A stretch of DNA of 61,240 bases, filler included. It is 3 parts of 3 records of this genome, joined end to end, with 100 filler letters (N's around TTAATTAATTAA, not from the genome) between each part and the next. Parts side by side here need not be neighbours in the genome. Positions count along the whole stretch, not along the records: positions 27,387 to 51,170 come from DRR723986_4698; 2 more parts are not named here. One strand, written 5' to 3'. A program made the translations under genes and the position numbers. Below are positions 1-61,240 of the stretch, one piece after another. The stretch's first letter is position 1; every line of letters starts with the position of its first letter. The notes under the pieces were generated by a model that was not told where the DNA came from, made no database searches, and saw only the letters and a program-made list of their open reading frames with translations.

Positions 1-78
1 GAGAAGGTCATCATCAACATCAAGACCTTCGCCGACGGTCACCGCCCGCCAGACCGCGTGATCCCTGCGATCCTTTAG
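1..78 (+). CDS. 3' end of D-glycerate/2-hydroxyacid dehydrogenase (partial)
   Basis: Frame 1 reads EKVIINIKTFADGHRPPDRVIPAIL*, matching the conserved C-terminus of alphaproteobacterial D-glycerate dehydrogenase/glyoxylate reductase. Confidence 0.7.
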   Translation, partial: EKVIINIKTFADGHRPPDRVIPAIL

Positions 79-90
79 CGTTGGCGCCTG

Positions 91-612
91 TCAGCACCCG
101 GCCTTTCTGAGATTCCGGGCGCGGGCGCGTACGGAGGCGGCCGGATCCTTTTCCGCCTGGGCAAGCGCGGTGTCCGCTTCGGCGGAAATGCCGTGATCGC
201 GTTCGGCGAGATGGCATAGAAGGTCCAGAGACCAGGCCCGCAGGAAGGGGCGCCTGCTCGCCAACAAGGGCCGGGCAAAGGCAAGCAGGCGATCTGCAAC
301 ATTGTCTGGATAGGGCAGGAGACGGGCGCTCTGGCAGATGTGCAGTCGTGCATCCCACGCCATCAGGCGGGTCAGCTGGCCTGACAGCTTCACGCACTGG
401 TCCGGCGTCAGGGCCTGGCCGTTTTCGGCATGATGCTTGATCAGCCAGGTCGCCCCCGACGAGACAGCATCATTCCCATCCGCAGACAGAACGACCAGTT
501 CATCGAAATAGGCTTTGCCCGATCCGTGTGCGGCTACGGCTTCGGTGAGAACGGAAGGGAACTTGCGGTCAAAGGCGGCAAGTCGGTCTCTCAATCCGTC
601 GCTTTTTGCCAT
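91..612 (-). CDS. Hypothetical helical (HEAT-repeat-like) protein
   Basis: ORF 91-735; ATG at 612 (MAKSDGLRD) avoids overlap with hpt; C-terminal RPFLRAWSL...DPAASVRARAR is HEAT-like. Confidence 0.6.
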   Translation of the reverse strand: MAKSDGLRDRLAAFDRKFPSVLTEAVAAHGSGKAYFDELVVLSADGNDAVSSGATWLIKHHAENGQALTPDQCVKLSGQLTRLMAWDARLHICQSARLLPYPDNVADRLLAFARPLLASRRPFLRAWSLDLLCHLAERDHGISAEADTALAQAEKDPAASVRARARNLRKAGC

Positions 613-631
613 AGCGATTCCGAATGTCCGA

Positions 632-1162
632 TCAGTCCAGTGCGCCGATATAGGGCAGGCCGCGATATTTGCCGGCATCGTCCATGCCGTAGCCGACGAG
701 GTAGCGGCCGGGGGAATCGAAGGCGCAGAAATCAACGCCTTTCTCTCCGCGCGGGGCCCAGGGCTTCTGGGTCAGCGTGCAGGTAATGACTTCCTTTGCG
801 CCCTTGGCCAGAAGGTGGTGCTTGGCGAACTCGAGCGTACGGCCTGTGTCGAACACATCGTCCAGCAGCAGCACGCCGCGATCCTTCACCTGCCGCGACA
901 GGTCCGCCCGCACGACAACCCGGCCGGAGCTTTCGCGCGCATCGCGATAGCTCTCCAGCCAGATGACATCCAGCATCGGGTGCACGCCGCGCCGGGCCAG
1001 CGCCTTCATCAGGTCAGACGTGAAAGGCGTCGCGCCGATCAGGATGGAGACGACGGTCCAGTCTCCGGTCAGGCGCGGGGCCAGCCGGTCGGCCAGTTCG
1101 TCGATCCGCGCCATCAGCTGGTCTTCCGGCACGAGCACTTCGATCTTCTCGGCGTCGCTCAT
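632..1162 (-). CDS. hpt: Hypoxanthine phosphoribosyltransferase
   Basis: PRPP-binding motif VLLLDDVFDTGRTL; C-terminal LVGYGMD...YRGLPYIG. Confidence 0.9.
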   Translation of the reverse strand: MSDAEKIEVLVPEDQLMARIDELADRLAPRLTGDWTVVSILIGATPFTSDLMKALARRGVHPMLDVIWLESYRDARESSGRVVVRADLSRQVKDRGVLLLDDVFDTGRTLEFAKHHLLAKGAKEVITCTLTQKPWAPRGEKGVDFCAFDSPGRYLVGYGMDDAGKYRGLPYIGALD

Positions 1163-1890
1163 TCCGTCTCGTCTCCGGCGGGCAATTCAGGCGCTGCCTC
1201 TTCGTCCGGCGTTTCAGGCGCCGGGGGTGTCAGTGCGTCCTGGGACACACCGGCCTTGTCCACCAGCGAGAGTTCGATCTGGAAGCTCTCCATCGGGGCC
1301 TGTTCCAGCACGATCTGGAAACTGCCCTGAGCCCCGGCAGGCAGGCGGGCTGGTGTGATCGAGCCATACCGGGTGGCGACCGTGCGGCCGCGCTCGTCCT
1401 CCAGGTCCACTTTCACCAGCGGCGTATCGACGGTGGAGCGGGCCACGTTCAGGGCATGTCCGGAGACGGTGACGACCGGCACAGTGTCGTTGAAGGTGCG
1501 GGATCGTTCGATGTCGGCGAATTCGATGCCGAACCGGTTCACCGTGAAGCCGGCCATCTTGTAGGCCCCGGCAGCGCGCGGGAATACCTTCACCACATCA
1601 TTGCGGAACATGATGGCGGCTACGCCCAGCGCAAAGAACAGGACGGCCGTGCCCATCCAGGAGAGCAGGGCGACCGTGCGGCTCTTGCGGCGGCGCTGTT
1701 CACGCACCCGTTCGCGGTAGATTTCATGGGCGGCGGCCGGATTGGCGCCAGCCTTTTCCATCTCCAGCCCCGGCGGACCCACAAACCAGGAATGCCCGCA
1801 GGCGGCGCACTTCACGGTGCGGCCGCTTTCACCGATTGTTGAGTCATCGGCGAAATACTGTGTCTCACAATTCGGGCAGGTGAGGATCAT
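1159..1890 (-). CDS. MJ0042-type zinc-ribbon / DUF3426-like membrane protein
   Basis: N-terminal MILTCPNC...VKCAACGHSW, single TM segment, periplasmic domain; usual position divergent from ftsE in Alphaproteobacteria. Confidence 0.85.
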   Translation of the reverse strand: MILTCPNCETQYFADDSTIGESGRTVKCAACGHSWFVGPPGLEMEKAGANPAAAHEIYRERVREQRRRKSRTVALLSWMGTAVLFFALGVAAIMFRNDVVKVFPRAAGAYKMAGFTVNRFGIEFADIERSRTFNDTVPVVTVSGHALNVARSTVDTPLVKVDLEDERGRTVATRYGSITPARLPAGAQGSFQIVLEQAPMESFQIELSLVDKAGVSQDALTPPAPETPDEEAAPELPAGDETE

Positions 1891-1943
1891 GCCTTGGTCT
1901 TTCCCGCAATTCGCCCCAATAATCCAGCCATCCGGGCCAATCG

Positions 1944-2711
1944 ATGGAGCCGATGACCCTTTCGAGACTCGACCCTTTTGACGATATTGCTGTGCGTCTG
2001 GATAACGTGTCGTTACGTTACGACACTTCGGATGACGTTCTTAGCGGTATTGATCTCAGCCTGAAACAGGGATCTTTCACTTTCCTGACAGGCGCGTCTG
2101 GCGCGGGAAAATCCAGCCTTCTCAAACTCTTGTACCTGGCGCTGAAGCCGTCGCTCGGCGAAGTCTCGCTGTTTGGCCGGCCGACCGGGCGCCTCGCGCG
2201 CGATCAATTGTCGGCCATGCGCCGCCGGGTGGGCGTCGTCTTCCAGGAGTTCCGCCTGCTGGAACACCTTTCTGCCTATGAAAATGTCGCCCTGCCGCTG
2301 CGCGTGGTTGGCCGGAAAGATGCCGATTACCGGGGGGATGTGGAGGAGCTGCTGGCCTGGGTGGGCCTTGGCAAGCGCCTGCACGCAAAACCGCCGACCC
2401 TGTCGGGCGGGGAACAGCAGCGGGTCGCCATTGCCCGCGCCGTGGTGACCCAGCCGGACATCCTGATCGCCGACGAGCCGACCGGGAATGTCGACCCGGA
2501 AATGGGCTCTCGCCTGATGCGCCTGTTCCTGGAGCTGAACAAGCGCCGGGGCACGACCGTGATCATCGCCACGCACGATCTCGGCCTGGTGCGGCAGGTG
2601 GAGGCGCCGGTCTACCGGCTGAACAATGGCCTTCTGGTACGCGACGTCGAGTTCGGCGGAGACGGCGCAGCGGGTCGTCGGCGGACCGACCCGGCAAAGG
2701 CGGAAGACTGA
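1944..2711 (+). CDS. ftsE: Cell division ATP-binding protein FtsE
   Basis: Walker A GASGAGKS, LSGGEQQR signature, LIADEPTGNVD; followed by ftsX; start may be 1953. Confidence 0.9.
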   Translation: MEPMTLSRLDPFDDIAVRLDNVSLRYDTSDDVLSGIDLSLKQGSFTFLTGASGAGKSSLLKLLYLALKPSLGEVSLFGRPTGRLARDQLSAMRRRVGVVFQEFRLLEHLSAYENVALPLRVVGRKDADYRGDVEELLAWVGLGKRLHAKPPTLSGGEQQRVAIARAVVTQPDILIADEPTGNVDPEMGSRLMRLFLELNKRRGTTVIIATHDLGLVRQVEAPVYRLNNGLLVRDVEFGGDGAAGRRRTDPAKAED

Positions 2712-3580
2712 TGGCACGTGAAACGCCCCTCCTGCCCGTTGAGGACGCCCGCGAGGCGGCGCTGTTCTTTGTCGTTGCGGCGCTCTGCTTCCTTGCGGCG
2801 CTGGCGGCCCTGTCGGCCAAGTCGACCTATGGCGCCGCGCGGGCCTGGACGGCGGAAGTGGAAGGCGAACTGACCGTCACGCTGCAGGATGTCGACCGGA
2901 GGGCGGCGGAAGACGCCCGCAAACTGATCGAATCGACGGATGGTGTGGCGTCGGCGCACCTCCTGTCGAAGGATGAGATCGACGAATTGCTGGAGCCCAA
3001 TTTCGGCAATCGCGGCCTGCCGGACAGCCTGCCGCTGCCGCAGCTGATCGCGGTGACCGCCGATCCTCATGTGCCGGATATGGGGCCGACCCTGCAACGC
3101 GTGCTGACGCAGGCGGGCTATAACAGTGCCGTGGACGAACATGCCGACTGGGCGGGCGATGTCCGCCGCGTGCTGGCGATCACGCGGCTGATTGCGTTGA
3201 CGGCGGTAGCATTGCTGGCCTCGACCGCCGTGGCCGTGATTGCCTTCGCGACCCATGCCGCGCTGCTGGCCCGGCGGGACATTGTCGATGTGCTGCACCT
3301 GTCGGGCGCGCGCGACCGGTTCATTGCCAGCCTGTTCGAGCGGCGCTTCTGGGTCCTTGGCCTGCGGGCAGGGGCGGTGGGCGCCTTGCTGGCGCTCGGC
3401 GCCGCGGCCGCAGCGATCTTCGCCGCTAAGGCCCATGGCGGGCATGCCGGCCTGCTGCCGGAGCTGAGCCTCGATTACCTTGACCTTGTCGTCCTTGTCC
3501 TGACCCCGGTGATCGCCGGGCTTGCCGCCCGCATCGCGGCCCGCGTCACGGTGATCCGCGCGCTCAAGAGCATGATGTGA
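2711..3580 (+). CDS. ftsX: Cell division permease FtsX
   Basis: Four TM segments, periplasmic LPLPQLI motif, translationally coupled to ftsE. Confidence 0.85.
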   Translation: MARETPLLPVEDAREAALFFVVAALCFLAALAALSAKSTYGAARAWTAEVEGELTVTLQDVDRRAAEDARKLIESTDGVASAHLLSKDEIDELLEPNFGNRGLPDSLPLPQLIAVTADPHVPDMGPTLQRVLTQAGYNSAVDEHADWAGDVRRVLAITRLIALTAVALLASTAVAVIAFATHAALLARRDIVDVLHLSGARDRFIASLFERRFWVLGLRAGAVGALLALGAAAAAIFAAKAHGGHAGLLPELSLDYLDLVVLVLTPVIAGLAARIAARVTVIRALKSMM

Positions 3581-4167
3581 GCAAGGACAGCCGCCCCCGG
3601 CGTGGAAAATCCCGACTCGGCACGATGGTGGTCGTGTTCGTGCTGGGCCTGCTTGGCATCGACTTTCTGCTGTTCGCCCAGCGTGCAGCGAACATGAAAC
3701 CGGACACCGGCGTGAAAGGCGATGCCATCGTGGCGCTGACCGGCGGATCCGGCATACGCATCGCGGAAGGGGTGAAACTGGTTTCCGAAGGGCGAGGCGG
3801 GCACCTGCTGATTTCCGGCGTGCATCCGGACGTCACCATGGAAGACCTGATCAGCCTTGCGGGCGGCGATCCGGAAGTCTGGGCCTGCTGCGTCACCATC
3901 GGCCATGCGGCGGAGACCACGCTCGGCAATGCCGAAGAGACCGCCGCCTGGGCCTATGAGAACGGTTATGATGACCTGATTCTGGTCACGTCCGACTATC
4001 ACATGGCGCGCAGCCTGCTGGTCCTGCAGGACGCGATGCCGGACATCACGCTCGAGCCCTGGCCCGTGCGGACCGTGATCGACCCATCGCACCTGTTGAC
4101 CGATTACAAATCGCTCAAGGGCGTATTTCTCGAATGGGCGAAGTGGCGTGTAACGACGCTGGAATGA
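3577..4167 (+). CDS. YdcF/DUF218 family protein
   Basis: AIVALTGG, LLISGV, TTLGNA.ET, LVTSDYHMARS motifs. Confidence 0.85.
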   Translation: MSKDSRPRRGKSRLGTMVVVFVLGLLGIDFLLFAQRAANMKPDTGVKGDAIVALTGGSGIRIAEGVKLVSEGRGGHLLISGVHPDVTMEDLISLAGGDPEVWACCVTIGHAAETTLGNAEETAAWAYENGYDDLILVTSDYHMARSLLVLQDAMPDITLEPWPVRTVIDPSHLLTDYKSLKGVFLEWAKWRVTTLE

Positions 4168-4195
4168 TCGCGCGCGATTGGCTAAGCCAGCGGGC

Positions 4196-4942
4196 ATGAG
4201 AGTCTTCACTTCCCTTCTGTTCGTGATCTGGCTGTACCTGTGGATGGCCATTCTCGGCATCCTGTTCCTGCCAGCGCTGATCCTGCCGCGCTGGGCGACG
4301 ATTTTCGGTATTCGCACCTATGCCCGCACCATCCGCCTCGGCCTGCGCCTGATCTGCGGCATCAGCACCGAAATCCGCGGGCGCGAGAACATGCCGGAAG
4401 GCCCTGTGATCTATGCGGGCAAGCACCAGTGCATGTACGACGTGTTCATTCCCTTCCTGGTGATGCGCGACCCCGCCATCATCATGAAGAAGGAGCTGCT
4501 CTGGTATCCCTTCCTCGGCTGGTATGCGCTGAAAGCCGCGATGATCCCGATTGACCGGGCAGGGACGACCAGGACGCTGAAAGCCATGGTCGGCGAGGCG
4601 AAGCAGCGGGCGGACAATTACCGCCAGATCGTCATCTTCCCGGAAGGTACCCGCAAGGCGCCGGGCGCCCCGCCGGAATATCATGCGGCCGGCATTTCCG
4701 CGCTGGCGAAGGCCATTGAGGCGCCGATTGTGCCGGTGGCAACCAATGCGGGCCTCTGCTGGCCGGGCCGCGGCCTACTGCGGCGGCCCGGCAAGGTGGT
4801 CTATGAGATCCTGCCGCCCATACCGGGTGGCCTGCCGCGCAGGGACATGATGGCAAGGCTGCAGAGCGAACTGGAACCGGCGACGGACAAGCTGGTGAAA
4901 GAAGGCCTTGCCGTACAGGGCCGCGAACTGCCGGCCAGTTAG
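4196..4942 (+). CDS. plsC: 1-acyl-sn-glycerol-3-phosphate acyltransferase
   Basis: KHQCMYD (HX4D), IFPEGTR motifs; ATG at 4196. Confidence 0.85.
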   Translation: MRVFTSLLFVIWLYLWMAILGILFLPALILPRWATIFGIRTYARTIRLGLRLICGISTEIRGRENMPEGPVIYAGKHQCMYDVFIPFLVMRDPAIIMKKELLWYPFLGWYALKAAMIPIDRAGTTRTLKAMVGEAKQRADNYRQIVIFPEGTRKAPGAPPEYHAAGISALAKAIEAPIVPVATNAGLCWPGRGLLRRPGKVVYEILPPIPGGLPRRDMMARLQSELEPATDKLVKEGLAVQGRELPAS

Positions 4943-4955
4943 AGGAATTCCGGAT

Positions 4956-5978
4956 ATGGTGTCGTCTTCCACGCCGAAGAAAAAATCCCGCTTCGGCCTC
5001 ATCCTGCCGTTCGTCCTGCTGCTGCTTGTCGTCGGTGCCTGGTCGGCCTGGTGGCATGTCGCCAGCGGCCGGATCAATCAGGCTGTGGACGAATGGATCT
5101 CGGAGCAGGAGGCGCGAGGCGCGGCGTTCACCTATGCCGGCCGCCACATGGGCGGATATCCGTTCCGCTTCGAACTCGTGTTCGACCAGCCGGCGTATTC
5201 CGGCAGGCCCGGGGAAGCCTCCTGGGAAGGCGACCGGGCCGAATTCGTCATGCAGGCCTGGAATTTGACGCACATGATCGGACGCATGCCGGGCCATCAC
5301 GTCATCACCGGTGCAAACGGTATCCGCAACAGCGTCGATTTCGACGGGCATGCCGCGTTCAGCCTGTCCTGGAACAAGGCGGGGCTGAACCGGTTCGGCT
5401 TCCAGTCCGGCGAGGCGCAGGCGCTGGTCGGCGGGCAGGTCTACGGGATCAGCAATCTGTCCCTGAACCTTGCCCCGCGTCCGGAGAGCCCGGATGATCT
5501 GATGATCGCGGCGCAGTGGGACAAGCTGGCGCTGGAGGCGGCGCCTGTAGCGGCGCCTTATCTTGGTACGGAGCTTGGGCCCTCCCGCCTGATCGGGGAA
5601 GTGCGGGGCTTCTTCCCGGCCTATGAGGCTGCAGGCCGAGAGGTGGGCGGCGTCTGGCCCATGCTTCTGAACGATGGCGGCGAGGTGGAAGTTGCCCAGC
5701 TCTTGCTCGACTGGGGGGCGCTCGACCTGGGCGCGCAGGTAAACCTGACGCTGGCGAATGGCCGTTCGAACGGGGCGTTCAAGGTGCGGATCGAGAATGC
5801 CGACGCGCTGAAGCAGGCGATGATCGATACGGGCCACTGGAGCCAGCAGGAGCAGATCGTGTTTGGCACGCTGGCGCCTGCTTCGCGCGATGGCGGTTTC
5901 CTGACGCTGCCAGTGATCGACGACACAGTTTTTGTGGGCCCGGTGCCGCTGGGCAAGCTGCCCGGCAGCCGGTCGTGA
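4956..5978 (+). CDS. DUF2125-like protein
   Basis: N-terminal TM anchor (W..WW), GGYPFRF motif; ATG at 4956 after GAGG. Confidence 0.75.
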   Translation: MVSSSTPKKKSRFGLILPFVLLLLVVGAWSAWWHVASGRINQAVDEWISEQEARGAAFTYAGRHMGGYPFRFELVFDQPAYSGRPGEASWEGDRAEFVMQAWNLTHMIGRMPGHHVITGANGIRNSVDFDGHAAFSLSWNKAGLNRFGFQSGEAQALVGGQVYGISNLSLNLAPRPESPDDLMIAAQWDKLALEAAPVAAPYLGTELGPSRLIGEVRGFFPAYEAAGREVGGVWPMLLNDGGEVEVAQLLLDWGALDLGAQVNLTLANGRSNGAFKVRIENADALKQAMIDTGHWSQQEQIVFGTLAPASRDGGFLTLPVIDDTVFVGPVPLGKLPGSRS

Positions 5979-6616
5979 CCGCGCCTTCCAGAGCGACTAT
6001 CCTGTCGGCCTGCGAGGCCTTGTCCGAAATCGACCCGGCGCTCGCCCGCGCCTATGACACTGTCGGCGTGCCGGACTGGCGGACGCATGCGCCAAGCTAT
6101 GCGCTTCTGGCGCGTACAGTCGTCTACCAGCTGGTCTCCACGCGCGCAGCCGATACGATCTGGAGCCGGGTGATGGATTTTCTGGGTGAGGTCACGCCGG
6201 AACGTGTGCTGATCTGCGATCAGGACCAGCTGCGCGCCTGCGGACTCTCCCGGCCGAAACTCTCTCACATGAACACCATCGCCGCCGCCATCGCGGAGGG
6301 CGCGCTGGATCTTGCCCGCATCGAGGCGGCAGATGTGGAGGCGGCCCGCGCCGAACTGCTTGCGGTGAAGGGAATTGGTCCGTGGACGGCAGACCTTTAC
6401 CTGCTCTATGCTGCCGGGAAGATTGATGCATTTCCGCATGGCGACGCCGCCCTGATGGAAGCGCACCGGCGCCTCGGGGGCTATGACCAGCGGATGGCGA
6501 ACAAGGCATTTTCCACGCATGCAGAGCGCTGGCGCCCGCACCGGGGCGTTGCGGCGCATCTTCTCTGGGGGTGGGTAAATGCGGAACGGGCGAAAGCGGG
6601 CATTCCGCCAGCCTGA
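5975..6616 (+). CDS. alkA: DNA-3-methyladenine glycosylase II (HhH-GPD family)
   Basis: VYQLVS, LRACGLSRPK, LLAVKGIGPWTA (HhH), FPHGD, WRPHRG motifs. Confidence 0.85.
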   Translation: MTAPSRATILSACEALSEIDPALARAYDTVGVPDWRTHAPSYALLARTVVYQLVSTRAADTIWSRVMDFLGEVTPERVLICDQDQLRACGLSRPKLSHMNTIAAAIAEGALDLARIEAADVEAARAELLAVKGIGPWTADLYLLYAAGKIDAFPHGDAALMEAHRRLGGYDQRMANKAFSTHAERWRPHRGVAAHLLWGWVNAERAKAGIPPA

Positions 6617-6757
6617 GTGCCGGGCATTGCAAAACACCGTTCCTGTCATATTCTCTTGATAAGAATCGCCTAGACGAACAGGCGAAACCAAGAGGAGCGC
6701 GCGCTTTCAGTCGGTTCGAACAACAGATTTCCAGTCTCTGTCGCATGGGGGGTCACC

Positions 6758-7321
6758 ATGGCTGAGATACTTACGGCGCCGCCCAGCGGGCGGCCCGCAC
6801 TGGTTCTGAATGCCGATTACAGGCCGCTTTCCTATTATCCGCTCTCATTGTGGCCGTGGCAGGAAGTCGTGAAGGCGGTTTTCCTCGATCGTGTCGATAT
6901 CATTGCAGAATACGACTATGTCGTGCGCTCTCCGAGCACGGAATTCCGCCTGCCGAGCGTCATCGCTCTGCGCGATTTCGTGCGCCAGGACCGCCCGCCG
7001 GCCTTCACGCGCTTCAACGTGTTCCTGCGCGACGGTTTCCAATGCGCCTATTGCGGCACGCACGACCAGCTGACGTTCGACCATGTGGTGCCGCGCTCGA
7101 AGGGCGGACGCACGACTTGGGAGAATATCGTTGCCGCCTGTTCCCCCTGTAACCTGCGCAAGGGCAACAAGCTGCTGAATCAGACGGATATGCACCTGCT
7201 GCGCCGGCCTTTCCGGCCGAACAATTACCAGCTGCAGGAAACCGGCCGCCGCTTTCCGCCCAACCATCTGCACGAGACGTGGATGGATTATCTCTACTGG
7301 GATGTGGAGCTGGAGAACTGA
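6758..7321 (+). CDS. HNH endonuclease (McrA-like, conserved alphaproteobacterial type)
   Basis: LVLNADYRPL, RD...CAYCG...LTFDHVVPRSKGG...WENIVAACSPCNLRKG. Confidence 0.9.
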   Translation: MAEILTAPPSGRPALVLNADYRPLSYYPLSLWPWQEVVKAVFLDRVDIIAEYDYVVRSPSTEFRLPSVIALRDFVRQDRPPAFTRFNVFLRDGFQCAYCGTHDQLTFDHVVPRSKGGRTTWENIVAACSPCNLRKGNKLLNQTDMHLLRRPFRPNNYQLQETGRRFPPNHLHETWMDYLYWDVELEN

Positions 7322-7342
7322 TTAACAATCAGAGCGCTGTAT

Positions 7343-7383
7343 TTGTTACATATTCGCACCCGAACTGTCACAAAAACTGTATG
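7343..7383 (+). promoter_or_regulatory. Putative Pho box (PhoB site)
   Basis: TTGTTAC at 7343 and CTGTCAC at 7365 are 22 bp apart (2 x 11-bp phase), followed by AAAAACTGTATG; directly upstream of a PlcP-like gene. Confidence 0.55.
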
Positions 7384-7405
7384 AAATCAGGCTATCCGCC
7401 AACGG

Positions 7406-8227
7406 ATGTCCTCCTCGCGCCGTCAGCCGAAGCCTGATTACAAGGCGATTTTCATCTCCGATGTGCATCTCGGCAGTGCCGGGTGCCAGGCCGATGCGCT
7501 GTGCGCCTTCCTGAAAACGCATACGTCCGAACAGCTTTATCTCGTCGGTGACATCATCGATGGCTGGCGCATGCGGAAGAAATGGTTCTGGCCGCAGTCG
7601 CATACTAACGTCATCCGCCGCATCCTGACCGCGGCGAAGCGCGGCACGGAAGTCACCTATATCATCGGCAATCATGACGAGTTCCTGCGAGCCTTCCTTC
7701 AGTTCCGGCTCGCCTTCGGCGATATCCGCGTGAAGAACCGCGCCCTGCATGATGGCGAGGACGGCAAGCGCTACCTCGTCGTGCATGGCGACATGTTCGA
7801 CGGCATGATGCGGGCCGACCGCAAATGGATCATGCATCTCGGCGACCATGCCTATAATTTCCTGCTGTGGACGAACACGAAGCTGAACGCCATCCGGCGC
7901 CGCCTCGGCATGCCTTACTGGTCGCTCTCACAGGCCCTGAAGAAGCGCACCAAGCGCGCGCTGAATCATATCCACAATTTCGAAGGCCATGTGGCGGACT
8001 ATTGCCGGCGCAAGGGCTATGACGGCGCGATCTGCGGCCACATCCATGTCGCCGAAATGCGCGACATCGACGGCATCACCTACATGAACGATGGCGACTG
8101 GGTGGAAAGCTGCACCGCGCTGGTCGAGCATCATGATGGCCGCTGGGAAATCCTTCACTTCCAGCCCCACGCCGTGAAAGCGGACGAACCGGTCGCGAAA
8201 GAGTCCCGCATCCGGGCAGTTGCCTGA
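7406..8227 (+). CDS. plcP: Metallophosphoesterase of the UDP-2,3-diacylglucosamine diphosphatase/PlcP (phospholipase C) family
   Basis: ISDVHLG, LVGDIIDGW, WPQSH, GNHDE, HGD.FD, ICGHIH, YMNDGDWVESCTA motifs; upstream Pho-box-like site. Confidence 0.7.
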   Translation: MSSSRRQPKPDYKAIFISDVHLGSAGCQADALCAFLKTHTSEQLYLVGDIIDGWRMRKKWFWPQSHTNVIRRILTAAKRGTEVTYIIGNHDEFLRAFLQFRLAFGDIRVKNRALHDGEDGKRYLVVHGDMFDGMMRADRKWIMHLGDHAYNFLLWTNTKLNAIRRRLGMPYWSLSQALKKRTKRALNHIHNFEGHVADYCRRKGYDGAICGHIHVAEMRDIDGITYMNDGDWVESCTALVEHHDGRWEILHFQPHAVKADEPVAKESRIRAVA

Positions 8228-8237
8228 GGTGGCGGGT

Positions 8238-9386
8238 CTAGCCGGTAATCGGCTTCAACAAGGCGCTGATCCGCTTGCGGGCGCTGATACGGTCGAGCAG
8301 CACCAGGATTGCCACAGACAGAACGATTGTCAGCACGATCGACAGCAGGATCTGGTGAGACCAGCGCAGCCAGGCAAGTTGGGATTCGACCAGCTGGTGC
8401 ACAGGGGAATGGATGCAGTAAACCGGGAAAGACAATTGGCCCAGCCAGTCTGACAATTTCACCAGCCAGCCGGAGCGAGGGGTCATCATCGCGCCCGCAG
8501 CAATCAGCAACGGGCAGAACAGGCCGATGGCAATGAACGGATAAAGTCCGTCAAACCGGAACGGAAAGAACAACACAATTGCCGCGACTGTATAGTAAGC
8601 AATGGTTGCTCCCGACGTCAGGAAGATCGACCCTAGCCGCGCGGCTGCAATCGCCGGTTGGCGTGTCATCTGGTAAATGAGCATGCCGCACATGAAGCCG
8701 GCAAAGACGCGGGACAGGGCGATCCAGACATGATCCAAACTCCAGCCGAGATTGCCTGTGAGCGGAGCGCTGGTGTGCGCAGCCCAGTAATAGCAACCAA
8801 AGGTAAAGAGCCCGAAACAAATCATACTGCCGATGGCGAGGCCCCATCTGTTCAGGCGCAGCAGCCAGATGAACCCTATGCTTGCAATCAGTTCATAGAG
8901 AATCGACCAAAGGACGCGGTTTGCCGGGTAAAGATGCCCGGTCGCCTCAGCCGTCTCGACGTTCACGAACGCTGGGATGAAGAACAGATTGGCCAAGGCC
9001 GTCCATCCGAACATGACCTGATCGAACTCGGTTCCGTAATGCTGCCAGATCGACCACGTGCCCATCGCGCCAAGAATTGTTCCGACAATATAAGTCGGTG
9101 CGAGACGTGAAATGCGCTTGTTGATGAACGTGCTGGGCCGCATCGCACCGCGTACCTTGTCAGCATACGCATGAAATATTACAAAGCCGCTGAGGATGAA
9201 GAACAGGTCAACGGCTATGTAACTGCTGGCGATGAAGGGAAAGTGGATCGGGCCGAGATAGTGAAACAACACGACAGCGAAGGCCGCAATGCCCCGAAGT
9301 CCATCCAACACGTGGAATCTTCCGCCCGGTACTTGAGCGGGGGAGGTCGGACTGGCTGAGTGAGTGGCTGTAATTTTCTGGTGCAC
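8238..9386 (-). CDS. Acyltransferase family 3 (OafA/YrhL-like O-acyltransferase)
   Basis: LDGLRGIAAFAVVLFH, AVDLFFILSGFVI, WSILYE, LGQLSFPVYCIH; ~10 TM segments. Confidence 0.9.
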   Translation of the reverse strand: MHQKITATHSASPTSPAQVPGGRFHVLDGLRGIAAFAVVLFHYLGPIHFPFIASSYIAVDLFFILSGFVIFHAYADKVRGAMRPSTFINKRISRLAPTYIVGTILGAMGTWSIWQHYGTEFDQVMFGWTALANLFFIPAFVNVETAEATGHLYPANRVLWSILYELIASIGFIWLLRLNRWGLAIGSMICFGLFTFGCYYWAAHTSAPLTGNLGWSLDHVWIALSRVFAGFMCGMLIYQMTRQPAIAAARLGSIFLTSGATIAYYTVAAIVLFFPFRFDGLYPFIAIGLFCPLLIAAGAMMTPRSGWLVKLSDWLGQLSFPVYCIHSPVHQLVESQLAWLRWSHQILLSIVLTIVLSVAILVLLDRISARKRISALLKPITG

Positions 9387-9615
9387 ATCTCTGCGATTAC
9401 TAGTGAGGCGCTGAAATGGCTACCTATTTTAGCGCGAACTTCGCATTTTCGATGCCGTGGGCACTGGGTAACCCGTTTTTCCGGGCGTGAGTGCCTTCCA
9501 GGCGGCCCTGTTCAGCCGTGAATTCTCCTGCCTGTGGAAAAGGCCCGGATTACGCTGGCGGCGGCTGAAACATCCCCCGCTTGACTTCCCGCGCGCGCCC
9601 GGCCACCTGACACCG

Positions 9616-12357
9616 ATGCAATCCTCCCTGAAGGCCATTCTGGGCCCCACCAATACCGGTAAGACGCATTACGCGATTGAACGGATGACCGGCTTCGGCA
9701 CCGGCATGATCGGCCTGCCGCTGCGCCTGCTGGCGCGGGAAGTCTATGACCGGGTCGTGGAGCGCAAGGGCGAGGCCGCCGCGGCGTTGATCACGGGGGA
9801 AGAGCGGATTGTTCCGTCCACGGCGCGATACTTCATCTGCACGGTCGAGGCGATGCCGGTGGAGCTGCGCACCGACTTCGTGGCCATCGACGAAATCCAG
9901 CTCGCCCAGGACGAGGATCGCGGCCATATCTTTACCGACCGCATTCTGAATTTGCGCGGCAATCATGAGACGCTGCTGCTCGGCTCCGACACGATGCGCG
10001 GCCTTTTGCGAGAGTTGAAACTGCAGGCGGAGACCGAGCCGCGCGAGCGCTTCTCGGAATTGCGCTATATCGGTCATACCAAGATTACCAAGCTGCCGAA
10101 GCGCACGGCGATTGTCGGCTTCAGTGCCGAAGAGGTTTACGCCATCGCCGAACTGCTGCGCCGGCAGAAGGGTGGGGCGGCGGTGGTGATGGGTGCGCTC
10201 AGCCCCCGCACGCGCAATGCGCAGGTCGAGATGTTCCAGTCCGGCGAGGTCGACTATATCGTTGCGACCGACGCCATCGGCATGGGCCTGAATCTCGATG
10301 TCGACCGGGTGGTCTTCGCCTCACGCTCGAAATTCGACGGGCGGCGCCACCGCCCGCTGACACTGGCCGAATGCGGACAGATCGCCGGCCGGGCCGGGCG
10401 CTTCCGGCAAGACGGTGAATTCGGCGAAACGGCGGACTGTCCGCCCTTCGAGGAGGAGCAGTGGCGCGCCATCGAGGCCCACCGGTTCGATCCGGTGGAC
10501 GCGATCCAGTGGCGCAATTCCGATCTCGACTTCTCGTCGTTGAAATCGCTGATCCGTAGCCTGGAAAAGCCCTCGGGCAATCCGGTGCTGATCCATACGC
10601 CGCATGCGCTGGACGAATGGGTGCTGCGCCGGATGGGGGAGGATGGCCATATCGGCCCGGATGTGTCCGGCGCCCGGAAAGTGCGCCGCCTCTGGGATCT
10701 CGCCCGCCTGCCTGACTTCCGCAAGCTGGGGCCTGAGGGTCATGGCCGGCTGGTGCTCGGCCTCGCCGAGACGCTGATGGACCCGGATGCGCGCCTGTCG
10801 AATGCCGGCATGGAGCGGCGGCTGGACGATCTGTCCTCCACCGAGGGCGACATCGCAAAATTGCAGCAGCGCCTTGCCAGCATCCGCACATGGACGTATG
10901 CGGCCAACCGCCCCGATTGGTTGGAGAACCCTGCTTATTGGCAGGAAAAGACCCGCACGATAGAAGACGCCTTGTCCGACGCGCTACACCAGGCGCTGAC
11001 AGCAAGATTCGTGGACCGAAGAACAACAGCGCTGCTCGCCAGCCTGAAAAAGGAAGATGCACTCGTGACTGACCTGACGCCGGAAGGCGACGTGACCGTC
11101 GAAGGCCACATCGTCGGCCGCCTGAAAGGCCTGACCTTTGAACCGGTCCTGGACGCCCGAACCCTGGAAGGAAAGGCTGTGCGCGGCGCGGCCGCGGCCG
11201 CCATCCGCCCGATGCTGCTGCAACGCCTCGGCCAGATCGCGGGGGCGGCGTCGGATGCCTTTACGCTGGCCGATGACGGCTCGATCGAACATGGCGGCGC
11301 CGCTGTGGCGCGCCTGTCGAAAGGCGCAACCTGGATGACCCCGCGTGTCGACCTGGTCGGCGCGACCGAGACAGAACCGCACGACCGCGAACCGGCCCGT
11401 GCCCGGATCGAGGAATGGCTGCGCAGCGAAATCGCGCGCGTCCTGCCGGTCCACTGGAAACTCTCCGAGGAGAAATCGGGCGAGACGCTGGACGGCCTGC
11501 CGCGCGGCCTCGCCTTCCGCGTGCTGGAAAGCGGCGCGGCGGTGGACCTGCGGGGTGACGACCAGTCCGTCCGCCTGACGCCGGAACAGCGCGAGGCCCT
11601 GAAAGGCATCGGCATCCGTGCCGGCCGTGTCGCCGCCCATGTGCCGGATGCGCAAAAGCCTGCTGCCCAGCGCATGATCGCCATCCTGCGCGCCGTGTTT
11701 GCCGATGAAGCCTTTCCGCTCGCGCCGGAAGGGGCGGGCTCCTTCGCACTGGACGGCACCTGGCCGGAAGAGGCGCTCGCCGCCAACGGCTATCTCCGCT
11801 TCGGCAAACGCGCCGTGCGGGCAGATCTCGCCGAGCGCCTCGGCTGGGAATTGTCCAAACGGCGCCGCGAGGCCGGCAAGAACGCATTTGCCATCCCGAT
11901 TGATCTGGCGTCCGTCGTGTCCTGCCCGGCCGATGACTGGCCGGCTGTGCTGAAAGGCTTCGCCCTTGCCCCGGCTGAGAAGGATCCGGAAACCGGCGCC
12001 GTCACGCTCTGGCGCTATGGCGCCCGCTCGCGCCCCGAAGAGGGCGGCGGCCGCCCGCCACGCCGCGAGGGCGGGCATGGGCAAGGTAAACGCGTGGACA
12101 ATCGTGGCGGCGGAAAAGGCGGTCCCCGCCCGGGCGGCAAGGGCGGTTTGCCGCGCCGGTCTGCCCCGCAGAGCCGCCAGCCGGATCCGAACAGCCCCTT
12201 CGCTGCGCTGGCCGCCCTGTTGCCGCCGGAACCGCCGCCGAAAAAGAAGCGCAAGCCCAAGAAAAAGAGCGGCGCGAAACAGGGGTCTGCCGGCGGATCG
12301 GCTGGAAACGAAGCTGCTGGATCAAAAGGCGGTTTCACTTACACGCCGTTCAGCTGA
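9616..12357 (+). CDS. Suv3-like SF2 RNA helicase (MgpS-like)
   Basis: LGPTNTGKT, IDEIQ, ATDAIGMGLN, QIAGRAGR; basic low-complexity C-terminus; ATG at 9616. Confidence 0.9.
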   Translation: MQSSLKAILGPTNTGKTHYAIERMTGFGTGMIGLPLRLLAREVYDRVVERKGEAAAALITGEERIVPSTARYFICTVEAMPVELRTDFVAIDEIQLAQDEDRGHIFTDRILNLRGNHETLLLGSDTMRGLLRELKLQAETEPRERFSELRYIGHTKITKLPKRTAIVGFSAEEVYAIAELLRRQKGGAAVVMGALSPRTRNAQVEMFQSGEVDYIVATDAIGMGLNLDVDRVVFASRSKFDGRRHRPLTLAECGQIAGRAGRFRQDGEFGETADCPPFEEEQWRAIEAHRFDPVDAIQWRNSDLDFSSLKSLIRSLEKPSGNPVLIHTPHALDEWVLRRMGEDGHIGPDVSGARKVRRLWDLARLPDFRKLGPEGHGRLVLGLAETLMDPDARLSNAGMERRLDDLSSTEGDIAKLQQRLASIRTWTYAANRPDWLENPAYWQEKTRTIEDALSDALHQALTARFVDRRTTALLASLKKEDALVTDLTPEGDVTVEGHIVGRLKGLTFEPVLDARTLEGKAVRGAAAAAIRPMLLQRLGQIAGAASDAFTLADDGSIEHGGAAVARLSKGATWMTPRVDLVGATETEPHDREPARARIEEWLRSEIARVLPVHWKLSEEKSGETLDGLPRGLAFRVLESGAAVDLRGDDQSVRLTPEQREALKGIGIRAGRVAAHVPDAQKPAAQRMIAILRAVFADEAFPLAPEGAGSFALDGTWPEEALAANGYLRFGKRAVRADLAERLGWELSKRRREAGKNAFAIPIDLASVVSCPADDWPAVLKGFALAPAEKDPETGAVTLWRYGARSRPEEGGGRPPRREGGHGQGKRVDNRGGGKGGPRPGGKGGLPRRSAPQSRQPDPNSPFAALAALLPPEPPPKKKRKPKKKSGAKQGSAGGSAGNEAAGSKGGFTYTPFS

Positions 12358-12365
12358 GCACGCGG

Positions 12366-12650
12366 ATGGACGACACGCTGCGCCTTGATGTCTGGCTGTG
12401 GCGGGCGCGCTTTTTCAAGACACGGTCCCTGGCGGCCGGCCATGTGCGCGGACGCGGGGTGCGCCTGTCGCATAACGGACAGACCCGCCGGATCGACAAG
12501 CCGGGCCAGGTGATCACACCGGGTGATGTTGTAACCATTGCGCGTGGGGCGCATATAACCAGCGTTGAGATCCTCGAGCTCGGCACACGGCGTGGCCCGC
12601 CTGCCGAAGCCCAGGCGCTCTACAGATTATTGGAAGGCGGACCTGAATGA
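12366..12650 (+). CDS. RNA-binding S4 domain protein (Hsp15/HslR-like)
   Basis: RLDVWLWRARFFKTRSLA...RRGP..EAQ.LY. Confidence 0.88.
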   Translation: MDDTLRLDVWLWRARFFKTRSLAAGHVRGRGVRLSHNGQTRRIDKPGQVITPGDVVTIARGAHITSVEILELGTRRGPPAEAQALYRLLEGGPE

Positions 12651-13084
12651 ATATTCTCCGAAATCTCTTCCGGTCCCGCACGCCGGCTGAGCGCGACATG
12701 GATCCGAAACTGGCGGCAGCTGCGCTTCTGGTCGAAGCGGCCCTGGTCGATGGCGTATATGTGAACATCGAAAGCGACATGATCGCGGAGATTCTGCTGG
12801 ATGCTTTCGATCTGGAAGCCGAGCAGGTGGATGAGCTGATTTCCGAAGGTGAAACCCTCGCCGAAGAGGCCGTCGATTCCTTCAATTTCACCCGCCACGT
12901 AAAAAAACTTCCCATGGAAACAAGGGTATCCGTGATCGAGGGACTCTACCGCGTGGCCCTTTCCGACGGCGAACGGTCTGACGAGGAGGATGCCTTCATC
13001 CGCCATGTCGCCTCGCTCCTTTATGTCGACGATGTGGCCCGCGCAGGCGCCCGCCAGCGCGCCGAAGCCCGTCGCACTGCGTAA
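12647..13084 (+). CDS. TerB family protein
   Basis: AAALLVEAALVDG...E...L..VALSDG...EE...I..VA.LL TerB-like pattern. Confidence 0.8.
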   Translation: MNILRNLFRSRTPAERDMDPKLAAAALLVEAALVDGVYVNIESDMIAEILLDAFDLEAEQVDELISEGETLAEEAVDSFNFTRHVKKLPMETRVSVIEGLYRVALSDGERSDEEDAFIRHVASLLYVDDVARAGARQRAEARRTA

Positions 13085-13177
13085 AGCTAAACACACCGTG
13101 CAGGACGCCGCATTGACAGGGCTCGCTACGCGCGCCATTTCGCCCCTGCAAAAATCCTCTGAAGAGGCCTTCCGCCC

Positions 13178-13519
13178 ATGACCTATATCGTTGTCGACGC
13201 CTGTATCCGCTGCAAATACATGGATTGCGTCGAGGTTTGCCCCGTCGATTGCTTCTATGAAGGCGAGAACATGCTCGTCATCCATCCGGAAGAATGTATC
13301 GACTGCGGCGTGTGTGAGCCGGAATGCCCGGTCGAGGCCATCAAGCCTGATACGGAAGACGATCCGGACGGCAAGTGGCTGAAGCTCAATTCCGAGTATT
13401 CAAAGACGTGGCCAAACATCACCCGAATGAAAGAGCCGCCGGCGGACCGTGAAGAGTTTGCGCAGGAAACTGGTAAACTTGAGAAATACTTCAGTGCCAA
13501 TCCGGGAGCCGGAGACTGA
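13178..13519 (+). CDS. fdxA: 7Fe ferredoxin FdxA
   Basis: [18 protein letters not shown]...[12 protein letters not shown]. Confidence 0.95.
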
Positions 13520-13770
13520 CCGGCTGACTCCTCCGGGGGCGCTGCAACTGCTGCAGGACTGAGGAAAAGTTAACGATTTCCGGCGCTTCGTTAATTTCAT
13601 ACATGGTTAACGGTTGCGCAGACCTGTTGAAAAAGCTGCAGATTTGTGATACTGTTCAGACTTGAGCAATAAATGAAAAGAGCTGCAACTTCCTAACTCA
13701 GACCGTACATACAGCGGACTGGGGTGGGTTTCTTCGGCTCTTATATGCGTAGAAAAGGGCGATAACCGAC

Positions 13771-14292
13771 ATGGCGAAAAAAACAGATGCCTCACTGACG
13801 TTCGGGGTGGGTCAAAGCGTCGTTTACCCGGCACACGGGGTCGGCAAGATCACCGGGGTAGAGAAGCAGACTGTCGCCGGGATGGAACTGGAAGTTTACG
13901 TCGTCGCTTTCGATCAGGACAAAATGATCCTGCGCGTGCCGACCAATCGCGCCGAAGCTTCCGGCATGCGGGCGCTGGCCGGCTCCAAGCTGGTTGACGA
14001 TGCCCTCAAGACGCTGGGCGGCAAGGCCCGTATCAAGCGCACCATGTGGTCGCGCCGGGCCCAGGAATACGAAGCCAAGATCAATTCCGGCGACCTGATC
14101 TCGATCGCCGAAGTCGTGCGCGACCTGCACCGCGGCGAAGACCAGCCTGAACAGTCTTACTCCGAGCGCCAGCTCTATGAGAGCGCGCTGGACCGTATGG
14201 CCCGTGAACTGGCCGCCGTCGAAAACATCGACAAGGGCGACGCCATGGAAAAGCTGGCCAAATCGCTGGCCAAGAAAAAAGTGGCCGCCTAA
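13771..14292 (+). CDS. carD: CarD/CdnL transcription factor
   Basis: VVYPAHGVG, LRVPT, MWSRRAQEYEAKINSG, SYSERQLYE. Confidence 0.95.
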   Translation: MAKKTDASLTFGVGQSVVYPAHGVGKITGVEKQTVAGMELEVYVVAFDQDKMILRVPTNRAEASGMRALAGSKLVDDALKTLGGKARIKRTMWSRRAQEYEAKINSGDLISIAEVVRDLHRGEDQPEQSYSERQLYESALDRMARELAAVENIDKGDAMEKLAKSLAKKKVAA

Positions 14293-14321
14293 GCGACCAC
14301 TTTACAGAACTCATCATGCAG

Positions 14322-14359
14322 AAACCCTCGCGAAGCTCCGGCTCCGCGGGGGTTTTTTC
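14322..14359 (+). terminator. Rho-independent terminator after carD
   Basis: AAACCCTCGCGAAGC-TCCG-GCTCCGCGGGGGTTT hairpin followed by T tract. Confidence 0.8.
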
Positions 14360-14931
14360 TATGCGGCAGCGGCTTTGGCTTTCGCCCGGCCGGAATCGAC
14401 GATCACAATCGCAGCCGTGATCAGATAGGTGGCCACCACGACCAGCGGCAGCAGGGTGTAGCGCCCCTCCGGCACGAGCCACCAGACCATGAACACGGCG
14501 ACGGCGCGGATCAGGGCATGGTTCATGTAGAGCCAAGTGCGGTTGTAGCTCCAGCCGATCACGGGGAAGTGGAGGGAGAGACCGACCGCCAGGATCAGCG
14601 GGAAGAGATCCTTCGCGGTCCAGAGGGCCCCGATCGCCATGGGCCAGAACAGTAGCATGGCGATGAAGGCCGGCAGCAGCACGCTGGTGACAGGCGTGCG
14701 GTCCTTCAGGAAGTTGTTGCCGAAGATCGCGCCGTACATCACCGCGAGGGGAAAGATCGTACCGCTGCCGAACAGGGCGATGGGAAACCAGAAGCGCAGC
14801 TCCAGCAGGTAACCGGCCGCGGCGAGACCGGCCCAATAGGTCGCCCCAGCCAGCAGTACGGGAAATCCGCCCTGTAGCCGTACATAGCTTGCCTCACGCG
14901 CATCGCGCAGCGCGGTTTCCAGATCGCTCAT
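14359..14931 (-). CDS. Multi-pass membrane protein of unknown function
   Basis: About 6 TM segments; ATG at 14931 preceded by AGGA. Confidence 0.75.
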   Translation of the reverse strand: MSDLETALRDAREASYVRLQGGFPVLLAGATYWAGLAAAGYLLELRFWFPIALFGSGTIFPLAVMYGAIFGNNFLKDRTPVTSVLLPAFIAMLLFWPMAIGALWTAKDLFPLILAVGLSLHFPVIGWSYNRTWLYMNHALIRAVAVFMVWWLVPEGRYTLLPLVVVATYLITAAIVIVDSGRAKAKAAAA

Positions 14932-15220
14932 GAAGGTAGTTCCTGTCTTGCTCGCTCCGCCTGGCGAGGCCATTTTTCCTTTGAAGGCCCCCAATTCGGT
15001 ATGATGGACCTTCAATTCAAGGTGTCTTTCGGGGGAAACTTAACCGCAACACGTCCGGCATTAACGAAGCCGGGCTGCACGCCATTTCCTGTTAACCTTA
15101 ACGAAAACCTGAAGGCGCACTCTTTTCTCCGTCGCCGGACATTCCGGTGATCCTTGGGTTGGTCCTGGAAAGTACGGAGAAAACTCCGGCTGAAGGGAAA
15201 ATGGGTGACAGGAGAACGAG

Positions 15221-15490
15221 ATGCCCTATTCAGATATGCCTTTGCCGCCAGGAGCCCTGCTGGGCGCCGATGCCTGTGCAGAAGATCTTTACCAGGCCGG
15301 CCTTGTATGCGCCGCCGGAATCGATGCCGACATCGATCTGGTCGCCGCACACAAATGGTTCAACCTCGCCGCCTCACGCGGGCATGAGGAAGCCAAGTTC
15401 CAGCGCCAGGAAATGGCCGAACTTCTGACGTCGGAAGAAGTGAAGACCGCTCTGTCCGCCGCGCGCGACTGGCTGAAGCTCGCCCACTAA
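15221..15490 (+). CDS. Small Sel1-repeat family protein
   Basis: DLVAAHKWFNLAASRGHEEAK...MAELLTSEEV..A..AAR.W; GGAG upstream. Confidence 0.85.
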   Translation: MPYSDMPLPPGALLGADACAEDLYQAGLVCAAGIDADIDLVAAHKWFNLAASRGHEEAKFQRQEMAELLTSEEVKTALSAARDWLKLAH

Positions 15491-15748
15491 GACCCATACG
15501 GGCAGAGGGGGCAAGCCCCCTGATGGCTGAGTGGCTCTTCTCGGCTGCTGCACGATGCATGTCCGCCGCATAGGGACGTATGCGGAGGGTGGGTGCCGCT
15601 GGCGGCGGCCGGGTCTGGCCCGCAAAGCGATTAGTCTCCGGCATGCCTGCTGGGAAGCAGGACACACCGGAGACCGATCAAAATGCAGCACGCTGCAAAG
15701 TATTGCCGGGGCCGTGGGGATGGAACGCCGGCAAAAGGGTGGGCGGCG

Positions 15749-16156
15749 TTATGAACTCGCCGCGCGGCTGGCCTGGAACCCGGTTTTCTTCTGGGGCGGC
15801 CGAAGCAGGAAATAGAGGAACGCGGCGATGAAGCCCATATCCATCAGCACGATCAGTGTCGTGGTGAAAGGAATGGTGCCGTGGTACCAGTCCGGCAGGT
15901 AGACATAGGCAATGCCCAACTTGCCGAGCAGGCCCGCCCAGACGACCGGGCGGTAGCGCTGCGGGTCCCCGCCGACAATCGCGTAGACGACACCGAAACA
16001 GAGCACGAGCGCGCCGGTGACTTTCATGAGTGCCGGATCGACGGCTTCCACGGTGCCGGTCATGGCGACCATCGTCTCCGGAGAGATGAAAAGTGGCGCG
16101 CCAATTGCAAGGTTGAAGAAGGCTGCGGTCCAGAAAAAGATCTGCCAGTCTTTCAT
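15749..16156 (-). CDS. Small 4-TM membrane protein
   Basis: ATG at 16156 with GAGGGAG; four hydrophobic segments. Confidence 0.7.
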   Translation of the reverse strand: MKDWQIFFWTAAFFNLAIGAPLFISPETMVAMTGTVEAVDPALMKVTGALVLCFGVVYAIVGGDPQRYRPVVWAGLLGKLGIAYVYLPDWYHGTIPFTTTLIVLMDMGFIAAFLYFLLRPPQKKTGFQASRAASS

Positions 16157-16479
16157 GTTCGTCTCCCTCTGCGGCGTAACGGACGGATCCGGACCCGCCG
16201 CTTCTCTGAACATTACCGCCAGAATTCCCCGGAAACCTTTATGGCTGTTTTCGCCGATTGATCGAATTGATCGGAACAGCACCAAATTGCTGGGTTTTCG
16301 CATTATATACGTGTGCGGAGTGGCAGAATGACCACGCCCGACAGCAGTCTCGTGTGCTTTGTGTCGCCCAGGTTACACATTCGGTAACCTTGATCCGGGT
16401 GCCGGACGGCAGGTTTCCCTGTTCCAGACCGGGACGCGGTGGCCGGTGAGCACATGTCTCCCGGCGGCACAATCGAGCG

Positions 16480-18048
16480 TCAGCCGACCCGGCGGTCCAT
16501 GTCTTTCCAGTAGGGCTCTCTCAGATCCTTGCGCAGGATCTTGCCCGACGGATTGCGGGGCAGGGCCTCGATGATATCGACCGACTTCGGACATTTGTAA
16601 CCGGCGATGCGTTCCCTCGCCCAGGCGATCACGCTTTCCGGCGTCGGCGTTTCGCCGGGCTTGGCCACCACGATGGCTTTCACCGCTTCGCCCCATTTCT
16701 CGTCGGGCACGCCGATCACGGCAACGTCTGCGACCGCCGGGTGGCCGAAGATCGCGTTCTCGACTTCCGCCGGATAGACGTTCTCCCCGCCGGACACGAT
16801 CATGTCCTTTACGCGGTCGTGGATGTAGAGAAAGCCGTCTTCGTCGAAATAGCCGGCGTCGCCCGTGTGGAAGAAGCCGTTGCGGATCGCCTCTTCGGTG
16901 GCTTCCGGACGGTTCCAGTAGCCTTTCATGACGAAGCCGGCCTTGATGACGATCTCGCCGACTTCACCGGTCGGCACCGGCGCGCCGGTGTCGTCGACGC
17001 AGCGGATCACGGCGCCGGGATATGGCACGCCGCAGGAGCGCAGCTTGCCCCAGGAAGGATCATGCGCCTCCGGCGGCAGGAAAGCACCGGCCCCGACCGT
17101 CTCGGTCAGGCCATAAAGCTGTGTGAACCGCGCGCCCATGATTTCCTTCGCTTCCAGCAGTAGGCTCTCTGCAATCGGGGAGGCGCCATAAAAGATCTGC
17201 TTGAGCTTGCTCCAGTCGATCTCGCGCACATTCGGCTGCTGGGTCAGCATCAGGATCACCGCCGGCACCCAGAAGGCATGCATGATCTCCTGCTCTTCGA
17301 TCAGGCTGAGGATCGCCTGCGGATCAATCTCTCGCAGCACGACGGTGCGGGCGCCCTGAATAGCGGCGAGCAGACCGATATTGACTCCGGCCACATGGAA
17401 GAGCGGCATCGCGTTCATTACGCCTTCGCCCACACCATAGGTGGACCATTCCAGCATGGCCGCCTGCTCGAACAGGGCCCGGTAATTGGCATTGGTCAGC
17501 TGCACGCCCTTGGGCAGGCCGGTTGTGCCGGACGTGTAGAGCTGAATCACGTCATCTTCCGGCTTTGGCGTCAGGCCGGGCAGGGCAGCGCTCTGGCTGT
17601 CGCGCCACTCGCGATAATCCGGCCATTCGGGATGGCCGCCATCGACGGCAATGATCTGGACAAGGTCAGGCAGGTCGGCCCGGATCTGTTCGGCCATGTC
17701 ATAGAAGTCGCGGCCCACGAACAACACCTTTGCCCCGGCATCGGACAGGATGAACTGCACTTCCGGCGCGGCGAGGCGGGTGTTCACCGCCGTCATCACG
17801 GCGCGGGCCTTCGCCGCGCCGTACAGCATCTCATAATATTGTGATGTGTTCTTTGCGAGGTATCCCACGCGGTCGTCCGGCCCGACGCCCAGCGCGACAA
17901 GGCCATTGGCGACCTGGTTGGAATAGATGTCCAGCTCGCGATAGGTCGTCGTCTCGCCTTCGAACCAGAAGGCTGTGTCTTCAGGGCGCATCTGGGCCTG
18001 CACGCGCGGGACATCCGCCAGAAAAGGCATTGCCTCTGTGTCGATCAT
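16480..18048 (-). CDS. Long-chain fatty acid-CoA ligase
   Basis: YTSGTTGLPKG, YGLTE, HTGDAG, DRVKDMIVSGGENVYPAEVE, PRNPSGKIL. Confidence 0.92.
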   Translation of the reverse strand: MIDTEAMPFLADVPRVQAQMRPEDTAFWFEGETTTYRELDIYSNQVANGLVALGVGPDDRVGYLAKNTSQYYEMLYGAAKARAVMTAVNTRLAAPEVQFILSDAGAKVLFVGRDFYDMAEQIRADLPDLVQIIAVDGGHPEWPDYREWRDSQSAALPGLTPKPEDDVIQLYTSGTTGLPKGVQLTNANYRALFEQAAMLEWSTYGVGEGVMNAMPLFHVAGVNIGLLAAIQGARTVVLREIDPQAILSLIEEQEIMHAFWVPAVILMLTQQPNVREIDWSKLKQIFYGASPIAESLLLEAKEIMGARFTQLYGLTETVGAGAFLPPEAHDPSWGKLRSCGVPYPGAVIRCVDDTGAPVPTGEVGEIVIKAGFVMKGYWNRPEATEEAIRNGFFHTGDAGYFDEDGFLYIHDRVKDMIVSGGENVYPAEVENAIFGHPAVADVAVIGVPDEKWGEAVKAIVVAKPGETPTPESVIAWARERIAGYKCPKSVDIIEALPRNPSGKILRKDLREPYWKDMDRRVG

Positions 18049-18171
18049 GGGTTCCTCCGGCAAGTCTTTTTATTACTCCCGACTGTAGTGGCTTCTGGCC
18101 ATATGTCAGCCCATGACTGCGTTGCAGCTGCAGGCGGAACCCTTGCAGCCCCCGCGCGTTTGCGGCACTTG

Positions 18172-19464
18172 ATGCCCATGACGATTCAAACACCCGCTCC
18201 GAACGCCGAACTCGCCGAAACCATGCTGCAACTGGGCCGCAATGCCCGGGCAGCGTCTCGCGCGCTCGGTAAACTGACCGCTGATGACCGGACCCGTGGC
18301 CTGAAAGCCATTGCTGCGGCCATTCGCGCCGCCGCGCCGGACATCCTGGCTGCGAATGCCGAGGACATGGAAGCCGCCCGCGAAAAAGGGCTCGATCCCG
18401 CGATGCTCGACCGGCTGGCGCTGGACGAGGCGCGCGTCGAAGGCATTGCCAGCGGCGTTGAAGCCGTGGCTGGCCTGCCGGACCCGATTGGCCGCGAGCT
18501 CGCCCGCTGGACCGTGCCGTCCGGGCTGGACATCGCCCGCGTGTCCGTACCGCTCGGCGTGATCGGCATCATCTATGAGAGCCGCCCGAATGTGACGGCA
18601 GACGCCGGTGCGCTGTGCCTGCGGTCCGGCAATGCCGCGATCCTTCGCTGCGGCTCTGAAAGTGCCTTGTCGTCCCGGGCGCTTGTCAGCGCCATGCGCG
18701 GCGCGCTTGAGAAAGAAGGCCTGCCGCAGGACGCTATCCAGCTGGTGCCGACACAGGACCGCGAAGCAGTCGGCCATCTTCTGTCGGGCCTTGAAGGCGA
18801 TGTCGATGTGATTGTGCCGCGCGGCGGCCGCGGTCTTGTCGAACGCGTGCAGATGGATGCCCGCGTGCCGGTAATCGGCCATCTCGAAGGCCTCTGCCAT
18901 GTCTATGTCGACGGCGCAGCCGATCCGGAAAAGGCGATTGCCATCGTCGTCAACGCCAAGATGCGCCGGACCGGCATCTGCGGCTCCGCCGAAACGCTTC
19001 TGGTGGATTCGGCGATTGCTGACACGCTGCTGCCGAAACTGGCGGATGCTCTGAAAGAGACCGGCTGCGAACTACGCGGTGACGAACGTGCCCGCGCCAT
19101 CGTGCCGGACATGAAAACCGCAACCGAGGAAGATTGGGCCACGGAATATCTGGCACCGATCTTGGCTGTGGCCATTGTCGACGGCATTGACGGAGCGCTC
19201 GCGCACATCTCCCGCTGGTCGTCGGGCCATACCGAAGCCGTGATCACCGAGGATCAGGCGGTGGCCGACAAGTTCTTTGCGGATGTCGACAGCGCGATCC
19301 TGCTGCACAACGCTTCCACCCAGTTTGCGGATGGCGGCCAGTTCGGCATGGGCGCGGAAATCGGTATCGCCACGGGCCGCATTCATGCGCGCGGGCCGGT
19401 CGGGGCAGAACAGCTGACGACCTACAAATACCTCGTCCGCGGCAAGGGGCAGGTCCGTCCTTGA
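18172..19464 (+). CDS. proA: Glutamate-5-semialdehyde dehydrogenase
   Basis: VPLGVIGIIYESRPNVT, ICGSAETLLV, NASTQFADGGQFGMGAEIGI; start 18172 or 18178. Confidence 0.95.
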   Translation: MPMTIQTPAPNAELAETMLQLGRNARAASRALGKLTADDRTRGLKAIAAAIRAAAPDILAANAEDMEAAREKGLDPAMLDRLALDEARVEGIASGVEAVAGLPDPIGRELARWTVPSGLDIARVSVPLGVIGIIYESRPNVTADAGALCLRSGNAAILRCGSESALSSRALVSAMRGALEKEGLPQDAIQLVPTQDREAVGHLLSGLEGDVDVIVPRGGRGLVERVQMDARVPVIGHLEGLCHVYVDGAADPEKAIAIVVNAKMRRTGICGSAETLLVDSAIADTLLPKLADALKETGCELRGDERARAIVPDMKTATEEDWATEYLAPILAVAIVDGIDGALAHISRWSSGHTEAVITEDQAVADKFFADVDSAILLHNASTQFADGGQFGMGAEIGIATGRIHARGPVGAEQLTTYKYLVRGKGQVRP

Positions 19465-20057
19465 GGCCAGTCCGGTTTCCGGGTCCTGTAAAGGGGCTGC
19501 GCATCGGCCTGTTCGGTGGCAGCTTCAATCCGGCCCATACCGGGCACCTCCATGTTGCCGAAACGGCGATGAAACGTCTCCAGCTCGACTGGGTCTGGTG
19601 GATCGTCGCGCGCGGGAACCCGCTGAAGACCGATCATGGCGATTTCAATAGCCGCTTTGCGTCGGCGGAGGCTGTCGCCGGACATCATCCGCGCATGATC
19701 GTCACCGACATCGAGAAACAGCTGGGCTACACCTATTCCTGGCAGACGCTGCTGACGCTCGCATCCCACGCGCCGCAAGCCGATTTCGTCTGGCTGATGG
19801 GCGCCGACAATATGGTGGGCTTCCATTACTGGCAGCGCTGGCAGGACATTGCCCGGCTGATGCCGATCGCGATTGTCGCCCGGCCCGGTGTGGGCCCCGG
19901 CGCGCGCAATTCGAAATTCGCCCGCACCTTTGCGAAGTATCGTATCCCGGAAGCCTATGCGCCGCTGCTGCCGGACATGGCGCCGCCTGCCTGGGTTTAC
20001 CTGAAAGGCCCGCTGGACAAGTCCTCCTCCACCGCGATCCGCGAGGCGAAGGCATGA
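19461..20057 (+). CDS. nadD: Nicotinate-nucleotide adenylyltransferase
   Basis: GLFGGSFNPAHTGH, WLMGADN, SSTAIR; follows proA. Confidence 0.92.
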   Translation: MRPVRFPGPVKGLRIGLFGGSFNPAHTGHLHVAETAMKRLQLDWVWWIVARGNPLKTDHGDFNSRFASAEAVAGHHPRMIVTDIEKQLGYTYSWQTLLTLASHAPQADFVWLMGADNMVGFHYWQRWQDIARLMPIAIVARPGVGPGARNSKFARTFAKYRIPEAYAPLLPDMAPPAWVYLKGPLDKSSSTAIREAKA

Positions 20058-20797
20058 GCCTGACGCCGCAAGAGCTGGATCGCCACCGCCGCCATATTCT
20101 CTTGAAGGAAATTGGCGGGCCGGGCGTGCAGAAGCTGCGCGCTGCCCATGTTTCCATCATCGGGGCCGGGGCTCTCGGCGGGCCCTGTGCGCTTTACCTG
20201 GCTGCAGCCGGTGTCGGCCGGATCGAACTCTGGGACGACGACCGGGTCGAGCGGTCGAACCTCCAGCGGCAGGTTCAGTTTACGGATAAAGATGTCGGCG
20301 CCCCGAAAGCAGAGACTCTCGCGGCACGTCTTCGGGCGATGGACCCTTCCCTGAATATTGAAGTCAGAACCGAGCGCTTCGGCGACGGTGCGGCGCCGTC
20401 GGGCAAAATCCTGATCGATGCGTCCGACAATTTCCCGACGCGCTATGCGCTGAACCGGCTGGCACACGAGACCGGCCGCGCCATGGTGCATGGAGCGGCG
20501 GCGGGCTGGAACGGGCAGGTCAGCGTCTTCGCCTCGGGCCTGCAGGCGGACGCGCCCTGCTATCAGTGCTGGGTGCCGGAAACGCCGCCCGATGCAGAGG
20601 CCTGCGACGAAGTTGGCGTTGTCGGTGCGCTGACCGGCATGACAGGTGCCGCCATGGCGATGGAAGCGGTGAAGCTGATCACCGGTGCGGGCAAGCCGCT
20701 GATCGGCCGGGTCCTGTTGATCAATGGTCTCGGGGGCGAATCGCGCACCGTCATGCTGCGCCGCGACATGGCGTGTCCGGTTTGCGCCATCAGGTGA
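20054..20797 (+). CDS. moeB: MoeB/ThiF family adenylyltransferase
   Basis: RHILLKEIG..G.QKL, IIGAGALG, SNLQRQ, D.SDNF.TRY, CYQC, CPVC. Confidence 0.85.
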   Translation: MSLTPQELDRHRRHILLKEIGGPGVQKLRAAHVSIIGAGALGGPCALYLAAAGVGRIELWDDDRVERSNLQRQVQFTDKDVGAPKAETLAARLRAMDPSLNIEVRTERFGDGAAPSGKILIDASDNFPTRYALNRLAHETGRAMVHGAAAGWNGQVSVFASGLQADAPCYQCWVPETPPDAEACDEVGVVGALTGMTGAAMAMEAVKLITGAGKPLIGRVLLINGLGGESRTVMLRRDMACPVCAIR

Positions 20798-20879
20798 GTC
20801 CCGGAATTGACAGGGCAGGACCGGGGGCGCTTACTCTGCGCACCTGATTCAGAAATCAACCGGGAGGAAGGAAACGGGT

Positions 20880-21875
20880 ATGCGCCGTTTTCTGGTGGTT
20901 CTGCTCACCTTTGTTGCGATATTGGCGGCTGGCTGGTTTGCGCTCCAGCGTGCCGACATTGGCTATGACCGGCTGGAACTTGTCTATGCCAATACCGACA
21001 GCCGTATCCTTCCGCTCGAGAACGGCCTGCGCGTTCATTACCGCGATGTCGGTCCACGCGACGCGCCGGCGATTGTGTTGGTGCACGGATTTTCGTCCTC
21101 GTTGCACACATGGGAGCCCTGGGTTGCAAACCTGAGGCGCGACTATCGCGTGATCTCGCTGGACCTGCCGGGGCATGGTCTCACGAACTGCCTCGATGGC
21201 GAGCGGATCGGTACCGAACAATTCGTCGAAACGGTGGATGCGGTGACGCGCGCGCTGGGCGTCGAGACATTCACCCTTGCCGGCAATTCCATGGGCGGCG
21301 GCGTGGCCTGGGCCTATGCTTTGGCGCATCCTTCGCGGCTGGACGGGCTGGTGCTGGTCGATGCCTCCGGCTGGCCGGAAAACGCGCAGGAGGAAAAATC
21401 GGACCCGCTCGTCTTCAAGCTGCTGTCGAACCCTGTTGCGCGGCGCCTGATGAAGAATACCGACATGACCTGGCTGGTGCGTGAAGGCCTGCGCGACAGT
21501 TTCGCCAATCCGGATCTTGCGACCGACGACATGGTCAATCGCTACACCGCGCTCGCCCGCGCGCCCTGTCACCGCGATGCCCTGATGGCGCTGACCTCAG
21601 GCGGAAAAGGCCGAATCTGGGCGACGAAGGATGCGTTGGACGACATCACCACGCCGACGCTGATCCTTCATGGCGAACAGGACAATCTGATCCCGGTCGC
21701 GGCGGCCCGGAAATTTGCCGATGCCATTCTTGGCGCGAAGCTCGTCATCTATGCCGATGCTGGCCACCTGCCGCAGGAAGAGCTGCCCGAGGAGTCCGTA
21801 GCCGACCTCCGCGCCTTCCTGAATGGCCTGAATGCCCCGGAAACCGCCTCGACGGAGCCGACCGAGGACGGCTGA
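20880..21875 (+). CDS. Alpha/beta-fold hydrolase
   Basis: LVHGF, DLPGHG, GNSMGG nucleophile elbow, HGEQD, GHLPQEE. Confidence 0.9.
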   Translation: MRRFLVVLLTFVAILAAGWFALQRADIGYDRLELVYANTDSRILPLENGLRVHYRDVGPRDAPAIVLVHGFSSSLHTWEPWVANLRRDYRVISLDLPGHGLTNCLDGERIGTEQFVETVDAVTRALGVETFTLAGNSMGGGVAWAYALAHPSRLDGLVLVDASGWPENAQEEKSDPLVFKLLSNPVARRLMKNTDMTWLVREGLRDSFANPDLATDDMVNRYTALARAPCHRDALMALTSGGKGRIWATKDALDDITTPTLILHGEQDNLIPVAAARKFADAILGAKLVIYADAGHLPQEELPEESVADLRAFLNGLNAPETASTEPTEDG

Positions 21876-21935
21876 TGCGGTGGCCGGGAAACCGGCAGGG
21901 GGCTTCGCGCGTATTGAAGGATAAGGAGATTTCCC

Positions 21936-22490
21936 ATGCGCCTCACCTTGCCCGCCATCGCCGCCTTGTTCCTCGCAGCCTGTACCAGCCAGCCTGACTA
22001 TCGCGACGAAACAGCGGCGCCGCCGACCGTGAACGAGGTGGATCTCACCCGCTATGCCGGTCTCTGGTACGAGATTGCCCGCTATCCGAACTGGTTCGAG
22101 CGGGACTGTACCGGCGTCACCGCAGAATATGGCCTGAAGGAAGACGGCACCGTCTCGGTCACCAATACCTGTTTCAAGGACACGCTGGACGGCAAGAAGA
22201 AGGTGGCCGACGGCCGCGCCCGTGTCGTCGAAGGCTCCGGCAACAGCCAGCTGAAGGTGAAGTTCGCGCCGTCCTGGGTGCCGTTTGCCGAGGGCGACTA
22301 CTGGATCCTCGCGCTGGAGCCGGACTATTCCGCCTCGCTCGTCGGCAGCCCGGACGGAAAATATCTCTGGATCCTGTCGCGCACGCCGCAATTGGCACCG
22401 TCGAAGCTGGAAGCGTTGAAGCGGCGTGCCGAAGACCTCGGCTATGACACAGTGCCGCTGGAGATGACGCTCCAGGCGCAACAGGGGTGA
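21936..22490 (+). CDS. blc: Outer-membrane lipocalin (lipoprotein)
   Basis: Lipobox LAAC, DLTRYAGLWYEIAR, YWIL, YLWILSRTP. Confidence 0.9.
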   Translation: MRLTLPAIAALFLAACTSQPDYRDETAAPPTVNEVDLTRYAGLWYEIARYPNWFERDCTGVTAEYGLKEDGTVSVTNTCFKDTLDGKKKVADGRARVVEGSGNSQLKVKFAPSWVPFAEGDYWILALEPDYSASLVGSPDGKYLWILSRTPQLAPSKLEALKRRAEDLGYDTVPLEMTLQAQQG

Positions 22491-22521
22491 CGGGTCACGC
22501 CGGCTCTGATACGGCGAATTC

Positions 22522-22986
22522 ATGAGACTGCCCGCCCTTGATGACCGCAATTTCGACGCCGAGCGCCAGCACTGGATCGAGGTCCGTGTCTATTACGAAG
22601 ACACCGATTTCACCGGCATGGTCTATCACGCGAACTATCTCCGTTTCTTCGAGCGGGGGCGGTCCGACTGCCTGCGCGATGCGGGCGTGTCGCATCAGGA
22701 CCTGCTGAACCGCGAAGATCCCGCCGCTTTCACGCTGACCCGCGTGGCGGTCGACTACAAGCGCGCCGCGAAAGTGGACGACCTCCTCCAGATCCGGACG
22801 CGCTATCTTGGCCTCGACGGGCCACGCTTCCTGTTCCGGCAGGCCTGCCTTCGGGATGGGGACCTGATTGCCGAGGGCGAGATCACGGCTGTGATGATCC
22901 ATGCCGACGGCCGCCCGCGCCGTCCGGTCCGCGAGATGATGGACACGCTGGCCGCCTTCCGCTGGACGGGCGCGGAATCAGCCTAG
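22522..22986 (+). CDS. ybgC: Tol-pal-associated acyl-CoA thioesterase
   Basis: RVYYEDTD..G.VYHANYLRFFERGR; directly upstream of tolQ. Confidence 0.9.
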   Translation: MRLPALDDRNFDAERQHWIEVRVYYEDTDFTGMVYHANYLRFFERGRSDCLRDAGVSHQDLLNREDPAAFTLTRVAVDYKRAAKVDDLLQIRTRYLGLDGPRFLFRQACLRDGDLIAEGEITAVMIHADGRPRRPVREMMDTLAAFRWTGAESA

Positions 22987-23233
22987 CGCGGGGCCGGCGT
23001 TCAGGCCCGGCGAGGCGAACTGGCGATGCCGCTTTCCCGTGCAGGGTTAATAAAATCGAACAAATTCTTAACCCTTCCCACCTAGCCGGGAGGCAAGCTG
23101 CGGAATCAGGGCGCTCTGCCGTGTTTCTGCCGGAATTGTTGTTGAAACAGAGGCACAACGCGCTCGTTCTTACGGGACGCTAGCCTTATCTGCGGGCTGC
23201 CGGCCTGCCATCTTCAAGGAGCACATTCGTCCT

Positions 23234-23947
<714 letters not shown>

Positions 23948-23951
23948 TCGC

Positions 23952-24389
23952 ATGGGCATGATCCTCGGCTCTGGCGGCAAGGGAGGACGGCGCGGCCGCC
24001 GGTCCCTGAATGCCGAAATCAACGTGACGCCCTTTGTGGACGTCATGCTCGTCCTGCTGATCGTGTTCATGATCACCGCGCCCATGCTGGTGCGGGGTGA
24101 GGACATCAGCCTGCCCAAGACGAAATCCGGCCCGATCCAGACCGACCCGAACGACGCCCCGCTGGCGATCACGATCAAGGCGGACGGCGCCGTGTTCATC
24201 CAGAACACGGAAGTCCAGGTCGACACGCTGGGGCCGCAGCTGCAGGCCATCATCGGCGAGGGCTATGACAAGCCGATCTATGTGCGCGGCGATGAAGCGA
24301 CGCCTTACGGCATCATGATGGAAGTCATGTCCGAGATCCGAGCCGCCGGCTACACGCGCGTCTCGCTCGTGACGGAACAGAAGAAATAA
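23952..24389 (+). CDS. tolR: TolR
   Basis: EINVTPFVDVMLVLLIVFMITAP, VRGD. Confidence 0.95.
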   Translation: MGMILGSGGKGGRRGRRSLNAEINVTPFVDVMLVLLIVFMITAPMLVRGEDISLPKTKSGPIQTDPNDAPLAITIKADGAVFIQNTEVQVDTLGPQLQAIIGEGYDKPIYVRGDEATPYGIMMEVMSEIRAAGYTRVSLVTEQKK

Positions 24390-24405
24390 GGAGCGGCCGG
24401 CAGGA

Positions 24406-25326
24406 ATGCTTCGCGGCCTGACAGTCTCCACGATCGTGCACGCGTCCGTCCTTGCGATGGCGGTTTTGTCATGGCCGCACCAGAAGTCGGATTGCGACAA
24501 GATGATCGAGCGCCTCCAGAAGGAGGAGCCGGGCCTCGCCCCGGTCGACATCCTGATGCGTATCCCGCAATGTGCTAGCGCCATCGACGTGCCGATCGAC
24601 TTTGTCGAGATCGGCCTCGTGACAGACATCGCCCCGGTCCAGAAGGCCGAGGAGCCGCAGGAAGAAGAAGAGGCCGTCCCCGAAGAGATGGAAGAGGTGC
24701 CGGAACCTCCGCCTGAGGAGGAATCGGCCCCGGAAGAGGAAGAAGTCGTCATCCCGGACGAGGAAGCCGAACCGGAACCGGAGCCCGCGCCCGAGCCTGA
24801 AAAGAAAGAGCCACCGCCGCCCAAGAAGGAAGAGCCCAAGCTGATCGAGAAGCAGAAGCCTGAGGCCTCTGACGATCTCGACTTCCTGAACGAGTTCGAG
24901 GACATCCTGAAGGACAAGGCGCAGGACGAACGCCGCAAGCCGCGCGAGGAAGTTCCGCCGCAGATCAACAAGCCGGTCCTGCGCGATGCCCAGGAAACCC
25001 GCCCCGGGGCAGGCGAGCGTCGCGGCAATACCGCCTCGCTCCAGGCCGCGATGCGCCGCCAGATCTATGCCTGCTGGCGCGGCGTGTCTGACTTGCCGAA
25101 GGAAGACCAGATTGACGTCCAGATGCGCGTCACGCTGAACCCCGATGGCACGCTGAAAGGCAATGTTGAACTGATCAGTCCGCGGTCCCGCCCGATCGGC
25201 CGGTCCGGCATTGCCGTGGACGTGGCGTTGCGTGCGGTCCGCAAATGTGCCCCTTACCAATTGCCCGAAGACGATTATGACCTGTGGAAAGACATCAATG
25301 TCACCGTCAGCCCGACCCAGCCCTAA
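24406..25326 (+). CDS. tolA: TolA
   Basis: TM with S...H motif (STIVH), Glu/Pro-rich linker, C-terminal CW...A.RAV.KC.P domain; between tolR and tolB. Confidence 0.85.
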   Translation: MLRGLTVSTIVHASVLAMAVLSWPHQKSDCDKMIERLQKEEPGLAPVDILMRIPQCASAIDVPIDFVEIGLVTDIAPVQKAEEPQEEEEAVPEEMEEVPEPPPEEESAPEEEEVVIPDEEAEPEPEPAPEPEKKEPPPPKKEEPKLIEKQKPEASDDLDFLNEFEDILKDKAQDERRKPREEVPPQINKPVLRDAQETRPGAGERRGNTASLQAAMRRQIYACWRGVSDLPKEDQIDVQMRVTLNPDGTLKGNVELISPRSRPIGRSGIAVDVALRAVRKCAPYQLPEDDYDLWKDINVTVSPTQP

Positions 25327-25348
25327 CCCCGTTCAAAGGAGGAATCCC

Positions 25349-26710
25349 ATGACCCGCCTGCTGCTTGCCCTGGTGATGGCCTTCACCGCCGCCATCGGAC
25401 TTGCGCCGAACGCCTCGGCCGAACTCAAAGTGCTGGTGGAAGGCAGCGGCAACTTCAAGCCGACGCCGCTGGCCATTCCGGACTTTGAAGTCCGCGGCGG
25501 CACCAATGCCGACCTTGCCCGCCAGATTGCGGACGTTGTGCGCAACGACCTCGAATCGACCGGCCTGTTCGAAATGCAGAACCCGGCCTCCTTCATCCAG
25601 AAGGACCTGTCGATCGACGTGCAGCCGCGTTTCGCTGACTGGAAGATCATCAAGACCGATGGCCTTGTCGTTGGCGCCTTCGAGGAACTGCCCGACGGCA
25701 AGATCGCCGTCTCCTTCCGCCTGTGGGATGTTTATGCCGGCGATGTCATGCGCATCAACGGGCAGCCGGGCCGCCGCCTGACCACGACGCCGGACAACTG
25801 GCGCCGCATCGCCCACAAGATCGCCGATTCGATCTACACCCGCCTGACCGGCGAAGACCCGTATTTCGACACGCGGATCGTCTACATTGCCGAGACCGGC
25901 CCGAAGCTGAACCGTGTGAAGCGCCTCGCCATCATGGATTCCGACGGGGCCAACCAGCAATACCTGACGCCGGGCACGAACACGGTGCTGACGCCGCGCT
26001 TCAGCCCGTCGGCGCAGGAAATCACCTACATGTCGTATGAGGGCGGACGTCCGCGCGTCTATCTCTTCAATATCGAGACAGGCCGCCAGGAATTGCTGGG
26101 CAACTTCCCCGGCATGACCTTCGCGCCGCGCTTCTCGCGCGATGGCGAGAGCGTGCTGCTGACCCAGGCCGAACGCGGCAATTCCGATCTGTACATCATG
26201 AATTTGCAGACCCGGCAGTCGCGCCGCCTCACCGACCATCCGGCGATCGACACGTCGCCGTCGATGTCGCCGGACGGCAGGGCCATCGTCTTCACGTCGG
26301 ACCGCGGCGGCAGTCCGCAGCTCTACATCATGAATACGGACGGTTCTCCGCGCACCTGCCCGTCGGGCGGCCGGGATGTGGCCTGCCGGATCACCTTCAA
26401 CAAGGGTCAGTATTCGACCCCGGTCTGGAGCCCGCGCGGTGACCTCGTCGCCTTCACCAAGCAGCTGGGCGGCAAGTTCTATATCGGCGTGATCGGCACA
26501 GATGGCACCGGCGAGCGCCTGCTGACCGAAGCCTATCTGGACGAAGGTCCGGACTGGTCGCCGAACGGCCGCGTGATCGTGTATTTCCGCGAAAGCCGCC
26601 CCGGCGCAGGTCCGCAGCTCTGGTCGGTGGACCTTTCCGGCCGAAACGAGCGGCGCCTGCAGACCCAAACCGAGGCGTCCGACCCGGCCTGGTCGCCGCT
26701 TCTGCAGTAA
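25349..26710 (+). CDS. tolB: TolB
   Basis: Signal peptide, WRRIAHKIAD, PD40 repeats (P.FSP/P.WSP); ATG at 25349 after AGGAGG. Confidence 0.95.
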   Translation: MTRLLLALVMAFTAAIGLAPNASAELKVLVEGSGNFKPTPLAIPDFEVRGGTNADLARQIADVVRNDLESTGLFEMQNPASFIQKDLSIDVQPRFADWKIIKTDGLVVGAFEELPDGKIAVSFRLWDVYAGDVMRINGQPGRRLTTTPDNWRRIAHKIADSIYTRLTGEDPYFDTRIVYIAETGPKLNRVKRLAIMDSDGANQQYLTPGTNTVLTPRFSPSAQEITYMSYEGGRPRVYLFNIETGRQELLGNFPGMTFAPRFSRDGESVLLTQAERGNSDLYIMNLQTRQSRRLTDHPAIDTSPSMSPDGRAIVFTSDRGGSPQLYIMNTDGSPRTCPSGGRDVACRITFNKGQYSTPVWSPRGDLVAFTKQLGGKFYIGVIGTDGTGERLLTEAYLDEGPDWSPNGRVIVYFRESRPGAGPQLWSVDLSGRNERRLQTQTEASDPAWSPLLQ

Positions 26711-26733
26711 TCTGCTGATTATTCTACAGGTTT

Positions 26734-26766
26734 CGCCCCCGATTCTTCGGTCGGGGGCGTTGCTTT
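26734..26766 (+). terminator. Hairpin/terminator between tolB and pal
   Basis: CGCCCCCGA...TCGGGGGCG stem followed by TTTGCTTT. Confidence 0.6.
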
Positions 26767-26938
26767 AGGGAGACAGCACGAAATTCTTTGTGTAAAAGGC
26801 CAATCGCAGCCGCTTGCGCCCGATTGTTGCCGGATTTCGGCCCGATTGTGCAAGCATCACCCGTCGTTCGCTGGCGGCTGACAAGACAGAGGCCGCAAGG
26901 CGTCACCAAGCTCAGGACATCCAGGGGAGTCTGACTGA

Positions 26939-27286
26939 ATGAAATCCTATCTCAAAATCTCCACAGCAGCCGCTGTGCTTATCGCCCTCGGCGCCTGCGC
27001 ATCGCAACCCGAGCCGCCGCCGCCGGTCGAAGAAGCACCGCCGGTAGAACAGCCAGCACCGCCCCCGCCGCCTCCGCCGGCGCCGGTGGTCGAAGAGCCG
27101 ACTGGCCCGGCACCGGGTTCGCTGGAAGATTTCCGCGTGAACGTCGGTGAGCGCGTCTATTTTGACCTCAACGAATACCGTCTGGACCCCGACGATCAGG
27201 AAATCCTGAAGCTGCAGGCCGCCTGGCTGCAGTCCTACCCGTCGGTCCGCATCATGGTCGCCGGCAACTGCGACGAGCGCGGCACG
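26939..27286 (+). CDS. pal: Peptidoglycan-associated lipoprotein Pal (3' truncated by contig end)
   Basis: Lipobox LGAC, Pro-rich linker, VYFD...G.CDERGT OmpA-like motif. Confidence 0.92.
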
Positions 27287-27386
27287 NNNNNNNNNNNNNN
27301 NNNNNNNNNNNNNNNNNNNNNNNNNNNNNNTTAATTAATTAANNNNNNNNNNNNNNNNNNNNNNNNNNNNNNNNNNNNNNNNNNNN
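27287..27386. other. Artificial contig-joining spacer
   Basis: 44 N + TTAATTAATTAA (stops in all six frames) + 44 N. Confidence 0.98.
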
Positions 27387-27415
27387 CGTAGGTTCAAATC
27401 CTACCCCCGCAACCA
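27387..27415 (+). tRNA. 3' part of tRNA-Met (initiator fMet type): T-arm, acceptor strand, CCA
   Basis: CGTAGGTTCAAATCCTACCCCCGCAACCA matches the 3' end of alphaproteobacterial tRNA-fMet; anticodon lies beyond the contig start. Confidence 0.8.
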
Positions 27416-27430
27416 TCGTAACCTGCCTCA

Positions 27431-27464
27431 AAGGCCCGCCCCACGGCGGGCCTTCGGCGTTTCT
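27431..27464 (+). terminator. Hairpin terminator after the tRNA
   Basis: AAGGCCCGCC-CCAC-GGCGGGCCTT perfect 10-bp stem; weak T tract. Confidence 0.7.
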
Positions 27465-27949
27465 GCCACCCCGCTGCCGTTTGCCGACAAGATCGCCCCC
27501 GTTCATCGCGTGGCTCGATCACGTCCCCTTTCGTCGAATCCGCTTACGGTCAGGATCACCACCTTACTGAAATCACTCGGCAGCTCTGCGGCGGGCGGGC
27601 GCGCCTTGGAGTCTTTCAAAGATGTCGCGGGCAGCGCCTTCTTGCAGGCTTCGATCTCCGACCGGCCCGAGGCTGGGCCGCGGGTATTGAGTCCGGGGCA
27701 AGCCTTCCGCCCGCCCCGAGAGCACATTCCCGGTGACGACTTGGCGCAATCCTCTGCGCCTGCACGAACCTCGGTGGCTTCACGGAAACCCGTTTCGCCC
27801 TCAATCGGGTAAATTCAACCAGAAACGTCAAAACAAGCCGGCCCAAATCGCAAGAGAAGTCATAAGTTCGTGACCCTGCAACACCCGGGGGGCGTATCCA
27901 GCCCAATCGGGGCGGAGTGCGTTCTTTCGCACCCCGCCCCGGATCCAAT

Positions 27950-28525
27950 TCACGCCGTATCGCCCCTGCGGGACCGATCGTGAATCCGCACCAGGCTGTC
28001 GCGAAGCGGTTCGAACTTTCTCCAGGAGGTCACCTTGGCGGGGCCCGGCTGCAGCCGTTCGACGACCAGTTTCTGATCGGACTGGAAATACAGACCGTCA
28101 CCGTCGAATACGCGGATACGCAGCGGGAACCACGCGTTCGGCTTCAGGTCCGGGATCTCGAAGGAGATCGTGATATTGCGGACGAGCCTGTCGAGAAAGA
28201 TATGCCGGCGATAGAGATTGCGCGTCTCATGGGTCCAGACCGTATAGCTTTGCCCGATATCGCTGGCGTAATCCTGCACATGGTCGGGCGCGAAATAGAC
28301 GTCCCGATACCAGCCGCTGAAGTCGTTGAACTCGTAGAAGGTCAGGAACGGCTGGCCGGATGTGGCAAAGCTGCGGACGACCCCGGGCTTGACGCTATAG
28401 CAGATCGCCGTGTTCCGCGCCGTGCCGCGCGGCATGGGGGTGTCCGACGGCCTGCGGGCATCTGCGTTGCGCGGCAGGACATGCTCTTGAGCGACCTTCC
28501 AGAATGTGGACGCGAAGTGTTTCAT
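27950..28525 (-). CDS. Hypothetical protein
   Basis: ATG at 28525 with GGGAG; aromatic-rich globular composition; no recognised motif. Confidence 0.6.
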   Translation of the reverse strand: MKHFASTFWKVAQEHVLPRNADARRPSDTPMPRGTARNTAICYSVKPGVVRSFATSGQPFLTFYEFNDFSGWYRDVYFAPDHVQDYASDIGQSYTVWTHETRNLYRRHIFLDRLVRNITISFEIPDLKPNAWFPLRIRVFDGDGLYFQSDQKLVVERLQPGPAKVTSWRKFEPLRDSLVRIHDRSRRGDTA

Positions 28526-28703
28526 TTCAGTTCTCCCGGAGGCTCGATTGCTTGAACGCACTGGACGTCAGGCGTCCTCGGGAAACTTTACGGGCGTGCA
28601 GGGGCCGAGACGTCGACGGGCGTTGCCAACGGTTGCAAGACGGCGGCCTTTTTCGGCGCAGAGAGGGCGGCGATGGTGCAGACGCCGCCGGGGTCGCGGC
28701 GGC

Positions 28704-29792
28704 TCATGTCCGGAGGTCGTAGGCCGTGCGAATGCCGAGCTTGCTCTTGACCGAGTGCCACACGTCGAAACTTCTGGACCGTTTGAGCCCGATTGCGAGG
28801 CCCGCGTCGCTGACCGACTTGCCGGCTGCCACCTGAAGGTAGAGGTCGCGCTCCTGCCGGGTCAGGGCAGAGAGGTCCTTCGACGTGTCGGCAGCCTGCC
28901 CGGACACGGCACTCGTCACGGTCAACATCCACAGGGTCTCTCGCTTTCCGGCGAAGAGCGGGTCCGGACTTATCGGGTTCGCCATGATGACGACCTGCTC
29001 TTCGCCGGCGTCATGGCGCAGGAAAGGATGCTGCTCCCAACGGTCCAGTCCAATCACGCGTGCGGAGTTCGAGAAGCTCACTTTCCTGCCGGTGCCGGAG
29101 AGGCGGCAGGCCCGCGTGTCCAGCACGGCATCGAAAAGAGCGTTGCCCTCGACGAATTCGCCGTTTGCACCGACGATGCAGACCGCTGCCCCGACGCTGT
29201 CGGCCTTCTGCAACAGGGCCGACTGCGCCTGGCGCGTCTTCGAAAGACTTTGCGATGTGGTCCAAGCGTTGCGCAGAAGGTCGCAATACTCGTTCGCAAA
29301 AGCCATGGCGGTCCGCGCGTCATGTCCCGTCGGATGTTCGAGGAACAGGTTCAGGGCGGTCCAGTAGCCGGCCATGCGGTCCAGCTCGAACACGATCGTA
29401 TCGCGGAAACCGACCGTCTCCAACCAGTCGAAGAAGCGACGGTCGGGAACCGAATCCCGAGGACAGACCCGTGACATCTGGACCGGCCGATGGGGGTAAT
29501 AGCTGCGCTGGAATTCTGCCCAAGGGTCGATGGTCCGAAGGTTCGTCAGGTAGTGGACGATCTGCTCGGTGGCAAAGCCGCGCACGAGGGGCGAGTGATA
29601 TTTCTGTTCTATCTCGACGTCGTTGACGATTTGGCACGTATGCTTGTCGCGGAGGGTGATGATCGCGCCCTTGGCTCCGGTCATCTCCATGATGGCTTCG
29701 AGCACTGCCCCCCAGCCGTTCGGATCGCCAATTGCGTTCACGAGTTTCAGCGCAAACGACTTGTCTGCCATGGGCAGCGACTCGATATTCAT
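28704..29792 (-). CDS. LuxR/CsgD-type HTH regulator with N-terminal GAF/PAS-like sensor region
   Basis: C-terminal LTRQERDLY...AAGKSV...IGL...VKSKLGIRT; N-terminal W..VL..I...GA and DPW motifs. Confidence 0.75.
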   Translation of the reverse strand: MNIESLPMADKSFALKLVNAIGDPNGWGAVLEAIMEMTGAKGAIITLRDKHTCQIVNDVEIEQKYHSPLVRGFATEQIVHYLTNLRTIDPWAEFQRSYYPHRPVQMSRVCPRDSVPDRRFFDWLETVGFRDTIVFELDRMAGYWTALNLFLEHPTGHDARTAMAFANEYCDLLRNAWTTSQSLSKTRQAQSALLQKADSVGAAVCIVGANGEFVEGNALFDAVLDTRACRLSGTGRKVSFSNSARVIGLDRWEQHPFLRHDAGEEQVVIMANPISPDPLFAGKRETLWMLTVTSAVSGQAADTSKDLSALTRQERDLYLQVAAGKSVSDAGLAIGLKRSRSFDVWHSVKSKLGIRTAYDLRT

Positions 29793-30364
29793 AATATGCC
29801 TTTACAGGATAAATCCGCGTCCGTTTCCAGTCGCGCGTTTCTGTGCCTTTTCGATTTCGCCCCGCCAATCGCGAGCCAATTCACAATGCACGTCCCTGAT
29901 TTTCAGGCAAGATCGAATCTTGGCTGAATGGGACCGGACGGAGTCCGGTATTCCCGCACGCAAGCCGGCGTATGCTGCCCACGACCGGCGGTGGATCGCC
30001 ATGACCTGCGGAACGCCGGTCAGCACACCGCGGATCACCTTCAGACCCGAAGGGAGGGCAGCAATCGTGCATGGAGAGATCCGCATCGGGACCGACCGCC
30101 TGCCTGATGCCCCGTGCCAGCCCGGCGCGGAAATCGTGCGAGAGTTCCGTGCCCAAGCCTAGAAGACCCTCGCGATCACACCGAGCGGCGCAACAGCCAA
30201 CGCCGGTCGATTTCTCCCGCTTCGATGAGGTCTTCGGCTGGTCCGGAGCGGCGCCGGAGGGCGCGTTCCGGCGCCCCGTGCCGGACGACGGGACCCGGCT
30301 TTGCCGCGAAGCGAAAAAGACCGGACTCGGGTCCGGTCTACTTCGGGAAAAACTTGGTTAAGCG

Positions 30365-31174
30365 TTGGGACGGTTTGTCCTTCAGGAGCTTTATTCGTTC
30401 GTGTCGCAGAGGTTTTCAGTAACGAGTGCTTTGTGTTCCATATGGCTCTGCGCCGCCTCCCAAGGCGCGGCGCAGGTCACCTTCGACGAGGTCGAGGCCG
30501 CGTTGTCCGCACTCGAGCAGACATTGGACCTCCCTCAGCCCGGCCCCGTCGAGCCCAAGCCCCTGACAGGACAGACCACTCCTCCCCCCCAGGTCCTTCT
30601 GGGCGGGCAAACCGATGCCGACGAGGGTTCGCCCCTCGGGAGTGGGATCGCGTTCCTGCCGATCCCGACCGATCAAACCTGCGCGCGCGGCATTGGCACG
30701 ATCGTGGAAGACGCCGACGCGCTGGATGAGCGGGTCCGCAAGACCGAGGTTGCGGCTCTCAAGCTCGACAAGCGTTTCTCGAAACTCGAGGAAGAGAACC
30801 AGGCCTACGAAACCGATCCGACCGTGAATGCCTGTCCGGACGATTTCTTCGAAGAGGTCGAGGCTTTCGTGGCCGAATTGGCTGCGCTGGATTACGCGCC
30901 CTTCGTTCTGGAAGCGGAATCGCTCTCGGTCTGTGCACAGGCCGGACGCCTCGCGACCGATGCCCGCATGTCGGAACTGGCCCAGAGCGCGGACCTCAAC
31001 GCAGCAAAGGATCGCCTGGCCTGGGGTGAAGTCCTGCAACGCTGGACCAAGGCCGATGTGCAGATTTCCGAGGCGGTCCGCAGTCTGGTGTTCTTCGATC
31101 AGCGCCGCGGCCGTCTGCAAACGGCTTCTGAGGCCATGTTGCGCCGCTGCCAATTCCTTCGGGGCTACGAATGA
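30365..31174 (+). CDS. Exported helical/coiled-coil protein with four conserved Cys (paralog of 36055-36600)
   Basis: Signal-peptide-like ...SIWLCAASQGAA/Q; start may be GTG 30401 after AGGAG; stop overlaps next ATG. Confidence 0.75.
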   Translation: MGRFVLQELYSFVSQRFSVTSALCSIWLCAASQGAAQVTFDEVEAALSALEQTLDLPQPGPVEPKPLTGQTTPPPQVLLGGQTDADEGSPLGSGIAFLPIPTDQTCARGIGTIVEDADALDERVRKTEVAALKLDKRFSKLEEENQAYETDPTVNACPDDFFEEVEAFVAELAALDYAPFVLEAESLSVCAQAGRLATDARMSELAQSADLNAAKDRLAWGEVLQRWTKADVQISEAVRSLVFFDQRRGRLQTASEAMLRRCQFLRGYE

Positions 31175-31680
31175 GGACGGTTCGCAGGACTTCAGGCGTG
31201 AAGAAGGATGTCCGGTCAACGCCCGGCCAAACCTCGGTCAGGGCCGCTCTGATGGCGGCCGGGATGGTATGCGCGGCGGTGGTGCCGGAGTTTGCCGCCG
31301 CAGAGCAGACGACAGGTACCACGCGGCCTGCGGCATCGGACGGGCAAGGCGTCGCGACGGGCGCCGTCGCCGCATCGGCCCGGGAAATCCTTGCGCTGAT
31401 CGAGGTCGGCTCGGCCTTCGAATTCGCCCTGAACGACGCACATGCGGAAGCCATGGTGCTTCTGCGTCGGACCGAGCGCGAACCTCCAAGCCCTGCCCGA
31501 GACCGGCGGCTTCAGGAGTTGCGCCGCCTCCTCCCGGAAATGGACCGTCTGATCGAAGCGGTCTTCGCGACGGAGGTCGCGTTGAAGAAGCGTCTGATGG
31601 CCTCCGATGCTTCGGAAGGGGGCGCGCCGAAAGCCATTCAGGACAAAACAAGGAGCGGACATGAACATGAAGACGATTAG
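31171..31680 (+). CDS. Exported helical protein (shorter paralog of 31661-32317)
   Basis: Hydrophobic leader; VLLRRTEREPPSP motif shared with next gene. Confidence 0.65.
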   Translation: MRTVRRTSGVKKDVRSTPGQTSVRAALMAAGMVCAAVVPEFAAAEQTTGTTRPAASDGQGVATGAVAASAREILALIEVGSAFEFALNDAHAEAMVLLRRTEREPPSPARDRRLQELRRLLPEMDRLIEAVFATEVALKKRLMASDASEGGAPKAIQDKTRSGHEHEDD

Positions 31681-32317
31681 CCTGACCTGCGCGGTCTGCG
31701 TGGCGCTGGCAAGCGGCGCGGCAGCCCCCGCCAGCGCCCAGGACGGCTTTGCCCGGCAGGAGCAGCTTCAGGAACTCGGAGCCGATCTCAGCGGGATCTC
31801 GTCGAGGGTGCGGCAGTCCGTCGAAGACACGATGGCCTCGATCCAGAACTTTCAGGATTTCTCGGGCGATGAGCAGACCGATCAAGCAACGAAAGTTCTC
31901 GACGCGATCGAAGTGGAGACCCGGCAGATCATCGACAAGATCAAGATCACGTCCCCATTCATGAGCGCGCTGGACGACGCACGCGCGAACGTTCTCGTCC
32001 TGCTGCGCAAGAACGAACGCGACCCGCCAAGCCCGTTCCGGAACGCTCGCATCGCGAAACTGACGACCGCTCTCGCCTCGATCGACGAGCAGACCGAGCA
32101 GATCGTGGCGGCGGAAAGCACTCTGACCGCCATGCTGGCAGAGCACAGCCGCCTGCGTTCCGAACTGATGCAGGACGGCGTCGTCTATGCTGCCCAACTC
32201 TTCGTGGAAGACCTCAGCAAGCTGACCGACGGCTTGCAGGAGATGGCGAACGTGCTGTCCCAGATCTCCGGCAGCATCGCCCCCGTACCCACCGAAGCAA
32301 GCCTTGCATCCGAATAA
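31661..32317 (+). CDS. Exported coiled-coil protein
   Basis: AGGAG + ATG 31661; signal peptide ending APASA/Q; heptad-rich. Confidence 0.8.
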   Translation: MNMKTISLTCAVCVALASGAAAPASAQDGFARQEQLQELGADLSGISSRVRQSVEDTMASIQNFQDFSGDEQTDQATKVLDAIEVETRQIIDKIKITSPFMSALDDARANVLVLLRKNERDPPSPFRNARIAKLTTALASIDEQTEQIVAAESTLTAMLAEHSRLRSELMQDGVVYAAQLFVEDLSKLTDGLQEMANVLSQISGSIAPVPTEASLASE

Positions 32318-32339
32318 CTCCCCAGAAAAGGACCACCCG

Positions 32340-32957
32340 ATGATTTTCGCATCACGCCTTGCCCTGATCGCCCTTCTGACCTCGGCCACGCCGGTCTTGG
32401 CGCAGACCGAAGAGCCCGACATGGTCGAGCTTGTGGAAAGCGTCACCACCATCGCCACCGGTCTTTCGAACCGTGTCGCGACCCTCGGCGACATAATCGC
32501 CAACACCAAGGACGGCGACGCCGCCGCCAAGGCGCTGGACGACATGCTCGAAGCCGCCCGGCAGATGCAGGCCGATCTGGGCCGCGACAGCGCGGTTTGG
32601 GAAGACATCGACACCATGGTCGAAGTCTGGACCGCACGCCGGGACGATTTGCGCGAGCGGGCGGTTGAAAATCGCGCGCTCATGCCCGTTGCCGAAACCT
32701 GGCAGGCTCGGATTGACGAGGCGCTGGCGCTTCGTGATCAGATCAAGGACCAGTCGGACGAGTCCCTGGCGCTGATCGACCAGATCGAGTCCCAGCGGGA
32801 AGTGGTGATCGCGCTCTACGAAGCCGGGGAAGCGGATCAGGCGCTCCAGACCATGCGGTCGATCTCGGACGAGCTCGGCCAGATGAACGCGCAGATGACC
32901 TCCATCGTGAACCAGGCCGGGATCATCGCAGAACCGGTCGCGGTCGCGACGGAGTAG
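32340..32957 (+). CDS. Exported coiled-coil protein
   Basis: AAGGA + ATG 32340; signal peptide ending PVLA/Q; all-helical heptad pattern. Confidence 0.8.
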   Translation: MIFASRLALIALLTSATPVLAQTEEPDMVELVESVTTIATGLSNRVATLGDIIANTKDGDAAAKALDDMLEAARQMQADLGRDSAVWEDIDTMVEVWTARRDDLRERAVENRALMPVAETWQARIDEALALRDQIKDQSDESLALIDQIESQREVVIALYEAGEADQALQTMRSISDELGQMNAQMTSIVNQAGIIAEPVAVATE

Positions 32958-32961
32958 AGGC

Positions 32962-33345
32962 ATGAGGACGGCGGCTTTCGTTCTTGCGGCTCTTCTGCTC
33001 GGCGGCCCTTGCGCCGCCGGGCCGGAGACCGGCCCGCAGGACGGCACCATGGACCTCTCGCAAGCCGCCAGCCTGGTCGACGCGGCCGAAGGCAACGTCG
33101 AAGCGCTGGACGCGCTCATCGCGGGGCGGGAAATCGCGCTCGACGACCTTTACCTGCAGCGCGACGCCGCAGCGGACCGCAACGAACCCGGACGGGTCGC
33201 ACAGCTCGACCGGGTCATCGACAAGTTGAACCTGACCCTGACCCAGTTGGAGGCCGAACGGGACGCGATTGCCGGCCAGGTCGCGACTCTCAAGAAGCTG
33301 ATCGCCCAGCTTCGGTCGGAAACCGCGTCCGAAGATGGAGAATAG
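32962..33345 (+). CDS. Small exported coiled-coil protein
   Basis: Signal peptide; long heptad run LDRVIDKLNLTLTQLEAERDAIAGQVATLKKLIAQL. Confidence 0.75.
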   Translation: MRTAAFVLAALLLGGPCAAGPETGPQDGTMDLSQAASLVDAAEGNVEALDALIAGREIALDDLYLQRDAAADRNEPGRVAQLDRVIDKLNLTLTQLEAERDAIAGQVATLKKLIAQLRSETASEDGE

Positions 33346-33351
33346 CCCAGG

Positions 33352-33996
33352 ATGACACCGTTCCCTTCCGCGCGGCTTGTGCTGCCACTGTTCTTCTCAG
33401 GCCTTCTGTCGGTTGCCGCGATCGCGGGCGGCGGCGCATTCGTGCCGCCGCCCGGGGCGGACACGGGCGAGTCCATGGTTCAGCGGCTTTACGGCAACCC
33501 CTTCGTTCTGCTGATCGGGATCGTGGGTCTTTGGGCTTTCTTCTACGGCTTGCTGCAACTCTGGTCGTTCCAGTCCGGGATGAAGGGCATACTGGGACGC
33601 CTTGCCGGCCATGCGGGTCCACCCCCCCCTGCCGTTCGCACCGAGGAGGCGACCCTCTCTGCGGGGCTCTATACCGAGCGCTGGGACCATCTAGGCGCGA
33701 TCCGGATGGCGCCGTTGTCCTATGCGATCTGGGTGCTGCCACTGCTGGGGTTCATCGGCACGGTCATCGGGATTTCCGATGCCATCGGCGATCTCGGAAG
33801 CGTTTTCGCCGACAACGACCGCGAGGAAGCCCTGTCCTCCGTCCTCGGCGCGCTGAGATTCGCATTCGACACGACCTTTGCCGGTCTCGTGCTCGTGATG
33901 CCGGTCATGGCGTTGGCGACGGCCGTTTCGCTGCATTCGGACGCTGCGCGGGACGCCGCACTCGCCGAGAGCTTCGGCTCGTCTGGCGGAGACTGA
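33352..33996 (+). CDS. MotA/TolQ/ExbB proton-channel family protein
   Basis: LPLLGFIGTVIGIS and ALRFAFDTTFAGLV TM helices with the conserved Thr residues. Confidence 0.88.
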   Translation: MTPFPSARLVLPLFFSGLLSVAAIAGGGAFVPPPGADTGESMVQRLYGNPFVLLIGIVGLWAFFYGLLQLWSFQSGMKGILGRLAGHAGPPPPAVRTEEATLSAGLYTERWDHLGAIRMAPLSYAIWVLPLLGFIGTVIGISDAIGDLGSVFADNDREEALSSVLGALRFAFDTTFAGLVLVMPVMALATAVSLHSDAARDAALAESFGSSGGD

Positions 33997-33999
33997 TCC

Positions 34000-34479
34000 A
34001 TGCGGGTGTCGAGGACGATCAACCACAGGGCCCAGTATACCGCCTTGGTGGATATTCTCTTCGCGACGATCGGTGTCTTCGTGATCGTGTTCGCACTGCA
34101 GGACATCGAGGCTCCGACCGATTTGCAGCCGGCCCCCTACGATCACCTGATCCTCTGCGAGGAGGGTTCGAGCCCGGCCTATCTGGGACGCGCGTCCGAA
34201 GACGAACTGGCGCTGCAAAGCGCGGATCTGCGGTCGGACCGGGTGCGGGACCTGCTGGCGGACGGCGGGCGCGTCCTCGTCGCCCTGTCGGCATCCTGCC
34301 TTTCCGAGGACGGCGCCGACGCACCGGCAGTTGTCCTGCATGCGCTCGAGGATGAGCTGTCCGAACGGTCGGCCAAGGGTGACTCGCCTCTGATCCTGTT
34401 CGAATATGCCCCTCTTGGCCAAGGGGAGCATGACGCGGAAACCCTGCGAGAGCGCTTTCTTTCGGAGCTGTCCCGATGA
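34000..34479 (+). CDS. ExbD/TolR-like single-pass partner protein 1
   Basis: N-terminal TM containing Asp (TALVDILFATIGVFVIVF); directly follows the ExbB-like gene. Confidence 0.6.
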   Translation: MRVSRTINHRAQYTALVDILFATIGVFVIVFALQDIEAPTDLQPAPYDHLILCEEGSSPAYLGRASEDELALQSADLRSDRVRDLLADGGRVLVALSASCLSEDGADAPAVVLHALEDELSERSAKGDSPLILFEYAPLGQGEHDAETLRERFLSELSR

Positions 34480-35144
34480 TCGGGCTGGGGTTTTCGGCGA
34501 CACCGGCGCAGCCCTATCCCGAAACGGATGTCGGGATGCTGGACGTGTCCGCCAATGCGCTGGCTGTGCTCATTCTCGCGACGATGCTCGTGCTTTCCGT
34601 CGCCGCACCACCCGCACCGCCGGGCGAGGTGCGACGGGACAATCGGCCAGAGGTCTTCTATCCCTCGCCGCTCGACGTCGCGGTCTCGCCGCAAAGTGCC
34701 TATTGGGCGGTGACGCGGGGTGGTGTCACGCAGATCGATCTCGACGCCTTTGCCGTCGGACTGGCCGAAGGATCCACCGTCGCGCGCAGCGAACAGGGGC
34801 AGGCAACGCTCGTCATCGACCGCCGCAATTACCGCGACCTGAACGACCACCGGCTGCATCTGTCGCTGGATTGGGCAGCGATCGAGACGACGGCAACCCC
34901 GCCCGACGACGCAGGGGCCTTCGGTTCGGTCCTGAACGAGATCCGCCTTGCGTTCGAAGAGGACGGGACGGCGCCGACCTTCTTTGTCCGCGCCGAGGCC
35001 GCCGCGGAATTCGCGGGTCTCTACTGGGCCCTTCGTGACATCCGCGTCCCCATACGCTGGGCCTCGCTGACCGACCGGACTCCTTTGGTCCTGTCCCGCC
35101 GCAACACCAACTATGAAAGAAGGGCCCGCCAATGGCAGCGGTGA
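34476..35144 (+). CDS. ExbD/TolR-like single-pass partner protein 2
   Basis: N-terminal TM with Asp (GMLDVSANALAVLILATML); C-terminal FFVR...F strand-helix segment reminiscent of ExbD. Confidence 0.55.
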   Translation: MIGLGFSATPAQPYPETDVGMLDVSANALAVLILATMLVLSVAAPPAPPGEVRRDNRPEVFYPSPLDVAVSPQSAYWAVTRGGVTQIDLDAFAVGLAEGSTVARSEQGQATLVIDRRNYRDLNDHRLHLSLDWAAIETTATPPDDAGAFGSVLNEIRLAFEEDGTAPTFFVRAEAAAEFAGLYWALRDIRVPIRWASLTDRTPLVLSRRNTNYERRARQWQR

Positions 35145-36058
35145 TCTCGCAGAATACGCGCAGTCATCTGGTCGGAGGCATCCTGTGCGGACTCGCCATA
35201 CTGGCCCTTCGCCCTTTGCCCGAGCTCGGCGACGGCGATCCTCCGCGCGACCCGATCGGGGACCAGATCGAGGAAAAGATCGAGGACATCCGGACCGGCA
35301 AGGCCGAGGAAGACGCCGAAGGTGTCGCCGAAGAGGCCGGGCTGGTGCCCATGGCATCGCCCTGCACGATGCGCCGCGCCCGGCAGGCTCCGGGTGTCGA
35401 GCAGTCGTGGCGCCATCGCTTTGCCGCGGCGACAATTGCCACCGGAAACGAACCGCGGATTGCGCTTCTCGAAGACCTCGCGGTCAGCGCAGGCGACGAC
35501 CTGACGCGCTGGCGGGTGGATATCGCCTTTGCCGAACTCGGCCTTCGGTCGGGCGACGATGCGTTGACACGCGACCATCTCGAGCGGGCCGCGACCCGGA
35601 ACGTTCCGGACACCTGCCGGGCGGACGAGGCCTTTTTCCTCGCCGACCTTGCGGACACACCGGCAGGGGCCGCGCGTCTGCTGGATCGTGCCGTCGCGCT
35701 GGATCCCGGGTTCTGGTCTGCGCAGGAACGTCTGGCGCTTCTGGCGGCGTCCGGAACCGGGTCCGATCCGCAATCCTGCGAAGCCGATGCCCTGCGCGCG
35801 CTTGGCGCGGTCGTGCAACTCGGCGCCCTCGCCCGTCGGGATGTCCAGTTCGAGCGCCTGAACCGCGCTCTCGAAGGGATGCCGATCAATGGGCGCACGG
35901 CCTTGTTGCGCGGCATGATCCTTCGGCAGACCGGAGAGACCGCCGCAGCCCGCGACGCCTATGTGGCGGGCCTGAACAACCTCGATGGATCGCCCTGCGA
36001 TGCCATCCTGTCGCGCGCACTCAGCGGCATGATCGACGCCACGGAGGACGCGGGATGA
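35132..36058 (+). CDS. Membrane-anchored TPR-like protein
   Basis: N-terminal hydrophobic segment; TPR-like helices (AARLLDRAVALDPGFWSAQERLALL; LLRGMILRQTGETAAARDAY). Confidence 0.7.
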   Translation: MAAVISQNTRSHLVGGILCGLAILALRPLPELGDGDPPRDPIGDQIEEKIEDIRTGKAEEDAEGVAEEAGLVPMASPCTMRRARQAPGVEQSWRHRFAAATIATGNEPRIALLEDLAVSAGDDLTRWRVDIAFAELGLRSGDDALTRDHLERAATRNVPDTCRADEAFFLADLADTPAGAARLLDRAVALDPGFWSAQERLALLAASGTGSDPQSCEADALRALGAVVQLGALARRDVQFERLNRALEGMPINGRTALLRGMILRQTGETAAARDAYVAGLNNLDGSPCDAILSRALSGMIDATEDAG

Positions 36059-36600
36059 CGACAGCGACACGAGCGCGGCACAGCCTTCAGGCACTCGCTT
36101 GCCTGCTTGCCTTTCCCGGGGCGCTGGCCGCCGGGGAGTGCGGCCTTCGGCTCTCGGAAGTCGATGCGGCGACAACGGAGCTTACGCAGGAGGTCGAGGA
36201 CCTGTCGCGCACACTGGCCGTGATGTTCCGGGACTTCGCCAAGCTCGAGGCCCGGGCCAACGATCCCCAAGGGGGGTGCCCGGACGCGCTTTCGACCAGT
36301 CTGGAGGACGCTCGAACCCTCGATGTCGACAGCCTCGAGGCGCGCGGTGACGCGTTGCTCAGATGCGGTCAGGATTACGAGCTTCGGGTACAGGCCGACA
36401 TCGCTGCGGCCACGCGGGACAACGACAGCCAGATGCTCCTGCGCCTGACCGAGATACAGAGGCGAATCCTCGCCGTGCAGGCGCAGGCGACCGAAAACCT
36501 TGTCAGCGCCACCTTTCTCGGCTTGCGGGCCGACCGTCTCGTGAAAGAGCACGGCACGGTCCTGCAACGCTGCGCAATCCTCGGTGACGCCTATGACTGA
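36055..36600 (+). CDS. Exported helical Cys-containing protein (paralog of 30365-31174)
   Basis: ATG 36055 after GGAGG, overlapping previous stop; signal peptide ending GALA; shared C/F.KLE/CPD/C.Q/L.RC..L..Y pattern. Confidence 0.78.
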   Translation: MTTATRARHSLQALACLLAFPGALAAGECGLRLSEVDAATTELTQEVEDLSRTLAVMFRDFAKLEARANDPQGGCPDALSTSLEDARTLDVDSLEARGDALLRCGQDYELRVQADIAAATRDNDSQMLLRLTEIQRRILAVQAQATENLVSATFLGLRADRLVKEHGTVLQRCAILGDAYD

Positions 36601-36632
36601 CGGCACCCTGTCATGCTTGCCGGAGGTCGCCC

Positions 36633-37193
36633 ATGACTAGCCTCGCGTTCGGACTGTTCGGGCTGGCCCTCGTCTTTCTGGGGACATCCAGACTGCGCGC
36701 ACCCGTGACACAGGCGATCTGGTTTTCCTGTGCCATGGCGGCGCTGGCCAATCTGCTGATGCAGCCCGGAAGCTTCGCCGAAGTCGCCCTTTGGGCCACG
36801 GCGGCCGGCGGCCTCTGCCTGCTGGATCGGGCCAGATCCCGACCCGACGAGACGTTGGTTTTCGCGGCCATAGCCGGGGTTCTGATCGGTGCCGTCGGGC
36901 CGCATGTCGGGGCCGGTCTCGATCAAGTCGCTTCCTTGCCCGGTTGGGTTTCGGGGGTCTTGGGTTTGGTTGTCGCGCTGACGGCCGGACATGCCTTCGG
37001 CTCCATCGCGGCTGCGGCGATGGCCGCGCTGTCCTGCGCGTTGACGCTTGGACTTCTGACACCCGCTTTGCCCGGCGCATTGATCGTCAGCCTGCTTCTT
37101 GCGGCGGTCGCCCTGTCCACGCGGGCCGTCCGACCGGCCGTTCTCTCCCTGCTCCTTGTCCCCGCAACGGCCACGATCGGAGGTCCCTCATGA
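36633..37193 (+). CDS. Multi-pass inner-membrane protein
   Basis: Almost entirely hydrophobic, ~6-7 TM segments; GGAGG upstream. Confidence 0.72.
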   Translation: MTSLAFGLFGLALVFLGTSRLRAPVTQAIWFSCAMAALANLLMQPGSFAEVALWATAAGGLCLLDRARSRPDETLVFAAIAGVLIGAVGPHVGAGLDQVASLPGWVSGVLGLVVALTAGHAFGSIAAAAMAALSCALTLGLLTPALPGALIVSLLLAAVALSTRAVRPAVLSLLLVPATATIGGPS

Positions 37194-37807
37194 GCCGCTC
37201 ATCGACCCTTATCGCGCTGGTTCTCGGGCTCGGCAGCGTCAGCGTGGCCGCTGCGCAGGACACCGTGACCGCGCCACCGGCTCCGGTGCAAGAGGAGGCA
37301 ACGACGCCGCCGCCAGAGGGGCAACGACCGGCGCCCTTGACAGCCCCCGCCGATCCTGTGGCGCAGGTCGCCGCGATGCGCGAGGCCTTGGCCGCGCTGC
37401 GCGAACGGCAGTCCACCGACGATGCGATGCGATTGCCTGCCACCCCGCAGACGCTCGAGGCTTTGCAACGCACCGAAGCAGAGATTGCCGCCCTCGAGTC
37501 ACGGCACGAGGGCGCAGTCTGGAGGGCCCACAATCTTGGCATCCTGTCGCGGGCATTGGCAGCCGCGCCGCCCGGCGCTCTGCCGCAGGGCATCCCTGAC
37601 GGCACCAAACCCGATATCGCCCTGGCGGTGATCGAGCCGGAAACGACGCTCTATGCCGCCCCGCAGGTCGATGCGCAAACGACGATCGGAACGGTCGCGA
37701 CGCTGACGACCGTCCTGCGCGTGGCCGAAGTCGGGGCCTTTTCACTGCTCTGGTCGCAACAGGATGGTTTCGCCTTCGTGCTCAGCCATTTCCGAAAGGT
37801 CTACTGA
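37190..37807 (+). CDS. Exported protein with Pro-rich linker, coiled coil and possible SH3b-like C-terminal domain
   Basis: ATG 37190 after GGAGG; signal peptide ending AAA/Q; C-terminal TLYAAP.....IGTV.....L.V.E.G.F......G.AFV resembles SH3b. Confidence 0.65.
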   Translation: MSRSSTLIALVLGLGSVSVAAAQDTVTAPPAPVQEEATTPPPEGQRPAPLTAPADPVAQVAAMREALAALRERQSTDDAMRLPATPQTLEALQRTEAEIAALESRHEGAVWRAHNLGILSRALAAAPPGALPQGIPDGTKPDIALAVIEPETTLYAAPQVDAQTTIGTVATLTTVLRVAEVGAFSLLWSQQDGFAFVLSHFRKVY

Positions 37808-40233
37808 TGGTGTTCTCCGGTTTTCGAAGCCTCTGCTGCGGGTGCATTGCCGCGATCCCTTCGGGGGTCTGGGCGCAGGAACCCACGGTGGAAGACGTGG
37901 CACGGATGATCGCTCAGCTGTCTGCCCAGGTCGAAGCCGCCGAAGCGATACCTTTCCCTGAAAGTTCGGAGGGCGCCGCGCAGGCCAGACTTTCGGCGAT
38001 GACCGACAGGCTTCAGTCACTGGAGGCGGTCTTGGCCGAAAGCGAGGCCATTTCCACGGACGCCACGGCGAGGATCGTCGCCGCCTTGCCCCAGTTCCCC
38101 GCGGCGCGGCCCGTCGTACGGCCGGAACCGCCGGCCCCTGACCCGGAACCGCAACCGGAACCGCAACCGGCGTCGCAGCGGGAGCCGGAACCGGCATCGC
38201 AACCCGAGCCGGAGCCAAACCGGGAGCCTGAGCCTGCACCGCAACCCGAGCCGCAGCCGGACCCGACCCTGCAGGTCGAGAATTTGCCCGCTCTGGACAC
38301 GCTGACCGAACCTCTGGCCTTTGGCGAACGGGCGCGGCGCGTCCTGTCCAGACCGGGGGCGGAGCTTGTGACCGCGGCGGGGGACACCAAGGCTCTGCCC
38401 GCCTTTTCGGTGCTCTACGTCTTTGCCGAAGCAGGCGACCCGGAGAACCGGCTTCTTGCCGTCGGGCGCAGCACACGGGGTGCCGATGGCTGGGTGCCCG
38501 CATCCCGCACCGAAGACTGGCAAACGATGCTCGTCATGTCCTATGCGCCCTCGACCGGGCGCGACCGAACCGTCTTCTTCAGTTCGGCCGATGACGTGCT
38601 GGATATCCTCGATCTCGAAGAGGGCTCGAAGGACGCCATTCGGCAGATACACGATCGGATATCGAACGGGGCCTACGATCCCGACAGGATCGTGGCGATC
38701 GAGCCAGCCTTCACGGTCGACAGTGTCGAACGTCCCTATCTGATGCCCGTGCTCGATTTCCTGCAGACGAGCACGGAAACCCATGGCGACGTCACCATCC
38801 TGCAACTTGCGGCGCTCAATCGGGACAGCACCGATGTGGCGACGACCGGCAGGCAACCCGTCGGGCAGGTCCGGATCACGACCGAGGCCGACGACGCGGA
38901 GTTTCGGATCGGGATTGCATTCGTCATCGACACGACACGGTCCATGGGGCCCTACATCGACAGGGCCAAGGAATTCGTGCGCGAGATATCGACCGGGCTG
39001 GGCGACCGGGGGCTTCAGGATCGCTTCGATTTCGCGCTGGTGGGCTACCGCGACAATCCGGAGGCGGCCGAGGGGGTCGGCTATCTTCGGCGGGTCTACC
39101 GGGATTTCGAAAGGCCCGACGAGCAGACGACCCTGTTCTCGGACGTCGAGGAGATGCGCCCGGCGGCCAGTTCCACAGCCAACTGGCGCGAGGACGCGTT
39201 TGCCGGCATCGACCTTGCCATCGGCGGCCTGAACTGGGACGCGGTCGATACACGGCTGGTCTTTCTGATCACCGACGCGTCGCCCCGGTCGGTCGGCGAC
39301 AGTCTGGCAGCCAATGCCCAGATGGGGCCGGAGACCATCAACGCCTTGGCCGCACAGCGCAACATCTCGCTGTTCGTGCTGCACATGCAGACCGAGGAAG
39401 CGGCGCGCGTAAGCCAGAGCAACGAGGGGTACGACGATACGGCGCGCGGCCAAAGCCTGTATCTGCGCATGTCACAGACGGGTGATGCGGCGATTTCGAA
39501 GTACTTCAGCGTCAAGGGAGAGACGGAAGGCGCCTTCGAGAACGCGCTGGACCTGATCTCCGGATTGGTGATCGAGCAACTCAGCCAATTGTCCTCCGGT
39601 GGTCAGCAGGTCGCGAACCCCGGTGTCGCCGACGATCCGTTCCTGGATGCGATCACTGCAGGCGGTGCGGTCCAGATCGCGGACGAGCAGGACGCACCGC
39701 TCGTGGCGGCCGCCGTCGCCGGCGAACTGTTCCGCTACCGGACCGAGTATCTTGGCGCCCGGTCCGGTGTGGAGGCGCCGGACTTCTACCGCGGATGGGC
39801 CGTCGACAGGGACATCGCGAACCCGTCCCGACGGTCGCTCGACGTCAGCGTGTTCGTCACGCGCGAACAGTTGAGCGATCTGGCGAAGCGCCTTGGCGAC
39901 ATCATCACGCGGCTGCGCGAAAAGGACATGGGCATGGGGGATTTCTTCTCTTCGGTGCAGGCGCAGTCCGGCTCTACGGTCGTCGACCCGACCTTCAGAA
40001 GTTTTCTGCCCAGCTACCTGACCGATCTGCCCTACGGCTCGAAGTTCATCAACATGACGCCCAGCACCTGGGACAGCCTCGGCGAGATCGGCCGCGGGCA
40101 GTTGCTCGACGAGGTCGAAGCGAAACTGGCCTCGTACAACCGGATCTACGCGACGCAGGATGGTTGGATTGCGCTGGATGGCCGGGCGACCGAAGATCAG
40201 GTCTATCCGATGCCCCTGCGTGACCTGCCATGA
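37807..40233 (+). CDS. Exported vWA-domain protein resembling the periplasmic part of PpkA, with no kinase domain
   Basis: Signal-like leader, PE/PQ linker, LPAFSVLYV...GWV...GRDR..FF region, MIDAS-like FVIDTTRSMGPYI, LVGYRD, EDAFAGI, FLITDA. Confidence 0.82.
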   Translation: MVFSGFRSLCCGCIAAIPSGVWAQEPTVEDVARMIAQLSAQVEAAEAIPFPESSEGAAQARLSAMTDRLQSLEAVLAESEAISTDATARIVAALPQFPAARPVVRPEPPAPDPEPQPEPQPASQREPEPASQPEPEPNREPEPAPQPEPQPDPTLQVENLPALDTLTEPLAFGERARRVLSRPGAELVTAAGDTKALPAFSVLYVFAEAGDPENRLLAVGRSTRGADGWVPASRTEDWQTMLVMSYAPSTGRDRTVFFSSADDVLDILDLEEGSKDAIRQIHDRISNGAYDPDRIVAIEPAFTVDSVERPYLMPVLDFLQTSTETHGDVTILQLAALNRDSTDVATTGRQPVGQVRITTEADDAEFRIGIAFVIDTTRSMGPYIDRAKEFVREISTGLGDRGLQDRFDFALVGYRDNPEAAEGVGYLRRVYRDFERPDEQTTLFSDVEEMRPAASSTANWREDAFAGIDLAIGGLNWDAVDTRLVFLITDASPRSVGDSLAANAQMGPETINALAAQRNISLFVLHMQTEEAARVSQSNEGYDDTARGQSLYLRMSQTGDAAISKYFSVKGETEGAFENALDLISGLVIEQLSQLSSGGQQVANPGVADDPFLDAITAGGAVQIADEQDAPLVAAAVAGELFRYRTEYLGARSGVEAPDFYRGWAVDRDIANPSRRSLDVSVFVTREQLSDLAKRLGDIITRLREKDMGMGDFFSSVQAQSGSTVVDPTFRSFLPSYLTDLPYGSKFINMTPSTWDSLGEIGRGQLLDEVEAKLASYNRIYATQDGWIALDGRATEDQVYPMPLRDLP
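38122..38265 (+). repeat. Pro/Glu/Gln-rich coding repeat (PEPQ-like) in the vWA gene
   Basis: Degenerate CCGGAACCGCAA units encoding PEPPAPDPEPQPEPQPASQREPEPASQPEPEPNREPEPAPQPEPQPDP. Confidence 0.8.
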
Positions 40234-40952
40234 CCGCCGTGCTGTCCATCAGGGACATGAGGATCGCGGTCGGCAGCCATCCGGACAACCGTTTCGAACT
40301 CGATGTGCCCGCTCTCGATCTTCAGGCGGGGCGATATGTTGCCGCGGTGGGGCCCTCGGGCTGCGGCAAATCAACCTTTCTGGAAGTGATCGCCCTGTTG
40401 CGGCGGCCCGAGCGTCTGCGGACGTTCCAGTTGTATCTGGGGCCGGACAGGGGATCCCTCGACCTCGGAGCCGGCACGGACTGGACTCATCTCCGCCGGG
40501 GACCGATCGGGTACATCCCGCAATCCGGCGGTGTGCTGCCGTTCCTGACGGCACGGGACCACGTCCACGCCCCGCTCCGCATGGCGGGCGCGGATCGCCC
40601 GCCACAGGCCGAGCACCGGCTGCGCCTTTTGTCACGCGATCTGGAGATCGAGCCGCATCTCGGCAAGCGACGGGCCGAGCTTTCGGGAGGGCAGCGCAAA
40701 AGGGTCGCACTTCTGGCGGGTCTGTCCCTACCCCGAAGGCTCCTGATTGCCGACGAACCCACTGCGGGACTGGATGCCAAGATGGCCAAGCGCGTCCTGC
40801 AAACCCTCGCAGGCATCGCGGAGCGCGAGGGAACCGCCGTCGTGATTGCGACACATGATGTCGAGATCGCGCAGGGCGCAGGCTTCGACCTGCTCTCCAT
40901 CACGGACCGGGTCGTGCGGCCAGTCGCGTCGGAGGAGCGGGCGCATGCCTGA
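40230..40952 (+). CDS. ABC ATPase, LolD/MacB type (TagT-like)
   Basis: GPSGCGKST, LSGGQRKRV, LIADEPTAGLD, ATHD. Confidence 0.9.
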   Translation: MTAVLSIRDMRIAVGSHPDNRFELDVPALDLQAGRYVAAVGPSGCGKSTFLEVIALLRRPERLRTFQLYLGPDRGSLDLGAGTDWTHLRRGPIGYIPQSGGVLPFLTARDHVHAPLRMAGADRPPQAEHRLRLLSRDLEIEPHLGKRRAELSGGQRKRVALLAGLSLPRRLLIADEPTAGLDAKMAKRVLQTLAGIAEREGTAVVIATHDVEIAQGAGFDLLSITDRVVRPVASEERAHA

Positions 40953-42180
40953 AACCGGGCTCGGGAACAACCTGCTGGCTGCGGAGGGCTCGGCCGCGCG
41001 CTTCGCCCTCGCCGACATGCTGCATGATCGCAGGCTGACGCTGGTCGGCATCGTTTTGCTGGCCGCACTGATGGCTCCGCCTTTCGTCCTGCACAGCCTC
41101 CGCGTCGGCCTTGTGGAGACCTGGGCACGGGATCTGGCGCGCGACATCCGCAACCGTGAAATCGTCATCGTCGGCGAGAACAAGATCGCGCCGGGGGATC
41201 TGGCCACCATATCCGACTGGCCTCAGACCGGCTTCGTCGTTCCGGAGCCGTCGTTCTTCGTATCGACGCAACGGGTCAGAAAGGCGGACACGCGCGGCGT
41301 GTCCATCGACCTGAACTTGCGGACCAGCGCTTTCGGCGATCCGGTCATGCAAGGGTTTGCCGAAACCCCGCTGGAGCCGCTGGATATCGTGCTTTCCGCG
41401 CGCGCGGCGGAACGGCTCGGCGTGGTGCCGGGCGATCGTGTGACGGTGTTTCTCGCCCGCACACCATCCGGTGGCGAACCCGTACGGCAGGCCGTCGACA
41501 TGACGATCCGTCGGGTGCTGCCCGCGCAACGCTGGGCCGATACCAGCGGGTTCGTTTCGCCGGAAACCTTGCTGGGATTCCGCGATTGGTTGTCCTTCGT
41601 GACGGATGATCCGCTCGATGCCGGGCAACCGGCGCAGGCGGTCTGGCAATCCCTGCGCATCTACGCGCCGACGGTCGCCGAAGCTCCGGCGCTTCGGGAC
41701 AGGCTGGACGCCTTCGGGTTCGAGACCCGGCTGATGACGGATCAGGTCGACCGGATCCTCAAGCTCGAGACGGGGTTGCGCAGCATTTTCCGTATCGTCC
41801 TTGCCCTGTCGGCGACCGCATTCGTGATCACGGCTTTCCTGCTGCAATGGATCGGCGTCATGCGAAAGAAACGCGATTTCGCCCTGATGACGGTTTTCGG
41901 GATGACCCGCGCCCAGATCATGGTGTTTCCGGTCACGCAAGGCGTGCTGATGGCGGCTGTCGCCGGTCTTTTGGCGCTTGCCCTCGTAGCCGGGATGCAA
42001 GCGCCGGTCGCGACCATCGTTCAAGGGTATCTGTCAACGCCAGCCACCGTTCAGACACCTGCGTTCCCGCCGCTGGTCGGCGGTCTTGCCGTGGCGATGC
42101 TGATCGGCGCCGGAGCCGGAATGGCGGCGATCCGCATGTTGACGGCGGATGATCTTTCCCAAGCGCTGCGAGGAGATTGA
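40945..42180 (+). CDS. ABC permease, FtsX/LolE type (TagS-like)
   Basis: ATG 40945 after GGAGGAG; TM + large periplasmic loop (LSARAAERLGVVPGD) + three C-terminal TMs. Confidence 0.85.
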   Translation: MPETGLGNNLLAAEGSAARFALADMLHDRRLTLVGIVLLAALMAPPFVLHSLRVGLVETWARDLARDIRNREIVIVGENKIAPGDLATISDWPQTGFVVPEPSFFVSTQRVRKADTRGVSIDLNLRTSAFGDPVMQGFAETPLEPLDIVLSARAAERLGVVPGDRVTVFLARTPSGGEPVRQAVDMTIRRVLPAQRWADTSGFVSPETLLGFRDWLSFVTDDPLDAGQPAQAVWQSLRIYAPTVAEAPALRDRLDAFGFETRLMTDQVDRILKLETGLRSIFRIVLALSATAFVITAFLLQWIGVMRKKRDFALMTVFGMTRAQIMVFPVTQGVLMAAVAGLLALALVAGMQAPVATIVQGYLSTPATVQTPAFPPLVGGLAVAMLIGAGAGMAAIRMLTADDLSQALRGD

Positions 42181-42183
42181 GGG

Positions 42184-44091
42184 ATGTGGATACATCAAGA
42201 TACGCCGGGTGTCGCTACTGCCATTCTGCTTGCCGCGATGCTCGGTTCCGGAGCCCCGTCCTCGGCGGAGCCCGCCCCGCCCCCCGTCATCGCGGAAAAC
42301 TGGTGCGAGCTCGACGCGCCGGGGGTCTGGCGCCAGTCCCGCCTGGAGGGTCCGGGAGCCTGCCCCGCCGCCCTGCCGGTGCCCGAGATGCCGAAGGATC
42401 TGGTCATTCCGCTGCCCTGCGGCCGCCATCTGGTGCTGAAGCGGCTCGACACGCCGGCCAGTACCATTCTCGATCATGTGGTCGGAACGCTTGGCGGAGC
42501 AGGCGAAGCAGGCCTGATGCAGCGATATCTTCAGGGAAGCCGAACCGAAGCCATCGCCGGTGGATACACGATTGCCGCGGACGGCGGGGGCGGCCTGATC
42601 GCGCGGGCCATCTACGTCCAGAGCCACGAGTGGACCGAATTGCAGGACACCCTCTTCACCAGCGGTACCCTTGCGGCTTGGTCACGAGACGAGGCGCCTG
42701 CGCGGGCGGTGAACGACGAAGTCTGCGCCGGTCCCATCGCACAAGCCGAGGAGACGCGGTGGCGCGACGTGCGCCCTCGGACCGGCCTCAGTTTCTTCGA
42801 TGCACAGGACCGGCTTCGGGCCCTGAACGCCTACCTCGCCGCGGAAAGCAGGCGTCGGATCGCAGCCGGAGACCACCCCCTCGTGCCATGGGAAGCGGGC
42901 TCTCCCGGGTTTCTGCGGCTGCCGTCCGAAACCGAATGGGAGTTCGCCGCACGCGGCGGGGCGGTCGGCATCGGCGTGAACGCGCAAATCGCGACCTACC
43001 TGATCCGCGAACCGGAGACCGGCGCCGTCCGCGCCGCGGAACTGGAGGAAATCGCCGTCATCAGCGACGGCACGTCGCGCCGGACCTTCGCCGGCGTGGG
43101 CGGCAAGCACCCCAATCTCGCCGGCCTGTTCGACATGGTCGGCAATGCGTCCGAAATCACGCAGGACCTGTTCCGTATCGTCCGGCCGGATGCCCTTCAC
43201 GGCGCGCACGGTGGCTTTGTCCTGCGGGGGGGCCATGCGCTGACACCGCTCGCGATGTCCGGCGTCGCTCATCGGGCCGAGGCGCCGTTCTTCGGAATCG
43301 ATGGCGAGGTCGCCCCCGCACCCGCGGGCCTGCGCATGATCCTCAACCCGCCCATCCTGACCGCCGGAGCGCCGAAGCCCGGCACCTACCAGACCGACCT
43401 GCAGAACGTACAGTTCGAGGAGGACCTCGCGCAGGCGCATCAACGTCTCGTGGAAATTCGCCAGACACCGGGCGCGGCCTTCCGATCCGAGGCAAGGGCC
43501 CTTCTGGCCGCGGTAGGGCAAAGCACCCCCGAAAGGGCGGATCTGCAAAGGCAACTCGAGCGGGTCGAGATCGCCCTCGAACAATCGGAAAGCGCCATCA
43601 ACGCGGCGCGGCGCTCTGAACTGGCGGCGATGATCCGCTCTGCCGCGACCGGCATCCTGAATATCCGCGTCAACGGCGTGATGGGTGTGACGATCCTCCA
43701 GCATCTGCCCGAGCTTCGCGCGATGGTGGCGGAAAACAAGGAACTGGCAGACCACCCGGAAGGCCAACGCCTGCTGGACGCGATCTCCGCCAGAGAACGC
43801 GAACTGGATGCCCGGCTTGCCATGATCGACAGCCAGACGCGAACGGTGCTCTCCCTCGTGCGCACCATCGCGGCGGAGGATCCGATCCTGGTCCGCGACG
43901 TTCTGGGGCAGGTCAAGGACGACATCGCCGCCGAGGGTCTCTGGCTTTACGAGGAACGGTCATGGCCGCTGTTCGACCAGGCTCTTGCGGACTACCAGCA
44001 GGACCCCGCGGCGGAACTCTTCGACACTTACCTGCCGCTTTTCGACAGCGCCCGACCGACGCGCGACCGTCTGCGCCTTGAAAACCCGTAA
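42184..44091 (+). CDS. Formylglycine-generating enzyme (SUMF1) domain protein with C-terminal coiled coil (TagR-like)
   Basis: Signal peptide, PLPCG, FLRLPSETEWEFAARGG, PNLAGLFDMVGNASE, VLRGG. Confidence 0.85.
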   Translation: MWIHQDTPGVATAILLAAMLGSGAPSSAEPAPPPVIAENWCELDAPGVWRQSRLEGPGACPAALPVPEMPKDLVIPLPCGRHLVLKRLDTPASTILDHVVGTLGGAGEAGLMQRYLQGSRTEAIAGGYTIAADGGGGLIARAIYVQSHEWTELQDTLFTSGTLAAWSRDEAPARAVNDEVCAGPIAQAEETRWRDVRPRTGLSFFDAQDRLRALNAYLAAESRRRIAAGDHPLVPWEAGSPGFLRLPSETEWEFAARGGAVGIGVNAQIATYLIREPETGAVRAAELEEIAVISDGTSRRTFAGVGGKHPNLAGLFDMVGNASEITQDLFRIVRPDALHGAHGGFVLRGGHALTPLAMSGVAHRAEAPFFGIDGEVAPAPAGLRMILNPPILTAGAPKPGTYQTDLQNVQFEEDLAQAHQRLVEIRQTPGAAFRSEARALLAAVGQSTPERADLQRQLERVEIALEQSESAINAARRSELAAMIRSAATGILNIRVNGVMGVTILQHLPELRAMVAENKELADHPEGQRLLDAISARERELDARLAMIDSQTRTVLSLVRTIAAEDPILVRDVLGQVKDDIAAEGLWLYEERSWPLFDQALADYQQDPAAELFDTYLPLFDSARPTRDRLRLENP

Positions 44092-44124
44092 CCGCCCGAA
44101 ACAGACCGAGGGAGATAGAAGAGA

Positions 44125-44976
44125 ATGCATTTCAAGACCATGGCTCGGAGGTCGTTCAAATGGGCGAACATCGCGCTCGTTTCCGCGGCGCTCGTCCTGA
44201 CGGGCTGCACCGCCTTGCCGACGACGCAGGAAATGGCCGTCACGCAGGACGAATGCACGCGGTTCCGGACCCCATTCACCGAGATCGCCGCGGAACGGAA
44301 GAAGCGGATCGAACGCTATGCAGCCATCGGTGCCACGGTTGGCGCGGTGGTGGGGCAGCAGGCGGCGCGCCGCAGGAACGAGAACCCGATCGCGGGCGCC
44401 CTCGTCGGCGCGCTGGCCGGAGCCGCCTTGGGCGCGACTGGCGGATATCTGAGCGATCTTCAGAAACGTTCGTCGACGACCGCCGGTCTGCAGAAGACGG
44501 TGGCTGGTGACGCCTCGCGCGACCTGCGCCAGACCGACGCCCTGGTCGTCGCGATGACCTCTCTCAATCGCTGCCGCCTCGAGCAGATATCGAAGGTCGA
44601 ACGGTCGGTCCGCGCTGGGGGAAGCCGCAGCGCCGCGACCGCGCAGATCCGCTCCATCCGGCAGAAGGTCGATGTGGACAACCGCATCATCCGCTCTGTC
44701 GTTGGCGATCTCACTCGGACACGCAATCTGTATATCGGCGCGCTGAAGCAGACTGGCGCGGATACGGACGGATATGTCGCGTCCATCCAGCGGTACAAGC
44801 CGCAGGCGACCACGCCGCAGCAGACCGCCCTGCGGGTCGACACGTCGCGGCGGCCGAAGACCGGCAACCCGGTCGCAAAACTCGGCTATGCCGAGAAGGA
44901 GCTGAGCGCGGGGGCAGAGGCGCACGCCAAGACCATCGATGCGGCAATCGACAGACTCGACGCCATGTTGATCTGA
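44125..44976 (+). CDS. tagQ: Glycine-zipper outer-membrane lipoprotein (TagQ-like)
   Basis: Lipobox LTGC, second Cys, GATVGAVVG...GALVGALAGAALGATGGY zipper, later Cys and coiled coil; position after TagT/S/R-like genes. Confidence 0.65.
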   Translation: MHFKTMARRSFKWANIALVSAALVLTGCTALPTTQEMAVTQDECTRFRTPFTEIAAERKKRIERYAAIGATVGAVVGQQAARRRNENPIAGALVGALAGAALGATGGYLSDLQKRSSTTAGLQKTVAGDASRDLRQTDALVVAMTSLNRCRLEQISKVERSVRAGGSRSAATAQIRSIRQKVDVDNRIIRSVVGDLTRTRNLYIGALKQTGADTDGYVASIQRYKPQATTPQQTALRVDTSRRPKTGNPVAKLGYAEKELSAGAEAHAKTIDAAIDRLDAMLI

Positions 44977-44986
44977 GCGAAAGGGC

Positions 44987-45589
44987 ATGAGGCACCGGTT
45001 CCCATTCGCCGCGCTACTGGCTCTGCTGGCCTGCGGAGCTTGCAGCACCCCCCTGCGGACGGAGGTCCAACCACGGATCACCCCGGTGCCATTGCGCATC
45101 GCGACCGCAGGCGGCCTGTCCTGCAACGGCGTGCGACTGGACGAACGGACGGTCGCGACGGCTGCGCATTGCGTGAGCGACGGGACCGCCGTGACGGTGA
45201 TGGAGGCGGGCAGATCCCTGTCCGCCTCCGACGTCGTCCTCCACCCCGGCTACGTCTTGCAGGATCTCGAAACGGCGGCGGGGTTCGATCTTGCGAAGCT
45301 GACGGCGCCCTCCGGTGCCGTGCCGGGCAGGATAGAGATTGCCCCGATTACGCCGGGCCCCGCTTTGCTGACGGCTTTGTCACGGTCCGGGGAACTGGTC
45401 TCGATCGAGTGCCCCTATCTCGGCCGGTCCGGCGCCATCGTCGAATTGACCTGTTCCGTACCGCTGGGCTGGTCGGGGGCGCCGATCCTCCAGAACGGCA
45501 AACTCGTCGGGGTCCTGAGCGCGAGGGGGGCTTCCGGTGCACCGCATGTGGTCCAGATGGCCGATGCGACGCGGCTCGGGACGTTTTGA
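44987..45589 (+). CDS. Trypsin-like serine protease lipoprotein
   Basis: Lipobox-like LLAC/GAC; TAAHC (His), FDLA (Asp), GWSGAP (Ser). Confidence 0.8.
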   Translation: MRHRFPFAALLALLACGACSTPLRTEVQPRITPVPLRIATAGGLSCNGVRLDERTVATAAHCVSDGTAVTVMEAGRSLSASDVVLHPGYVLQDLETAAGFDLAKLTAPSGAVPGRIEIAPITPGPALLTALSRSGELVSIECPYLGRSGAIVELTCSVPLGWSGAPILQNGKLVGVLSARGASGAPHVVQMADATRLGTF

Positions 45590-45684
45590 ATGGCGCGTCT
45601 GCGGTTCCGGATGCGCGGGCGCCCGGATCAAGCAGAGCACGCGATGACGAAGAACGGATGCGGCACATCCGGGAAAGGGATCAC

Positions 45685-46542
45685 ATGAGGAAGAAGACAT
45701 CCATCGACGGGCTTCTGATCGCGGTTTGCGCGATTCCGCTCATGTCGGCAGGGCATTCCGCCTACGCGGAGGCCGATATCGAAGCGGTGACATCCATCGT
45801 CGACGCCTGCGACATTCTCGCGGCGTCGCCGGATGATCCGCTGCGCGTCGCGCCGGGCGTGCCGGACGAAGCCATGGTGCCGCGACTGGCCGAAACGGCC
45901 TGCGCGCTTGCGCTGGAAGACAGCCAGGACGTCGCCCGCCACGCCTATCAATTGGGCCGGGCGAAGCTGGAGCTTGGCAAGTACGACGATGCGCTGGTCC
46001 TGTTCGAACGCGCGGCCGCGGCCGGGTCGGCGATGGCATATCTCTCGATCGGCGACGCGCATCACTTTGGCTGGGCCGGCGAGGTCGATCCTCAGGCCGC
46101 GCGGGCGTCCTACGAAAAGGCGCGCGACCGGGGATTGTTCCTTGGCGACATCGCCCTCGATCAACTGGTGTTCGCGCCCGACATCTTCACGACCGGACCG
46201 ATGCTCGACGTGCTCTATCGCAGGGACATCGCAACCGCCGCGGAATACGCGCGAAGCGACCTTGCGCGGTCCTATCTCTATGCCTTCGCCGTGGAACTTT
46301 CGGACGCCTGCGGGTCGTTTCTCTTGCCCCCGTCCGTGGGCGCGCTTCAGTCCTACCGCTTTCCGCCGGGCTGGACGGAGGCCTCCGAGCAAAGCAACAC
46401 CGAACTCGGGGTTCAGGACGTCAAGGCCACCTACGACGTGGAGGTTCTCGTCGACAGGCACGGCTGCAACGGCCATGTGGTCGAGACGATCGCGCTGGCG
46501 TTCAACGAGATGCTCGCGCTGCTGTCGGAGGAACCACGGTGA
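45685..46542 (+). CDS. Exported Sel1/TPR-repeat protein
   Basis: ATG 45685; signal peptide ending AYA; CD.LAA.P.DP...PGV...AC...R..YQLGRA then Sel1-like repeats. Confidence 0.8.
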   Translation: MRKKTSIDGLLIAVCAIPLMSAGHSAYAEADIEAVTSIVDACDILAASPDDPLRVAPGVPDEAMVPRLAETACALALEDSQDVARHAYQLGRAKLELGKYDDALVLFERAAAAGSAMAYLSIGDAHHFGWAGEVDPQAARASYEKARDRGLFLGDIALDQLVFAPDIFTTGPMLDVLYRRDIATAAEYARSDLARSYLYAFAVELSDACGSFLLPPSVGALQSYRFPPGWTEASEQSNTELGVQDVKATYDVEVLVDRHGCNGHVVETIALAFNEMLALLSEEPR

Positions 46543-47228
46543 TCGGTCTCGTCGCGCCTCTCTTCCTCGCCTGCAGCGGCCTGTGCGCCGAGGCTTCGGC
46601 CGAGCGGGAACAGCCCCTCCTTCTTGCAGAGCAACAAGCCGGACCCGGAAACCCCTTCCTCTCAAAGCCGGAAAGCAACGAGCCCCGCACCCGGACCGAA
46701 GACGCCGGTCCGTTCGGCGGCAGCTCGCAACCCGGCCTTTCGGTCCCGACCGATTGCGGAGCATCCTCGGGTCTGGGGCGTGCAGACCTCCGCAAGCCTC
46801 ATGTTGCCGAGGCGCTGTGCGCCGGAGCCTTTCACGACCTCGACGACGAATGGTTGTTCGTCCTGAACTACGTGCGCGGCTTCAACGAATTCCTGGAAGA
46901 GCGCGGGTCCTTTCTGGACCCGACCGGCGCCTGTTCCCGCGCCGTAGAGCCGCGCGCATCGCTCGGGCTGGTCTACAGCGTCGTCGATCGCGCCATGTCC
47001 GGCGACCTGAGCGGCTTCGAAGACGACAGGTTGACGGCGATGTTGAAGCCCTTTCAGGAAGATTGGAAACGACTGCCCTTCATCGTCTGGGAATTGAACG
47101 TTTGGAAACGTGAAGGGCGGCTGGACGCGACAAGTGTGGCCTCGAAAGGCATGTGCGCCGATCCGGCGTTTCTCCTCTTCTGGGATAAAGCCATCGAATA
47201 CGTCCAACGCGTTCCGGTGGTGGACTGA
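46539..47228 (+). CDS. Exported hypothetical protein
   Basis: GTG start overlapping previous stop, GGAGG upstream; signal-like leader; several Cys. Confidence 0.65.
   Translation: MIGLVAPLFLACSGLCAEASAEREQPLLLAEQQAGPGNPFLSKPESNEPRTRTEDAGPFGGSSQPGLSVPTDCGASSGLGRADLRKPHVAEALCAGAFHDLDDEWLFVLNYVRGFNEFLEERGSFLDPTGACSRAVEPRASLGLVYSVVDRAMSGDLSGFEDDRLTAMLKPFQEDWKRLPFIVWELNVWKREGRLDATSVASKGMCADPAFLLFWDKAIEYVQRVPVVD

Positions 47229-61240: not shown

Follow-up and report, generated by a model that had tools for sequence, protein, structure and literature searches.

Kinase-less homologues of the Pseudomonas TagQRST-PpkA sensor share an operon with a putative Tol/Exb-type motor

Positions 31661-45589 of the window (the whole 61-kb stretch of DNA analysed) hold one tight operon of 16 genes, g2-g17, with junctions of -13 to +33 nt. 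The sensor genes g12-g16 (37807-44976) make up its last third and follow the order ppkA-tagT-tagS-tagR-tagQ known from Pseudomonas; upstream of them lies a block encoding a putative ExbB/TolR-type motor, and sensor and motor recur together in two proteobacterial classes. On balance we lean, with confidence only a little better than even, towards a portable damage sensor joined to a Tol/Exb-type motor, having a periplasmic rather than a phosphorylation-based output. We infer the coupling between sensor and motor from synteny only. A kinase-less sensor tied to SrfB/SrfC has been in print since 2013; no description of the motor-linked form was found in the literature.

The host of the 61-kb window is a marine Roseobacter-group bacterium. 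The genes of the locus are as follows.

27950-28561, minus strand: conserved 203-aa protein adjoining the putative regulator
28704-29792, minus strand: divergently encoded 362-aa protein, conserved upstream of the operon, putative regulator
30365-31174, plus strand: g1, secreted coiled-coil protein with a Cys-containing C-terminus, paralogue of g9 (HMM)
31661-32317, plus strand: g2, signal peptide and helical periplasmic protein of ~200 aa, paralogue of g3
32340-32957, plus strand: g3, signal peptide and helical periplasmic protein
32962-33345, plus strand: g4, signal peptide and coiled coil of ~100 aa
33352-33996, plus strand: g5, ExbB/TolQ/MotA-type proton-channel subunit (Pfam MotA_ExbB)
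34000-34479, plus strand: g6, ExbD/TolR-like stator subunit, one TM helix and a periplasmic domain
34476-35144, plus strand: g7, second TolR-like subunit, TM helix and a larger periplasmic domain
35132-36058, plus strand: g8, N-terminal membrane anchor and periplasmic TPR-like domain with conserved cysteines
36055-36600, plus strand: g9, secreted coiled-coil protein, paralogue of g1
36633-37193, plus strand: g10, polytopic membrane protein of no known family
37190-37807, plus strand: g11, signal peptide, Pro-rich stretch, coiled coil and conserved C-terminal beta domain
37807-40233, plus strand: g12, kinase-less homologue of the PpkA periplasmic region, 808 aa
40230-40952, plus strand: g13, TagT-like ABC ATPase (ABC_tran, 1.4e-20)
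40945-42180, plus strand: g14, TagS-like FtsX/MacB-type permease (FtsX, 1.4e-10)
42184-44091, plus strand: g15, TagR-like secreted FGE-domain protein (FGE-sulfatase, 2.6e-15)
44125-44976, plus strand: g16, TagQ-like glycine-zipper lipoprotein (Gly-zipper_YMGG, 7.5e-7; lipobox LTGC by eye)
44987-45589, plus strand: g17, small lipoprotein trypsin-like serine protease (Pfam Trypsin 3e-7, Trypsin_2 4.4e-6)

The interval 37807-44976 is taken up by five ORFs, all in the same direction, and the start of g12 overlaps the stop of g11 by 1 nt. The initial annotation had placed a vWA protein, an ABC ATPase, an FtsX permease, an FGE protein and a glycine-zipper lipoprotein in a row here, and the Pfam matches of g12-g16 together with the lipobox bear this out; the row is far beyond chance. 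In g12, a signal peptide (by eye, ending VWA|Q) is followed by a helical hairpin, a Pro-rich spacer and a conserved region (residues ~170-808) whose vWA domain carries a D375-T-T-R-S379 motif and matches VWA_4 with E 3.6e-5, under Pfam's cut-off. The signal peptide agrees with the reported signal-like leader, and the absence of a Pkinase match in Pfam with the reported lack of a Hanks kinase. The protein matches Pseudomonas PpkA kinases in a protein-database search (E ~1e-69, 78% of the query covered), and its alignment with PpkA runs through the vWA domain from residue ~170 to the C-terminal LP with D375, T376 and S379 invariant.

Resemblance to the Pseudomonas proteins, which the earlier reading had proposed, extends along the whole row. 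In tblastn against 69 Pseudomonas T6SS loci, g12 gave E 8e-77, g13 matched the gene after ppkA (1e-36, 39% identity), g14 the TagS position (2e-22) and residues 9-374 of g15 the TagR position (1e-31). The nearest NCBIfam models of g13 are of the DevA/MacB/LolD/FtsE type; g14 has a periplasmic domain of ~230 aa, and the C-terminal half of g15 is helical. For g16 the NCBIfam VI_TagQ match is below cut-off (E 1.6e-5, 24 bits versus 300), and its profile aligns with that of Pseudomonas TagQ over 204 columns (hhalign 98.1%, E 8.6e-14). The order in P. entomophila (L083) is TagH-TssK-TssL-TssM-TagF-PppA-PpkA-TagT-TagS-TagR-TagQ. Among 65 related loci, the vWA gene is followed in the same order by ABC (64/65), FtsX (61/65) and FGE (57/65) genes, and a TagQ-like gene is present in 48/65, some loci being truncated. 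The protease g17, which shows TAAHC and GWSGAP motifs by eye, is kept after tagQ in L001-L003, L005 and L006, while L007 and L008 carry it at another place in the locus; in L015 and L018-L020 tagQ is followed by larger PG_binding-trypsin proteins.

Six-frame searches of the whole 61-kb window (phmmer, E<=0.01) gave no match to Fha, TssK, TssL, TssM, TagF or PppA, nor to the PpkA kinase domain, SrfB or SrfC, and so upheld the view that kinase, phosphatase, FHA and srfB/srfC genes are absent here. A strictly co-occurring T6SS with a separate kinase was not found either: TssC was missing from 7/8 genomes carrying the motor-linked cluster and lay ~1 Mb from the cluster in the eighth, TssM was not found in 4/4 carrier genomes (the positive control matched), and Pkinase and FHA were not found in 2/4 and 3/4, respectively. 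SrfB and SrfC were not found in G001-G003, in a comparison whose SrfB control search matched nowhere. Judging from these relatives, the window's own genome would lack a T6SS. With neither a kinase nor a secretion system nearby, the sensor probably drives a response other than type VI secretion.

The motor block begins with three small secreted proteins present in nine loci: g2 and g3, whose HMMs match each other (g2 has no Pfam family above cut-off, and g3 also occurs in the diverged G046 variant), and g4, with a weak SlyX-like coiled-coil match and no other. The upstream ExbB-like gene of the initial annotation is confirmed as g5 (33352-33996), whose MotA_ExbB match (E 1.4e-8, 34.9 bits) exceeds the cut-off of 22.9; across 10 sequences conservation is strong in its C-terminal half, where PLLGFIGTV.GI and FAFDTTF.GL are found. 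The TM helices of g6 and g7 each contain an aspartate, Asp18 and Asp23, respectively, that is invariant in 10/10 sequences. Pfam ExbD recognizes neither protein, and only the g6 profile aligns with the canonical ExbD/TolR profile (hhalign 80.3%, E 1.4e-5, 91 columns including the TM Asp; 0.4%, not significant, for g7). AF2 models (pLDDT 80.5 for g6 and 71 for g7) were compared with 48,161 chains: the top match of g6 is E. coli TolR (Z 5.9, tied with others), and for g7 two periplasmic domains of TolR lead the list, the first at Z 6.4 (rmsd 2.5, 69 aligned) and the second at Z 6.2. These Z scores are middling and tied with unrelated folds. The g7 sequence belongs to a rare orphan family of 92 clusters among 5.8 billion proteins, every one named hypothetical. 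Kept in 10 loci, g8 has weak TPR matches, and its nearest Atlas clusters are TPR proteins (score 0.95). Proteins of similar architecture occupy the g9 position in L007 and L008 and the g10 position in L007, L008, L012 and L014, and, as with g11, precede the vWA gene in L007, L010, L012 and L014. No TonB/TolA-like anchored force transducer was identified.

Because 486 nt lie between g1 and g2, g1 may be a separate transcript. It is less conserved than the operon (kept in L001-L003 and L006) and has no Pfam family, and its HMM also matches g9 within the same loci. The 362-aa protein, 62-63% identical to equally placed proteins of L001-L003, has no Pfam match at E<=0.001; its C-terminus is LuxR/GerE helix-turn-helix-like by eye, and it is thus a possible regulator. 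The adjoining 203-aa protein (52-55% identity in the same loci) has neither a Pfam nor a PADLOC family. Beyond g17, only the gene for the CHAT partner has a match in L001-L003.

The g2-g8 block is placed immediately upstream of the sensor genes in 9/65 related loci, from Roseobacteraceae, Paracoccaceae, Chromatiaceae and MAGs (Rhodobacterales and Chromatiales), and is convergent beside them in a tenth (L015/L136). In a family sample of 401 genomes the spread is patchy: g7 occurs in four, one of them weakly (E 1.1e-5), and in each of the three with a strong match the motor genes adjoin a vWA-like gene and an FtsX-type ABC. In the vWA tree the motor-linked loci fall in one clade (SH-aLRT 100, 19 rows) together with seven motor-free loci; no g7 homologue was found anywhere in 4/5 searched genomes of the latter, so sensor and protease can occur on their own, with the motor as an optional partner. 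TPR-CHAT, TIR or STAND genes adjoin the cluster in some genomes. The commonest context among these 65 loci is SrfB/SrfC, present instead of the motor in 36, and T6SS genes with a kinase accompany three. The earlier statement that similar kinase-less clusters occur beside srfB/srfC is thereby substantiated, and such SrfABC-linked tagQRST/ppkA neighbourhoods are described in Campbell et al. (2013; PMC3608642).

In P. aeruginosa, according to PMC13713981, outer-membrane damage induces a 2:2 TagQ:TagR complex, modelled to bind the PpkA ectodomain via the TagR FGE domain, and the ATPase activity of TagST is required. Positions 31661-45589, preceded by the less conserved g1, may encode an envelope-spanning apparatus of three parts. 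The first would be a copy of the sensor with which Pseudomonas detects outer-membrane damage, here lacking the kinase and independent of a T6SS, comprising a TagQ lipoprotein, a periplasmic FGE protein (TagR), a TagS/TagT MacB-type ABC machine and the PpkA ectodomain as a free secreted vWA protein. The second would be a dedicated Tol/Exb-type proton-driven stator, with one ExbB-like channel and two TolR/ExbD-like subunits bearing the membrane Asp, together with a TPR protein anchored in the membrane, one polytopic membrane protein and five coiled-coil proteins that are secreted; the third would be the lipoprotein serine protease. By analogy with P. aeruginosa, perturbation of the outer membrane might bring TagQ and TagR into a complex, by which the vWA protein would be captured and clustered. 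Since no kinase is left to dimerise, the signal would, as far as synteny indicates, stay in the periplasm. The clade-specific N-terminal helical hairpin of the vWA protein, the Pro-rich tether and the coiled-coil proteins could then pass it on, whether to the stator, to the ABC machine or to the two together. Instead of a phosphorylation cascade, these would act locally on the envelope by mechanical force or proteolysis, much as Tol-Pal or FtsEX do. Conserved synteny lends support to the earlier suggestion of a possible link to the ExbBD-like motor.

Other readings share parts of this evidence. ZorAB of the Zorya system is thought to relay an envelope signal to a cytoplasmic effector, and the cluster might likewise be a conflict or defence system, its TagQRST/vWA module detecting when a phage, a bacteriocin or a T6SS attacker breaches the envelope and its Exb-like stator signalling to an effector, for example the TPR-CHAT caspase-like protease encoded nearby. 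We consider this unlikely, although g5 has a weak ZorA match (E 1.1e-4), the cluster is scattered patchily over more than one class, a TPR-CHAT protein and a 297-aa partner stand on opposite flanks of the cluster in both the window and Octadecabacter, and a TIR protein (L015) or an nSTAND3 NTPase (L013) is encoded directly upstream of the vWA gene. The same sensor in Pseudomonas answers attack by neighbours (PMC13713981). However, the cluster proteins have no PADLOC family besides generic ABC-ATPase and weak ZorA matches, CHAT and its partner have none at a meaningful score, and the operon contains no nuclease or NADase. The CHAT, TIR and STAND proteins are cytoplasmic, lack a membrane segment by eye and each occur in a subset of loci. 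The sensor-plus-motor core is common to this reading and the preferred one, which differ in stimulus and output only; patchy spread and the CHAT, TIR and STAND neighbours are no less consistent with an accessory conflict system than with envelope maintenance.

That the locus encodes a transport, secretion or surface-assembly machine seems improbable. Its LolCDE/MacB-like ABC would export or extract a lipoprotein or periplasmic cargo, the FGE protein and lipoprotein would form an outer-membrane-proximal ring like PorK/PorN of type IX secretion, and the stator would drive the machine as PorLM/GldLM or AglRQS drive theirs. The nearest models of g13 and g14 (DevA/MacB/LolD/LolCE) agree with it, as does the subunit set, the Myxococcus AglRQS gliding motor having one ExbB-type and two TolR-type subunits. 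Located 9 kb downstream is a gene for a Cys-rich protein that ends in a type IX sorting domain, but with this protein as query no match was found in five carrier genomes. Both g15 and Pseudomonas TagR match GldK/PorK locally (E 2e-6 and 3e-7), but the GldK match is confined to ~90 residues of the common FGE domain and scores 27 bits, the cut-off being 350, and the operon has no outer-membrane channel or secretin gene. Sensor and motor could also be two unrelated systems sharing a transcript or island, since sensor-only relatives are known and the sensor also pairs with SrfABC or T6SS. This is the most doubtful of the readings: sensor and motor are found together in 10 loci from two classes, their reading frames overlapping or nearly touching, and again, rearranged and with a fused ABC, in the different layout of G046, one of the three genomes with a strong g7 match. 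Moreover, for so rare a family as g7, in 13/92 clusters the longest contig has the same length as that of a vWA-family cluster among the first 56, which serves as a proxy for sharing one contig.

The preferred reading, a sensor joined to a motor, can be set against known systems. As in TolQ-TolR and ExbB-ExbD, an ExbB-family channel is followed by single-pass membrane-Asp proteins with a TolR-like periplasmic fold, and the TPR protein, with the coiled-coil proteins of the periplasm, is reminiscent of CpoB/YbgF. The g5-g7 stator is a second system beside the canonical tolQ-tolR-tolB of the same window (23-26.7 kb), and it differs in having two divergent TolR-like subunits; no TolA/TonB-like protein, TolB or Pal was found with it. 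FtsEX-EnvC and MacB-type systems are mechanotransmission ABC systems and likewise combine an ATPase and an FtsX-family permease having a large periplasmic domain with coiled-coil periplasmic neighbours; the amidase or LytM partner of FtsEX-EnvC is absent here. A non-enzymatic FGE-domain envelope protein clustered with a proton-driven stator is also found in PorK/GldK-PorL/M of type IX secretion, although the FGE-domain match is local only and no PorM/N, Sov or PorV-like genes were seen. All five proteins of TagQRST-PpkA from the Pseudomonas H1-type T6SS have homologues here in the same order. In contrast to PpkA, g12 has no Hanks kinase domain and, by eye, no TM helix after the signal peptide, and is a free secreted ectodomain with an added helical hairpin and Pro-rich spacer; PppA, Fha, TagF and the T6SS core genes are missing from the window, and a serine protease and the motor block are attached. 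The SrfABC-linked clusters share the kinase-less PpkA-type vWA protein and TagT/S/R/Q without a T6SS. Their vWA proteins lack a long N-terminal extension and, except for three deltaproteobacterial loci, fall elsewhere in the tree, and the partner of the sensor described here is instead an ExbB/TolR-type motor.

Genes g12–g16 lie in a row as co-directional open reading frames at 37807–44976 and encode, in order, a vWA protein, an ABC ATPase, an FtsX-type permease, an FGE-domain protein and a glycine-zipper lipoprotein, as the initial annotation had described. They belong to a tight operon, recurring in two classes, that encodes a secreted kinase-less PpkA ectodomain, TagT-, TagS-, TagR- and TagQ-like proteins, a protease, a Tol/Exb-like stator and periplasmic accessory proteins. 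Between g2 (starting at 31661) and g17 (ending at 45589) each of the 15 junctions measures −13 to +33 nt, and the block conserved in comparison with the related loci L001–L003 (approximately 27.9–45.6 kb) is larger than the five-gene stretch. The genes that accompany the sensor genes and the stator genes g5–g7 are as follows.

Accessory genes of the operon
g2–g4, upstream of the sensor, plus strand: three secreted helical or coiled-coil proteins
g8, upstream of the sensor, plus strand: membrane-anchored TPR-like protein with conserved cysteines
g9, upstream of the sensor, plus strand: secreted coiled-coil protein
g10, upstream of the sensor, plus strand: polytopic membrane protein
g11, upstream of the sensor, plus strand: secreted protein, Pro-rich and coiled-coil, whose C-terminal domain is conserved; the g11 stop overlaps the g12 start
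g17, after tagQ, plus strand: small lipoprotein trypsin-like protease

A scan of 29700–46500 gave no sigma-70-like promoter sites, and the 14 terminator-like sites in the same interval were not above shuffled sequences (mean 10.1). A strong 9 bp G+C-rich hairpin with a T run (minus-strand reading) is located at 30318–30339, just before the listed g1 start, with the divergent flank genes on one side and the operon on the other.

The vWA protein g12 comprises 808 amino acids and has a weak vWA match. Searched against 5.8 billion proteins, it finds kinase-less relatives at 59–79% identity and also matches, from E ~1e-69 and with 78% query coverage, the C-terminal part of ~1,000-residue Pseudomonas Ser/Thr kinases, which carry the name PpkA from their source records. 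An alignment of 17 sequences places the region common to g12 and PpkA between about residue 170 and the C-terminal LP, with 58 invariant columns that include D375, T376 and S379 of the vWA metal-site motif. No Pkinase family is matched by g12, in which nothing aligns with the kinase portion of PpkA; the kinase domain of L083, a type VI secretion (T6SS) locus of P. entomophila, gave no phmmer match in the whole window. Sequence comparison of g12, g15 and g16 with solved structures returned nothing informative.

The proposed resemblance to PpkA and TagT/S/R/Q is borne out for all five genes. When 69 Pseudomonas loci around PpkA were fetched as tblastn targets, g12 was matched in 68 of them (8e-77), and g13 (1e-36), g14 (2e-22) and g15 (1e-31 over residues 9–374) were matched in 69/69, by the genes at the TagT, TagS and TagR positions, respectively. 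Consistent assignments are given by Pfam for g13 (ABC_tran), g14 (FtsX) and g15 (FGE-sulfatase, 2.6e-15). The TagQ-like g16 was not seen by tblastn in the 69 loci; its profile, built from seven proteins, was matched by hhalign to that of seven Pseudomonas TagQ proteins (98.1%, E 8.6e-14, 204 columns). Because g16 scores only 24 bits against the NCBIfam model VI_TagQ, for which the cut-off is 300, we regard it as a distant TagQ member. Together, the tblastn matches of g12–g15 and the hhalign match of g16 make all five genes homologues of the Pseudomonas sensor.

The closest relatives of the window are genomes of the Roseobacter-group genera Yoonia, Loktanella and Octadecabacter (vWA protein 67–79% identical), and the G+C content of the window is 59–67% up to ~52 kb. 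Nine kinase-less proteins (a nine-row alignment) served as the seed of a pattern search, which retrieved 65 loci. Iterated HMMs of the window proteins found the ABC ATPase in 64, the FtsX protein in 61, the FGE protein in 57 and the TagQ-like protein in 48 of these, with the order kept. No kinase is present in 61/65, a count and a set of class proportions that the seeding biases against kinase-bearing forms. The neighbours of the sensor fall into the following classes.

Neighbours of the sensor in the 65 loci
36/65: one or both of SrfB and SrfC immediately upstream (representatives with Pfam E 0 and 1e-234)
9/65: g2–g8 motor block directly upstream (L001–L003, L006–L008, L010, L012 and L014)
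1/65: motor block convergently downstream (L015, Pseudaestuariivita)
3/65: TssK-TssL-TssM-TagF-PppA and a kinase domain
1/65: kinase domain only
2/65: close relatives, truncated loci
13/65: other or unknown neighbours

The nine directly linked motor loci come from Roseobacteraceae, Paracoccaceae, Chromatiaceae and metagenome-assembled genomes (MAGs), and the motor-linked form also occurs in cultured organisms, among them Octadecabacter dasysiphoniae, Palleronia abyssalis and Marichromatium bheemlicum. A quick maximum-likelihood tree built on the vWA region (71 rows) unites the motor-linked loci with seven of the loci that have other neighbours in one clade (SH-aLRT 100), which is sister to Pseudomonas PpkA and deltaproteobacterial loci, three of the latter being Srf-linked. 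Four of the five genomes searched from the class with other neighbours contain no g7 homologue anywhere, so sensor and protease can exist without the motor. In a sample of 401 genomes from the family, four are matched by the g7 profile and 32 by the vWA profile, and in all three genomes with a strong g7 match the motor genes stand beside a vWA-like gene and one for an FtsX-type ABC protein. One of the three (G046) carries a rearranged and diverged form of the cluster on the minus strand (L138 461–13672; G046:C1 ~320–334 kb). Its order begins with 491- and 988-residue proteins of no known family and an 825-residue, weakly vWA-like protein, and continues with a fused MacB-like ABC ATPase/FtsX permease (763 residues), a coiled-coil protein, ExbB, an ExbD-like protein and a rare second TolR-like protein; no FGE or TagQ gene was found in this variant.

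In our reading, g5–g7 encode a Tol/Exb-type stator that has a pair of divergent TolR-like subunits. The ExbB-like g5 matches MotA_ExbB (PF01618) with E 1.4e-8 and 34.9 bits against a cut-off of 22.9. No Pfam family is matched by g6 or g7 even at E ≤ 10, nor did whole-genome scans give either of them an ExbD match, and a membrane-helix Asp is invariant in 10/10 orthologues of each (D18 in g6 and D23 in g7). Compared with the canonical ExbD/TolR profile from the same genomes, the g6 profile matches at 80.3% (E 1.4e-5) with the Asp residues aligned, and the g7 profile does not match (0.4%). The AlphaFold2 models (pLDDT 80.5 for g6 and 71.3 for g7) found no Foldseek match in the PDB at E ≤ 0.001. 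In exhaustive structural alignment with 48,161 chains, the two best chains for g7 were periplasmic domains of TolR (Z 6.4 and 6.2), and the best chain for g6 was E. coli TolR at Z 5.9, a value within 1 Z of unrelated folds. The g7 family is very rare, with 92 clusters in the 5.8 billion proteins, all named hypothetical; in 13 of the 92 the longest contig is as long as that of a vWA match, which serves as a proxy for the same contig.

Canonical TolQ (MotA_ExbB 3.9e-33), TolR (ExbD 1.1e-30) and TolB (TolB_N 2.3e-24, PD40) are also encoded in the window, at 23072–26710 on the plus strand, which makes the g5–g7 block, as we read it, an additional stator distinct from the canonical one. In window numbering, the canonical Tol-Pal genes lie ~3 kb upstream of the flank genes of the cluster. 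No TonB/TolA-type anchored force transducer was recognized in the cluster, where g8, with its anchor and TPR, is the sole candidate. The vWA protein g12 was considered as a TonB-like anchored rod and rejected: judged by eye, five orthologues have N-termini ending in AxA|Q, the pattern of a cleaved signal peptide, and the match of g12 to a TonB model is confined to a Pro-rich low-complexity stretch.

The initial annotation had described the module as one without kinase, phosphatase or FHA gene, and had pointed to similar kinase-less clusters beside srfB/srfC genes that are absent here. Both statements stand: the window gave no match to the kinase domain, PppA, Fha or the T6SS core genes, nor to SrfB (PF07520) or SrfC (PF10139), and clusters of the Srf-linked kind are seen in 36 loci. 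These loci (within L016–L064, e.g. L041 and L050) share a fixed layout: a trypsin-like protease, a 437-residue protein without Pfam match at the SrfA position, SrfB and SrfC are followed by a 450-residue protein (weak DUF6384), vWA, TagT, TagS, TagR and TagQ, after which a small coiled-coil protein is often found. No strictly co-occurring T6SS was found in the genomes that carry the motor-linked cluster. TssC was matched in none of three and then in one of five of them (1/8), ~1 Mb from the cluster, and TssM in 0/4, a search in which the P. entomophila control gave two matches. Pkinase is absent from the Octadecabacter and Palleronia genomes and present in the other two of four carriers, and FHA is present in one of four. 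Both the observation and the interpretation of the initial annotation hold.

Outside the operon, the following features were found in the window and in related loci.

Flanking features
48271–51079, minus strand: TPR-CHAT caspase-like protease (632 aa, CHAT 6.6e-24), cytoplasmic, and a partner (297 aa) of no known family
45833–47113 and 47110–48618, plus strand: long open reading frames, candidate genes in the 2.6 kb that separate g17 from the gene of the CHAT partner (45600–48200)
54271–55902, minus strand: Cys-rich repeat protein (543 aa) with a type IX C-terminal sorting domain (Por_Secre_tail 5.4e-9, above cut-off)
L015 6271–9033, immediately upstream of vWA in Pseudaestuariivita atlantica: TIR-domain protein, cytoplasmic (TIR_2 8e-12; PADLOC SAVED_TIR 1e-7)
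L013 2881–5364, in the same place in a proteobacterial MAG: nSTAND3 NTPase

The candidate genes at 45833–47113 and 47110–48618 match no Pfam or PADLOC family and have no counterpart at this place in L001–L003. The sorting-domain protein, odd for an alphaproteobacterium, lies in a stretch of low G+C content (0.53–0.55 versus 0.64–0.67 nearby) and beside a TPR-GerE regulator (52529–54184), and it had no match in five related genomes. A type IX-like reading of the cluster itself was rejected, the match being a local one in the FGE domain.

In P. aeruginosa, outer-membrane damage induces a 2:2 TagQ/TagR complex, and modelling and loop mutants suggest that this complex binds two PpkA ectodomains and thereby dimerizes the kinase; the ATPase activity of TagST is required, and the study leaves the role of TagST open (PMC13713981). 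Activation by outer-membrane damage is known for P. aeruginosa only, and this 2026 study considers the H1-T6SS response to be possibly unique among Gram-negative bacteria (PMC13713981). A review describes TagQRST as studied in Pseudomonas only, and as a T6SS trigger only (PMC13584744). In host-associated Deltaproteobacteria, most of them devoid of a T6SS, srfABC had already been noted beside tagQ/ppkA, whether tagRST was present or not (PMC3608642), and SrfA has been modelled as a kinase-like domain, a membrane helix and a lipocalin-like domain (2026 preprint).

In the motor-linked form, TagQ/TagR may still capture the vWA protein on outer-membrane perturbation and, with no kinase present, the output would remain periplasmic. 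Likely candidates for connectors to the stator or to the ABC machine are the N-terminal helical hairpin and the Pro-rich tether of g12, both specific to its clade, and the coiled-coil proteins. FtsX grips the coiled coil of EnvC, and TagS might act likewise; a complex prediction of two copies of the g14 periplasmic domain (residues 40–300) with the N-terminal hairpin of g12 (residues 24–105), run without alignments or controls, gave a score of 0.00 and a mark of 0.34, which speaks neither for nor against this idea. Tentatively, and as something that we hold to be possible rather than probable, the TagQ–TagR–TagST–PpkA-ectodomain set may be a portable sensor cassette for outer-membrane damage placed on at least three outputs: the T6SS, reached by way of a fused kinase, SrfABC and a dedicated proton motor of the Tol/Exb type. 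With the motor as output, the signal would at no point be cytoplasmic; outer-membrane damage would gate or recruit the proton-driven stator and the ATP-driven MacB-type machine, which would act locally in repair or defence, by mechanical or proteolytic means.

The main rival explanation sees the entire apparatus as a device for conflict or defence. Its patchy distribution is consistent with this, as is the position of the TPR-CHAT protease and its partner on opposite flanks: in the window the pair follows the operon on the opposite strand, whereas its Octadecabacter counterpart (L139 8617–11490; 40% and 51% identity) occupies the other flank, upstream of the divergent genes for the 203- and 362-residue proteins. 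The pair remains adjacent to the cluster through a rearrangement. The TIR and STAND genes that adjoin the cluster also point to defence, and their products are possible immune-type outputs or mere island neighbours. We treat them as island neighbours, each being found in one locus and the TIR protein having by eye no membrane segment. Against a defence device, and leading us to reject membership in the known anti-phage systems, the cluster proteins match no PADLOC family: PADLOC 2.0.0 returned only generic ABC-ATPase matches (g13) and ZorA at 19.4 bits (g5), and the flanking proteins gave no meaningful match.

In the 65 loci this five-gene sensor is found, mostly kinase-less, attached to quite different machines, and this variety of partners stands despite the seeding bias. 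The motor-linked operon unites two envelope principles that have each been studied well, TagQ/TagR damage sensing and proton-driven Tol/Exb stators. Among the papers listed in literature searches, none joins Tag genes with ExbB or ExbD. Since the motor-linked form joins both principles and cultured carriers exist, the role of the sensor without a kinase and the purpose of TagST are directly testable. Should the damage-sensing reading be true, no stator before this one was known to be controlled by an outer-membrane damage sensor, and the operon would offer a kinase-free setting for working out the role of TagST.

By NCBIfam assignment, L083 has the order TagH(Fha)-TssK-TssL-TssM-TagF-PP2C phosphatase-[PpkA]-ABC ATPase-[permease]-[FGE protein]-TagQ (TagQ 483 bits), and its order from PpkA to TagQ is that of g12–g16. 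In contrast to TagQRST–PpkA of Pseudomonas, the window module is without a kinase domain and without linked PppA, Fha or T6SS core genes. A trypsin-like protease, none of which is seen in L083, stands beside the sensor in its Srf-linked, motor-linked and stand-alone forms. The motor-linked form is a new variant of a known sensor family, the Srf-linked sibling of which is already in print.
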